DNA of 64,000 bases from Alloascoidea hylecoeti (taxonomy: Eukaryota): NCBI GenBank assembly GCA_001600815.1, contig BCKZ01000014.1, positions 62,001 to 126,000 of the forward strand, in the 5' to 3' direction. Positions 1 to 64,000 of this stretch are shown here, in pieces. Every line of letters begins with the position of its first letter. Position 1 is the stretch's first letter. Position numbers and translations under genes: made by a program. The notes under the pieces are model-generated. The model ran no database searches. It was given only the letters and a program-made list of their open reading frames with translations, and was not told the DNA's origin.

Positions 1-707
1 TCGCTGGCACTCGCCAAAATGGGCTCGACGTACCCAACCTGGTAAAACCGAAGATACGTCCAACTCACGAAAAACCCACTCCATCCCTGGACAAATAGTC
101 TGACACTTCCAAACACAATAGATGCCCCACTTATTAAAACTAGAAATAATACCGCCAAGTGTTTGACCCGAATCCTGATCAGTCCTTTGAACAGAACAAT
201 CGAGTGTTCAGGGATTAACTGTTTAAATGCAACTAAATATCCAACATTGATCGATAGACATCCATCATAGGCAACTCCTTCGTCTTCTTTTTGGAAAAAC
301 AACAATGATATAAATAATAATGATAAATTCGACAATACAATTAATAAAATTATAAATTTAATTGATTCGGATATACCCCAAACTCTTTCTGTATACCGAA
401 CGCCATAAAAACATATAATTATTGTTATTAAATATCCTAATATGGTTGATTCAATTAATCCACTTGTTAGTATTGTCCAAAATGTATATTTAATTAAATT
501 TGGGACCATTTGAAAAATTGGAACAATGATTTGATTAAATTCAATATTAGCTTCTTCTACATTTGAATTTGGATCCACTTGTGATGATGATACTTTAGAG
601 TATGATGTTATTCGAATACAAAATACAATAATTGATAGTATTGTAATTATTGATAAGAAAAATCTAGTAACTGGTGGTACTGATGCTCTTGATGAGAAAA
701 CTCCCAT
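1..707 (-). CDS. TMEM115/DUF1751 (YOL107W-like) Golgi membrane protein, 3' end outside window
   Basis: Not in the ORF track. Manual translation from ATG at 707 is open to the window edge: MGVFSSRASVPPVTR...YTERVWG...LVAFKQLIPEH...RVKHL...VSWTYLRFYQ, all family motifs. Divergent from an INO4-like gene, as in S. cerevisiae. Confidence 0.85.
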   Translation of the reverse strand, partial: MGVFSSRASVPPVTRFFLSIITILSIIVFCIRITSYSKVSSSQVDPNSNVEEANIEFNQIIVPIFQMVPNLIKYTFWTILTSGLIESTILGYLITIIICFYGVRYTERVWGISESIKFIILLIVLSNLSLLFISLLFFQKEDEGVAYDGCLSINVGYLVAFKQLIPEHSIVLFKGLIRIRVKHLAVLFLVLISGASIVFGSVRLFVQGWSGFFVSWTYLRFYQVGYVEPILASAS

Positions 708-861
708 TTTTCCTTGTTTTTTTTGCTTCTTGGGGGCTTGACTATACTCCTAAATAAAAATTAGTGTGTATCCCGGACGGGTAGGGTAATCCATACTTAC
801 CCGGCCTCGGCTTCTAATTATAAACCATGTTAAATATGTCATACACACAAATTATATATAA

Positions 862-1534
862 ATGACTTCTCCTTTAATTCCTGGAAACGCAGAAAAGAGA
901 CCTTCAATTGTTGCAGATACTCCAACTAAAAGAGCAAGACGGAAAAACAGTGATGTTTCCTCTGATTTAATTCATGATCAATCACAATCAACAACACAAT
1001 TACAATTACCATTACCATTACAATCTCAATCAACAATTATGAATAATAATAATATAAATATGATAAATGATACAAATGAGGATAATCGATTAATCAATGG
1101 TTTTAATAAACAACAGGGGGCTTTATTAACTGAAGATCAAAAAAAAGTATGTATGGTTTGTTTTTTTTAAGAATGTTATTGGAAATAGCTTACTGATTTT
1201 AGGATTAGGCAAATCATATTGCTTCTGAAAAGAAAAGAAGACAAGCAATTAGAGAAGCTTTTAAAAGACTCGTTGATATAGTTCCGGATTTACAGGAACA
1301 TGAAGGACGTAGTGAAGCTACTGTTTTGAAAAAATGTAAGTAATGAAGTTTTAAGGGTTTTGTGAAAATTGGAGAACTAATATTATGAAATTAGCTGTGG
1401 TATATTTACGAGAATTACTTGATGAAAATACAAGATTAGCTGAAGAAGCAGAAAGAAGAAATTTAACAGTTCCAGCAGAAATGATTGTTGAAAGGAATTT
1501 GGATGTTGGAATTGATGTTGAAGAAGAAGATTAA
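862..1534 (+). CDS. INO4: bHLH transcription factor, INO4-like; 3 exons (862-1146, 1209-1335, 1395-1534)
   Basis: Introns GTATGT..TACTGAT..TAG (1147-1208) and GTAAGT..AACTAAT..TAG (1336-1394). Splicing restores EDQKKANHIASEKKRRQAIREAFKRLVDIVP...SEATVLKKSVVYLRELL (bHLH). Synteny with the YOL107W-like gene. Confidence 0.8.
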
Positions 1535-1756
1535 TTATAAATTTTATATAAATACCGGTAATTGTATTTTATTGTATTGTGTGTGTTCTTTTTGTTCTAA
1601 TTATAATTTTTGATGTTTTGATGTTTGATGTTTGAACTTTGCAGCCACGTTCGATTACTTTCCCTCATACAACCCAAACTCGAAATTAATCCATTTCAAA
1701 AACACTCTCTCTCATTTCATCTTTTTCATATGGTATAAAAAGGATAAATAAAAGAG

Positions 1757-3058
1757 ATGTCATCATTATCTTCACCATATCGACCAAGATCTAGAAAAAC
1801 TTCTCGCCTTTCAGGTTGCTTATCTGCTCCTTTTTCTTCAACCGCCCGTTCATTAATTTCAATGTCAAAAGTTAGAAAATGGATTTTAATTCCTATAATA
1901 ATTTTTGGAATTTTATCTTGGTTTTTTATTTGGGAAACTACATTTAATGATAATCAATTTTTAAAAAAATTATCAAATCAAAATGGAAATCAAAATGGAA
2001 ATGGTGAAAATATTGAAAAAATAAATAATGAAGATTTAAATAAAAAATTTAAAAAGGCAACATCTCGTTATTTTTTCCCAAATATTGCAGATATTTTAAT
2101 AATAAAATCAAATCCTGATGGTTTAATACCATTAAATTCAAAACAATTAGAAGATTTTGAATCATTAACAAATGAAAATAAAGAAATTCCACCAATTTTA
2201 AAAGCTTTAAATGAATATTTTGAAATGTCTGAATCAATTTATTTAAATTCAAAACCATCAATTGTTTTAGTAACTGGATTAAATTATGATATTTATGAAC
2301 CATTACATTTACAACAAATTATCCAAAATAGAGTTGATTATGCTAGAACTCAAGGTTATGGAGTTTATATTAAATATTTACAGGAATATTTACCAAATTT
2401 AAAAGATACAATAAAACCAATTCAATGGAGTAAATTATTATTAATGAGAGATGCATTAACTGCTTTTCCAAATGCAAAATATTTTTGGTATTTAGATGAA
2501 AATTCAGTTATAATGAGAACTGATATTGATTTATATGATTATTTATTATCATCAACATCATTAAATTCATTAATGTTAAAAGATATTCCAATTATACCAC
2601 CAAATGGTGCAATAAAAACTTATAAAAATTCAATTGTGGATGAATTAAAATTTTTAATAACTCAAGATTTAAATGGTTTAGATACTTCATCTTTTATAAT
2701 TATAAATTCTCCTTATAGTAAAGCATTATTAGAAATTTGGGTTGATCCATTATATAGAAAATTTTCAAAATTTTCTGAAGCTGAAGGTAGTGCTTTAGAA
2801 CATTTATTACAATGGCATCCTGTTTTATTATCAAAAACTGCTTTAATTCCTCCAAGAACAATTGCTTCAAGACGTCCAAAAAATATTGATAAATTAAAAG
2901 GTGATCCCAATGATAATAGTTTAATTGATGATAAATTTGAATATCATTTAGGTGATTTAGTTGTTAGTTTGAAAGATTGTGAGGAACAAGGTCCACAAAT
3001 TTGTGCTTTATGGTTTCAAAGTTACTATAAAGAATTACATTCTGATGATGAAAAATAA
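1757..3058 (+). CDS. MNN11: GT34 alpha-1,6-mannosyltransferase, mannan polymerase II subunit (Mnn11-like)
   Basis: Type II membrane protein with IIQNRVDYA..QGYGVY, W.K...MR.A...FP.AKYFWYLD and EHLLQWHP motifs. Confidence 0.7.
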   Translation: MSSLSSPYRPRSRKTSRLSGCLSAPFSSTARSLISMSKVRKWILIPIIIFGILSWFFIWETTFNDNQFLKKLSNQNGNQNGNGENIEKINNEDLNKKFKKATSRYFFPNIADILIIKSNPDGLIPLNSKQLEDFESLTNENKEIPPILKALNEYFEMSESIYLNSKPSIVLVTGLNYDIYEPLHLQQIIQNRVDYARTQGYGVYIKYLQEYLPNLKDTIKPIQWSKLLLMRDALTAFPNAKYFWYLDENSVIMRTDIDLYDYLLSSTSLNSLMLKDIPIIPPNGAIKTYKNSIVDELKFLITQDLNGLDTSSFIIINSPYSKALLEIWVDPLYRKFSKFSEAEGSALEHLLQWHPVLLSKTALIPPRTIASRRPKNIDKLKGDPNDNSLIDDKFEYHLGDLVVSLKDCEEQGPQICALWFQSYYKELHSDDEK

Positions 3059-3976
3059 AATATAATCATATAACTTATATATTAAAAAGGTTAAAAACTA
3101 TATATTTCATAATATATATTAGTATTTATATAGCTGGTTCAAGTTTAACTTTACACTTTTCTAATATCAATATCACTCCAATACATACAATTTTAGAATG
3201 TCCTTGGGATAGTATAAGGTTTTGTAGATAATTTCTACACAATATTGCAATGTAGAAGGCACATAATCCTAATTCCAGTTCCACATGTGCTCAATTGGAT
3301 TCGATTCGATTCAGATCCAGCGAAAAGGGTTGGTTGCTAACCAGGAGGTTTTAATATATTGTTTTTAGGTATACGAGAGACGCAAATTGATTAGCCTCAA
3401 TTGACCGTATATTTGTAATGTAAAAAATTAATATGAAGTTTGAAAAAATTATCAATTTATAGTGATAATGATATGATATATAAATTAAAAAAAAAATAAC
3501 AATATTATATAGAATTAATAGTTATAAAAATTGCATATTATTAGTATTTTGTTCAATTATTTAGATTATAATTACGCATATATTTTGGAATTATATAATT
3601 TAACCTATACATGTATTTGAGTACGATTCTGTTAGTTTGAGATATATTAGTGCTGGATGTTGTAAAAAGTTGTTCGGGGATAGAGTGACTATTTTAAGAA
3701 CATCTTAATTAGGCCTTGTAAGGTAATTAGTAACCGATTATAATCTTTCCATTTATATGTGAAGTGGTGAAACAAAAGTAAAGTACCAGTTTAATATTCT
3801 TGGTTCATTACCATTAAGATATTTCCTTAATCATATGCATAATCAATACGATTTTTAAATTAAAATCTCTAAACATGTCAATACAATAATTTATAACAAT
3901 TTAGTTATAAAAAAACCATATTCAGGATTTCATACGTATACTTTAATGGCTTCCAACTTCCAACAATTTCAATAAC

Positions 3977-4108
3977 ATAATCCTTTTTGGTATTAACCAT
4001 CACACACTTATATTTGAATTTAACACCCATAACACAAATATATTATCACATGATGGATCAAAAATAAAAAATTAACCCAATTAAATAGCTTCAGGAAAGT
4101 AGAATCAT
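3977..4108 (+). repeat. Degenerate copy C of dispersed ~170-bp repeat R1
   Basis: Collinear blocks shared with 9348-9520: TAATCCTTT..TATTAACCATCA, CCATAA.ACAAATAT..TCACATGA, CTTCAGGA. Confidence 0.55.
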
Positions 4109-4550
4109 CATTATAAAAAAAGTATACCCTCCTATTTTATGAATATAATCCATATTATAATCATCGATCATTGATGGTTTCCGTGTAAAACTATATTCCT
4201 CTAGCTACCACCTCTGGCAAAAGTTTAAATCTACTTAACTGAACTCGATGATACGAATGAAATTTACGAGTCGAAACTATTTATTTTTTTAAAGACATGC
4301 ACATTGGTTTTTCAAACTGCCTTATTAAGCACTGCATAAGCAGCATTAACCTGGATTAGCTATAAATCCTTAATTACGAGTTTCGTAAAATTACAAGTTA
4401 GGCTTGATTAAAACCTTGCAGTTTATTAGGTTGAAAAGGGTTAACCCGGAACAGAGGTGGGGTATATTCCGGGATTGTGAAATATAAGAATCTTATACAT
4501 CGATATCTATTATCCACAACCTTCCCATTACCAGTTAAATCATTTCTTTA

Positions 4551-5108
4551 ATGTCTCCATCAATTAAAATCGGTGATACTTTACCATCAACGAAATTCAC
4601 TTACGTTCCTCCTTCTTCACCCACAGATCATAATGATGATATCTTATCTTGTGGTTTACCAATAACTTATAAAACTGATGAACATTTCCCAAATCGAAGT
4701 ATTTTAATTGTAGCAGTTCCTGGTGCTTTCACTCCAACATGTACAGAACAACATATTCCTCAATTTCTTGAAATTCAAAACATTCATAAAATTTTTTCAA
4801 AAGGTATTGATGAAATTCTTATAATTAGTTCAAATGATGCTTTTGTTTTAAATGCATGGGGTAAAGCATTAACAAAAGAAGTAACATTAAAATCAGAAAT
4901 TAAAAATCGATTATTATTTTTATCTGATCCAAATGCTGAATGGTGTAAAAAATTAGGATTAAGCCAAGATGGAACTGCTAGAGGAATGGGAATTAGAACT
5001 AAAAGATTCGCAATGATTGTTAAGGATAGTGTTGTTAGTTATTTAGGAGTGGAAAGTGGAAGAGAGGTTGGTGTTAGTGGTGCTGAAGCCGTTATTTCAA
5101 AATTATAA
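4551..5108 (+). CDS. Peroxisomal peroxiredoxin (Prx5/AHP1/PMP20 family)
   Basis: VPGAFTPTCTEQHIP active-site motif, NDAFVLNAW, and a C-terminal PTS1 (SKL). Confidence 0.92.
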   Translation: MSPSIKIGDTLPSTKFTYVPPSSPTDHNDDILSCGLPITYKTDEHFPNRSILIVAVPGAFTPTCTEQHIPQFLEIQNIHKIFSKGIDEILIISSNDAFVLNAWGKALTKEVTLKSEIKNRLLFLSDPNAEWCKKLGLSQDGTARGMGIRTKRFAMIVKDSVVSYLGVESGREVGVSGAEAVISKL

Positions 5109-6573
5109 TACATTTAGGTGCTTATAATTATATAAGCCTTATATTATATAAGCTCATAATTATGGTGGAAAATGACATTGGAATTATAAATTATTATTGT
5201 ATATTCTTTAGATTAAAAGTTTATTTCGATCTCATCAAGGTATATTCTAAAATCTAAAATATCTATCAATTACTAGAGAAGTAAAACTGTAATGGTTGAT
5301 TGTGCACTTAGTTTAAATGAGCAAATATGTAATAATGCATTTGATAAGATAGTTCCTAATATTGATAATGCATATGCTGAATATTATGATAAACTGAATA
5401 TGATTACGGTATACGAACATGAGCAAACCATTAAATTGTATTGAAGTTTAAGATTTTAGAGTCGTGGTTTGGTGAATCAATTGGGTTAGATAAAGAATCT
5501 ACAGTTACGTATAGATAATTAGTTATCCCCCAGAATTGGAGCTGATATAATGAAACTCGTAATTCTTGTGGTGTAAATGCGATGTGGAAGAAAAAAACTA
5601 TTCGTGGATTTTGACAAAATAAATTACAGTGGGAAAGTTTCCAAATAATATCAAATGATAAATCGAATTCGTGTAGGATTACAATAAAACAAAACATAAT
5701 AAAATCATATAGGCCTATATATTAAAGGTCTAGATCAGATAACGGTAGTTCTATTGGATTCTCAATTACCTCATGGTACAGGGCCTACTACAGGCCCTAC
5801 TAAATGGGTTTCAATCAGATCGCTAAATAATTTTATAGAATAGCGGTAATTCATTTCGAACATAACACCAACTTGCGACCAACCAATTGCTACAAATAGC
5901 ACTAATAAATTCTCCTAGGTAAGGCTGAATAATTTCCCGCAAAATCGCTAATGAATTGCGGTCATTCCCTAGTCGAGATAGTAGAAGAGAGGAGGAGATA
6001 AAGGGGAGATCTAAGAAGGAAAAGACTAATATCCACACAACTACTAGTAATCTGCATTATATTTAGAATCACTATCGTATTAATTACGGTAATTAATTTC
6101 TGTATCGCTAAATATTTTCGAAAAATAGCACTTTTAATAGTGGAAAAACATCTAAACTTCACCCGTAATATGCGTCACCATGCACTTTAATGTATACAAG
6201 TCCAAAAAATATGTAAAAATCAAATATTTCTTGCTGTCATGTCATGCGGTGCGTTCGTTCTTATGATCTTAAGGTTTTATCGTTCTTCTTATTATAATTG
6301 TAATCATGATTAATACCTTGGAAGAAGGGCTTTGGGCAGATTTAATCTAATGATAACAACTCTAATCAAGTTATAGGATAACATAAAAAAAAATGGTAAT
6401 GAACAATGATGAAATGAAATTGTATGAATTTAAACTTATGATAAACTTTCATATCTAAACACATAATTAATCTTAGCAAATTTATATAAATCAAAAGAAA
6501 AATCCAATGGAAAACCTCAAAGTCGCCAAGATTCAATATTTTCCCCATCGAAATTGATACTAATATAATATTC

Positions 6574-7047
6574 ATGATGACTGAATCACCAAAATTGAAG
6601 ATAGTAAACGAGATCTCAGCTTGGGTTGGTACACCTGTTGACGAAAGAGATCCTGACGATTATGGATTTTATCATATTTTCTATTATGGTGAAGATGGAA
6701 CTTATAAATACAGATATGATGAAGTTTTTAATCTTCCAGATATTAAATCAATGACTCAATACATGCAAGATTGCTGCTATTCATTGTATGATGATGGTAC
6801 TATGTGGGGCACTAAACATTTTATAACAGATTCAGGAAAAGATGAATTGGTAGCAGTTTTAAAATTGAATGATGCTTACGTTGAAAAAAAGAAATTCAAG
6901 GATATATACCCCGATCCTATACTTTCTAGTAAAGATAGAAAGGAAGTAAATCTAAAAGGGGAGGTATTCGTTGATAAAGTAGGAACTTTGAATATACGTT
7001 CTTCTGAATGGTCCCCTCAATCTCTCTTCCTTTCTTCCAATTTATAA
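6574..7047 (+). CDS. Hypothetical protein (157 aa), possibly the 3' remnant of a longer gene
   Basis: ORF has protein-like composition but no recognised motif; coding-like frames interrupted by stops lie upstream. Confidence 0.35.
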   Translation: MMTESPKLKIVNEISAWVGTPVDERDPDDYGFYHIFYYGEDGTYKYRYDEVFNLPDIKSMTQYMQDCCYSLYDDGTMWGTKHFITDSGKDELVAVLKLNDAYVEKKKFKDIYPDPILSSKDRKEVNLKGEVFVDKVGTLNIRSSEWSPQSLFLSSNL

Positions 7048-8153
7048 ATCTGCAATTGTGATAGAATAAACTGAAAGGCTAGAAGTTAATAGTTGTCAAT
7101 TTACCTGTGATCGGAAGCTCACATTGATCTGGTAATATGTTAGGTATCTATAATATACAACTGTCAGTACTGTTCTGTTTCCACTTGTTTGTGCTAAATT
7201 CCCCTCATAGTTTCGTTTTGCTATCAAGAGGACTTTTATTTTTTTAGTGTCCTTGTTTTTCTTCAGAAGTTTAATATAATTTTTATTCTCTCCATTATAT
7301 AGTAAAAATTACATCTATCATATTTTGTTTGATTTGGATCGTTGTTTCCTAATCGTGGGCTCACCATTAGCCAAGAACGTAACGCAATACCTAACCACCT
7401 AGTCATACTACCCACCGCAGATTACTCGGTAGAAACATATATGATAATACACGGCAATTTCAGCTGTTTAGGGTCCACTGGCAAATATTTTAAATGGCAT
7501 CTTAACCACTAAAGTTGTTAGGGCAGTTGCACTGCGGGATTTTTAGCTAAGTTGTAAACTGAAATAAAATAATGAAGCTTTTAACCTATTAGTTATAATT
7601 GATAAAACTAATTTATTAAGGGGGTAAATACTTGTGTTTATATACTAAATAAGAAAGTAATTATAAAGAACTTATCACTTATATCGGATTAAGGACGGTG
7701 AATCAGCGTTGATACTCTTTGGTTATCAGATCAAGGATAGGGAAACATCTTGAATAGTTTAATATCAATAGGCTTTATCGTTAACATATTACATATGATC
7801 TATTAGAAAAATGAAGTTTGCAATTGTAAATTAGTTGCTTAGATTGTATATATAGAAAGAATACGTAATAAAGAGAATAATGATATTTAATATGATGATA
7901 TAAACACGGTAAATGATACCGATATATTATATATATATATATCAATGCCTTAAAGGGAAAGTGATGTTAGCTTAAGCCTTAAAGATATATATTAAGCTTT
8001 AGTATTCAATCAAGCTAATGGTTTAATAGATCAATTATCATTAAAAAGATGTTTTATAAATTGGGCGACGATCACTCTTTTTTTATAATTATTCTACCGT
8101 TCAGATAATCTCTACAAAGAACAGTTAACATTAATATCAGTAATTGAAACATA

Positions 8154-8396
8154 ATGATACCTTCTAGGATATTAATGGTAATTATGTTCGCGGGCTCAGC
8201 ATCCATCGGGTTTGCACAACCGGTTCCGGTTGAAAATATTAGTCAAAGCAACACAGCACCAGTAATTTCCCCCTCACCGGCAATTCAACGTTCTGGAGGT
8301 GCAGGTGCTCGTTGCCTTAGGCCTCAAGATTGTCAACAAGGGTTAGCTTGTCTAGGAGGTTTTATTAAACGGGGAACCTGTGTGAAGGGGAAATGA
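8154..8396 (+). CDS. Small secreted cysteine-rich prepropeptide (80 aa)
   Basis: Hydrophobic signal peptide (about 1-21), Pro/Ser-rich spacer ending in QR, then a basic Gly-rich domain with C-x5-C-x5-C-x9-C. GC-richer than its flanks; TATAAA at about 8055. Confidence 0.65.
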   Translation: MIPSRILMVIMFAGSASIGFAQPVPVENISQSNTAPVISPSPAIQRSGGAGARCLRPQDCQQGLACLGGFIKRGTCVKGK

Positions 8397-9347
8397 CTCT
8401 CTACCGGTATTGGCCTACGGAACCGGTCGAATTACGTAAAGTGGTGTTTTTTTTTCAAACATGAATTCCAAAACCAACAACAAATATAATTTATAATAAA
8501 TACTATAATTATAATATACTTAATCGCCTAATTCTGATAAAGCTCTATGTGTTTTTTGTTGTAGTGTAAATGATTTTCCATTATTTAGTGTATTTAGTTC
8601 CAAACCAACACTATTTTTCAGTATCTATTATTAGCTAGATTTTAAATTTGGGTATCATTGGATGTGTCTAAGTTTGATGATACTTTAGGTTTATTTGTGA
8701 CACCGATCAATTCCTAAATTTCCCGATGTCAGTCCACATTGTTTGATAGTTTATTGTTTAAAAGGTTATAATATGATACTATATTGTTTGTTATCCTATC
8801 TATTCTTTATGTCTTTGTTTATGTTCCTATGTATTTAAAGAGAAACTTTCCTACGTAAAATTAGAAACCTCATTCGATTATCTTCTTCCCCTTATCTTTA
8901 AATAAAATAAATATCTAAAAATATCTAAATTCACTTAATTGTGAATAGATATTACTATAGTATGCGAATTGAGAATATTTATAAATTTTTGCCGGAACAC
9001 TAGCACTTGTGAAACCACCATTATTAATATAATATTGCCTTCCTTTTTGTTTAGCCACCTAATGATATACTCAGATGTAGCATAGCACCAGTCCTGGTAG
9101 TATAATATCCCACACTCAGAATTGGTTGTATACACCAGTGTTGATGAATCCACCATTTGTGACAGTAACAAATGTAAATAGAGGTGTATTGTTCATATCT
9201 TGACCAATCCTTTAGTTAATTTATCTACAATTGTAATATTTTATTTTGTTAACCATATTTTTATTAAATGTATTGAACTAATTGTAAATAAATAATAAGA
9301 TCAATAAAAAGAAAATGATCATAATAAAATTATCTCTCTAACAAATA

Positions 9348-9520
9348 ATAATCCTTTCAAATATTAACCATCAGAATTTCAAATAATTTAATCGAATATA
9401 ACCTGAGTTTAACAAGTCTCGATATTTCACCATAATACAAATATCATCACATGAGATATGTGATGGGTTGAAAATCAAAAGTGACTCAATTTTTGACTTC
9501 AGGAGGGTGGATCATAAAGC
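9348..9520 (+). repeat. Dispersed ~170-bp repeat R1, copy A
   Basis: High-identity inverted match to 21512-21676, e.g. GGTTGAAAATCAAAAGTGACTCAATTTTT..GACTTCAGGA. Confidence 0.9.
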
Positions 9521-9979
9521 TATGAGAATAACCAAAAAGTTCATCATGGTTAGGATGGATCAGTATAGTAGATTGGATCCGCTATTTTCAGGAAGCGATC
9601 TACAAAATAACCTATAATAACAACATCATCATAGGTTAAGGTCGGATGGTAAAGAAAATGGATTGATTTTATATTCCACACGCGATTTCAATTTCATACT
9701 ATAATATTCATGGGCACTGGGCAGTCAATTCCGGGAGAACCTTACGAGATGCACCGTTTATACAGTTTTGTCCAGAAGATCTTAATTTTAGTGATAGTGT
9801 ATAAAGCTGGTTAATTTAAAATGTAGTAGCCGTACAACTGAGAACATGCGTAGAAACCAGCACTAGTATACTCAAATATGTATATTCCAAAATATATGCT
9901 TAACTATAATCTAAATAATTGAACAAAATGCTAATAATATGCAATTCTTATAAATATCAATTCTATAACATTGTTAATC

Positions 9980-11899
9980 TTAATTTATATCATCATAATC
10001 ACTATAAGTTGAAAAGTATCTAATTCTTTCAACATCATATTGACCATCCCATAAAGTTTCATCAAAGAAATATAACCAACTAAACCCAGTCCAAGATAAG
10101 ACCACCCCAATTGCACAATAAAAACTCATAAAATCGGTGATATTATTTTTTATAAAAGATATTGGTAAATAAATTAAAAAATATTTTAAATTTAATTTTA
10201 AATTTGATAATTTTCCAATTTTTTGATCTAATTGTTGTTGTTCATTAATTTCAAATATTGAAAAATTTATACTTGTTATTGCTAAAAAGAATAATAATGG
10301 TATAAATGAAAGTTTATAATATAACAATTGCCTATCAAAATAAAAAATTCTTCTTAAATTTGATTTTATTGTTGATATATTTTCAAATGATATATTGAAA
10401 ATAACAATCCAAGCAAATGTATAAATAATTTTTAAAATCATAGATGGATCAGAAATATATAATAATTCTTCATTATTATGTCCAATTATTGTTTTTGAAT
10501 AATTAAATGATGCAAAAAGTATTGAACTATAACCTGCAGTAATCAAAGTTGTAAAAGGACCAATTAATCTTTTTTCATTAATTACTATTAATGACATTGG
10601 AAATATAACTTGAATTAATTCATTTGTATTAATATGCCATCCAACTAAAAATGATGAATATAAACATAAAGTAATTGAACCATAAAACCTTTCATAAGTT
10701 GGTACTAAAAATAATGGAATTAATGATAAGAGTTGATAAAATATAATTAAAAAAAATGAAGTTTGTCTTGTTACATTTGGTATTGTTGAAAACGTTTGTT
10801 CAAATGAAAAAAATGATTCAAATGCTGTTAAATTTGTATGATTTAATGATGTCGATGATAAATGTTGAATATTTGATACAAATGGAATTCCATTTATAAA
10901 ACTAATAACTTTATCAAAAAATGAATAAATTGACCAAATATTTGGAGCAGGAAATGGCATTGTTAACGTGAAATCACATGTATAACAACTTGTAACTAAT
11001 CTATTCCACAATAAATCGATTTGCCCCAAATATAACCAAGGGCCATAAATAATTAAAAGAGTTGTTGTTGACATAAAAATCAATAATAATAATGATTTCC
11101 ATTTAATTGATTTTTTATAAGTTTTAAAAATTTTAGGATCCAATTTTGTTAAATCAATACAATTAACTCTTAATATAAAAACAATATAACTTGGTAACAT
11201 CCAAATATAATTTTTATTAAAACAAATTATTAATAAATAATAAAAAAATGATAAATTATATTTTTTTTTTTGTGTTAAAAATAATGAATAAAATAATAAA
11301 GTTGTTGTTAAATTAATAAATTGAAATTCAATTATATTATCAACAAATATTAAAAATGGACTTAAAATTATTGATGTTGATATAACAAATGATTTTGATC
11401 TTGATAATCTAGTTTTTGATTTATTAATAAAATTTTGTAGTGGTAAATAAATTAAAAATTTAAAAAAAATTAAAACAATTTTTAAAATTTTAATTTGTAA
11501 ATCAATGTTAATTTTTAAGTTATTATTTATTAATTTTAATCCATTTGAAAGTATATTAATAAACCATATATATAATGGAGGATAATTAAAAGGCCATTTT
11601 AAATCAAATTTTAATCTATACCATTCTGAAGCATTTGGAAATCCATTATTAATTAATTCTAACCAATCTTTAAATATTTCTAGTTGTTTTGAATTTGATT
11701 GAGTTGATAATAATAATTCTAAACAAAAAACTGCAATAGATACATTAACCAATGAAGAGTTAAATGATTTTCTGTGTAAATTTGAGTTAATATGTTGTTT
11801 GTTGTTTATTAATGATTTATTATTGATATTACTATGTTTTTTAATATGGGGTTGGAGTCTAATAACAGTGCTTTTTGTTGATTGTGAAAATGTTTTCAT
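9980..11899 (-). CDS. ALG8: ALG6/ALG8-family (GT57) dolichyl-phosphate-glucose glucosyltransferase, highly divergent ALG8 orthologue
   Basis: Polytopic membrane protein with SEWY..W..NYPP, APNIWSIYSF.D and SFL.GWH motifs. Divergent from VPS5, as ALG8 is in S. cerevisiae. Confidence 0.75.
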   Translation of the reverse strand: MKTFSQSTKSTVIRLQPHIKKHSNINNKSLINNKQHINSNLHRKSFNSSLVNVSIAVFCLELLLSTQSNSKQLEIFKDWLELINNGFPNASEWYRLKFDLKWPFNYPPLYIWFINILSNGLKLINNNLKINIDLQIKILKIVLIFFKFLIYLPLQNFINKSKTRLSRSKSFVISTSIILSPFLIFVDNIIEFQFINLTTTLLFYSLFLTQKKKYNLSFFYYLLIICFNKNYIWMLPSYIVFILRVNCIDLTKLDPKIFKTYKKSIKWKSLLLLIFMSTTTLLIIYGPWLYLGQIDLLWNRLVTSCYTCDFTLTMPFPAPNIWSIYSFFDKVISFINGIPFVSNIQHLSSTSLNHTNLTAFESFFSFEQTFSTIPNVTRQTSFFLIIFYQLLSLIPLFLVPTYERFYGSITLCLYSSFLVGWHINTNELIQVIFPMSLIVINEKRLIGPFTTLITAGYSSILFASFNYSKTIIGHNNEELLYISDPSMILKIIYTFAWIVIFNISFENISTIKSNLRRIFYFDRQLLYYKLSFIPLLFFLAITSINFSIFEINEQQQLDQKIGKLSNLKLNLKYFLIYLPISFIKNNITDFMSFYCAIGVVLSWTGFSWLYFFDETLWDGQYDVERIRYFSTYSDYDDIN

Positions 11900-12046
11900 G
11901 TTGCCATTTCTTCTTAGATATATTTTTATTTTGAATTTTGAATATTAAAGATAAGGGGTTATGGTGATCATAAAGAAGAAAAGGTTGGAGGTTAAGTTAA
12001 TTTTGTTACTCCCTTCACACATGCTCACCACCATTATTCCTACATA

Positions 12047-14116
12047 ATGACCGACGACGACTTAACAGGCCCATCTCCTTGGGGTAATGCATTGGCAACC
12101 CCATTTTCCGACTCCACTCCAGCTACAAAATGGCATGATGAAGATGAGGCTGTTAGATTGGCATTAAGCTCTGCTTCCATTCACGATGGTAGATCTGAAT
12201 CTGGATCTGAAGATGAAGCTCCATTAGTGGCAACAAATCAAGAAATGTCTCCTATTTTTTCAAACAAACCTGAAGATTCTCAAGCACACCATGAAGATGA
12301 AGAAGAAGATGAAAACGAAGGCGAGGATCAATTCGATTCCCCACAAGTGAAAAAAGCACCATTAGGTCCTGCACTCGCCGGGTTGGTTTCTTCGACTGGA
12401 TCCGACGATAAAGGTGGTGATTTATTTGGACCAACAGTTCCAGGTTTTACACCATCTGCTCAAGATTATTCATCATCTGATCATGATCATGATGTTGCCA
12501 CGTTGAATTCCACGTCCACTACAAAAAGTAAACCATCAGTTTATAAAGCAACTCGATTACGAAAAAGTGCAAATATGTTACGAAAATCTAAATCTATTAT
12601 CAATTCTTCTATTGCTATTGAAAATTCAGATGATAAAGATGTAGGACCTTTGGGGCCATTAGGCCCATTAGGACCTTTAGGACCATCAGATACTTCATCA
12701 TCTATTAAGAAACCAATTGTTCGTTCTTCCCAAGCTAATTCTCTCCGTGAAGATGTATTATTTGATAAAGCAATTCCATCACCTACATCCGCTAGTAGGT
12801 ATAAACGAAAATCACTACAACAAGATTCATCATCAACACCTGATTCTCAATCAATTAATACAGCACAAAGTATTGAATCTACGACATTACAACAACAGCA
12901 GCAACAAAAATCAAAACAAAAACCAAAAAAAGATATAAACACATTAAAATTTGATATTTATGTTGGAGATCCAATGAAAGTTGGTGATATTACATCAGCT
13001 CATACAGTTTATAACGTTCGTACAAATACAAACTCAACATTATTTAAAACCCCAGAAGTTACTGTAACAAGAAGGTATAAAGATTTTCGTTGGTTATATC
13101 ATCAATTGCAAAATAATAATCCTGGATTTATTATACCACCACCGCCTGAAAAGCAAGCAATGGGTAGATTTGATGAACAATTTATTGAATCAAGAAGATT
13201 ATTTTTAGAAACTATGTTGATGAAAATTGCTAAAAATGAAACTTTACAAAATGATTTAGATTTTATATTATTTTTACAAAGTGAAAGATTTTCAATTGAA
13301 TCAAAAGAAAGAGAAAGAGAAACTAATTCAAATGCATCAAAGGCGACTGATGATTATTCATCAAATGATAACAATAATGGTGGTGGAAGTGGATTTATGA
13401 GTACATTAGGTGGTGCATTTTCATTTTCTGGAAAATTTATTGAAAATGATGAATGGTTTATTGAAAAAAAAGGATATATTGAAACTTTAGATTCACAATT
13501 AAAATCATTAAGTAAATCATTAGAATTAGTTATATCACAACGTCATGAATTAGCTTTTACAATTGGTGAATTTTCATATATTATATCAACATTATCAAAT
13601 TTGGAAATTTCAAAATCATTAACTGATTTATTAAATGAATTTTCAAATACTGAATTAAGAATTAAAGAATTATATGAAAGAGAATGTATGCAAGATATTT
13701 TAACAATTGGCAATACAATTGAAGAATATATTAGATTAATTGGCAGCATTAAAACAATTTTTAATCAAAGAGAAAAACAATGGTTTAATTTATCAACAAT
13801 CGAACAAGAATTAAATAAAAAAAAGCAAACTTTTGAAAAATTTTTAAGAACTCATGGTAAAACTCAAAAAGATAAAATTGAAATTTTAAAAAATGATGTT
13901 GTTTCACATGAAAAGAAAGTTATTAATTCAAAATTTACATTTGATAATATATCAAAAAGGATAAAATTAGAATTTGATAGATTTGAATTGGAAAAAATTG
14001 ATGATTTTAGATGTAGTGTTGAAACTTTTTTGGAAAGTTCAATTGAAGCACAAAAAGAAGGTATTGAATTATGGGAAACTTTTTATCAGAGACAAAAGTT
14101 GGGGGAAGTTAGTTAA
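12047..14116 (+). CDS. VPS5: Retromer sorting nexin (PX-BAR)
   Basis: VGDPMKVGDITSAHTVY, VTRRYKDFRWLY, IIPPPPEKQAMGRF, and a C-terminal BAR domain ending IELWETFY. Confidence 0.93.
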   Translation: MTDDDLTGPSPWGNALATPFSDSTPATKWHDEDEAVRLALSSASIHDGRSESGSEDEAPLVATNQEMSPIFSNKPEDSQAHHEDEEEDENEGEDQFDSPQVKKAPLGPALAGLVSSTGSDDKGGDLFGPTVPGFTPSAQDYSSSDHDHDVATLNSTSTTKSKPSVYKATRLRKSANMLRKSKSIINSSIAIENSDDKDVGPLGPLGPLGPLGPSDTSSSIKKPIVRSSQANSLREDVLFDKAIPSPTSASRYKRKSLQQDSSSTPDSQSINTAQSIESTTLQQQQQQKSKQKPKKDINTLKFDIYVGDPMKVGDITSAHTVYNVRTNTNSTLFKTPEVTVTRRYKDFRWLYHQLQNNNPGFIIPPPPEKQAMGRFDEQFIESRRLFLETMLMKIAKNETLQNDLDFILFLQSERFSIESKERERETNSNASKATDDYSSNDNNNGGGSGFMSTLGGAFSFSGKFIENDEWFIEKKGYIETLDSQLKSLSKSLELVISQRHELAFTIGEFSYIISTLSNLEISKSLTDLLNEFSNTELRIKELYERECMQDILTIGNTIEEYIRLIGSIKTIFNQREKQWFNLSTIEQELNKKKQTFEKFLRTHGKTQKDKIEILKNDVVSHEKKVINSKFTFDNISKRIKLEFDRFELEKIDDFRCSVETFLESSIEAQKEGIELWETFYQRQKLGEVS

Positions 14117-14763
14117 GTTAGCTTTTTATTAACTATAATTGCACTTATAATTACATTATAATTACAGAATCTAATATAATTTCTTAAATTATTACAAATA
14201 TAGGGTCAATTGAAACTTAGGCAATTTGCTCCTCGCGTATCTACACCTAAAACTTGGTATATACCCATTCTATCTAATATATTCCCCGATGGCTCATTAA
14301 AACGTCCTAATTAGTAAGTGATGCTCGTTATCTTTGATTCGTATTTGGGGTTCCAACCTCATCTCCAAATAGCTTTAAGATCAATATGAATCATCAATGT
14401 CATTGGCTGCCTAGAAGAGGTGAGAAAACTATGAAAAGTTTATCTATTGAAGTAATCCGCCCGATCTAAGGCTTATAAGGTCAGTAAGCTGGATTCCATC
14501 TCCGTGAAATGGAATGGTCGATCACCTTCTCTAAACCGACACGAATCAATCCGGAATCGAGAAGTTTAACTACAATTTCCTGCAAACGAAACAGCAGGCC
14601 AAGTAGATCACAACAAATGAGTGAAAATCGTTTAATGTCTGAAGTGGCATGGCTCTCAAAGTCAAACATTATGACACTAATGGTAAGCATATGTAGATTT
14701 CATAAGCATTCTATTCTTCTCATAAAATCATAAAACCATAAAATCATAAACAAATATAAATAT

Positions 14764-16386
14764 CTATACTTCAACATGTTCAATTTCATTTTTAGTTTCT
14801 TGTAACTTCTTGTCAAGGTATTCTCTATGTTCGTCTTTAACTCCATCACCAAATACTTGGGCAACCTCTTCTAAACTATAACCTCTTGTTTCTGGTAAAA
14901 GAAAGTACGCAATAACAATCTCGAAAGCTAACCAGCAAGTCCAGACTATATAATATTTCCATTCAATACTATCCATTGCAACAGGATTAACAAAACCATT
15001 NAANATACNAGTNANTTGNCNTGTGNAGACAAAAACAAGAACACCTTTAGATCTAAGATTATAAGGTAAAATTTCTGTTAAATATAAGTATGGTAAACCA
15101 CTCAATGCTATATCATAACAGGCATCAAATAAGAAAATCATAGCAAGAACACCATTAGCTAAAGATTTCTGCTCAAAATTTCTCTTTTGATTGTAAGCTG
15201 AAAGAACTGTCCAAATTAGATAACAAACCATCATCGACATTAAACAACCTAAAAACATTTTACGNCTATCTACTTTATTTGTAAGGAATGTTGCGGAAAA
15301 TGCAATAACTTGATTAAAACACATTAATGCTCCATTAATTACTAATTGTGTAACACTTGTTGTTATACCAATAGAATTTAAAACCTTTACTAAATAGTAA
15401 CTAACAAGCGCATTACCTGAAAGTTGCATCATAACTGGAAGNAAAAAAGAAATTAAAAATCTATGAAAATTTGCTCTAGTTTTAAAGAATGTTTTCAATC
15501 CTACTTGTTTTTGTAACTTTTCAAGTTCAATTGCTTGTTGAATTTCATATAATTCAAAATCAATNAATGTANTTGCTTCTTCAGAATNATCATNNCCAGT
15601 NTGATATTTCTTTAAGACATTTCTAGCATCTGATATACGACTTTTTGCAACTAAGTAACGTGGAGATTCTGGTACAAATGGTATAAAAACTAATTGAATA
15701 AATGGTGAAACTGCTTGTATAAGAACTGGAATCCTCCAACACCATGAATTATTAATAAAATAAGTGCCTAAAGTTATCCATGCGGCAATTAAAGCCCCTA
15801 ACCACCAAACTGTATTGAAAATAGATGTTATAATTTCCCTTTGTGCAGGATATACGGTTTCTGAAATGATTGTTGGACATCCAATACCAGATAAAAATAC
15901 TCCACCACCTAGGATAACTCTTCCAACAATGAAACACGCATAACCATTAGCTGCTGTTTGAATTACTACTCCTATAAGCATCATAATTGCACCATATAAT
16001 ATACAGCTTTTTCTGCCATGTGTATCGGAGAGCCAAGTTGAAAACCAACAGGTTAGGAAGAAACCAAATGTCACACCAGATGTAAGCGCTCCAAGAGTTG
16101 TTCCAGATGGATTACCCATATAATCCATCCAAATATCTAGGGATTGCAAGCCGTTCAAAAGAGAACCATCATAACCGGTAGTAGCAGAGGTTAACATTGG
16201 TATAAGTAAAAGCATGTTAAGCTTTAAAAGGTACGGATACTTATACCATGGTTTATCTAACTTTGGTAAAACATCTTGAAGTACTAACGGTTGACCGTTT
16301 AATTGAGATGGTTTTGGATCGTTGAAAGTGTCACTTTCTTTATTTGGGATATCAGTTGCAATTGGTTTATTATCTATGGTATTCAT
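14764..16386 (-). CDS. MFS sugar porter, LAC12/HXT2.x/CDT (lactose/cellodextrin permease) type, copy 1
   Basis: GYDGSLLNGLQ, SDTHGRK, WCWRIP..IQ, PESPRYL, QLSGNALVSYYL and PETRGYSLEE motifs; contains N bases. Confidence 0.9.
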   Translation of the reverse strand: MNTIDNKPIATDIPNKESDTFNDPKPSQLNGQPLVLQDVLPKLDKPWYKYPYLLKLNMLLLIPMLTSATTGYDGSLLNGLQSLDIWMDYMGNPSGTTLGALTSGVTFGFFLTCWFSTWLSDTHGRKSCILYGAIMMLIGVVIQTAANGYACFIVGRVILGGGVFLSGIGCPTIISETVYPAQREIITSIFNTVWWLGALIAAWITLGTYFINNSWCWRIPVLIQAVSPFIQLVFIPFVPESPRYLVAKSRISDARNVLKKYXTXXDXSEEAXTXIDFELYEIQQAIELEKLQKQVGLKTFFKTRANFHRFLISFXLPVMMQLSGNALVSYYLVKVLNSIGITTSVTQLVINGALMCFNQVIAFSATFLTNKVDXRKMFLGCLMSMMVCYLIWTVLSAYNQKRNFEQKSLANGVLAMIFLFDACYDIALSGLPYLYLTEILPYNLRSKGVLVFVXTXQXTXXXNGFVNPVAMDSIEWKYYIVWTCWLAFEIVIAYFLLPETRGYSLEEVAQVFGDGVKDEHREYLDKKLQETKNEIEHVEV

Positions 16387-17675
16387 TTAATTTGAACTTA
16401 TAATCGTAGTGTTATCCTTTTTATTGAATTTTTATATGGTTATAGGAAATATGAAACTTTATATAACAAATTATTTACCCTATAGCATATTAATAATAAT
16501 AAGAATCAATATTCCGGCTATAGAATATTAGAGTCATTCCTTATAAAACATGAAAAACAACTTTTAATCAAAATTGGGAAGCTTGAGTTGTAATAGGAAC
16601 TTAGAAAAGTAATTAATTATAACTAAACACCCCGCGCCGTTTTCCTTAAGGTTATTTATTATAACAAATAATCATATATCATTAGTCTATATAAGATCTC
16701 GTATAAATATATCGGTGTTCCGAAGTTGTTTTTCAAATATCCAATTGCAATTTTCAATTGTGCTAATTAATATACTACAACACTCGAAACATACGCCAAT
16801 TGCCATTAGATAGACATAGTCAGTTTTATACAGCTAATTATTAGCCAATTGTAATATAATATATATGATAGCTATGATTATGGATTATGGTATCCATTAA
16901 AACTACATCTATGGATATAATAATTAATTTTGTTAATATAATAAGAGGTCCCATATTAATTGCATACCATATACGATATTATACGTATATGTGATCAAGT
17001 TAAGGAAGAATAAAACATTAGTAATTGCATCATTAATATTATAATGAATATGAAGAAGCTGTGATCGGAAATATAAAAAAAGATAGATATTAGCATTGGG
17101 ACCTATAGCTATAGCTAAGCCACCATATGCAATGCATTACGCTTCACTAAACTCATCTTAACGTGCATTGACAGAAAACTGAAAGTGGACATTTCTTTTC
17201 AAGCTTGAAGCTCATGAGCCCAATTATATGCTCGCAATGTAAAGTAGACTCAGATATAGATTTAAAAAGCCTACTATACATCTATATATATAAAGATTTC
17301 ATAAATATCAACAATATAGCTATGATACCATCGGAAAATAATGCCGATTACTTTAAAGTATTTTATGTTAATGATTTTATAGACAAATCTATCAATAAAC
17401 CCGTAATCCTAGACACAGTCGAGCGTTCGGTAAGCCCCTGCATTTGTTTTTTAAATTTTACACACCTCCAAAAAACTGATAACTATAGTGTTTTTTTGAC
17501 AAGACCAAATTGTTCCTGAAATAGTTCATAGTGCTCCACAGAAACAGGAGATTCTATTATACTATATAGAATCTAGTAGTAGTGTTGGCACACTTAGCTC
17601 CATACACGGCTGCCACCCACGAGGTACGGTCGTAGAGCTGATGCTAATCATATCAATGCATCAAAGATATCCTGA

Positions 17676-17741
17676 TTCGGATATACCTGAAACTTATATT
17701 ACTATTTGTGGGGAAACTGGAGACTCCTGAAATATTGTATT
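17676..17741. promoter_or_regulatory. Conserved promoter block with Mig1/CreA-type SYGGRG sites (GTGGGG 17708, CTGGAG 17717)
   Basis: Ungapped inverted match to about 44350-44416, with the SYGGRG sites preserved in both copies. Confidence 0.55.
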
Positions 17742-17812
17742 AAAGTGTATACGTATATTATTATTATTATTATTAAGTTAATTTTCCGAATTTTAGTAGA
17801 TATTAGATAATC

Positions 17813-17970
17813 TGGACCACTTGTGCAAACTAGCTCTTAACGATAGTATATCCTGGAGCGGTACTAACGGGTATTGCTTATCGGGGTCAAAAATTGATCG
17901 GCGTAAAATGAGGCATTACCTAGCAAAATTTAACCATAGTTAAGATGTTATTTGCACAAGTGGTGGTCCA
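17813..17970. mobile_element. MITE-like ~158-bp insertion with ~28-bp imperfect terminal inverted repeats
   Basis: Left arm TGGACCACTTGTGCAAACTAGCTCTTAAC; right arm GTTAAGATGTTATTTGCACAAGTGGTGGTCCA. Absent at the paralogous site (about 43890-43915). Confidence 0.6.
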
Positions 17971-18132
17971 CTACGGTATATCTAATTATATCATAATTCT
18001 TATTTCAGAGTAAGCCTAGCTATATATAAGCTTAAGTAAGATAAATGGTCCATCTAATTGTGCTGAACACTCATGTTGGCTATATTCAACCAGTCATAAA
18101 ACTTACAAAGAATATTAAATTTAATATCTAAC

Positions 18133-18278
18133 AAGTCAACAGGATTTGTAAGTAAACATTAACGGAACTAAAATAAAGATCGAGATGTATTAAATGGTGC
18201 TGCCTTAGGTGGCGTTTTATCAACGGAAAGCTTCATGATCATGACAGGTCTTGTATCATTGGGAAAAAAAAATTTGAA
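18133..18278 (+). pseudogene. 5' relic of a GH5 paralogue of 42284-43711
   Basis: ATG changed to AAG, then STGF, NGTKI, VLNGAALGGVLSTESFM..TG and LGK.KFE with indels, versus MSTGF..NGTKI..VLKGVALGGVLLMENFMTG..LGKEKFE in the intact gene. The 5' UTR is also homologous. Confidence 0.85.
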
Positions 18279-18530
18279 CAAATATCTTCAAGGGATGCAC
18301 CAAACTTTGTCATATTTCCAACACAGCCCTCGAAGATGCTCTAAAAACAATTCGAAGCGGAATCCAAAAATCTAAGAGGGGAATGACACTAATTATAAGT
18401 GGGGATAAAAATGAGATGTGTGCCTTGGAAGTCGCAAGCTGGTGAGAAAAATACACTACATCCTAGAAGAAACGCTTGCACCACAATTGCAACAAGATTT
18501 ACAATCCAAAATATCTAACACATATATTAT
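18277..18530 (+). repeat. Degenerate repeat family R2, fragment 1 (possible transposon/LINE relic)
   Basis: Inverted similarity to 20910-21135: AACAAATATCTTCAA, CTCGAAG..ATTCGAAG.GGAA.CCA..ATCTA..A.GGGAA, GAGATGTGTG. Confidence 0.6.
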
Positions 18531-18662
18531 CAGTATTATTGAAAAAAGGAAAGTTGAGTAATACTAATTTGAATAATCTATATTTAACGCTGAGTTTGAA
18601 ATTTGTGGGCGAAATGTAACAATTTTGGAGAGACCCTTTTCAGACCTTTTCATTTTTATAAC

Positions 18663-20711
18663 TTAATTATAAATTGGAATACTGATAGAATCTTTACCAA
18701 GTACAACAAAATTCAATTTATTATCAATGATTAAAGTTAGAAAATTTTTAGAATTGTAGTCCACTAATGGATTATTTAAACTAATAAATTTCCATTTGTT
18801 AATTTCAATATCATAAAGTATCAAATATTCAAATATTTTACTATCCATTATTCGATAATTTGGATCAAAAATAGCTTCAAGGTAGTATTTAACTTTTATT
18901 GCTATATTATTATTGTTCCAGAAATATGGATCAACTGTGAATCCCTTTATTTTATAATCAGGATATTCAATGTTTATTAGAGGTTGGAGGATATCGATCT
19001 TAGGAGTTTCAATTAGGGTTCTCCAATTCCAATCATAATTGCCGCCGTCATCATTATGATCATTATCACTGTATGCTCTTCCATTTGAATTGAAAAATCG
19101 TGAACTCTTGACGACAATTTTTAATTTTTGATAATTCTCAATCTTATCATCAAGCATGTCTAAGAAATTTATCAATGGAATCCAAAGCAGTTGAAAGTTA
19201 TCAACACAACTAACGTTTTTATAGTTTCCATCATCAATCATTTTCCAATTATAATGGATTTTGAATAAATTTGAACCAATCATGATAATCTGGGGAATAA
19301 CAAGATAAGTATTTATTTGATACCTTTCATTCCAAGGCATTCGAAATGTTTGTACCCTATATCCATATATGTTTAGGTCGTAGTTGATTTTATATTTACC
19401 CAAGTATTCACCATTAGGAGTTTTGAATACTAACCAATAATAAATGTCCACACCATGAAGTGACTGAACTTTGACTGGTATTAAAGTATAAAAATCGGAT
19501 ATTTGGATTTTTAAAAAAGTTGGAATTGATAAAGTGTCATATTCAAATAGACCTAGATTTAAGCCAAGTTTCTCACCAATATTGTATCGAGATTGGATTT
19601 CAGCTTGCCATACCATTGATTGTAATTGGTCGTGTGCATGAACGTTATCGATATTGATTTTTTTATAGCACTTGATAACTATAATTCTGTTTTTTCCACT
19701 ATTATTTCCCGGAAGATTGACTGAGATTAAATATTTTCCAGAAGTGATTTCATTAAATTTTAAGAATTTTTCAGGTGTAAATAAGTCACCGTGTTTGATT
19801 GAGTGAGCTAACATTAAATTTCTTTTTCTTTTTCTTCTTTTATTGAGAAAGCTAAATGTTAGATGTTGTCCATAAAGCATTTTATGATTCTTAAGTTGAT
19901 CATATAACTGTTTAGAAAAATTGACAGGCAATATCCAATTACTAGTTCTAGAACCATCCTTAACTTCAGTGGATCTAACATTTTCCCAACTAAATTGATT
20001 TAATGGTTTATCAATTATTGCAGAAGTTTGTGGGTATTTGACATATAATTTATTCACCAATGTTTTAGATTTTAAAATAGATTTTATATCTTGCTGAAAA
20101 TATATATTCGACTGATTCTTGAAAATTGACGAACCCATTGGAATTATTTGCATCACACATTCATCATTATGATTCATATGACTATCAGGTTCTATAGTAG
20201 ATGTATCAAGAATTGTGTTTTCGACGGAAGATACTTCTAAAAGTCCAGCGGGCGCAAAGTCCAGAAGAAATAAATCATCATATTCCTCTTTAGTTAACAG
20301 AGGAAAATGGGTTTGAAACCTAATATCAATATCACTATCACTATCATTCATGTTATCCCTATATTGCTGAACAATTTGATTTTGCCACAAAGTGAAAGTA
20401 GCATTGTCATTTTTGATAATTTTAAAGTTTGGTTCAAGTAAAAAGCAATTAAATAGATTCACAGTTTTAACATGCCCATTGATCAAATTCTCGATCATTT
20501 TGTATTGTTTATTTTTTAATGACTTAATACTCTTTCCTTGATTCCCTTTAGTGAACGAATCCATTATAATAGCTTCATATCGTTTATTATGATTCTCTTG
20601 GTAGTAAGTGAGGAATAGCCTACATGTCTTGAATAATCTAAAGGCATCCACTGGAGAAAGATACTCCGCGATGAGATTAATGACATCTTGAGGAAGCTTT
20701 ATCAAGTTCAT
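18663..20711 (-). CDS. F-box protein with an unrecognised C-terminal region (probable start MNLIKLP; ORF extends to 20747)
   Basis: N-terminal F-box LIKLPQDVINLIAEYLSPVDAFRLFKTCR; long intact ORF. Confidence 0.75.
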   Translation of the reverse strand: MNLIKLPQDVINLIAEYLSPVDAFRLFKTCRLFLTYYQENHNKRYEAIIMDSFTKGNQGKSIKSLKNKQYKMIENLINGHVKTVNLFNCFLLEPNFKIIKNDNATFTLWQNQIVQQYRDNMNDSDSDIDIRFQTHFPLLTKEEYDDLFLLDFAPAGLLEVSSVENTILDTSTIEPDSHMNHNDECVMQIIPMGSSIFKNQSNIYFQQDIKSILKSKTLVNKLYVKYPQTSAIIDKPLNQFSWENVRSTEVKDGSRTSNWILPVNFSKQLYDQLKNHKMLYGQHLTFSFLNKRRKRKRNLMLAHSIKHGDLFTPEKFLKFNEITSGKYLISVNLPGNNSGKNRIIVIKCYKKINIDNVHAHDQLQSMVWQAEIQSRYNIGEKLGLNLGLFEYDTLSIPTFLKIQISDFYTLIPVKVQSLHGVDIYYWLVFKTPNGEYLGKYKINYDLNIYGYRVQTFRMPWNERYQINTYLVIPQIIMIGSNLFKIHYNWKMIDDGNYKNVSCVDNFQLLWIPLINFLDMLDDKIENYQKLKIVVKSSRFFNSNGRAYSDNDHNDDGGNYDWNWRTLIETPKIDILQPLINIEYPDYKIKGFTVDPYFWNNNNIAIKVKYYLEAIFDPNYRIMDSKIFEYLILYDIEINKWKFISLNNPLVDYNSKNFLTLIIDNKLNFVVLGKDSISIPIYN

Positions 20712-20909
20712 AATAGCGAAGTAGAGAAAGTGAAACCGAGTGATCATGAGTTCACGTATTAATGGCTGTATTTACACCCGGTTCAGCCTAAAGTTGTGAT
20801 TTTGTTTCGGGTCATCTCTCCAAGGCCCATTTCTCCAAAAAACATGCATGGAGCATTTACGGCATGCAAAAGGCCTTTTTTGAATTAAAGAAACCAAAGG
20901 AACATAATA

Positions 20910-21460
20910 ATATGTTCAATATAGATTGGCATCGAGATGTTAGGGCTAGCGCTGGTTGTATTCAGAGGCGACACACATCTCTCTTCTCTATCTCCGGATA
21001 ATTATGTGTAATCAGCGTCTTCCCCTTCGTAGATGTATGGGTTCCACTTCGAATAGTGTTTAGGGAATCGAACCTTCGAGCATTGCGGTGGAAAGTTTTG
21101 AACTCCTAAAGTTTGAAGATATTTGTTTGGGTCCATGCAATCATCTTCTGATTCTGTGTGGGAAGCACGAAGCACAAACCCGGAATAAATCTACAAAACT
21201 TACGGATTACATACATTTTTAAGGAAGTCCAAGTTTTTGGTCTTCAAGAGTGGATTCTTTAATATTAACAGGTTGTTGATCGAACTGAAAGAGTGACAAG
21301 TCGTGACAGTAGACAAGTTTCAGACAGTTCATTATTTTTGGTTGAGTTATTGATTATTGAGTTTTTGAGACATAAGTGTGAGAGTCTGCGTTTTCTTTTG
21401 ATAGTTGTTCCCTTTTATCTTTAGTGTAAACTTTCACGTCACAAACTGGTATTGTCACCA
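20910..21460 (-). repeat. Degenerate repeat family R2, fragment 2
   Basis: Its left part matches 18277-18530 and its right part (about 21300-21405) matches 48230-48435, both in inverted orientation. Confidence 0.6.
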
Positions 21461-21511
21461 TTGTGTCTTTAAAATATTCAAATTATGTATGACGCCAGCT
21501 ATCATTATGGT

Positions 21512-21676
21512 TTTATGATTATACCTTCCTGAAGTCAAAAAATTGAGTCACTTTTGATTTTCAACCGATCACATGAGATATGTGATAATATTGGTGAAAT
21601 ATCAAGACTTATTAAACTCAGGTTATATTTGATTAAATTATTTAAATTTCTGATGGTTTATATTTGAAAGGATTAT
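21512..21676 (-). repeat. Dispersed ~170-bp repeat R1, copy B
   Basis: Inverted high-identity match to 9348-9520. Confidence 0.9.
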
Positions 21677-22990
21677 GTATTACTAAAGATATAACATTAA
21701 TTGAATTATTGAAAATATAGTGAAAATTGTTATGTAATGTAGTAGTAGTTGCTCTCAAATTGGCGTTATTTAATTTTTTAGTTTTTAATATCTTAGAATG
21801 TATTGCTGTGAATAATTCAATTTATGATATATAGATGGAAAATCATATTATGACACTTTCTTGTAATATGAATATTTTAAAAGGCAATGATTAAAGACTA
21901 TGAGCATATAAAACGTCTTCAAATTTTAGGTTTATTGGAAGTCTATTCTGCGCGTAACTATGAACAAAGTTGATAATTCACCGTGTTGTGTAGCCATGAA
22001 TACGGTCTCTTTGAACTTGATCTTTCAGATGAAACTGCTGAATAATCAGCTGAGAAAGCAGTTCCCTATAAACTATATATTTTTTTGAAATGTATATAAT
22101 ATCAGTTGTAATATTAATAATACGGATAGATTTGGAAATAGCAATATTAAAGTTAATTTGATACAAAATTTGTTTGAGGCGGTTATTATTGTTTTCTATA
22201 TGATTAGATTAAGATTTGAACAAAAGTTACAAAACACAAACTTCATTCTTTCTTCAAATAACAGATAAAGCTTTAGATATGGGAAATCACTTTCAGAGAC
22301 ATGTTATATTATAAGCCATAGCATTAATTATAAGTTGAAGTTGTAACGTATATACGAGATGATGATACGAGGCACGCAGGGCCCATGACCGTAATAGTAA
22401 CTTAATGAACTTTTACAGAGTCATTTCAAAGCCTGATTAAAATCGATAATAAAAGGTGAAGCTTCTAGTAGCTACAGCTATAGATATAGACTGTAGGCCA
22501 GTGAGAAGCTTTGATGGTTTGATGGCTGCAACCTGCGACTGACTGTAAGGGTCAATAAGATTCCCTCCAGTTAATATTTTACCCACACCAAAACTTTTCA
22601 CCCATTTGATAGGCGGAATAAAAAGACTGGAGAATGTTTTCATGCGAAAGACATCAGTTATATTCTGTCAAACTTCCAGTACTTGTATGATGGGTTCCGG
22701 TGAGCCCGGGTCAGGGCGGGCCAGCAGGGCCTCTCATTGTCCTCAAGATCATACATTTGGACCGACATTTTCTAATACGGGAAATGAGACACGTTTCTGA
22801 AGGGTGCTAAAGCTGGTATTCAAATATGCTGAAAAATGGTTGTCTTTTTCTGATGCCAAGCCAAGCCATCCAAGCCTTCCTTGGCATTGTCTACTCTGAA
22901 TAAAGTTTTGCATTGCCGGTAAAACGGTAAATATAAATATCCTCCACTTTATAAAGAAGCGTTTCCCCATCTAACACACTTAACATCTCA

Positions 22991-23779
22991 ATGCAGCTCA
23001 GTATCAATACTCAAGATTATTCAAACGTCATAACAATCTCTTCAAAATGCTATAATACACTTCATTTCCTTGTTTTTCAAAGACACAAACGACTCTTAAG
23101 GTACCTCTTATATCTTTCAACAATTTTTTCTTTTTTCTTCACAATTTTTGGAGTAATAATGATTATAACTTCATTAAATGTATCACAATTAATTGAATCT
23201 CGATTTCAAATCTATATGTTAACAAATGGTCCAAGAGAAAATCAATTAAATTTAAATCAAGTATTTTCAAGTGGGATTGAAATATCAAATGAATTGGTTC
23301 AACAACAAATAGATACATGTTTATCAAAAATGTATACGGATAATAATATTTTTTCCCCAAGTATTATGGCTTATACTTGTAAATATGCAACAGTTTTAGA
23401 AAAATGTCATCAAAGTGGGAAAATGTTATGTTTAATTATGGAAGATGATATTGAATTAATTTTTAAACCATCAATGACTAAATTTTTATTTATTTTAAAT
23501 ACTTTATCATTATATTCAAATGAAGATACAATTTACGATTGTTCAAAACTTGGAATTGGTTGGTTTTCGAGTATTAATTCTGGTAATAAATTACAATGTA
23601 GAATATATCCAAGTATATTTGCTAAAAAAATGTCTGAAGTTTTAATTAAATCTAATTGGCCTGCTGATCTTGCTATTAGAAAAGCAACAGATGATTTAAA
23701 TTTAAAAAGTTCAAGATTTTTAATGATTCAACATACTGGAGGAAAATCAACACTTGGACATAAAAATATAACTTCATAA
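22991..23779 (+). CDS. Type II membrane protein, putative GT-A fold glycosyltransferase (GT25-like)
   Basis: Single N-terminal TM segment (about aa 38-62), CLIMEDDI motif, later WPAD and IQH motifs; followed by a (TTTTCATAAT)n tandem repeat. Confidence 0.5.
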   Translation: MQLSINTQDYSNVITISSKCYNTLHFLVFQRHKRLLRYLLYLSTIFSFFFTIFGVIMIITSLNVSQLIESRFQIYMLTNGPRENQLNLNQVFSSGIEISNELVQQQIDTCLSKMYTDNNIFSPSIMAYTCKYATVLEKCHQSGKMLCLIMEDDIELIFKPSMTKFLFILNTLSLYSNEDTIYDCSKLGIGWFSSINSGNKLQCRIYPSIFAKKMSEVLIKSNWPADLAIRKATDDLNLKSSRFLMIQHTGGKSTLGHKNITS

Positions 23780-26700
23780 TTTTTCATAATTTTTCATAAT
23801 TTTTCATAATTCTATCTTGAAATCACAATCAGAAATTATTGACAAAAAAACAATTGAAGAAAATTTGCAACCATTAGCAATCTTAGCAAGTTTGGAAATT
23901 TTAAAGACATCACTTTAATTATAACGGCAGTTAGTTACTACAAACGGTATTGACGTATAGAGTTAAAGTTGTATACGGATTCTATATAATATAATAATGC
24001 GGGCATTATTGAGAGACATTGATCCAAAGACTCATAATCAGACGCTTTTGTGATCAGAGCTATGATTATATCCAATTTCAATTTATCTCGCGATTAACAA
24101 GATTCTGCATTTATGTTACGCGTTTACTTATCAAATTTATAACAATAGGAACTAATTACTAATTGCAAGAATTATATGCATGCATACCACAATTTATTTT
24201 CTTCTTCAACTTTTCTTTAAAATCAAAAATTAATATACAATATTGTCTTTATATTGTCCATGTTGTGCAAGGGTTTAATGGGGCTGTTACTATGGGAAAT
24301 TAGTAGGAAATACTAGGAATACAGTTTATAATCGTACCATAGTTCAGTTGACTGAAACATTATAGTATTTTAACCTTGACCCATCGAATAAATATTATTT
24401 TGTTAACTGATAAGTGATAACATACTTATCATGAGATGCGTTCTTTTATCTAATAGTTAATTATATCATATAGTCGATTACATACTTTTCAAAAATAAAA
24501 TGAAATTGCAATTTGGAACAATGAACAATTCGTGAAATCCCAGAATATAATTAACCGCCCAAATAGAATATGATTACTAATATCAAATACTAAATATTGG
24601 TGAGTTGAAGGAAGTGCGTATATGGGTGTTTTTTGTGGTTTATGGCTGAAGAGTTGGTATCAAGGTGATAAGATTATTCGTTTGTCCTTTCATATTTAGG
24701 ATAGATTTCGTCTCTTGTTTGAATTACAATTGCTGATAATCGAACTTTAAAATTCCACTTTGTGTACGAAAATTCACCCTCATAACTTGACGAATAATTC
24801 AAAATAGAAATACTATTTGTATATTTAGTAAATTGACCATAATCTGTATTATTATTGCACAACACAACACTAATATATTAATGATTTGTCTTATACAATT
24901 ATAGCATTGATTAAATATTAAACGCCTTTAAATTTCAAATATATATATATATAAGTTATACATGTATATCGCGATTTACGATATCCACCATATATCCATC
25001 ACAACGGTTAACGTTAATTAATTATAAGATCAGTTACAATTGCAATTACAAAGTATAAGCTTGAGTACTAGTACATGCACTACATAGCTATATGAGTGAC
25101 TAATAGTGGTTAAAGAAGTTAATTTCACCTTACTATGTATATAGATCTATTAAATTTTTAGCTCATCGCGTACCTTATAATTACTCATCATCATCATAAA
25201 TCAATATGTAAATGTTTACTTAAATATCATAGCTGATTTTAATTATATAGTGCTTATATTAATTAACTATACCTTATATATAATTATTCTTTTATATACC
25301 CATTTCTCACAAATTCTCAGACATTTGTAATTAATGGTTCAATTTAAATGTTAGATTTAACCACATTATAATTTATAATTTAAATACCACCCTAAATCTA
25401 TTAATATAGCTGATTATCATCAAAAAATGATAACCAATTACAATCAACGTTTACTATAGATTTAAATTTGTTCCCTTGGCATTTCTTTTGAAGAAGTTAA
25501 AAGAATGCCATTAGAGCTTTAAGTAGCTTTAGAAATCAGAAAAAGGAAAGAAAATTGATTGTATCAATCTATTATTAATTGATATTTACGCACGTGTACC
25601 AAATATAACCATAACTTATAACAATTTCAACCGATATAATTATGTAAATGTTATACTCAACATTATGTGCTTTGGTTTGATCTTCCAGTAATAAAACTAA
25701 ACCCAGAAAAGCGCCATATAATGTATATCGATATATGTAGGCCTATAGCTAATAGCTATGGTTAGTATGGTATTCCCCAATAATATGTTGTACACTATAA
25801 TGTAAGCATTGCGATTGAATAGCCATGCACCATCATAATTAAAGCATATGGTATACCCAACTTAAGCTTTTGATAGAATGGTTCACTTTTTCTTATTTAT
25901 TGGTTTGTATCAGTTTACCTAAATTACCATAATTTTCAGCTATGTTTACTCCATATTTAGAACCATTTAAATGGAATGTGTAGCCGTTCCAGATGCAGTC
26001 CAATATTTCCCAAATGAAAGCGCTTTGAATATTCATATAGTTGAAATGATTTGATGATCATTCGCGATTAAGTTAAAATGTGAACATCAAGTGTCTTTCT
26101 TTGGAATAATTTGATAAATAAGTATAAGACAATTCAATTGTTTAAATTTAAGTTGTGCGCGACATAATTTTATTTGTTTCTATTTTTTTACCTAATTATA
26201 AGCTATTTTGATCCAAAAATGGGTGACAACACCACCCAACATTGTGAAAAAGATACACCCTTTAAAGAGTTTTACTCTCATCACACAGTGAATATTATAA
26301 AGAAAGTGGTGAATTTTTTGCGCTAATAATAATAACATTATAGCTATCATCAATAAACACCCGTTTTAATTCGAACTACATAAGTTTAAAACATTGGAGT
26401 AAGAAAAAAGAGTCATCAGAAACATGAACTTTTGTCATCATAATTAGTTAGAGGCGTCAAGAGGAGCAGTCTATTCAATAATGATTATGTGATCCTAGTC
26501 AAAATATTTAATTCTCTCTTCCTTTAGGATATAAAAGAAGATATTCGTTCTTTCTTTGATCATGAGTAATCCCTAACAACCAATAAAAAATCGCGATATA
26601 TCCCAGATAAAATAAAACACCGTTTATACCAAACTACATTAGTTAAGGACTTATTTTTTTTCATTTCGATAATTGATAAGCGGATTCATAACATCATTAA

Positions 26701-26961
26701 TCCCATCGTTTAAATCCGCATTCTGTGTTTGATTCGTTGATAAGTATCTTTCGCCGATTCTAACCTGTTTAAAACTATTTAAACTGTTTATTTTGAAAAT
26801 AATATTGTTTAAACGTTTGCAACATACACTATACAAAAATCAGTCATTAAATATTATAAATAAGGTCTTATTTCCTCAAAGTTTTGTTATAGGCTTAATA
26901 ATTAGTTAAAAATTAACACCATCTATATCTTCTAAATAGATTCTTTTAAACTTCTTTAAAC

Positions 26962-29010
26962 ATGACACCACCAACTTCAACATCAACTGAAATTTCTAAA
27001 GAAACTAAAATTATAAATAATTCAATTCCAGAATCTAATATTAAAACTATTCAGACACCTTCATCATTTTATAATAATCGTCCTAAAAATGCTTCACCAT
27101 TATTAACTTTTGAGGAATATAAAAAACTTTATAAACAGTCAATTAATGAACCAGAAATATTTTTTGGTAATTTAGCTCATGAATTATTAGATTGGGATAC
27201 AGATTTTAAAAAAGTTAAAATTGGTTCAAATATTAATGATTCATCATGGTTTTTACAAGGAAAATTAAATGCATCATATAATTGTATTGATAGACATGTT
27301 TTTGAAAATCCAAAAAAACCTGCAATTATTTATGAATCAGATGATCCAAATTCTACAACAAATCGTATTATAACATATGAAGAATTATTAACAAAAGTTT
27401 CTAAATTATCAGGAGTTTTAACAAATTCATTTGGTATTAAAAAAGGTGATAGGGTTGCAGTTTATTTACCAATGATTCCTGAAGCCGTTATTACTTTATT
27501 AGCAATTACAAGAATTGGTGCTATACATTCAGTTATATTTGCAGGTTTTTCAAGTGGTTCAATTCGTGATAGAATTATTAATCCTGATTGTAAAGTTATA
27601 ATTACAGTCGATGGTTTTCAAAGAGGTGGTAAAACAATTCCAACTAAAAAAATTGTTGATGAAGCTTTAAAACAATGTCCAAATATATCAAATGTTTTAG
27701 TTATTAAAAAACAAAATAATCAAATTGATTGGAATGATAAAATAGATCATTGGTGGCATGAAGAGTGTTTAAAATATCCTGGTTATTTCCCACCAGTTTC
27801 TGTTAATTCAGAAGATCCATTATTTATATTATATACTTCTGGATCAACTGGTTCACCAAAAGGTGTTGTTCATACAACAGGTGGTTATTTATTAGGAGCT
27901 GCAATGACAACAAAATATGTATTTGATTTACAAAAAGATGATGTTTTATTCACTGGTGGAGATATTGGTTGGATTACTGGTCATACATATGCAGTTTATG
28001 GTCCATTATTATTAGGTGCAACAACTGTTATATTTGAAGGAACTCCAACATATCCAGATTTTGGCAGATTTTGGGATATTATTGATAAATATAAAGTAAC
28101 TCATTTTTATACTGCACCAACAGCTTTAAGATTATTAAAAAGAGCTGGTGAAAAATATATTAATAATCATTCATTGGCTAGTTTAAGAACAATTGCATCT
28201 GTTGGTGAACCAATTGCACCTGAATTATGGGATTGGTATGATAAAACAATTGGTAGAGGTAAATGTCATATTGCTGATACCTATTGGCAAACAGAATCAG
28301 GTTCACATTTATTTGCTCCATTAGCAGGTATAACACCAATGAAACCAGGAAGTTGTTCATTACCTTTATTTGGTATTGATCCTGTTATTGTTGATCCAGT
28401 TACAGGTATTGAATTAAAAGGTCCAGATGTTGAAGGTGTTTTAGCTATAAGATCATCTTGGCCAAGTATGGCAAGGACTGTTTGGGGAGCACATCAAAGA
28501 TATGAAGAAACTTATTTTGGTGCATATCCAGGACTTTATTTCACTGGTGATGGAGCAGCAAGAGATAAAGATGGTCAATATTGGATTAGAGGTAGAGTTG
28601 ATGATGTTGTTAATGTATCAGGTCATAGATTATCAACAAGTGAAATTGAAGCAGCATTAACAAATGATCCAATGGTTGGTGAAAGTGCAGTTGTTGGTAT
28701 ACATGATGATTTAACTGGACAAGCAGTAAATGCATTTGTTTCATTAAAATCAACTCCAAAATTTGATCAATTTGATGATATAACTATAATTCAAAAACAA
28801 TTAATTATGAGAATTAGAAAAGAAATTGGTCCATTTGCAGCTCCTAAAAAAGTATTTATTGTTTATGATTTACCAAAGACAAGATCTGGTAAAATTATGA
28901 GAAGAGTATTAAGAAAAGTATTATCATATGAAGAACATCAATTAGGTGATTTAACAACATTAGCAAATCCTGATATTGTTTCTCATATTGTTGAAGTTAC
29001 GAGAAAGTAA
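26962..29010 (+). CDS. Acetyl-CoA synthetase (ACS1/ACS2 family; paralogue not resolved)
   Basis: [14 protein letters not shown]-binding motif, [37 protein letters not shown]. Confidence 0.95.
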
Positions 29011-29321
29011 TTGTGCTGTTGATATAATGTAGCATTGGTACCTATGATCATGATATAGAATGAACTATCAGGCCTAAATGTTATTAAGCTTATAACTAAT
29101 TTGTTTAATAAGCTTTAAATTTTTGATTTTATAGATGGGTTTTTTTTGTTTTTTTAATTTTTTTAGTGCTGGTAACTTGACAGTTTATTTATACATGAGC
29201 TAATAGAGAGCAATCGTAATATATTTGAATTTACAGCTGCAATTGTTAAACATAATTCATTGTATATTCATAATTTTTTATATAGATATAATACTACTAT
29301 AGTTAATCATAAGTTTAATTT

Positions 29322-30944
29322 TTAGAAAGCTTCTAATACACGTAAATTATTTGTATGACCAATACCTTTAGTCCAACCTTGAATAGCAATTAAAACATCC
29401 CCTCTATTTATAATATCAAGTCTTGTTGCTTCATCCATCGCCCATTTAATTCTTTCATCGACATCTTGTTGCCATAAACCTAAAGACAATGGTTGTTCTT
29501 TTGTATATTCAAAAGGATAAACTCCACGACATAAATGACACCATCTAGCAGTTTTTCTATTTCTTGTAACTAATATAATTGGACATGCAGGCCTATGTTT
29601 TGCAACAAGTCTTGCAGTTTCACCAGTATGTGATAAAACAATAATTGCTTTTGCATCTTGTTCAAATGAAGCAGTTACAGCAGACATTGCAACAGTTTCA
29701 GGAGTATCTGTTGGTCTTGGAGTTAAATCTCTAATTTCTTGAGAATATTGTAAATGAGCAATAGCCATTTCTGCTTCTAAAGCAGTTTCATGCATCATTT
29801 GAACAGCTTCAATTGGATAATCACCTTTTGCAGTTTCACCAGATAACATTACACAATCAGCACCATCAAGAATTGCATTACCAACATCAGAAACTTCAGC
29901 TCTTGTTGGTCTTGGATTATAAGTCATTGATTCTAACATTTGAGTTGCACAAATAACAGGTTTACCAGAAATATTACATTTTGCAATTAATTGTTTTTGA
30001 ACAACAAATACTTCATAAGCAGGAATTTCAATACCTAAATCACCTCTTGCAACCATTATACCATCAGCAACTTTAACAATTTCATCAAAATTATTAACAC
30101 CTTGTTGAGATTCAATTTTTGCAATAATTTTAATTTCACGACCTTCATGACCTAAAACATTTCTAATTTCTCTTATATCATTAGCAGTTCTTATAAAACT
30201 TGCAAAAATCATATCAACTTCATTTTTGATACCAAATAAAAGATCATTTTTATCCTTTGTAGATAAAGCAGGTAAATCAACATCAGTTCCAGGTAAATTA
30301 ACACCTTTATGAGAAGAAATATTACCAGCATTTAATGAAATAACATCTAAATTTTCATCATCAATAATATCTAAAACTTGAAATGATAATATACCATCAT
30401 CAACATAAATGATTCTACCAGGTTCTAGCACTTGAGTTATATTTTTATAATCAATAAACATAATCTTATCATCAGATAAATCTTTATATTCAATATTAGT
30501 TGTAAAAATCATTTGATGATTTGCGGGGATTGAATAATCAATACCATCTCTTGTATTACCAGTACGGATCTCGGGGCCTTTTGTATCCAAAGCAATTGCT
30601 AAAGGAGAGCCATGAAAGATAGTTTCAGACTCTCTTGCGTTGTCTATGACGGACTGATGATAAGTATAATCACCATGGGAGAAGTTCATACGAACAATAT
30701 TTAGTCCCGCTATACATAATAATAAAAAGTGGTCAGTATATGTTAAAATGGTAGATTTTTTAAATTAGCAAACAATTCACTTACCCCTTCTTAAATTTGT
30801 AATGACCTCCACACTATTTGACTTTGGACCAATTGTACCAATGATGGAAGACTTCCTTGTATGTCTCTTAATGGAAGCCTGGGGGTCGATGGCAATCAAC
30901 CATTCAATTCTCGAAGCAGAAGTATCAAGTGCAACGCCAGTCAT
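29322..30944 (-). CDS. PYK1: Pyruvate kinase; 2 exons (30944-30785, 30709-29322)
   Basis: Intron GTAAGT..TACTGAC..TAG (30784-30710) joins [13 protein letters not shown] to [13 protein letters not shown]; also [10 protein letters not shown] and MVARGDLG. Confidence 0.95.
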
Positions 30945-31217
30945 TTTTATTTATTTTTGTATTCAGCCAATAACCAACTACAAGTTTAGAAAAAGATGAA
31001 CGAGAACTGGAGGTGTTTGAAGGAGAGAAGGTGATTTAAATATACTTGTCTCTGGCATGTTTTCCAACCCATGCAGGATCGCTCGGTTTCCGAAAGCAGC
31101 TCCACACAGTCCACGTGGGGTCGCAGGGTTACCCGGACCCGGCGGAATAATTATATTTTGCCCAAAATTTCTCTTCTTCTTTTTTCCTCACCTGAATTTA
31201 TCTCATTTATCCCAACA

Positions 31218-31819
31218 ATGGCCGACGAAAGAACTTTTATTGCAATCAAGGTATGTTCTTCCTTCTATGATCAGTCCAATTGGCTTCATTGGTCTGCCAC
31301 TGCCTCTTCTTAGCTTTGGTTTCGACTGGATCTTGATGATTTACATTCCTCCTGCATAACGGTTACGTTACCTTTGATCTAACCCCTATTCAATAGCCTG
31401 ATGGTGTCCAACGTGGACTCATTGCTCCAATTCTTGCCCGTTTTGAACAACGTGGCTTCAAGCTTGTTGCCATCAAGCTTACCACCCCAGGTGAAGATCT
31501 CTTAAAGACCCATTACGAAGATTTGGCCGATAAGCCTTTCTTCCCACACCTTTTGTCATACATGTTGTCTGGCCCAATCCTTGCTACCGTCTGGGAAGGT
31601 AAAGATGTTGTTAAACAAGGTCGTTCCATTCTTGGTGCCACCAATCCTTTGAACTCTGCTCCAGGAACAATCAGAGGTGACTATGCCATTGATATGGGTA
31701 GAAATGTTGCTCATGGATCTGATTCTGTTGCTTCCGCTAACAGAGAAATTGGTTTATGGTTCAAGCCAGAAGAACTTGTTTCTTACAAGAGCGCTTTGCA
31801 CAGCTGGGTCTACGAATAA
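31218..31819 (+). CDS. YNK1: Nucleoside diphosphate kinase; 2 exons (31218-31250, 31397-31819)
   Basis: [18 protein letters not shown] joined across a GTATGT..TAG intron; GTIRGD and HGSDS motifs. Confidence 0.95.
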
Positions 31820-32430
31820 ATTTATTCACTATGTTAACCTTGAAAGACCAATGGTGTTTTCATCTGTGACGTTTTTTTAATGAAAAATATTAGAAACGAT
31901 AATTATAAATGATTAGTGAAAATTTCTTTTTTTTTTTCATTCTAGATTTTTATATTCTTATAGTCAATTGAAAATTATACATCATTTTGATGTTTTGGAT
32001 TGAAATTGGAGTTCCATTAATTGTAATATCCGTAGCAATAATAATAATAATAACAATAATAATGCAAAGTAGATCGTTTACAATTTACTTTCAATCCGCC
32101 TGATTTTATTATTAATTCTTACCTATAGCTGTCCTTATTTGTAGATGAGTTAATCATATTGTTTATAATTGTACGAGTGACTCCATAATAAAAGAGTCCA
32201 TAATATCCATATACAATTTTATACTTTACCGGTATACATGTATTTAACAATTACTTTTCAAGTTAAGATCAACATTTGATTAATTCATATTATAATATAC
32301 TTCTTATCAGAAAAAGAAAGACTTCCAAACATTATACCCCTTCGTTAACGTCCCCTAAATAAACCCACCTTTCATAAAAGTAGTAACACATTCTATCCAA
32401 AAACATAAAATAAACCATTCAATTTTGAAT

Positions 32431-33420
32431 TTATCGTTGATAACGGTTGATCATGTGGAACTCGCGGTCGTTGTTCTTGCTGTTTTTGTTCTCGTTGCTT
32501 TTGTTCACGTTGTTGACTTTGCTGTTGACGTTGTTCTTCTTTAGTCGTGTCACCAGCTGTATTATTACCTTTTCTAGTTTTCTTTGTTGTTCTTCTAGTT
32601 GTTCTAGTTTTTGTTCTAGTTTATTTTTTACGCATCCGCTATCAATTTTTGTATCAGTAGAACTTTTCTTTTGTGTCCTAATTTCTTCGTGAGCTTTAAT
32701 ATCTTTCTTAGGAGTTGTGTTATAAAATGATTTCCCAACAAATGAAGAAATATCAAAATCTTTATCATTATTAATTACAGCCGTAGTTGATACATCGGGA
32801 TTTGGTGCATTTTTAATGGCTTCTTCTGATTTCTTCATAGTTTCGAATGTGTAAATATCAGTTATTGGCTTAACACTTAATTCTATTAGTAGATTAAGTC
32901 ATTGACATTTTATTCTTAGTTCCAACATCTTTCTCAACTGGAGGAGCAATTGTTGCATCGGCAGAACCTTTTGATAAAATATTTAAGGTCATTGATGGTA
33001 AAATATGAAGGTTTTTTCGTTGAGAAGAATTAGTTACTTCTGATATTTTATAATCAGGATTTTCTTTTGATAATCCAAGAGCTTATGCATTACACTTAAC
33101 AGATAAGACTCTATATCCTTTAACTTAATAATTTCAGGATTAACATTATGATCAGTAAAATCATTATATAACAGGCTCAATACGGGTCATCTCAGTCCTT
33201 GCTTGATTTCGTTTCACCATGTTAGAATTCATCAGATTTCATATTTGTGGGGTGGAACCTATTTTTCTTTGGGTCAAGGATAAAAGATGTGTCTGTTGAA
33301 AAGGGGATAAACGGTTGATGCTTTGGACTGATTGTTCGTCTAGATACTCCATTCTTGATGGTTGAATTGAACTCCAAGTTTGATTAAATGGGAGGATAAC
33401 TTTTAGGAGGATTGTTTTGA
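32431..33420 (-). pseudogene. Degenerate coding-like region ending in a coiled-coil ORF (32431-32838); possible retroelement ORF1/gag relic
   Basis: Broken coding-like frames upstream of a 135-aa ORF containing LEQKLEQLEEQQRKLE; no diagnostic motif. Confidence 0.3.
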
Positions 33421-33540
33421 ATAAGAATAAGACTGTTGTAATGTAACTTACAGAATGGTATAATGCATTAGATCTAGAGTTGTTATACGAGGTTAATTTT
33501 TTTATTTAACATTTATGATTCTAATTATATATAACTACAA

Positions 33541-36319
33541 TTACAATTCTTGCAATTCATCGACATATTTAGAAATATATTCTTCAATTTCAGAGATACC
33601 AGTATCAATCCCAGATTGTTTAATCAATTCCATATTTGGAATAAAAATATTTGAATATTTCCTTATAACTGATTTCCATAATCCTTTATACCACCAATAT
33701 TTCCACTTTCCATCTTCTTTAATTGAACCCTCTTGTTCTTTTTCTTCATATGCTTGTTTAATTCTAACAATTATTTGTTTTGAAATTGAAACAAAATCAT
33801 TTTGTAAAGATTCTTTATCATCTTTTAAAATATAATCAAGATTATTAAAAAATAATTCATAACCATAATTTGTTCTAATAACCAAATTTAATTCATCATT
33901 TAAACAAAATTTAACAATTGCCATTGGTGTAAAAATAGAATAATTTGATGCTAATTTAATAACCACTGTACCAACATATGGTTGAGGATTCCAAAATCTT
34001 AAAACTGATGAAATTGCAATTTGTTGTCTTTCAAGATTTTTTTCTTCATCTTCATCATTTTTAAAAATAATATTTTGTAATCTTTTACTAAATTTATTGA
34101 AATATGTATCAATATGTGATAATGAACGACAACCAAGAAAACAAATTATTTGAAATGTTGAATTTATAATAAATTTTTCAGAATTTAAGTTTGGTGATTT
34201 TAATTCAACTTTTTCAATAATTTCTAATATTAATTTCTCAATATCTTCGTCTGAAAAATCTTCTCTAAATGATGATAAAATATTTTGAGTTTCTTGAATA
34301 TATTGAGAATTTGGTTCTAATAATTTTAAAATAGGATCTTCTTTTGTATAATCATCATCAATTTCATCATTATCATTTTTATTTTTATTTCCATCATCAC
34401 TCATACTTTCATCTTTATCATCATTTTCAGATTTTTCCAAATCTTCTCCCATAACTTGTAAATCATATTTTTTCATTTCTTCTCTATTTAATAAACTTGT
34501 GTTTAAATATTTATGGAAATCTTCAATTAAATTCATTTTAATTCTATCCCTTGAACTTAATCTAACATTTTTACAAATAAATTCTTTTAAAAATATAATT
34601 TTTGGATGATAATAATTTTCATTTTCATTTAATTTATTTATTTCTTCAACCCATTCTTGCCATTTCCAAGTAAAATCAAAATTTGATAATTGAACAGAAA
34701 CCCAATCTAAAAATCTATGAATTAATTCAAAATCCATTGATATTAAATGTGTATAAAAAAAACGAATTGCTCTACCAAAAACTGGTGCAATTGTAGTAGC
34801 AGATTTTAAACAACATTCAACAAGTATTGAAAAGAAATAAGCTGGCGGATGTGTTAAATGTGGTAATGACATAATTTGTGAGAATACACTTTCAACTGCA
34901 ACATCTTCAACTTTCCATGTTGAAATTGTGTTTCCATCAATATCTGTTGATCGTAATTGATCAATTGAAATACCAGGTTCAGCAAAAGCCGTTGGTCTAA
35001 AGAATAAATCTAATGTAATCAATTGTCTTGAAACTTCTTTTCTATTGAAATCCATAGATTCAATAAAATCTGTACAAATATCTCTAAAAATTAAGCTTTC
35101 AAAAGTATCAACTGGTGGTACAGTTTCATAAATACCAGATAAATAACATCTGAAGAATATTCTTGGATATTTCCATAATGAATCAACATTACCATTTGTA
35201 TAATTTAAATTTGAATATTTGGTGAAAGCTTCACTATTTGGTATTGATAATGCAGGAAGGTTATGTTTTTCCAATCTTCTTGCTCTACCTAAATTATCAT
35301 TTATTGCAGGTTCAATTCTTGAAGTAATATCAGGGAAAATATCAATATTCCAATTATTATTTGCAATTTTTTCTAATGCGATAAATGCCAATGATATGAG
35401 AGATTGTGCAGTATATGGTGAATCCTCGACATCTGAAACAAATGGTGAGATGATATCTAGTGATTTTGTTTCTATAACTGGGAACTTTAAAATTTCTTTA
35501 TAAATATCAGTAGCCAATTGTTTATATTCATCATTAATTGGATCAATTACTGAAATAAATGGAATGGCTAATAAAGTATTATAAATAATTTCTTGTGCTA
35601 AACAATTTCTTTCATTTGGTGATTCACTTTGTAAATCAATTGCTAAATTTATAAATTGTTTAAAGATTTTAATTAACGATTCATTTTCAATAATTGGTAA
35701 TAAGCATGAAAAAAATCTTAATATTAATTTTAATTTATTCCAATCACCAGAATTATCACCAACATTTTCTTTTGTTTCTCCTGATATTACATTATCAATT
35801 AATTCCTGAGCTTTACTATGCAAATATTCAATCAAGTATTTTCCAACAATTGGATTTTGAACACTAGCAATTTGTATCAACCCGGATAACACCAATTGCT
35901 TATGTGGTTGTTCAATTGTAACAGCATAAATCGTTGACAAAATTGCTTTTCGGAATGATGGCTCTTGGTCAATTTCAATTGATAATGGCTTTGCCATATA
36001 TTCCAGAGTTCCAAGTAATTTTCTATGGGACTAAACATAAGTTAAAACACCTAGAGTTAGCTATAAAAGCATTTTTTAAAAAGTGAATTTATAAGAACTT
36101 ACAGATTCACCAATTTCACAGATGTCTTGACATAAACGACGCGTAACATCTTCTATTCTAGGATGAGGACGCGACCTTTTAACATTTCGATCTCTGCCAT
36201 CATCATTATCTTCAAAGTAAAAAATTGTCAGCATGAGCAACATTGAAGATCCAGGAAATAAAAAGATCACTACTCAAATATCACTTACATCCTCTTTTAC
36301 GGCTTCTCTCTTCTGACAT
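33541..36319 (-). CDS. STO1: Nuclear cap-binding complex large subunit CBP80; 3 exons (36319-36289, 36209-36103, 36030-33541)
   Basis: MIF4G-like motifs EQPHK, WNKLKLILRF, APVFGRAIRF and QLSNFDFTWKWQEW. Two GTAAGT introns give an in-frame N-terminus MSEERSRKRGY... Confidence 0.88.
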
Positions 36320-37331
36320 TGCAAACGTAACTATGTGGGGGGAGGTTTGAAACATCGAAGGGGTGAAAATATTCAGCTCTTCTGTTACCCGCACTGTGGC
36401 ACGTGATACAATATAAGAAGACATTTACTGTGCATATCAGAAACTTGCTCCGGAAGCTTGGTGTGCTTCTTCCCGGGAAGATATACCTGGCTGGTACATG
36501 GTAGATATTAGAATTGTGTTTATCGGCCAATACTCTAGCTGAGTTTACGTGCATCCGGTCTGTCTCCTGGCGGGGTAGGGGCATATACCAAATCAAATCT
36601 ATCATTTTCCAGTTCATCCAAGGATTAAACACAGTATTAACTTATAATTATAAGTACGACTTATCAATTATTTTGATGGAAATATGGTTTAAAAGTGTAA
36701 TGAAAAAGATTTCTAACTAGTAACATCCAACTCCGCCGCCGGAAGCCATCGTGGGTATATACTATATAATGGCGCAAGGGCGAAGTAAAGCTTAAGGTTC
36801 GCATGTGTAAGGTTACAAAGGCATTTCGATGGCTGGTAAGTCCAGACGATAATGTTGAGAGCAGAAACCCTGGAATCTGATTTATAAAATGAAGGCAGAC
36901 CTGTAGGTAAAAGAAGCTGATATACTTATTTAATGTGCTATATCTTCCTCCTCCTTCGTATCCATATTTCCCCATTTACTAACCTGATCCCAAATCATAA
37001 CGGAGCTACCCAATCTACCTGAAAATGTAGCATCTTCAGGCTCATCTCATAGGTTTCGCAGCAGATATTACCTCTTTCCACCAAGGATAAGCTATCCATG
37101 TTATTATCCCTTCATTTACATACATTTATAAACATTTATTTGCAATTATTCCGAGTCAATGACAACCTATCAATTAAAATATACTTAATGTTTGATGTTC
37201 ACGTTGAAAAAAACCTTTTATTTCCAATTACTTTTTTTTATACAATTACTTTTACATAACTTAAATCCAAATCTATAACCAATATTTTTCATTAAATATA
37301 ATCAATTGCAGTTGTTTTATAATAGCTGTAT

Positions 37332-39116
37332 ATGACGAAGATGCTTGAAGATGGAATTATCAAAAGACAATCGCAAAATAAACATATAAATCGAAAGGAT
37401 ATAAATAGTATATGCAGCGCAGCATCTGATTCTGATAGTAGTCTCAAAAGTGAATCTAAATGGAAATCATTCAAAGATTCTTTTAAAAGACATGAAATAA
37501 TTGAGATAGATGGATCTCATTCTAAGGAGGAAAATGCCCGACTATTGATTGCAAGTGTACCATTAAAAAGAAGTCTTAAAGGTAGACATTTACAAATGAT
37601 TGCAATCGGAGCTACAATTGGTACTGGATTACTTGTTGAATCTGGTTATGCTCTTAAAATGGGTGGACCAGCTGGTATTTTGTTTTCTTCCGTCATAATA
37701 AGTTCAATGTTATTTGCAATGCTCAATGCACTAGGAGAATTGGCAACTACACTTCCGGTTGCTGGATCTTTCACAATCCTTTTTGATCGATTTATAGATT
37801 CATCTTGGGGATTTGCTGTCTCTTGGAGTTATGTTATCAGATGGCTCACAATATTACCAACTAGTTTAGTTGCCGCTGCAATGTCAATACATTATTGGAC
37901 ACATGGAATGGATGTTAACTCTGTTGCATGGATAGCACCATCTTACGTTGTTGTAGGTTTGATAAATTTATTTGGTGTCCGTGTGTTTGGAGAAACAGAA
38001 TTTATTTTTTCTGTAATAAAATTAACCTCAATAACTGGCTTTATTATTTGTGGAATTACTCTTATTTGTGGTGGAACAACTGTTCACAAAGAAGGTTATA
38101 TTGGTGCAAAATATTGGCATGATCCAGGAGCATTTTCAAATGGGTTTAAAGGTGTATGTTATGTTTTTATAACTAGTGTTTTTTCATTTAATGGTACTGA
38201 ATTAGTTGGTTTGGCAGCTGCTGAATCTAAAAATCCAAGAAAAGTATTACCTAAAGCAACAAAGAAAATTTTCTGGACAATATTTTTGATTTATTTTGTT
38301 TCTTTATTAATTGTTGGTTTTTTGGTTCCTTATAATGATCCACATCTAAGCAGAACAGTTGATGAATCAGATAATATAACTACTAGTCCATTTGTTATTG
38401 CTCTCAGCAATGCAGGTGTAAAGTCATTTCCAACAATAATGAATGTTGTTGTAATTGTTTCCGTCACATCAATAAGTAATGCCGCTGTTTTTGCAAGCTC
38501 AAGAATACTTGCGGCAATGGCTACTATAGGTATAGCTCCACAGTTCTTATCTTATATTGATAGAAAAGGTCGACCTCTTTTTGGAATTCTTGTAACAATG
38601 GTTCTAGGTTTATTGTGCCTTTTGGCTGCTTCTGATAAAGAATGGCAAATCTTTCATTGGCTTATGGCCGTATCCTCTTTATCTTCTATATTTGTATGGG
38701 GATCAATTGCTGCAACTCATATCAGATTTAGATATACTCTTGATTATCAAGGTCGAGGAGTAGATGAGTTATCATATGAATCAATGACAGGAATCTGGGG
38801 CTCTTATTATGTTATATTTATATCTATCATAGTCATCATTACCCAATTTTGGATTTCTTTATTTCCTATTGGTTTAAAACCGGATGCATTAAAGTTCTTT
38901 AAAGGATATCTCTCAGTTATTATTATTTTGATTTTATATTTTGGTCATAAACTATGGACTAGAAATTGGAGATGGTATATTCCAATAGAAGAAATTGATA
39001 TTGATACTGGGAGAAGGGAACATGATATAGATTTATATAAACAAGAAATTGCAGAACATAAACAAAGGTTACGCTCTAAACCTTTCTTTATACGATGGTA
39101 TGATTTCTGGTGCTGA
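37332..39116 (+). CDS. Yeast amino-acid permease (YAT family, GAP1-like)
   Basis: LKGRHLQMIAIG..IGTGL, GAKYWHDPGAF, GTELVGLAAAES and C-terminal FWC. Confidence 0.92.
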   Translation: MTKMLEDGIIKRQSQNKHINRKDINSICSAASDSDSSLKSESKWKSFKDSFKRHEIIEIDGSHSKEENARLLIASVPLKRSLKGRHLQMIAIGATIGTGLLVESGYALKMGGPAGILFSSVIISSMLFAMLNALGELATTLPVAGSFTILFDRFIDSSWGFAVSWSYVIRWLTILPTSLVAAAMSIHYWTHGMDVNSVAWIAPSYVVVGLINLFGVRVFGETEFIFSVIKLTSITGFIICGITLICGGTTVHKEGYIGAKYWHDPGAFSNGFKGVCYVFITSVFSFNGTELVGLAAAESKNPRKVLPKATKKIFWTIFLIYFVSLLIVGFLVPYNDPHLSRTVDESDNITTSPFVIALSNAGVKSFPTIMNVVVIVSVTSISNAAVFASSRILAAMATIGIAPQFLSYIDRKGRPLFGILVTMVLGLLCLLAASDKEWQIFHWLMAVSSLSSIFVWGSIAATHIRFRYTLDYQGRGVDELSYESMTGIWGSYYVIFISIIVIITQFWISLFPIGLKPDALKFFKGYLSVIIILILYFGHKLWTRNWRWYIPIEEIDIDTGRREHDIDLYKQEIAEHKQRLRSKPFFIRWYDFWC

Positions 39117-41047
39117 TATATACGTATACTGTATAAGTTATATTTTAAATTAATTATAAAGGAGTTTAGTTCTGGATCTAAATCTACCACTAACAAACAT
39201 GTAATTATATCAAATTTCTTCCTATTATACATAAATATTCGTCCTTCTACTCCCTTAACCATCAAATAGGGTATGGCCATTGCCCACTAGTAACCTCCCT
39301 CTAATAAGAAACACAACAACTAAAATATTTTTTTTAAATTTAACAATGCCATTAATTGTCCATGTAAAATGTAAATATCTTTAACTCAATTGAAGCCATT
39401 ATTCAATTACAAAAAGGTCTGGATTAACAAAAAAAAAAAAAAAGTCCTAAGCTTATAATTATACATACATACATAGGCCTATATCATGAACAAGTATACG
39501 GGGAGAATATCGAAGAACATTTAGAAAATTGCACAACATTTGCCAACTTTGTGGTAATCACAGTATTTTCCGTGACTTTACGTACCAATTTATGTAAGAA
39601 TTTCTGTAAATCGTAAATCTTGCATACATGTATATTGATTCTTCGAAGTCTGATATTATAAGTTTGATTTAAGATAAAAAAGTAATATATTATATGTTAA
39701 AAGATATCCAGTAGACTTATTGGTACTGTGCTAATTATACTATTGTAGAAATTAACGAATCAAGAACCTATTGGTGCTTAATATGTGATATCAAAGATAA
39801 CGACTAATATATAATAAAACTTGTATCCCTGAAACAAGCGACAAAAGTAAGAGATAAATATTTAAATACGAAGTTACCCGACATTGAGAATGGATCAATT
39901 ATATGTCTTACATCATTAATTATTAATCGAACCTCGCATTTAGTTTATTTTGGACTTTAGAAAGATAGAAAGGGAGCTGAACTATCATAATTGGTTTTTG
40001 TTACTTGTATACCATATATATATAGGCTATACATCAAAAAAAATGGATTACATTACATATCTATAATTGATTGATATGGATGGAAATTGTTAGATTCCAA
40101 GTTTAATATGTGTTCAAATATTTAAATGTTGTATCTCGCACAATGTTGCATTACAATAACGCCCTCTGAGGAAATATCATCAAAAGATATAGAAGCTAAG
40201 TGTAAATACGGTGACCAATTATATATTGTTTTTGAAAGTATCGAAATTAATTTTATTCATAGAAGTTCATAGGCGGTAATTTGGTGCATAGCTAGCGTTA
40301 GGGCGTTCATGTCAGTTTGTTACATCAATCTGTTATAATTTTTTTAGAATTAATTATGTATTTACTTAGTTGTAAGCTTTTTCATTTACGAAGTACTAAG
40401 AAGTTCGAACCAGCTGAGTTCAGACGCCAAATGCTAGCGTTTGTTTAATCTTTATAAAAGAAACTACTAGAGATTCCCTTGTCGGTACCTTTAATATAAT
40501 CAATAAATAAATTTGTTAAATTTTAAAAAATGATTTAGAATTTGTGTTTCTTAGGTGTACATATGGGTGCTCGTGGTTGGTACCACGCTCGTGTTTGGTA
40601 CGTAATTTAGTCTATACGTTTATTTAACATTACGATCCTTAACCACTGTAGTATAAAAGTGGTACAATAGGCAATTGTAACGTATACGTTAAATCTGATA
40701 CAGATATACATGAACATGGATTAATTTGCTACATTCTTATTTTAGGGGAGATTTGAGATAGATCTTAGCTAGCGCTATAGGGTTAACATTCATCGATATC
40801 GTTAATTATCGTTATTTGAAACACTTCTTCAGTGCTTCTTATAAGCTCGTATTATAATATATAAGTTTCTTGTTCAAACTCAATTGCAAGCTTTGGAATT
40901 TTCGCCTTTCAACCACCTCATGTATCAAGGTATCTTCAGATATATATAAGATGAAGTGTTATAAATATAAGAGTGAATTCCCTCTTAGTTTTTTCTATCA
41001 TCAATTGCAGTTTGATTATTATTTGTTTTGCTTTCCTCATAATTATA

Positions 41048-42022
41048 ATGGTTTATTCGAAAACGTACCTGATTCTCCTTGGTGCTTTAGTGAGTGGTTC
41101 ACTTGCTGAGTCTTGCGCAGAACTTTACCAACAATGTGGTGGTGTTTCATGGACTGGAGCAACCTGTTGTGCTTCTGGTACTTGCCAGAGTCAAAATGAT
41201 TATTATCATCAATGTTTACCTGGTACAGATACTACGGCCACAACTAAGGCTGCTACAACAGCTAAAGCTACAACAACCAAGGCTACAACCAAAGCTACAA
41301 CCAAAGCTACAACCAAGGCTACAACCAAAGCTACATCAGTGGCCTCTTCATCATCCTCTTCGTCTTCTTCAGTCAAAGTTATATCTGGTGGTAAGTCTGG
41401 TACTGGTAGTACCACTAGGTACTGGGATTGTTGTAAACCATCCTGTTCTTGGTCCGGTAAAGCTGATGTTTCTTCACCAGTTGCTGCTTGTGCTGCTAAT
41501 GGTGTTACAACTTTGGGAGTTGACGTTCAAAGTGGATGCACCGGAGGTACTGCTTATATGTGCTCGGATCAGCAACCGTTTAAAGTCTCCGATGATTTGG
41601 CCTATGGTTTTGCTGCCGTTTCATTGACTGGAGGTAGTGATGATTCTATGTGTTGTTCTTGTTATCAATTAACCTTCACTGATACCACTCTCGCAGGAAA
41701 GAAAATGATTATTCAAGCTACCAATACTGGTAGTGACTTAAGCTCTAATCAATTTGATCTTGCCATGCCAGGTGGTGGTCAAGGTATTTACTCTGGTTGT
41801 TCATCCCAATGGAGTAGTTATAGTAGTTCCATTTGGGGACAACAATACGGTGGTGTTAGTTCAGCTAGTGCATGCGATGCTTTACCCACTCAAATCCAAG
41901 CAGGCTGTGATTGGAGATTTGATTGGTTTGAGGGTGATGATAATCCAAGTGTTACATTTGAGCAAGTTGTATGCCCAACTGAATTGACCGATATTACTGG
42001 TTGTATTCGAAATGATCAATAA
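41048..42022 (+). CDS. Secreted endo-beta-1,4-glucanase: signal peptide + CBM1 + Thr/Ser linker + GH45 (324 aa)
   Basis: ATG at 41048. CBM1 [34 protein letters not shown]; (TTKA)n linker; GH45 motifs [14 protein letters not shown] and [10 protein letters not shown], with both catalytic Asp present. Confidence 0.95.
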
Positions 42023-42283
42023 ATTGGTGTTAAACCTGTTTTGCTGACTGCAAATTTATAGTTAAGGAATTGTACGATTGTTATGTATCGTATAAATTAT
42101 AAAAAACATTTCTATTATTTTTGTGAATTGATATTTATTTATGGCTCATTATTTATTACTTATTTTAAATAAAATCAAATATTAGTTTATATCTTATAAC
42201 TATATAAATAGCTAGGCATCCAAACCTTCAATGGAATCAATTCGTCCATATAAATTTTCAATGCATGTTCCACATTTGTCCAT

Positions 42284-43711
42284 CTAATTTTCCTTCAAGT
42301 ATTGATTCAACTTTAATCTCTTCTCAACATTTTCAAATTTAAAAGAAGCTGCCAATTCATCTAGATCTTCAAAAGATAATCCTTTGAAATAATCAGCGAA
42401 TTCATACCCCAAATATTGGCCAAGTAAGAGCTCTCTTGTCATTCTGTTCACGTAATCATCTATGGTCCAATTTGATGGATACAATGCTTTATGGTGCTCT
42501 TTGGGAATTACTTCTCTAAAATGATCTCTCAAATCTGAATATAACTTTTCAACCGCGGGATCTGGCTGTGCACCCCATTTATCAACTCCTAAACGTAACT
42601 TCTTTTTTAACCAAGGAGTTAATAATTGATACCATTTGGAAGTCGGAGAAGCATAAACTAGTCCCTGCAAACCAATATCTTTATAACACCAAATAGTCCA
42701 AGAAACCGGTTTATTGTCTCCTGCAGGATCGCCATGATTATACATTTCAATTTGATGATTCAGCAACTTATATCTAGCATCATTTGTCGCTTCAACACCT
42801 TTATCTCCTCTGAATTCTGAGGCATAAACTGGACCAAATTCACCAACATACACTGGTACATTCATTTTTTTCATAAGCGTTATCTTATCATAATATTGTT
42901 TTTTCAATTTTTCATTTTGAAAGTCTGATCCGATGTAAGTCTGATGTCCAGGAAATCCAAGAAGTGAATAATCATGAATAGCATAAACACTATTTGGAAA
43001 AGGCTCCTCTGGAAAATGACTAAAATCCATTGAATATGTATTTGCATCAAGATATAAAATATGATGTGGATCAACCGATCTAATTGCTTTCTCAACTCTT
43101 GAATAGTAGTTAATTAAACGATAATGTTTTGAATCACATGGCTCATTTAAAGTATTGTAACCAGCAATCCAGGTGTTATCCTTATAATGATCAGCAATAA
43201 CTTTCCAAAGATTAACAGCAGCATCTTGGAAATGGCCAAAGTTCCAAAAGATTGCCTTATGAAGTCCATTATCGCAATGCTGATCAGTACCTTGACCACC
43301 AGGAACAGCATGCAAATCAATGATGCAATATATTTGATGTTTTGTACAAATATCAACATATCTATCTAAACGCTTGAACCCTTCAGGTTTAATTTTAAAC
43401 AAATCAGAATCATCAAGAAAATGGCGATAATTAACGGCAATTCTAATACAATTCATACTTAAAGATTTTAAAAATTCAGCATCTTTATCAGTAAAATAGT
43501 ATTCTCTAAACTTTTCAAAGAAATATTCAAATTTTTCTTTCCCTAATACTTTCAATAAAGGTTCTTTATGCTCAGTTTCGGACCCTGCATAACCTGTCAT
43601 GAAGTTCTCCATTAATAAAACACCACCTAAGGCAACTCCCTTTAATACAACTTGATCTCCATTTTCATTAACTATTTTAGTCCCGTTGACTTTTAAAAAT
43701 CCCGTTGACAT
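42284..43711 (-). CDS. Intracellular glycoside hydrolase family 5 (GH5_22 / Scheffersomyces EGC-like)
   Basis: No signal peptide; MENFMTGY, IDLHAVPGGQ, acid/base motif LNEP, nucleophile motif VGEFG, WTIWCYKDIG. Confidence 0.9.
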   Translation of the reverse strand: MSTGFLKVNGTKIVNENGDQVVLKGVALGGVLLMENFMTGYAGSETEHKEPLLKVLGKEKFEYFFEKFREYYFTDKDAEFLKSLSMNCIRIAVNYRHFLDDSDLFKIKPEGFKRLDRYVDICTKHQIYCIIDLHAVPGGQGTDQHCDNGLHKAIFWNFGHFQDAAVNLWKVIADHYKDNTWIAGYNTLNEPCDSKHYRLINYYSRVEKAIRSVDPHHILYLDANTYSMDFSHFPEEPFPNSVYAIHDYSLLGFPGHQTYIGSDFQNEKLKKQYYDKITLMKKMNVPVYVGEFGPVYASEFRGDKGVEATNDARYKLLNHQIEMYNHGDPAGDNKPVSWTIWCYKDIGLQGLVYASPTSKWYQLLTPWLKKKLRLGVDKWGAQPDPAVEKLYSDLRDHFREVIPKEHHKALYPSNWTIDDYVNRMTRELLLGQYLGYEFADYFKGLSFEDLDELAASFKFENVEKRLKLNQYLKEN

Positions 43712-44368
43712 ATTTGATATTAAATACTCTTTGTGTAATACTCTATGACTGGTTGAAAATGTATAGCTAAATATGAGTGTTCAGTAAATATTAAGATTTA
43801 TATGGACAATTTATTGTTTAAATACTTAATTATAAAGATGCTTTGATTTCTCCTTAATTTCACTCTCATATAAGTATTATATAATGTAATCAGATACATG
43901 ACGATAATAGATCATCTTCCAATTGCAATTCGGAAAATTAACTTCCTAGTTTAATAACAGAATTTAATTTGGGCATTTCTAGAGGGTAGAGCTACAGATT
44001 AGTCGTAAAATACAAAATACGGATCTTATAACGTTAATTATAAACTGATAATGCATTTCCAATTTATTCCACTTCTTGTACGTAGTTCATAATTATAAAT
44101 ATTCTTATAATCATCAAGCTCAAATTGTGACATTGGTATCGGACGGACTGTGGATTATAGTATACTAAGTATAGTAAGGAAAATTGATATAACTGCTAAA
44201 TAACTATTATACTTCAAGCAAACATAAAACCCAAATAAATGTGGAACAAGAGATGTTTGGTGTGCCATATATAACTTATCAAGTTATTATTATAATATTA
44301 ATTATATGGAGAATAAAGCGGAAAACTAATAATTATATACAGTGACTAAAATACAATATTGCAGGAAT

Positions 44369-44694
44369 CTCCAGATGCTCCACAAATCATAACATGAGTT
44401 TAAAGGATCTCCGGATATTCTCCACAGATATGTGAGAACCCACATCTAGATATATGTTAAATACCTAGTATTGCGGATTTATTCATATATTTGAATAACC
44501 AATAACAATATAATACTTTAATTATTTTCCGTTTATAACTAATACGTTTTCATGTCTGAATATCTACAATAGATTATACTATTCTACTAATATTGCAAAC
44601 TTAAACCTATATTGAACAGAAATATACGCTTCCAGTTTTCTGTCATATATGCATCAATAATATATAGAGACGAGTGTAAGTGGAGTCACTGGAG
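44369..44694. promoter_or_regulatory. Cluster of six Mig1/CreA-type SYGGRG sites in the divergent GH5/transporter promoter
   Basis: Minus-strand sites CTCCAG 44369, CTCCAC 44378, CTCCGG 44409, CTCCAC 44420; plus-strand sites GTGGAG 44680, CTGGAG 44689; all in very AT-rich DNA. Confidence 0.55.
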
Positions 44695-45757
44695 TGGTGG
44701 CTGAGATCTTAACATTACATTTACCTCTTTATATTTCCGGTCTTGGTTTCTTCACAATCATTATAATATTAATATTGCGATTGAGACTGTTTTATTCTTC
44801 CGGAAGCTTCATAATTATCACGTATAACATCTGCGATTGTTCCATTTAACTTATATTCGAAAATGTATTTTAACTCTTGACAAACATATATCAGATCTAA
44901 AATTAAAATATCCCATTCTTCTTCATTATTGATATTAGGATCATTAATATTAATCATGATTCATGATGAACTAGCTATATATTATAATCAGCTTATGAAA
45001 TAGTTATAAAATTGATATAAAACTGTACTATATAACATGTACAATAGATATATATGTATATAGTATTAGTGTAGCTATAGGCTAAAGCCGCTAAGATGAT
45101 ATATTAATATCATTGTAGGCCTATATGCATCATAACTTCGAAACACCGATACATACTATACGTATAGGACCGAAGGTAAAGAGACTTTTGCTATCGTAAT
45201 ATCAAAATTGTAGAGGGTTTTACTATGTATTACATCATATGATCAAGCTGATTAAGGCTTAAGGTTAGACATATTCATTGATATTTTTAATCTATATATA
45301 ATATTGTTATAAGAGCAAATAAGCATGCGGTGTAATTATAACATTAACAATGAATTACTTTTCATTTCAGCTAAAGCTTTTTAAGTTAAATTAGAAGTTG
45401 TTTTTCATGTTTTATATCTTATGATTAATAACCAATAAACTTGTTTAAACCAATAATTATCATAAATTTAAGTGCATCAGTCGACTCCTAGGCCACAGCA
45501 CTTATATCAGCTTTGGTTATAGCTAGCCTAACAATAACTACAGGATAATAGGATATTATTACCTTTTATAATTAGGTCTAATATTGACCATACAGTATCC
45601 AAAACCGAATGACCTCAATATCTTTTTCCCGGAATATTGAAATCTACTTTTTGATATATGTAGATATAGGGTAAATGAATTATATTTATATATATATAAA
45701 GTTACGTATTTCCTGTAGCAATATAATAATTCAATATAAAGAATAAATTCAAATTAA

Positions 45758-47380
45758 ATGAATACAGAAGATAATGATTCAACGGCAACTGATGTTGCAA
45801 ACAAAGAAAACGTTAATTTCAACAATACAACACCATCTCAATTGAATGGTCAACCGTTAACCCTTCAAGATGTTTTACCAAAGTTAGATAAACCATGGTA
45901 TAAGTATCCGTACCTTTTAAAGCTTAACATGCTTTTACTTATACCAATGTTAACCTCTGCTACTACCGGTTATGATGGTTCTCTTTTGAACGGCTTGCAA
46001 TCCCTAGATATTTGGATGGATTATATGGGTAATCCATCTGGAACAACTCTTGGAGCGCTTACATCTGGTGTGACATTTGGTTTCTTCCTAACCTGTTGGT
46101 TTTCAACTTGGCTCTCCGATACACATGGCAGAAAAAGCTGTATATTATATGGTGCAATTATAATGATCATAGGAGTAGTAATTCAAACAGCAGCTAATGG
46201 TTATGCGTGTTTCATTGTTGGAAGAATTATCCTAGGTGGTGGAGTATTTTTATCTGGTATTGGATGTCCAACATTAATTACAGAAACCGTATATCCTGCA
46301 CAAAGGGAAATTATAACATCTATTTTCAATACAGTTTGGTGGTTAGGGGCTTTAATTGCCGCGTGGATAACTTTAGGTACCTATTTTATTAATAATTCAT
46401 GGTGTTGGAGGANTCCAGNTCTTNTACAAGNNGTTNCNNCNNTTATTCAATTAGTTTTTATACCATTTGTACCAGAATCTCCACGTTACTTAGTTGCAAA
46501 AAGTCGTATATCAGATGCTAGAAATGTCTTAAAGAAATATCANACTGGNNATGATNATTCTGAAGAAGCAANTACATTNATTGATTTTGAATTATATGAA
46601 ATTCAACAAGCAATTGAACTTGAAAAGTTACAAAAACAAGTAGGATTGAAAACATTCTTTAAAACTAGAGCAAATTTTCATAGATTTTTAATTTCTTTTT
46701 TNCTTCCAGTTATGATGCAACTTTCAGGTAATGCGCTTGTTAGTTACTATTTAGTAAAGGTTTTAAATTCTATTGGTATAACAACAAGTGTTACACAATT
46801 AGTAATTAATGGAGCATTAATGTGTTTTAATCAAGTTATTGCATTTTCCGCAACATTCCTTACAAATAAAGTAGATAGNCGTAAAATGTTTTTAGGTTGT
46901 TTAATGTCGATGATGGTTTGTTATCTAATTTGGACAGTTCTTTCAGCTTACAATCAAAAGAGAAATTTTGAGCAGAAATCTTTAGCTAATGGTGTTCTTG
47001 CTATGATTTTCTTATTTGATGCCTGTTATGATATAGCATTGAGTGGTTTACCATACTTATATTTAACAGAAATTTTACCTTATAATCTTAGATCCAAAGG
47101 TGTTCTTGTTTTTGTCTTCACAAGTCAAATAACTAGTATCTTCAATGGTTTTGTTAATCCTGTTGCAATGGATAGTATTGAATGGAAATATTATATAGTC
47201 TGGACTTGCTGGTTAGCTTTCGAGATTGTTATTGCGTACTTTCTTTTACCAGAAACAAGAGGTTATAGTTTAGAAGAGGTTGCCCAAGTATTTGGTGATG
47301 GAGTTAAAGACGAACATAGAGACTATCTTGACAAGAAGTTACAAGAAACTAAAAATGAAATTGAACATGTTGAGGTATAG
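45758..47380 (+). CDS. MFS sugar porter, LAC12/HXT2.x/CDT (lactose/cellodextrin permease) type, copy 2
   Basis: Same motifs as 14764-16386 and nearly identical to it after about aa 26; divergently transcribed from the GH5. Confidence 0.9.
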   Translation: MNTEDNDSTATDVANKENVNFNNTTPSQLNGQPLTLQDVLPKLDKPWYKYPYLLKLNMLLLIPMLTSATTGYDGSLLNGLQSLDIWMDYMGNPSGTTLGALTSGVTFGFFLTCWFSTWLSDTHGRKSCILYGAIIMIIGVVIQTAANGYACFIVGRIILGGGVFLSGIGCPTLITETVYPAQREIITSIFNTVWWLGALIAAWITLGTYFINNSWCWRXPXLXQXVXXXIQLVFIPFVPESPRYLVAKSRISDARNVLKKYXTXXDXSEEAXTXIDFELYEIQQAIELEKLQKQVGLKTFFKTRANFHRFLISFXLPVMMQLSGNALVSYYLVKVLNSIGITTSVTQLVINGALMCFNQVIAFSATFLTNKVDXRKMFLGCLMSMMVCYLIWTVLSAYNQKRNFEQKSLANGVLAMIFLFDACYDIALSGLPYLYLTEILPYNLRSKGVLVFVFTSQITSIFNGFVNPVAMDSIEWKYYIVWTCWLAFEIVIAYFLLPETRGYSLEEVAQVFGDGVKDEHRDYLDKKLQETKNEIEHVEV

Positions 47381-48229
47381 ATATTTATATTTGTTCACGA
47401 TATTATGAATAAGATAGATTTTAGAAACAATAAAACAAAAAATTGGGATTTTTTATTATAAATCTACATACTATAGCTGTAAGGTTATATATGCTCTTTA
47501 GGGGTTTCTTGTTTAACTGTGGGAGCCGTGCCATTCTAGGTATTAAAAGATTCCTACTAATATTTGTTGTGATCTGTTTCATTGCTTTCCCAGAAACTGT
47601 GTGGTAACGCTCTCGAATCTATATTGCTTCGTATTGGATTGGAGAGGCGGTAAACCATTCAATTTTACCAAAATTTGATTTCTACAACTAGCCTTACATT
47701 GTTGATTTGTATTGATTTTGAGAAATAGCATCGGGCATTTCTGTATCTGTCATATTTCAAGCTCTCAAAGTAGATAGTTTATTAATCAACAATAATAAAT
47801 TGGTTTTTTCAAAAATAGGGAGAAACAAATGTTTATATTATACTTAAACCAATCTATTTAAAAATATAAAATATAAATAGAAATCATATATAAATTCTTT
47901 AATATAGATATAAAACAAAAGAATTTATTAATATAAAGAGAGTTGAGCATATGTAATGTAATGCAAAATTTTTCTTTATTCTAATACATTAAGGATTTTG
48001 TTACACTTGTATTTGTCCTCAGTGTTTTGCAAGACATTCTCACAGATTTTATGATGAACAGTTGGAGAGGCTGGAATCGTGGAACGTCAAATATGAGTGG
48101 AAGATGACGCGCATGAGTTTCACTTAATTTCGTCCACTTGATGTACTATGCATACAGCAAATATTGCATTTTTTGTAATTGTGGACTTGCCATATTGGAC
48201 ATGCAAACCCGGGATGAGATACAAGCTTA

Positions 48230-48435
48230 AGTGATATCAAAGAGAAAACAAAAACTCTAACAAGAATGTCTATATGATCTGTTGGATATATGGCACACTT
48301 GAAGAGTTCACAATAAGTTAATTAGCTTTGTGGCGTAACGGCTAGATACAGGCATTTGATATATGATCTAAAACACAATAATCAGTAACTCAACCAAAAA
48401 TGAAGAACTTTCCTCAAACCCACATTATCACGAGA
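48230..48435 (+). repeat. Degenerate repeat family R2, fragment 3
   Basis: CAATAATCAGTAACTCAACCAAAAATGAAGAACT matches the reverse complement of about 21325-21365; TATCAAAGAGAAAAC..ACTCT..ATGTCT also matches. Confidence 0.6.
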
Positions 48436-48782
48436 AGAATTCCACCAAAATCTTCTCTATTCTTGAAGAAGGAGCTCGTTTATTAGCTATTGATTTTGTC
48501 CAAAAATGGGTGTGTACAAGTAGTTGTTGGACTCAGGGTGAATATGTATTGCATAGCTCTACTACTATTCTGCATAATATGCAATAAACTTTTGGCCATA
48601 TGAACTGGGAGTCTACAGTTCACTAAATACAATGCTAATTTAGACCACTTGTTGACCTATATTAGCCCACATTTGAATACAAATTTACTCGATTGCATAA
48701 AAACAAGGAGTAAAATTCGTAACCCTTTATAAGCTTTCATTTCTTCTCACTTGTAAAAAACAACCATTTAAACAATTAAAAA

Positions 48783-50156
48783 ATGTTCTTATACAAAAAT
48801 CTTGAGACAACAATCGATTTTTTTTCCGATCTCTTCCCTATGAAATATCTGAAATAATCTTCTTAGGTTTGCTACCAACAACTTTACTTAATTGTAGAGG
48901 TGTATCTAAATCATGGAAACAAATAGCTGAAAATGATGGTATATGGAAATCAAAGTTTCAAGATCAAAAATCATGGAAATGCTATAATGATGATTCAGAA
49001 ACTGATTCATAGTTAGAATTATACAAGGAACGTTATCCCTTAAATTTTAATTGGAAAAATGATAAATTCACAAAACATAATTTAAGTGGTCATTCTTCTA
49101 AAACATGTTGTTATAAATTTTATAAAAACTGGATTATAACTGGTTCAAAAGATTGTACAATAAGAATTTGGGATAATGAAACTTTTCAATGTTTAAGAGT
49201 GTTAGGAAATCTAAACCATGAGCTTTTTAGACCTCTAATATTAAACAACGGATTGTTAGAACTAATAGAAAAGAATGATACCACATTTCATTTCGATAGT
49301 GTTACACATATGGATATTAATGATAAATGTTTGGTTTCTGGTTCATTAGATGGCTCTTGGATAACTTGGAAATTACCAGATTTTAGACCGATAGATCGTC
49401 TGATATTACCATTACAAGGAAATATTTTGTGTATTCAAATGGTGTTGCTTTATACAATGAGTATATTATATGTTTTGGATATGAATTTATGGGGTTTTGG
49501 AAATCAAGCCTTGATAATTTGGAACATCGGTTACAATTTAATTTACAACTCGTTATAAAAGGAAAAGATGGGATAGATGGTATTCGCATTCACAATGGTA
49601 TTATATATGGTAGAGTAAATGATCAATACTTATGTTAGTAACTACAACACACTAACAGTTCTAGATTTACAAACAAATGAAACAATTACATTACCGAATG
49701 AAGTAACACATAAAGGACCAGTTCCATTATTTATAGTTAATAATAAGATGATTACTGTTAATCTGTATTGTACTATTACGATATTGAATAAAGAAGATCT
49801 AATATTATTTAAAGAATTTAAAAATTTAGAAGATAAATAATCAGTTTTATGGCCTGCTTCAGTTGATGGCGATTCAAAAAGATTAGCAACTTTTACTATG
49901 GATATGGTAATGTTGTTTATGATTTTACTAAAAATCTAAGGAAAAAATGTTTAAAACATTTATAATCTATTTAGGATTGAAATTTGAAAAAAAATATTGT
50001 TTGCTTAAAGGATTTTCAATTAGTACTATTAACCCTCCATTATTAGGAAACTGTGGCAAGTTTAATATTAATGTAACAAGGGATCATAATGGAAACCTAT
50101 TTTGTGTATTGATGAAGAATGAAGTTGTCGATATTGCTTTCCAACCTTATCGGTGA
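48783..50156 (+). pseudogene. F-box/WD40 pseudogene
   Basis: F-box LPYEISEIIF..LLNCRGVSKSWKQIA..IWK; WD40 repeats GHSS...IITGSKDCTIRIWD and LVSGSLDGSWITW. Frameshift near 48830, in-frame TAG at 49010, further frameshifts downstream. Confidence 0.8.
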
Positions 50157-51132
50157 TTGATTAAGATTGCCTTTCCTATTGGATCTCAATCTGGAAAGTG
50201 CTTCTAGATTTATGAATAAATTGATTCACTAGTGACGGTGTATGTGGCAAAGTTCTACTTGTTCACTAGAAATTATATTAGTGCAAGTTATAGCGCAGTC
50301 AGGAGATGCTAATAGGCTATATGATAAATGGCGAGCCCATCAATAATCATCGAGACAGACACTCTCATCAAAATCTAAGGCTCGTATCTACTTGAGGAGC
50401 ATCGGGCTTTTCCTATAGTACACCAAAAATAGTTATGTAAGGACAAAACAAAACTTTTACAGAATGATCCACCATGTATCATGATCATACAAAAATTACA
50501 AATTTTCAAGTGTATTTGAAATTAAAACTAAATACACAAAAATAAAAATGTAAGATACCATATTTTAAATCAAGAAAAAACATTTATCTTTCTCAATTTA
50601 AAATAAGCACTATTTTTTTTTTAAAAAAAAAACAGCAACAAATATCTTTAAATCATATAAATAAATATAATTTGTTTAATCTACCAACGCTCCGTTAAGA
50701 TAACATCTTGTAAGAATTCAAGAGTATCCTGCAATCCCATGAATTGCATCGCTGGGGTTTCAATCATCAATCTCAAATATCAATGAAACGAAAAATGAAA
50801 AATGAAAACTAAAAATCAAAATAAATAATATATGATAATCAACATCAATATTATAAATATAATGTTTGTTTAATTTATGTAAAAGTAAGCTATAATACTT
50901 GTATAAAAATTTATTGTTTTTTATTTTCAAATGTAAATTGATAGTTAGTAAATAAGATGGTGTTTGTTATTGTGATTGTGAATTGCAATTATGTTTAGAA
51001 ATTGTGTCATAAAACAAATTTAAAGCAAATCTAAAATAAATAAAAGATTAATGAGAGTGATAAATCTAATCAGTATCAAGATCAAAATCAGAATCAGAAT
51101 CAATATAAACAAATAGTTAAAACTTGACTAAC

Positions 51133-52449
51133 TTAATCAAATTGTCCCATTGCTAAATTATCAAACAATACAGAAATACTTTCACCATTATGATCTCTTC
51201 TTATACATTCAGCAAATATAGCAGAAACATCAATAACAGTAAGTTTCTTATATTTTTCTCTTTGTTCATGTGAAATGGGATAAGTATTTGTAACAACAAT
51301 ATGATCAATACATGAACTTTTACTTAATTCATCCAAACAATCTTCACTAAAAACGCCATGAGTAGCAACGACATAAACAGATTTAGCACCACAATTTAAT
51401 CTGCAATGTTCAGCAGCAGCAACGAAAGAACTAGGTCTAACGATCATATCATCCAGAATAATAACAGGTTTATCTCTGACATCACCAACCAACGTTATTA
51501 ATTTTTCTTCTTTATATTGATTTGGTGCTTCTTCTTCATCATCAGACATTGCATCAACAGATCCACCCCAAGCGGTTTCTTCCATTTTTGGATTTTCAGA
51601 ATCTTCCTTTTCAATGTCAATTGGATCACATTCACTTGATTCTGGAGTTGGATAAGTGTCCTCAACAACATGACCTTTAACGATTCTACCAGTTCTAATA
51701 TCACCAACAACAATATTACCATCCTCTTCAGGATCTTCATGAACAGTTGCGTTAAAACTTGCTCTTCTAGCAGCTTCAGCAGCTTTTTTTGCCACAGCGG
51801 CTTTATTTAAATCAACAGTTGTTGGGTAACTATTAAATAAATAATTGTCCTTTGTTCTTCTTCTATCAGTATGAATCATTGCAAAGTTAACTTTTAAAGA
51901 ATCAGCTAAAGCAGTAACTCTTTTCGTACCGCCTGGATTTTTAGAAACAACAACGGAATTTTTATAATCAGGAACATTATGACGAATCCAACTTGCTAAA
52001 GTAGGACCACCATATAAATTATCAACAGGTTTTGAGAAAAAGCCTTGCATTTGCGAAGCATGTAAATCCATTGATATAACATGATCAGCACCGGCCATGA
52101 TCAACAGATTCGCCAACATCCGAGCCGTAATAGCACCTCGGTGTTTTTTCATCTTACTTTGTTTTGAATAAGGAAAATGAGGTATAACGGCAGTAATTTT
52201 TGAAGCAGAACCGCTTCTAAAAGCAGAGATCAAAATTAATAATTCCATTATATGATCATTAACATTATTTGAACTTGATTGAACGACATAAATGTTTTCA
52301 TCTCTAACAGAAACACCGATTTGAACAGACGTTTCACCGTTTGAAAACTTTTTCAAGGTGCATGGAGAAGGTTGAACACCAAGTCGACTACATATTAACT
52401 GACCCAGTTCCGGATGAGAAGATCCGACAAAAACTTTGCATTGACGCAT
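51133..52449 (-). CDS. PRS5: Ribose-phosphate pyrophosphokinase, PRS5-type with non-homologous insertion
   Basis: Start MRQCKVFVGSSHPEL; FSNGET, YSKQSKMKKHRGAITARMLANLL, VVSKNPGGTKRVT, ILDDMI; long acidic insert. Confidence 0.88.
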   Translation of the reverse strand: MRQCKVFVGSSHPELGQLICSRLGVQPSPCTLKKFSNGETSVQIGVSVRDENIYVVQSSSNNVNDHIMELLILISAFRSGSASKITAVIPHFPYSKQSKMKKHRGAITARMLANLLIMAGADHVISMDLHASQMQGFFSKPVDNLYGGPTLASWIRHNVPDYKNSVVVSKNPGGTKRVTALADSLKVNFAMIHTDRRRTKDNYLFNSYPTTVDLNKAAVAKKAAEAARRASFNATVHEDPEEDGNIVVGDIRTGRIVKGHVVEDTYPTPESSECDPIDIEKEDSENPKMEETAWGGSVDAMSDDEEEAPNQYKEEKLITLVGDVRDKPVIILDDMIVRPSSFVAAAEHCRLNCGAKSVYVVATHGVFSEDCLDELSKSSCIDHIVVTNTYPISHEQREKYKKLTVIDVSAIFAECIRRDHNGESISVLFDNLAMGQFD

Positions 52450-52722
52450 TGCTCGTTCGTTGTGTTTGTATTTATATTTGTGTAAAATTAAAGTAGTTGG
52501 TAGATTTATTCCATGAATCAACAAATATAATAAATGTTTTTTTTTTCAGGTGAGATGAGCTTATTAGCTAAAGTGGAAAAAAAGATGTTGAGAGAATATT
52601 TATATGAAGAGAAACGTGATTGGTGACTTTTGATTGGTGGGATAATCCTAAACCTTCTAAATTTTTACTTCACCATCCAAAGGTGTTGGTGTAAAAATAG
52701 GACAAGTATATAAACTGAAATA

Positions 52723-53580
52723 ATGATACAATCCAAACGGAAGAGGATAATCCCTCAATCACAAACAAGTAATACTCTTAATACTGACGAAGACGTGATA
52801 ATATCACAAATATCCATTTTTGAACGATATAAAACAGAAATATCCTCTTCTCCGTTGTTTGAGTGTATCACCGACACAATTACTCTTCATATCACTACAA
52901 ACATTCAATGTCTTGCTATAGGTTTACCGTTCACAAGTACTCCTGCTTTATATCAGCTAGCGCTGTTGGACCTTATTGCCGAGAGACTCGGTGTGACTAA
53001 AGATAAGATATTGATCTGGGATCCTATTTTATCTTTGGATCACAATGATGAATTTGATGCAGTAGAACCAAAAGAAGTAGTATTAAATCAAATGGGTCTG
53101 GAAAAGTTAGGTTTTACGATATCTGAACCAACGACAACCGATCAACATTCTGATCAAGATATCAATATTAATCATGATACTTTCTATTTTTTACCGCATG
53201 CCCCGATGGATTTAACCGAGATTATATTAAGAAATAATCATCCCAAAATGTTACTAGGAAATAATGTTTTAGTCCATGCCCTACGGTTACCATCGGAAAA
53301 TTTTAAAATTAAATGTCCTTCTATGAATCAAGTTGTTAAAGTTGCACAACCTTCACTTAATTCTACCATCCCAACTGGAGAATTTAAATTTCAAACAGTA
53401 ACGAAAAAGAAGAAACGAAGGAATAGAAAAAAGAATAATATCGCAAATGTAGATGAACATAACGAAGATGTTAATTTTGTGAAATCGTGTATAATAACAG
53501 AATTACCGGATGAAACTAATAATATTGATTTTGCAAGAGCATTTTCTGATTTAGCATTTCACTTAATAGATTATATATAA
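52723..53580 (+). CDS. BER1: SRR1-domain protein (BER1-like)
   Basis: IQCLAIG..ALYQLALL..IWDP, FYFLPHAP and AFSDLAFH motifs. Confidence 0.7.
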   Translation: MIQSKRKRIIPQSQTSNTLNTDEDVIISQISIFERYKTEISSSPLFECITDTITLHITTNIQCLAIGLPFTSTPALYQLALLDLIAERLGVTKDKILIWDPILSLDHNDEFDAVEPKEVVLNQMGLEKLGFTISEPTTTDQHSDQDININHDTFYFLPHAPMDLTEIILRNNHPKMLLGNNVLVHALRLPSENFKIKCPSMNQVVKVAQPSLNSTIPTGEFKFQTVTKKKKRRNRKKNNIANVDEHNEDVNFVKSCIITELPDETNNIDFARAFSDLAFHLIDYI

Positions 53581-53768
53581 TCAACTAATGTATATTAATT
53601 TATATTTATTATTTATAATTATAAATCCACCTCTTGTAACTCTCAACGATATATTATAACAAAAATTATCTATATATACAAATCATCATTAAATTTAAAA
53701 ATTTAGCTATAACTATATCTTTAAAATCTATTCAAAAATAAAACATAATACTATCCATAATATTATAT

Positions 53769-56700
53769 TTATGATGATTCATATTTCTCCCAATTATCTA
53801 ATATTGATTTAATCTTTTCACTACCAGTTAAATCATAAACTTTTTGAAAATATTCTTTTGAAATTTCAAAAGGCTCAGCAGTTAAATTAGGAATATATTT
53901 ACCAATTAAATTAGCAGGTTTAACAGCAGTTTTTGGTACTTTTTTAACCAAGAAATTTTGGAATGGTTTAACACCACTTCTTAAATATGATGAATGGAAA
54001 GGAACTGAAATTCCTTTTAATGGAATAACTGCAAATCCTCTTTGTAAATCAATTGGTTGTTCTTTTTCTTCTGATTGTTTACTAACTTCAGAAACAATTT
54101 CATTTAGATGTTCTTTAACTTTTTCAATTGACATAATTTCTTGTAATTTAACAATATCAATTTTTTGAACTTTAAATAGATTTAAAACATTTGTTAATGT
54201 ATCTAAAGCTCTTAAATCACCAGCTGTAACATATTGTTGATCTTGAATATTATAATTAACAATTTCTAACAACCAACCAGTTTGTTGAGCAATATGGCTA
54301 ACAACAAATCTTAAAGCATCATCTCTAAAAGTAGAAGAAATTCTTGATGGATTAACAGCACACATACCATAATTTGATCTTCCTTGAGAATCTCTTGGAA
54401 CAGCAACTTGCATTGTCATACCACGATAAAATACAACATCAACAAGTGATTCAATTGGCATAACATCACCTAATGAAGCTAAAGCAGAATACTCACCTAA
54501 AGAGTGACCAGCAAATAAAGCATCTGAAGGAACTAAACCTTTTGATTTCATATCTTCAAATGATGCCTTTTCCATTAATGTTAAAGCAGGTTGTGTAAAT
54601 TGTGTAGCAGAAAGTAAACCAGTATTACTTTTAAAAGTGAAAAATGTAGTTGATTCAGTAATTTCTTTAAAAATCTTTTCACTTTTTAATTTACCATCTT
54701 TATCAATTGATTCAAACATCATTGATATATAATTTTCTCTAATTGCTTTACCTTTTGGTCCACCAAAATGAACAGTTAATTCTTTTGGATTATTTTTAAC
54801 AATATCAATAATTGAAAATCCATAACTTGCCAAGAAATGTCTATCAGCTCTATCCCAAACTGCTTTAGCTACTTCACTTGATTCATAAAGATCCATACCC
54901 ATACCTTGTTCTTGAGATCCTTGACCAGTGAAAACATAAGTAGAAGATGGTTGTTCAATTTCAGCTTCACCAGTTAAAACAATTGCTTCAGTATCTTTAT
55001 TTGTTGCAGAAACTTTAACAATTTTTCTACCATTAATCATACCAACATGTTCTAATTTAACTTCAATATTATCATAAGGTAAAACCATACCAATAAAATT
55101 ACAATTAAAAGCTCTTACTCTTGAAACAACATTATTTGCAGCAAATACTTCAACCAAAGATCTAACAGAAGCAGATGAATACATTCCATGAGTAATAGTT
55201 CCCTTTAAATCAGCATAAGCAGAAAAAACTCTTGAAACATGAATTGGATTATAATCACCAGAAACAATAGCATAAGGTTCATTTGAAGCAGGAGCTTTTA
55301 AAGTTAAACCATCTTCAGAAGAAGTTTTAAAAGGAATAGCATTTTCAAATAAAATTGGTTGTTCAATAACATTACCATTTCTTTTTAAATAATCAATAAC
55401 TGGATTACCATGAGATGTAGAAGCTTCATAATCAACAGTACCAATTTGAATAATTTCTTTTGAAGGTAATTCAACTAAAATTTGACCAGTTGTTGAAACT
55501 TCACTAAAAACATTATAATCTTTAAATCGAACAAATGATTCTAATCTAAAAGTTAAAGTTTGACCTAATAAATTAAAATCTTCATCATCAATTTGAAACC
55601 ATTGTTTTGATTTTAAAACAGCAACATCTTTTGCACTTGATAAAGTAATTTGCATTGGAGTTTCTTTACTTTTTTGAAAAGAATTTTCAAAATCAGTATA
55701 ATTTCCTCTATAATAAAAAGAAGAAGTAACTTCCAAAACAGGTTTATTATCTCTTGAAATAGTACCACAAACTTCAACAACTTTACCATTTGGTTGATTA
55801 ATAACAGCTCTAACTTCAGCACTTGAAGAAACAATATCACCATCTTTTAAAGGTTCAGCGCCAGGAACCATACTAAAACCATTTGATAAATGAACTAATT
55901 TTAATAAATCTCCATCAATGGTTTTTGGAAATAATGCTTTAATAATTGCTTTCCAACCAGCAACAATTGCAAAATCCATTGGAGCAAAAGTTTCTTTACC
56001 AGCTCTTGGAATATAAGCTTCACCACGATTACCAACAGCATGAACAAATTCAGCAATTTGTTGTTTTGTAATTTTAATCTTTTCACCAATAATTGGTTTA
56101 TTAACATTAATATTTAAATCAAATTTATCATCATTACCAAACCATAATTTCCAATAAAATTCTTTAATTCTATCATTTCTACTTTCCATAACTTCAACAA
56201 TTGGTGCATAACCAATTCTAGGTCTATAATTATAAAGAAGTTCCAAAGCAACAGGCTTATGATCAGCAGTTCTTGATTCAATTAATAATAATTGAATTTG
56301 TTCTTTATTAACTTTTTTAATTTCTAAAACTTTTGTTAATTTTTTATGTAATGGTTCTTCAGCAGTAATAATTAATTTGTTTAAATCATTAACATTTTTA
56401 AATGTAACTTTTAATCCATGAGTTGGTTTTAAAATTCTTCTAATTGGTGTTGGTTCTAATAAAGTATTTTGAACAATTAAATCAGTTGCAAAAAATGCAT
56501 GTCTCCAACTATATTTATCACCAGCTAATAAAGTAAACCAAGCATCATCAGAAGGTAAAGTTGAAGAATTATCAGAATCAATAGTATAAGTAACAGTATC
56601 ATGTTTTAAATCACTATAAATAGTAACAGAAGTAATATCAGATTGTGAAACTTGACGAATTGAAATTGGAGGTTTATGACCAAAATATTCAACAACAGGA

Positions 56701-59700
56701 ATCTTTTTAATATCATTATCATATTCTTCTTCTAAAATTTTAGAAACATGACCTTTTGAAATCCCATCTAATAATTCTTTAATTGGTACATTAATTTCAT
56801 TTGTAAATTTAGCAGCAACTGGACCATGTAAAATACAAGTTCTACCAACATCTTCACCAACAACAGCAGCTAAATCTTCAGATTGCCAAAGTGAATCCTT
56901 TTTAAAATAAAAATCAAAATTATCATCCAATACAGGAACAAAAGGAACAGGTTTTTGAAAAGGATTTAAACATAAAGTTAAGAAATGATCTTTATCTTGA
57001 GCATTAATTAATTGATCTTTTGCATCAGGATAAGTTTCATTTAATGTTTCCAAAACTTTAAAAGGATTTTCTAATTCACTAAAAGATTGTAAAATTGATA
57101 ATTTTCCAGATTTTGATGTAAAACGTTCTTCTAATCTTCTTATAAAAGTACCAACAAAATTTCTTAAAGTTAAATCAATCCATCTTTTTTCCTTTTTAAC
57201 ATATAATAATTCAATTGATCTTGATACAATATCAATATAACTCATATCTTCTAAATCACAAGAATCACCATTTTTATCTCTACCAAACCAAGTTTTTTGA
57301 AAATCATCATTTAATTTCTTAATAATATAATCTTTTTTCTTTAACAAAGCTTCAACACGTTTCTTTTTTGGAATTGAAAAAATAGTTTTATCCATTTCTG
57401 CCCAAAAAAGCACACCTCTTGTTGCTAATTTATGAATAGATTCACCCATTTCTGAATCAACAGTAATAACACCACCAGTTGGTTTATTATAACATTGTTC
57501 CCATTGATCATCATCAACACCAGGAGCATCTTTAATAGCCAATTTTGCTCCTTGAGAAGTATGAGCTTCTTTTGCAGTCATTACTCTTGAACCAAATAAA
57601 ACACCATCAACAGGCATTGGTGGATAAGAATATTTAATACTCCATTCACCAGTTAAATAAGGATAAGTATCTTCAGAACTACCAAACCCAGAACCAATAA
57701 CTAAAGAAATATTAGATTGTCTTCTAATTTTTGAATACATTTGTAATAAAGGAGCATGAAAATCTTCATAAGAATGATGACCACCAGCTCTACCACCAGT
57801 CCATTGTAAAACAATTGGGAAATTTGGATGATTTTTTGCAATATTAATAACAGAAGAAATAGCATCAATTGAACCAGGTTTTAAACCTAAATGTTTAATA
57901 CCTAATTCATTAATATATTCAGAAGCAACTTCTAATGATGGAACACCAGCACCAATTGTTAAACCTTCAATTGGGAAACCAGCAGTTCTTAAATCTTTAA
58001 TCATTGGTATCCCCCATTGTAACATTCTTGGATTAACATAAATTAAATTTATAGAAATTCCTGTTCCAGGAATTGTAGATTTTTCAATTTCTTTTAAACA
58101 TTTAGTCATTCCAATTGGATCAAAATAACCACCACCAGCAACTTCAATTTGATAACCAGCATTTAAAGTAGCAGCAACAAAATCAGAATGAACAGTTGTT
58201 GGAGTCATTCCAGGTACCATAATTGGTTGTTTACCTAATAATCTTGAAAATCTTGTATCAACATAAATATCATCTGTACTTGTTTTAACTAATTTTGGTT
58301 TAAATTCTTCTAACCAATTTTGATTCCATTTAATATTTAAATCATCAAGATCAAAAATTTCTTGTTTATAACCATATTCTTCATTTAATTCACCATCAAA
58401 AACGCCAGCTAAAATCAATCTAACACCAGTACCATCTTTATTACGATGAGTTAAAACTCCTAAACCTGATATGCCACCAGGACCAAATTCTAAAATATGA
58501 GTTGCTTTAAAATTTGTTGCAATTTGCCAATTTACAGGAATATGAGTAATTAATTCAATTATTCTATCACCTAAATTACCATCATATTTTCTTAAATCTT
58601 TTCCATCAAAAGTATCAAAAACAGGAATTGATAAATCAGATTGTGGATAAGTAATTCCTTCTCTTTTTAAATCATTTGATATTAATTTTATGGCATCAAC
58701 TAATAAATTTGAATGAAAAGGAGAAGTAATTGGTAAAAATCGATTTGTAAATTTTAATTTTCTTTTTGAATGTGGTATTCTTGCTTGATCTAAACCAACT
58801 GCAGATTTTTCTTTTCTTAATGATAAATTTAAACCATATAATGACATTGGAGGACCAGAAATAACAAAATTTCTTGCACCATTAATTAAAGAAATTGTAA
58901 CATGTTGTTCATTAGGTAAATGTTTATTTGTTTTATCAATAAAATTTTGAACTTGTTTTTGAGTTAAATCTCTAATTGAAAGCATTGGGTATGGATTACC
59001 TTCACCATTTTCAATTGAATCTTCAACAACAGAAGGAGGTAAAGCAGTATTTGGATAAGTTTGTAAACATCTAACACCAACATAAAATAAAAATGAAACA
59101 CATTTTAAAGCTTGTTCATTAAAAGAAGCCCAAGAATCAGAAGCAGCAATTGCAACAGCAGTAATTAAACCTTGAGAATGACCAGTTGCACCTTTTAAAT
59201 GTTTTTTCAATTGACCAGGGTTTAAACCAAGGACTTTTGCAGTTACAGCATAATGAGATAATTGAATAACAGCAATAATTGGACAAGAAATTGCAATTGA
59301 TAATAAATAATCATTACCAGGAGTTGAATCAGGATTTTCCAACCATTGAATAATATTTAAACCTTTTGCATAAACTTTTAAAATATTTGCATCTTGTCTT
59401 GATAAAGAAATCAATTTATCAGATAATAATTTAATAAAATCACCAATTAATGGATTATAAATATTATATAATTCTCTTAATTCATCAAAATAATCTTCAG
59501 TATTTCCTTGACCACCAAAAATTGAATACATTTCAACATTTTTATTTTTAAATAATGAAGGAATTGATTCATTAAAAGATTGTTTTGCTATAACTTTAGC
59601 AGTATAATAGGATTTGATTAAGCTTTTAACTTTTGATAAAGTTGTTGGATAAACATCATTAGTTTGTAAAATAGTAGCGAAATTATGAACATCTCTACCT

Positions 59701-59981
59701 TTTAAATAAAAATCATCAAACTCTTTTAATAAAATAGTTAAGACATTATTAAAAGGGCCAGGAGTCTCCCGAACTTGTAAAGCAGTGAAAAGTAAAAAAG
59801 AAGCCAAAAGTTCAGCCGGACTTGAAGGTTCAGCGTCGTCGGCAAGATCAGCAGTTGGGGTTGGAAGAGATTTAGAAAAGGCCTCTCTGAGCTGCGCACA
59901 AGTGACATAATCAGTTGAAGGGACCAACAACGAGACGTCAAGCTTGCCGTGAGACAGAGTCAGTGTGGAGTTTGTAGACAT
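53769..59981 (-). CDS. FAS1: Fatty acid synthase beta subunit (AT-ER-DH-MPT)
   Basis: About 2070 aa; [53 protein letters not shown]. Confidence 0.97.
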
Positions 59982-60185
59982 TCTGGACACTACAAGAAGA
60001 AGGGAATTGGGAGTGTGAAGATGAAAAAAAGAGGTTTATTTGCTTTTTTATAGTTTAACATTTCTTTGATTTAATTATGTTGGCTTATTTGTTGGGGCCG
60101 TTGTTGAGTCCGGAAATGGGCTCAGGAACTTCCGGGAAATGGCACCATATTTGCCGTCTCACAGGCATCTTCACCGGAATCACCA

Positions 60186-60822
60186 ATGGACAGAGACAGA
60201 CCCGGGGTGAAGGTGCCGTTCGTTTCCCTCCGTGTCGGCGAAAACCACATCAAGGAGATATTCTCGCCGTACGGTTATCTCGACAGAGTCCGTGTGACCG
60301 AAAGACGCGACCGCCGTGGCAAAATTGCCTTCATATTCTACGAGAACGAAGAAGACGCTAAGGAAGCGGTTTTTCGCATGAATGGCGGGCTGATCGATGA
60401 GGAGCCTGTGAAGTGTTTTCTACTCGCTTCCAGGGGCCCCAGAGGCTCGGGTGGTGCCAAAAGACACACGCGGAGACACATGGACTCCTATGTCCCCAGT
60501 TACAGAAGATCCGAAAGATCTGGCTCACGGTCTTCCTACTCTTCATACTCATCAAGAACCGGTTCGCCATCAAGATCAAGGTCAGCACAACGCCACAATC
60601 GCGACCGCTCTCGATCCTATTCTTATTCACGCTCAAGGTCTAGATCAAGGTCCAGAACTAGATCTCCTGCAAGGTCTCGTTCAAATTACAGAAGAAGAAG
60701 GTATTCCTCATCACTATCGAGGTCAAGGTCCAGAACTCCAAGATCCAGAACTCCAAGATCCAGAACTCCAAGACGTGATTCAAGATCACGCTCCATTACT
60801 CCAATCAAATCTAAAGCATCCG

Positions 60823-60855
<33 letters not shown>

Positions 60856-61007
60856 CAAAGTCAAAGTCAAAGTCAAAGTCAAAGTCAAGATCACGATCAC
60901 GATCACGATCACGATCACGATCACGATCACGATCACGATCTCGTTCAATATCTCGATCTCCAACTAGGTCTCTCAGATCCAATCACGAAGCAGAGAATAA
61001 GGATTAA
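60186..61007 (+). CDS. RRM + RS-domain splicing factor (RNPS1-like SR protein)
   Basis: N-terminal RRM (HIKEIFSPYG...IAFIFYE..EDAKEAV.RMNGGLID) followed by long RS/KS dipeptide tracts. Confidence 0.75.
60824..60940 (+). repeat. Coding hexamer arrays (TCAAGG)n(TCAAAG)n(TCACGA)n encoding RS/KS
   Basis: Directly visible tandem hexamers inside the SR-protein gene. Confidence 0.9.
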
Positions 61008-61323
61008 TAATACACCTACCACAATAGTACTATTTAATTTTTGCTCTTTCAAGAAATATTAATATTAATGAATGAATTTAAACCAGCAAACATATTATGA
61101 CATCTTTATCATTATTTTATGCATCTAATTTATATGTATCATAGCTATATAGAATCTGAAAAAAAGCGTTGAATTTTTGAAATTATCCTTTATTATATTA
61201 AATACCCTACATTTTCTCTGCCTATGTCCGATCTCCGTCTCGGCTTCTTTCTCTCTCAGTTACCCGGCGCTCCATCCAACCATCTTGTCCAACAGGAATA
61301 TCAATCTGTAAATCTACAGAAAA

Positions 61324-62407
61324 ATGTTTAATACTCTACGGCAAAATGTTGCCCTGCAATTCCAACATAAAATCCAACATAACTCAATAAACAAAATAAA
61401 TAATGTTATACGTTCTTTCCAATCGTCTTCTTTAAAATTGGGTGTTTTTGATGATATGAAAAATGATATGACAATAAAACCAGAAACTGAAATAAAAGTC
61501 GAAAAATTGGTAAGACCAATAGGATTAAGAAATAAACCAATATCTGGAGTGATTGATGAAATTGTTTCAAAAGGTTTATTTGAAAGAGGTAAAGATATCT
61601 TAGATTCTGAAAAAAGATTAGAAAGAAGAAAAGAGTTGTAAGTTCCTTCATATCTATCCCTATCCATATTATCTTTTAGTTTAACATTTTATTTGGAATT
61701 TGAATAGACAAGAAGAATTCTCAAAATCAGGTTTATATCAATCATATGTTTTTAGACATACAAAAGGAAAAGTATTTATACCATCACCATATTATTTTAA
61801 ATCTGAAAAATCATTATATTTTCCAAATATGATTGGTAAAACATTAAAATCAAATGATAAAAAATCAATCGTTGATTCAATAATTAATATTAATAATAAT
61901 AATAATAATAAAATTTCAATAATTAGATTATTTACAAATTCAGAAGGTGAAAAATTATCATCAAGTTTTTTCATTAATCCAAAATTAATAAAAAATGATA
62001 ATGATTTACAAGAAATTTTAAAATCAAAACCAAAATTAAAAGATGAATCAATTTCATTATTATCATCAAAATCATTTGAAATAGATAATCCAAATTTACA
62101 AATTATTGAAATTACATTAACTGAAAATTTTATAAAAGGTTTTTTTCAAGATTTATTTTTAAAAAATATTCGTAAAATAACACCTGAATATAGACATGAC
62201 AAATATTTTATATTACCAAGATCACAAATCCCTTTATCAACTGTTAAAAAATTAAAAATTGAAAATATTTATACTGGTTATATATTTATTGTTGATTTTA
62301 ATGGTAAAATTAGATGGGCAAGTTGTGGTGAAGCTAATTTTAATGAAATTACTTCATTATGGAAAACTATTAATGGAGTTTTAGAAGAGAAAAAACAATT
62401 GAAATAA
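61324..62407 (+). CDS. ATP10: Mitochondrial ATP synthase assembly factor; 2 exons (61324-61637, 61708-62407)
   Basis: A GTAAGT..TAG intron joins RRKEL|QEEFSKSG in frame; LVRPIG, GKVFIPSPYYFKSEKSLYFPN, GYIFIVD..GKIRWA.CG.A. Confidence 0.88.
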
Positions 62408-62800
62408 TCAATCAAGATAAAATAAATTTATAAATAAATAATTGTATATAAAAAAAAAGTTAAATAAAAAAAAAGATCTAACATCTGCACTTCACTTAAT
62501 TTAGGCCATGTGTGTTACAAATTATTGGCCGTCCCCATAATTTAGTGTTCGGCTACATTATCACCAGGTTTGTTCCCTTAATATGCATAACTTTAGGTGG
62601 CAAATTTCCGCCGAAATCGAGTCATGGAACTGGCCGATAATTTATGATCAGTAGGGCCTAAATTAAGTTAAATGATTGTTTCTTACCACAATCGTTCATG
62701 ATCATCCCTCCTATCATCAATTGAATATTCACACCACCACTACAAGTTAATTTAATCATACCACTCAACAATATACCAATATAAACAACACATCTATAAC

Positions 62801-63604
62801 ATGTTATCAAAATTATTACCACCAATAAATAGAATAATACATCCTAAAATTATTCGTCAATTTTCAACTAATTCTTTTATTTTAAAACAAAAAGATATAA
62901 AAGATCAATTTGAAGAAAATTTAAATTTAAATTCAAAATCTATTAAAAAACCAAATTTATTCCCAGGTAATTCAAATTCTAATTTAGACATTAAATCACA
63001 AGTCAAATCACATATTAATGATGATTTAAAAACAATTAAAAAGAAAAATATTCAAATTCCAAAAGAAATAAAAATTTTATATGATTTAAAAGAATCAAAT
63101 AATTCAATTTCTAATTCTTCAGAATCAATTGATTCTAATATTGAATCTAATTCAAAATTAAACATTTTAAAAGAACAAATTCCAACAGAATCAACAGATA
63201 TTAAAGCTATTTTTACAGAAATTAACCAAAATGAAACAACTAATCCATCAAAACCAATTATAAACAACCAACAATCTAAACCAATTAAAGAACCATCAAC
63301 ACCATTACATGATATAATAACATCACCTCCTTCATACTCAGCCCCAAAGAAAGAAATATCCCCTCATGTAAGTAATATATTATCACCAAAAACATCTATA
63401 ACCATAATTAATTAACTAACTGAATAAATATAGGCACTTTTATATATTCATTGGACAAAACCATTAATTAGAGTCCTTGGAATTTCATTTGGTACTTATT
63501 ATTTATTACTTGCATTTTGGCAATTTTTAGAAAATACAGACGATGAAACAATTGAAATTGAAAGATTAAAAAAATTAAAAAATAAATCTATTGTTGAAAA
63601 ATAA
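62801..63604 (+). CDS. Mitochondrial single-pass membrane protein, possibly INA17-like; 2 exons (62801-63367, 63434-63604)
   Basis: Presequence-like N-terminus; intron GTAAGT..AACTAAC..TAG; spliced C-terminus SPHALLYIHWTKPLIRVLGISFGTYYLLLAFWQFLE (TM segment) plus a charged tail. Confidence 0.6.
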
Positions 63605-64000
63605 TCCTTTTTCTAAAGATATACAATTTTATATATTAAAACTTGGTTTGTTGATAGGTAGATTAAAGCATTGTCAATGTTTTTAAGAAATATAAAATTC
63701 ATTAATTGAAATTTATCTGATTTGATAGGAAGAAAAATCTATAAGATCTTATATATACACATCTATATTTACAACTGTTTCTCATATCTAATATTCACAT
63801 TCATATCCGATAATTTAACAATTAATTAGCAATTACTCCTTAATAACTTTCGGGGTTAATATATAAGATTCTATTAACTACAAGCCAATTAAAATTGTTG
63901 TAGAGAAAGTTCTTTTAGATTTGATAAATGAATATTAATACAATTACAATTATAATTATAAATGTACGGTATGTTCAGATTGAGATTGAAAATGGGTATT

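What the first reader, a model, noticed from the sequence alone, without database searches (positions are those of the whole stretch)
41048..47380. Three-gene cellulose/beta-glucan utilisation cluster in a yeast: secreted CBM1-GH45 + cytosolic GH5 + cellodextrin-type transporter
Seen: three contiguous genes encoding a secreted cellulose-binding endoglucanase with intact catalytic Asp residues, a signal-less GH5, and a LAC12/CDT-type porter transcribed divergently from the GH5. Known: GH5(EGC)-HXT2 pairs occur in Scheffersomyces stipitis, CDT/HXT2-type porters import cellodextrins, and CBM1-bearing cellulases are rare in budding yeasts (Komagataella Cel45A is an exception). Inference: this is a self-contained cut-import-hydrolyse module, analogous to a bacterial polysaccharide-utilisation locus, formed by adding an extracellular cellulase to a GH5-transporter pair. 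I do not know of this three-part arrangement having been described.
Basis: partly seen in the sequence, partly recalled or inferred. Interest (0 to 1): 0.9.

Follow-up and report, generated by a model that had tools for sequence, protein, structure and literature searches.

The report
Yeast cellulase beside sugar-import gene pair
A wood-associated budding yeast carries a secreted cellulose-cutting enzyme gene right next to a widespread transporter-plus-intracellular-glycosidase gene pair, a plausible but unproven variant of sugar-utilisation clusters already known in yeasts.

Summary
The three genes are real and sit exactly where stated: a secreted CBM1-GH45 endoglucanase (41048-42022 +), a signal-less GH5 (42284-43711 -) and a sugar porter (45758-47380 +) transcribed divergently from the GH5.

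The porter-GH5 half is a known, widely conserved pair. The GH5 belongs to subfamily GH5_22. The porter is 45% identical to Scheffersomyces stipitis HXT2.4. The same divergent pair occurs in S. stipitis (HXT2.4-EGC2-BGL5, HXT2.1-EGC3), in five named fungi by consecutive locus tags, and in a metagenomic yeast contig.

The three-part "cellulose module" reading is only partly supported:
- The characterised GH5_22 enzymes are exo-beta-xylosidases with no CMC activity. The model of this protein matches a solved GH5_22 exo-beta-xylosidase at TM 0.90.
- No other locus I could inspect has GH45 beside the pair; the one eukaryotic syntenic locus has a GH3 beta-glucosidase there instead.
- GH45 is tail-to-tail with the GH5 and shares no promoter words with the pair.
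- No expression data could be obtained.

GH45-CBM1 genes also occur in Ascoidea, Ambrosiozyma, Geotrichum, Dipodascopsis and Komagataella.

A second porter copy lies at 14764-16386; its coding sequence appears homogenised by gene conversion.

Verdict: a new variant of a known kind of cluster, of modest interest.

The parts
41048..42022 (+). Secreted CBM1-GH45 endoglucanase gene, 324 aa. Signal-peptide-like aa 1-20 (41048-41107). CBM1 aa 26-53 (41123-41206). Thr/Ser/Ala/Lys-rich linker aa 58-118. GH45 catalytic domain aa 120-319 (41405-42004), with Asp127 and Asp237.
   Evidence: The tree places it with unnamed P0001, two Ascoidea rubescens and two Ambrosiozyma monospora proteins.
42023..42283 (.). 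261-bp tail-to-tail (convergent) spacer between GH45 and GH5. It holds the 3' ends only, so no promoter can be shared here.
   Evidence: Coordinates. It contains 0 Mig1-like sites and 0 CGG triplets.
42284..43711 (-). Cytosolic GH5 subfamily 22 glycosidase gene, 475 aa, without a signal peptide. Catalytic Glu190 (NEP) and Glu291 (GEFG). It has a C-terminal helical subdomain.
   Evidence: AlphaFold2 model pLDDT 91.5; best PDB match 9ku5, a GH5_22 exo-beta-xylosidase, at TM 0.90.
43712..45757 (.). 2,046-bp divergent intergenic region, presumed to be the shared promoter of the GH5 and porter copy 1.
   Evidence: It holds 6 Mig1/CreA-like SYGGRG sites (2.9/kb, against 0.92/kb in other intergenic DNA of the window). 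It is collinear at 60-77% identity with the upstream region of porter copy 2.
45758..47380 (+). Sugar porter copy 1, 540 aa, an MFS sugar porter of the HXT2.x type. It contains 18 N bases.
14764..16386 (-). Sugar porter copy 2, 540 aa, a paralogue outside the finding's coordinates. The nucleotide repeat spans 14737-16401 against 45743-47407, inverted, at 96.3% identity.
   Evidence: 25 of the 39 mismatches lie in the first 150 nt.
16412..18127 (-). Upstream region of porter copy 2. It is homologous and collinear with the GH5-porter intergenic region but has diverged to 60-77% identity. No GH5 relic lies beyond it.
   Evidence: blastn, word size 7. (tblastn of the GH5 against the window finds only 42287-43711).

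Best explanation
The locus is a conserved two-gene import-and-hydrolyse unit that happens to lie next to a secreted cellulase in this yeast.

**The two-gene unit.** It consists of an HXT2.x-type sugar porter and a cytosolic GH5_22 exo-glycosidase, transcribed divergently from a 2-kb shared promoter.

**The neighbour.** It sits tail-to-tail with a separately promoted, secreted CBM1-GH45 endo-beta-1,4-glucanase of the yeast/Mucorales-like type with an N-terminal CBM1.

**Proposed working**
- Shown from sequence: the GH45 is exported, binds cellulose through CBM1 and has both catalytic Asp residues.
- Inferred from PpCel45A: it releases cellobiose to cellotetraose.
- Inferred from 45% identity to the cellobiose transporter HXT2.4 and from family membership: the porter takes up short beta-1,4-linked oligosaccharides.
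- Inferred from every characterised GH5_22 and from the fold match: the GH5_22 trims imported oligosaccharides from the end inside the cell. Its preferred substrate is more probably xylo-oligosaccharides, perhaps with side activity on gluco-oligosaccharides.

**Reading.** The pair is a genuine functional unit of a known kind. The GH45 is a plant-cell-wall neighbour whose functional and regulatory coupling to the pair is possible but not shown.
For: **The pair is conserved.**
- 17 named taxa have both a GH5 hit and a porter hit.
  - 5 have consecutive locus tags: D. fabryi AC631_00899/00900/00901, Priceomyces PRCAT00003471001/3472001, Scytalidium g5525/g5526, Cosmosporella Fc.00g104540/104550, and C. 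lusitaniae CLUG_01179/01180.
  - 3 share a scaffold length.
  - 9 do not.
- 8 further unnamed contig-length matches occur between the two lists.
- Metagenomic yeast contig L001 has porter(-)/GH5(+) divergent, followed by a GH3.
- S. stipitis has HXT2.4-EGC2-BGL5 and HXT2.1-EGC3 (PMC2784038).

**Porter identity.** It is 45% identical to HXT2.4. HXT2.4 is reported as a cellobiose transporter (PMC7204792 passage).

**GH5_22 identity and activity.**
- It is 55-69% identical to yeast GH5 proteins.
- The fold match to the 9ku5 GH5_22 exo-beta-xylosidase is TM 0.90, against 0.55 or less for all other GH5 structures.
- GE39 shows 55 U/mg on pNP-xyloside, 11 U/mg on pNP-glucoside and nothing on chromogenic cellulose.
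- WcXyn5_22A acts on pNP-xyloside and weakly on xylan, with no CMC activity.
- The Trichomonascus GH5_22 is induced 94-fold on xylan.

**GH45.** PpCel45A gives G2-G4 products (PMC3247070 section 9).

**Separate promoters.** The layout is convergent. The GH45 upstream region has 0 Mig1-like sites against 6 in the pair's promoter. None of the 16 ten-mers shared by the two porter promoters occurs among the 3 shared by the GH45 upstream region.
Against: - Adjacency of a cellulase to an oligosaccharide import unit in a yeast with few such genes is unlikely to be pure chance, which favours some coupling.
- In S. stipitis the EGC genes respond to cellobiose and sit with beta-glucosidases, so a gluco-oligosaccharide role for this GH5_22 cannot be excluded.
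- GE39 does have pNP-glucosidase side activity.
- No enzyme closer than about 57% identity to this GH5 has been assayed, as far as my reading shows.
- The promoter-motif comparison uses motifs defined in other fungi and is weak evidence.
- Synteny in the nearest relatives could not be examined.
Confidence: 0.6

Rival explanations
1. One reading: a true three-part cut-import-hydrolyse module for cellulose or beta-glucan. The GH45 releases cellodextrins, the porter imports them and the GH5_22 cleaves them in the cytosol. All three are co-regulated, and the GH45 takes the place that a GH3 beta-glucosidase holds in other yeasts.
For: - The three genes are immediate neighbours within 6.3 kb, among housekeeping genes.
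- Yeast GH45 PpCel45A yields cellobiose and cellotriose as end products.
- HXT2.4, 45% identical to the porter, is a reported cellobiose transporter.
- S. stipitis EGC, HXT2 and BGL genes are clustered and cellobiose-responsive.
- In L001 and S. stipitis the slot downstream of the GH5 holds another beta-glucan-related enzyme, a GH3.
- GE39 has pNP-beta-glucosidase side activity.
Against: - The assayed GH5_22 enzymes prefer xylosides and lack CMC activity.
- The structural match is to an exo-beta-xylosidase.
- No beta-glucosidase (GH1 or GH3) is among the 21 ORFs of 150 aa or more scanned in the window.
- The GH45 adjacency was seen in 0 other loci. L001 has none within 10 kb either side. I saw no equal contig length between the 120 GH45 hits and the 120 GH5 hits.
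- The closest GH45 relative P0001 is on a 24.5-kb contig, while the closest GH5 relative P0122 is on a 7.7-kb contig.
- No Ascoidea rubescens GH5 appears in the top 120 GH5 hits, although that species has two GH45 genes.
- The GH45 promoter shares no words or Mig1-like sites with the pair's promoter.
Confidence: 0.27
2. Pure coincidence of neighbourhood. The pair serves xylo-oligosaccharide use only. The GH45 is an unrelated retained ancestral cellulase that was never selected to lie beside it.
For: - The xylan and xyloside data for GH5_22.
- GH45 genes in yeasts are described as sporadically retained ancestral genes (PMC4479816 passages).
- The two units have separate promoters.
- The second porter copy sits among unrelated genes, showing that these genes do move about.
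Against: Three plant-cell-wall genes in a row are improbable under random placement. This could not be quantified without the genome. Family members CDT-2 and relatives handle both cello- and xylodextrins (PMC3930720 and PMC4338637, abstracts in the search listing only).
Confidence: 0.1
3. Assembly artefact or foreign DNA. The scaffold is chimeric or not from a yeast, so the adjacency is not biological.
For: The run holding most words is a metagenome and may be the source. N bases and a collapsed-looking duplicate show some assembly uncertainty in the porter.
Against: - Three runs of one named organism, from two studies, hold 0.94-0.96 of the sampled 31-mers across 41000-47400, intergenic junctions included.
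- GC content is even, at 0.20-0.37 over the whole window.
- The flanks encode FAS1, pyruvate kinase, ACS, PRS and VPS5. Their best solved relatives are fungal FAS beta chains and entry 1a3w.
- All three genes group with budding-yeast sequences.
Confidence: 0.03

Closest known systems
Scheffersomyces (Pichia) stipitis HXT2.4-EGC2-BGL5 and HXT2.1-EGC3 functional gene clusters (Jeffries and Van Vleet 2009, PMC2784038)
   Same: A divergently transcribed HXT2-type porter and a GH5 'EGC' gene. The porter here is 45% identical to HXT2.4. The GH5 here is 57-58% identical to Scheffersomyces 'endo-1,4-beta-glucanase' proteins.
   Different: The third member here is a secreted CBM1-GH45 endoglucanase lying convergent to the GH5. 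In S. stipitis it is a tandem GH3 beta-glucosidase. PMC3247070 states that S. stipitis has no GH45. No expression data exist for this locus.
GH5_22 exo-beta-xylosidases: Geobacillus thermodenitrificans GE32/GE39 (PDB 9ku5/9kua; PMC6020330), Wickerhamomyces canadensis WcXyn5_22A and Phanerochaete PcXyl5 (PMC10269524)
   Same: The full-length fold matches at TM 0.90. The catalytic Glu pair is conserved. There is no signal peptide. The C-terminal helical subdomain is present.
   Different: Only 33-36% identity to the bacterial enzyme. The substrate of this yeast enzyme is untested. Relatives in S. stipitis respond to cellobiose.
Komagataella (Pichia) pastoris PpCel45A and other yeast GH45s (Geotrichum candidum, Ascoidea rubescens, Ambrosiozyma monospora)
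   Same: N-terminal CBM1, a Ser/Thr linker and a subfamily-A-like GH45 catalytic domain. The gene is intronless, with yeast or Mucorales-like affinity.
   Different: One CBM1 here. PpCel45A has five. By QCGG motif count, P0001 has two and A. rubescens P0002 has four. No neighbouring porter or GH5 has been reported for those genes in the passages I read.
Neurospora crassa cellodextrin/xylodextrin pathway (CDT-1/CDT-2 with intracellular beta-glucosidase or beta-xylosidase)
   Same: The logic is the same: extracellular endo-enzyme, MFS oligosaccharide porter, intracellular exo-glycosidase (PMC7204792 passages; PMC5591001 passages; PMC3930720 and PMC4338637 from the listing only).
   Different: As far as I recall, those genes are not clustered. 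The intracellular enzymes named in the passages are GH1; that the xylosidases are GH43 is my recollection. Identity of this porter to CDT-1 or CDT-2 was not measured here.
Bacterial polysaccharide-utilisation loci
   Same: An analogy of function only: cut outside, import, finish inside.
   Different: There are no SusC/SusD-type genes, no operon and no linked regulator in the window. The genes have separate eukaryotic promoters.

Membership tests
GH45 endoglucanase (subfamily-A-like, with CBM1) | Full-length match to the GH45 catalytic domain profile | tested here: met
   PF02015, E 1.7e-75, profile positions 2-213 of 214. PDB hits at E 1e-72 to 1e-85.
GH45 endoglucanase (subfamily-A-like, with CBM1) | Two catalytic Asp residues, in the YWDCCK and FDLxxPGGG motifs | tested here: met
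   Asp127 and Asp237 are present and aligned to solved enzymes. The equivalence to Humicola EGV Asp10/Asp121 numbering is recalled, not taken from a call.
GH45 endoglucanase (subfamily-A-like, with CBM1) | CBM1 cellulose-binding module and secretion signal | tested here: met
   PF00734, E 5.7e-11, aa 26-53. The segment aa 20-57 holds 6 Cys. The hydrophobic N-terminus is judged by heuristic only.
GH45 endoglucanase (subfamily-A-like, with CBM1) | Endo-beta-1,4-glucanase activity | not testable with these tools
   Needs expression and a CMC, beta-glucan or PASC assay.
GH5 subfamily 22 | GH5 (beta/alpha)8 catalytic domain with the NEP acid/base and a nucleophile Glu | tested here: met
   PF00150, E 1e-30. 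E190 and E291 are invariant in a 34-sequence alignment. They match Glu191/Glu294 of WcXyn5_22A.
GH5 subfamily 22 | Closest solved or characterised relative is a GH5_22 member, over the full length including the C-terminal helical part | tested here: met
   9ku5/9kua at E 7e-78 by sequence. TM 0.90 by fold against 0.55 or less for other GH5. The PDB title names it a GH5_22 exo-beta-xylosidase.
GH5 subfamily 22 | Formal CAZy/dbCAN subfamily assignment | not testable with these tools
   No dbCAN library is held. Indirect support: two Sugiyamaella lignohabitans hits at 64-66% identity, and that species is listed with GH5_22(2) (PMC8254220). The T. vanleenenianus hit TRVA0_001S00320 (60%) is named GH5_22 in PMC13130702.
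GH5 subfamily 22 | Exo-beta-xylosidase (or other) activity | not testable with these tools
   Needs assays on pNP-glycosides and oligosaccharides.
HXT2.x / CDT-type oligosaccharide sugar porters (MFS) | Full-length sugar-porter profile match | tested here: met
   PF00083, E 1.9e-80, profile positions 3-452 of 452.
HXT2.x / CDT-type oligosaccharide sugar porters (MFS) | Groups with HXT2.4 and with GH5_22-linked porters | tested here: met
   45% identity to HXT2.4. In the FastTree of 123 rows, GH5-linked porters lie in both halves of the family and the window clade sits inside it. Limits: SH-like support only and midpoint root.
HXT2.x / CDT-type oligosaccharide sugar porters (MFS) | Similarity to N. 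crassa CDT-1/CDT-2 or K. lactis LAC12 | not tested
   Those sequences were not among the stored hits, and I did not type outside sequence.
HXT2.x / CDT-type oligosaccharide sugar porters (MFS) | Transport of cellobiose, cellodextrins or xylodextrins | not testable with these tools
   Needs an uptake assay in S. cerevisiae.
S. stipitis-type EGC/HXT2/BGL functional cluster | Porter and GH5 'EGC' adjacent and divergent | tested here: met
   The same layout occurs in L001.
S. stipitis-type EGC/HXT2/BGL functional cluster | GH3 beta-glucosidase in the cluster | tested here: not met
   No GH3 or GH1 among the 21 window ORFs of 150 aa or more that were scanned. Intron-split genes could be missed.
S. 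stipitis-type EGC/HXT2/BGL functional cluster | Co-induction by the substrate | not testable with these tools
   None among the window ORFs. The analogy is functional only.

The most novel reading that the evidence does not exclude
In this wood-associated yeast lineage, an ancestrally retained CBM1-GH45 cellulase has been recruited next to the ancient porter-GH5_22 pair. There it replaces the usual GH3 beta-glucosidase. The result is a co-regulated, self-sufficient three-gene unit that lets a budding yeast feed directly on amorphous cellulose or mixed beta-glucans. That would make it a eukaryotic, PUL-like metabolic gene cluster for a polymer. It would also imply that this GH5_22 has shifted, or is broad enough, to cleave cellodextrins.
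Probability: 0.25. Interest if true: 0.6.

Novelty: new variant of a known kind. Interest (0 to 1): 0.33.

Why it matters
If the trio is co-regulated, it would be a compact, transferable three-gene cassette for consolidated bioprocessing. It would also be an example of polymer-level metabolic gene clustering in a budding yeast.

Even on the conservative reading, the locus adds three things:
- It shows how widely the porter-GH5_22 pair is conserved across Ascomycota. That makes GH5_22 a strong candidate for the missing intracellular step of oligosaccharide use in many yeasts.
- It adds another lineage to the short list of yeasts keeping a CBM1-GH45 cellulase.
- It offers a clean test of whether GH5_22 enzymes act on xylo- or gluco-oligosaccharides in vivo.

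Tried and rejected
- **Whole-genome search.** No genome is held for this window. CAZyme counts and a chance estimate for the adjacency were therefore impossible.
- **Expression.** No RNA holder was listed for 41000-47400.
- **Laying reads.** Nothing was laid and I did not try again, so contig continuity was not seen directly.
- **Synteny in near relatives.** The tool that fetches contigs for a protein is closed. The genome collection holds prokaryotes only. The single metagenome scan gave one eukaryotic locus (L001) and seven bacterial-type or short loci.
- **Bacterial GH5_22-like loci.** L002-L006 sit with GH42, GH2, M24 peptidase, ABC transporter, aldo-keto reductase and sugar kinase genes. 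At 35-39% identity I judged this uninformative for the yeast enzyme's substrate, beyond 'cytosolic, downstream of import'.
- **Promoter motifs.** CGG-N11-CCG and CGG-N5-CGG were absent from all three promoter regions. GGCTAR counts were too low to interpret.
- **Horizontal transfer of the GH45 from Mucoromycota.** The tree groups it with other yeast GH45s rather than inside Mucoromycota. That tree is FastTree only, so this is not firmly excluded.
- **Alternative CUG decoding.** Only 1 CTG codon occurs in GH45 (codon 8), 1 in the GH5 (codon 317) and none in the porters. It does not affect the reading.
- **tRNA genes.** None in the window.
- **Earlier findings of this scan.** Nothing was returned by place, by sequence or by words.
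- **Literature searches for a described GH45+GH5_22+porter cluster.**
  - 'GH45'+'Ascoidea': 0 papers.
  - 'GH45'+'Saccharomycotina'+'CBM1': 7 papers, listing only.
  - 'GH45'+'GH5_22': 15 papers, listing only.
  - 'budding yeast'/'GH45'/'endoglucanase'/'gene cluster': 168 papers holding at least 3 of the terms, 12 listed.
  - None of the listed titles or abstract starts describes such a cluster.
  - Subscription journals, and supplements I did not open (for example the CAZyme tables of PMC8254220), could hold it.

Full report
**What is there**

*GH45, 41048-42022 (+), 324 aa.*
- It has a hydrophobic, signal-peptide-like N-terminus ([20 protein letters not shown]).
- A CBM1 lies at aa 26-53 (PF00734, E 5.7e-11).
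- A linker of about 60 residues follows, rich in Thr, Ser, Ala and Lys.
- The GH45 catalytic domain lies at aa 120-319 (PF02015, E 1.7e-75, profile positions 2-213 of 214).
- Both catalytic-Asp motifs (YWD127CCK, FD237LAMPGGG) are intact. They align with solved GH45 endoglucanases 5h4u, 6mvi, 2eng and others at E 1e-72 to 1e-85.

*GH5, 42284-43711 (-), 475 aa.*
- It matches Pfam Cellulase (PF00150, E 1e-30).
- Its catalytic domain begins at residue 5, so it has no signal peptide.

*Porter, 45758-47380 (+), 540 aa.*
- It is a full-length sugar porter (PF00083, E 1.9e-80).
- Its DNA contains 18 N bases.

*Layout.*
- The GH5 and porter are divergent across 2,046 bp.
- GH45 and GH5 are tail-to-tail, 261 bp apart.

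**Surroundings and host**
- The rest of the window encodes ordinary core genes. They include an amino-acid permease, a cap-binding-complex MIF4G protein, pyruvate kinase, acetyl-CoA synthetase, VPS5, ALG6/8, PRS, SRR1 and FAS1.
- GC content is an even 0.20-0.37.
- No transcription-factor gene and no GH1 or GH3 gene is among the 21 ORFs of 150 aa or more that I scanned. Short-ORF scans of the flanking gaps add only a fragmented F-box/WD40 gene.
- FAS1 and pyruvate kinase match solved fungal FAS beta subunits and entry 1a3w best.
- The nearest named relatives of all three genes are budding yeasts.
- CTG codons are very rare: 4 in seven genes.
- The 6.4-kb stretch is held at 0.94-0.96 of sampled words in three runs of one named (coded) organism from two studies. 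It is held at 0.97 in a wood-decay metagenome run that may be the source.
- I therefore regard a chimeric or non-yeast origin as unlikely. I could not lay reads to see contigs directly.

**The GH5 is a GH5_22 enzyme**
- Its best hits are 55-69% identical proteins of 475-482 aa from Sugiyamaella, Trichomonascus, Dipodascopsis, Babjeviella, Kuraishia, Scheffersomyces, Debaryomyces, Clavispora and others.
- The Trichomonascus vanleenenianus hit TRVA0_001S00320 is named GH5_22 in PMC13130702, where it is induced 94-fold on xylan.
- Sugiyamaella lignohabitans is listed with two GH5_22 genes (PMC8254220), and two Sugiyamaella hits appear.
- By sequence, the only close solved structure is 9ku5/9kua (E 7e-78, full length).
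- An AlphaFold2 model built on a 34-sequence alignment has pLDDT 91.5 and pTM 0.92.
  - It matches 9ku5 at TM 0.90. That entry is titled 'substrate bound GH5_22 exo-beta-xylosidase'.
  - Every other GH5 structure scores TM 0.55 or less.
- Glu190 (NEP) and Glu291 (GEFG) are invariant. They correspond to Glu191/Glu294 of WcXyn5_22A.

**What GH5_22 enzymes do**
- Geobacillus GE39 is more than 94% identical to GE32, the protein of 9ku5. It hydrolyses pNP-beta-xyloside (55 U/mg) and, less well, pNP-beta-glucoside (11 U/mg). It shows nothing on chromogenic cellulose or xylan (PMC6020330).
- Wickerhamomyces WcXyn5_22A acts on pNP-xyloside and weakly on xylans, with no activity on CMC. Its modelled active site looks blocked on the positive side, suggesting exo-action. 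The same passage cites PcXyl5 of Phanerochaete as a beta-xylosidase (PMC10269524).
- 126 of 332 surveyed budding yeasts have GH5_22 genes (PMC10269524).
- In S. stipitis, however, the 'EGC' genes of this family respond to cellobiose and sit with beta-glucosidases (PMC2784038).
- I conclude that the enzyme is a cytosolic exo-glycosidase for imported beta-1,4 oligosaccharides. Xylo-oligosaccharides are the better-supported substrate, and gluco-oligosaccharides are not excluded.

**The porter and its link to the GH5**
- The porter is 45% identical to P0325. P0325 is XP_001387757, which PMC4381506 labels Ps_HXT2.4.
- HXT2.4 is cited as a cellobiose transporter in PMC7204792.
- PMC2784038 Table 2 lists HXT2.4-EGC2-BGL5 (divergent, tandem) and HXT2.1-EGC3 (divergent) as functional clusters.
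- The link is general. 17 named taxa appear in both the GH5 hit list and the porter hit list.
  - 5 have consecutive locus tags: D. fabryi, Priceomyces carsonii, Scytalidium lignicola, Cosmosporella sp. and C. lusitaniae.
  - 3 share a scaffold length: Dipodascopsis uninucleata, S. amazonensis and Suhomyces tanzawaensis.
  - 9 do not.
  - Only the best 120 of each list are shown, and contig lengths are a soft criterion.
- Eight further unnamed contigs have matching lengths in both lists.
- The one eukaryotic locus I could fetch is L001, from a 158-kb metagenomic yeast contig whose GH5 is 57% identical. It shows porter (-), GH5 (+), then a GH3-PA14 beta-glucosidase (+), which is the S. stipitis arrangement.
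- In a FastTree of 123 porters, the GH5-linked ones are spread over the whole family. The association is therefore old or recurrent.

**Is the GH45 part of the unit?**

Evidence for:
- It is the immediate neighbour.
- The biochemical logic is sound. PpCel45A, the characterised yeast GH45, ends at cellobiose and cellotriose (PMC3247070 section 9). These are the substrates of an HXT2.4-like porter.

Evidence against, or missing:
1. No other locus shows it.
   - L001 has no GH45 within 10 kb either side.
   - By eye, no contig length is shared between the 120 GH45 hits and the 120 GH5 hits.
   - The closest GH45 relative (P0001, 84% over the catalytic domain) is on a 24.5-kb contig. The closest GH5 relative (P0122, 69%) is on a 7.7-kb contig.
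   - Ascoidea rubescens has two GH45 genes but no GH5 among the top 120 GH5 hits.
2. The convergent layout means GH45 needs its own promoter.
   - Its 1.9-kb upstream region has 0 Mig1/CreA-like sites. The pair's promoter has 6, the second porter's upstream region has 6, and the background is 0.92/kb.
   - It shares none of the words conserved between the two porter promoters.
   - These motifs are borrowed from other fungi, so this is weak evidence.
3. There is a possible substrate mismatch with GH5_22, as set out above.
4. No expression data exist.

**Origin of the GH45**
- In a FastTree of 121 sequences, the window protein groups with P0001, two A. rubescens and two Ambrosiozyma monospora proteins (SH-like support 94). 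The Geotrichum clade lies nearby. All are separated from Mucoromycota and Pezizomycotina.
- By QCGG motif position, 54 of the 121 sequences have the CBM1 motif on the N-terminal side, including all of these yeast and Mucoromycota sequences. 19 have it on the C-terminal side.
- This fits retention of an old fungal gene in scattered yeast lineages, as proposed for Geotrichum (PMC4479816). It fits recent transfer less well.

**The second porter copy**
- A 540-aa paralogue lies at 14764-16386 (-).
- The nucleotide repeat covers only the CDS plus 15-27 bp (45743-47407 against 16401-14737, inverted, 96.3%).
- 25 of the 39 mismatches fall in the first 150 nt, and only 1 falls between nt 751 and 1350.
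- The 2-kb upstream regions are collinear but only 60-77% identical.
- This pattern indicates an old duplication of porter plus promoter, with later gene conversion of the coding sequence.
- N bases at the same positions in both copies suggest the assembler could not separate them there.
- There is no GH5 relic next to copy 2.

**Comparison and verdict**
- The locus works like the S. stipitis EGC/HXT2/BGL clusters and, in logic, like the Neurospora cellodextrin/xylodextrin pathway.
- It is a member of the porter-GH5_22 pair class.
- It differs by having a secreted CBM1-GH45 where other yeasts have a GH3.
- I found no description of this arrangement in four literature searches (listings only). 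The library lacks many subscription papers, and I opened no supplements.
- I rate it a new variant of a known kind.

Noticed in passing
window 14737-16401 versus 45743-47407: An inverted, CDS-sized duplicate of the porter at 96.3% identity, 29 kb away. Mismatches are concentrated in the first 150 nt, and N bases fall at the same codons in both copies. The promoters are homologous but only 60-77% identical. This suggests gene conversion, and such inverted repeats could also mediate inversion of the 29-kb segment between them.
   Followed up: partly
window 48806-50156 (+): An F-box plus WD40-like coding region is split over at least four overlapping or adjacent reading frames (48806-49012, 49013-49558, 49387-49638, 49619-49840, 49932-50156). 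It may be a gene with introns, a frameshifted pseudogene or sequencing errors.
   Followed up: no
window 21512-21681 / 9344-9518 and 9874-10015 / 3449-3601: Two pairs of short dispersed inverted repeats (179 bp at 86%, about 150 bp at 83%) in intergenic or gene-edge DNA. Their nature is unknown.
   Followed up: no
window 29322-30689 (-): The pyruvate kinase ORF starts at the position aligned to residue 50 of the solved chain 1a3w. A 5' exon upstream of an intron is probably missing from the simple ORF call.
   Followed up: no
window 18663-20747 (-), 22991-23779 (+), 6574-7047 (+), 62801-63415 (+): Four ORFs of 157-694 aa have no Pfam match at E 0.001. The 694-aa one lies directly beyond the upstream region of porter copy 2.
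   Followed up: no
L003 14-5988, L005 5865-12597, L006 143-5637, L004 1683-4723: Bacterial-type GH5_22-like genes (35-39% identical) recur in a conserved order: GH42 beta-galactosidase, then GH5, then M24 peptidase, then (where the contig reaches that far) GH2. In L005 an aldo-keto reductase and a GFO/IDH oxidoreductase gene lie between GH42 and GH5. L004 ends inside the GH5. In L002 the GH5 follows an ABC sugar-transporter operon. This suggests a cytosolic oligosaccharide-trimming role in bacteria too.
   Followed up: partly
window 10001-12000: The lowest GC in the window (0.20) coincides with the ALG6/ALG8-family glycosyltransferase ORF and its flank.
   Followed up: no
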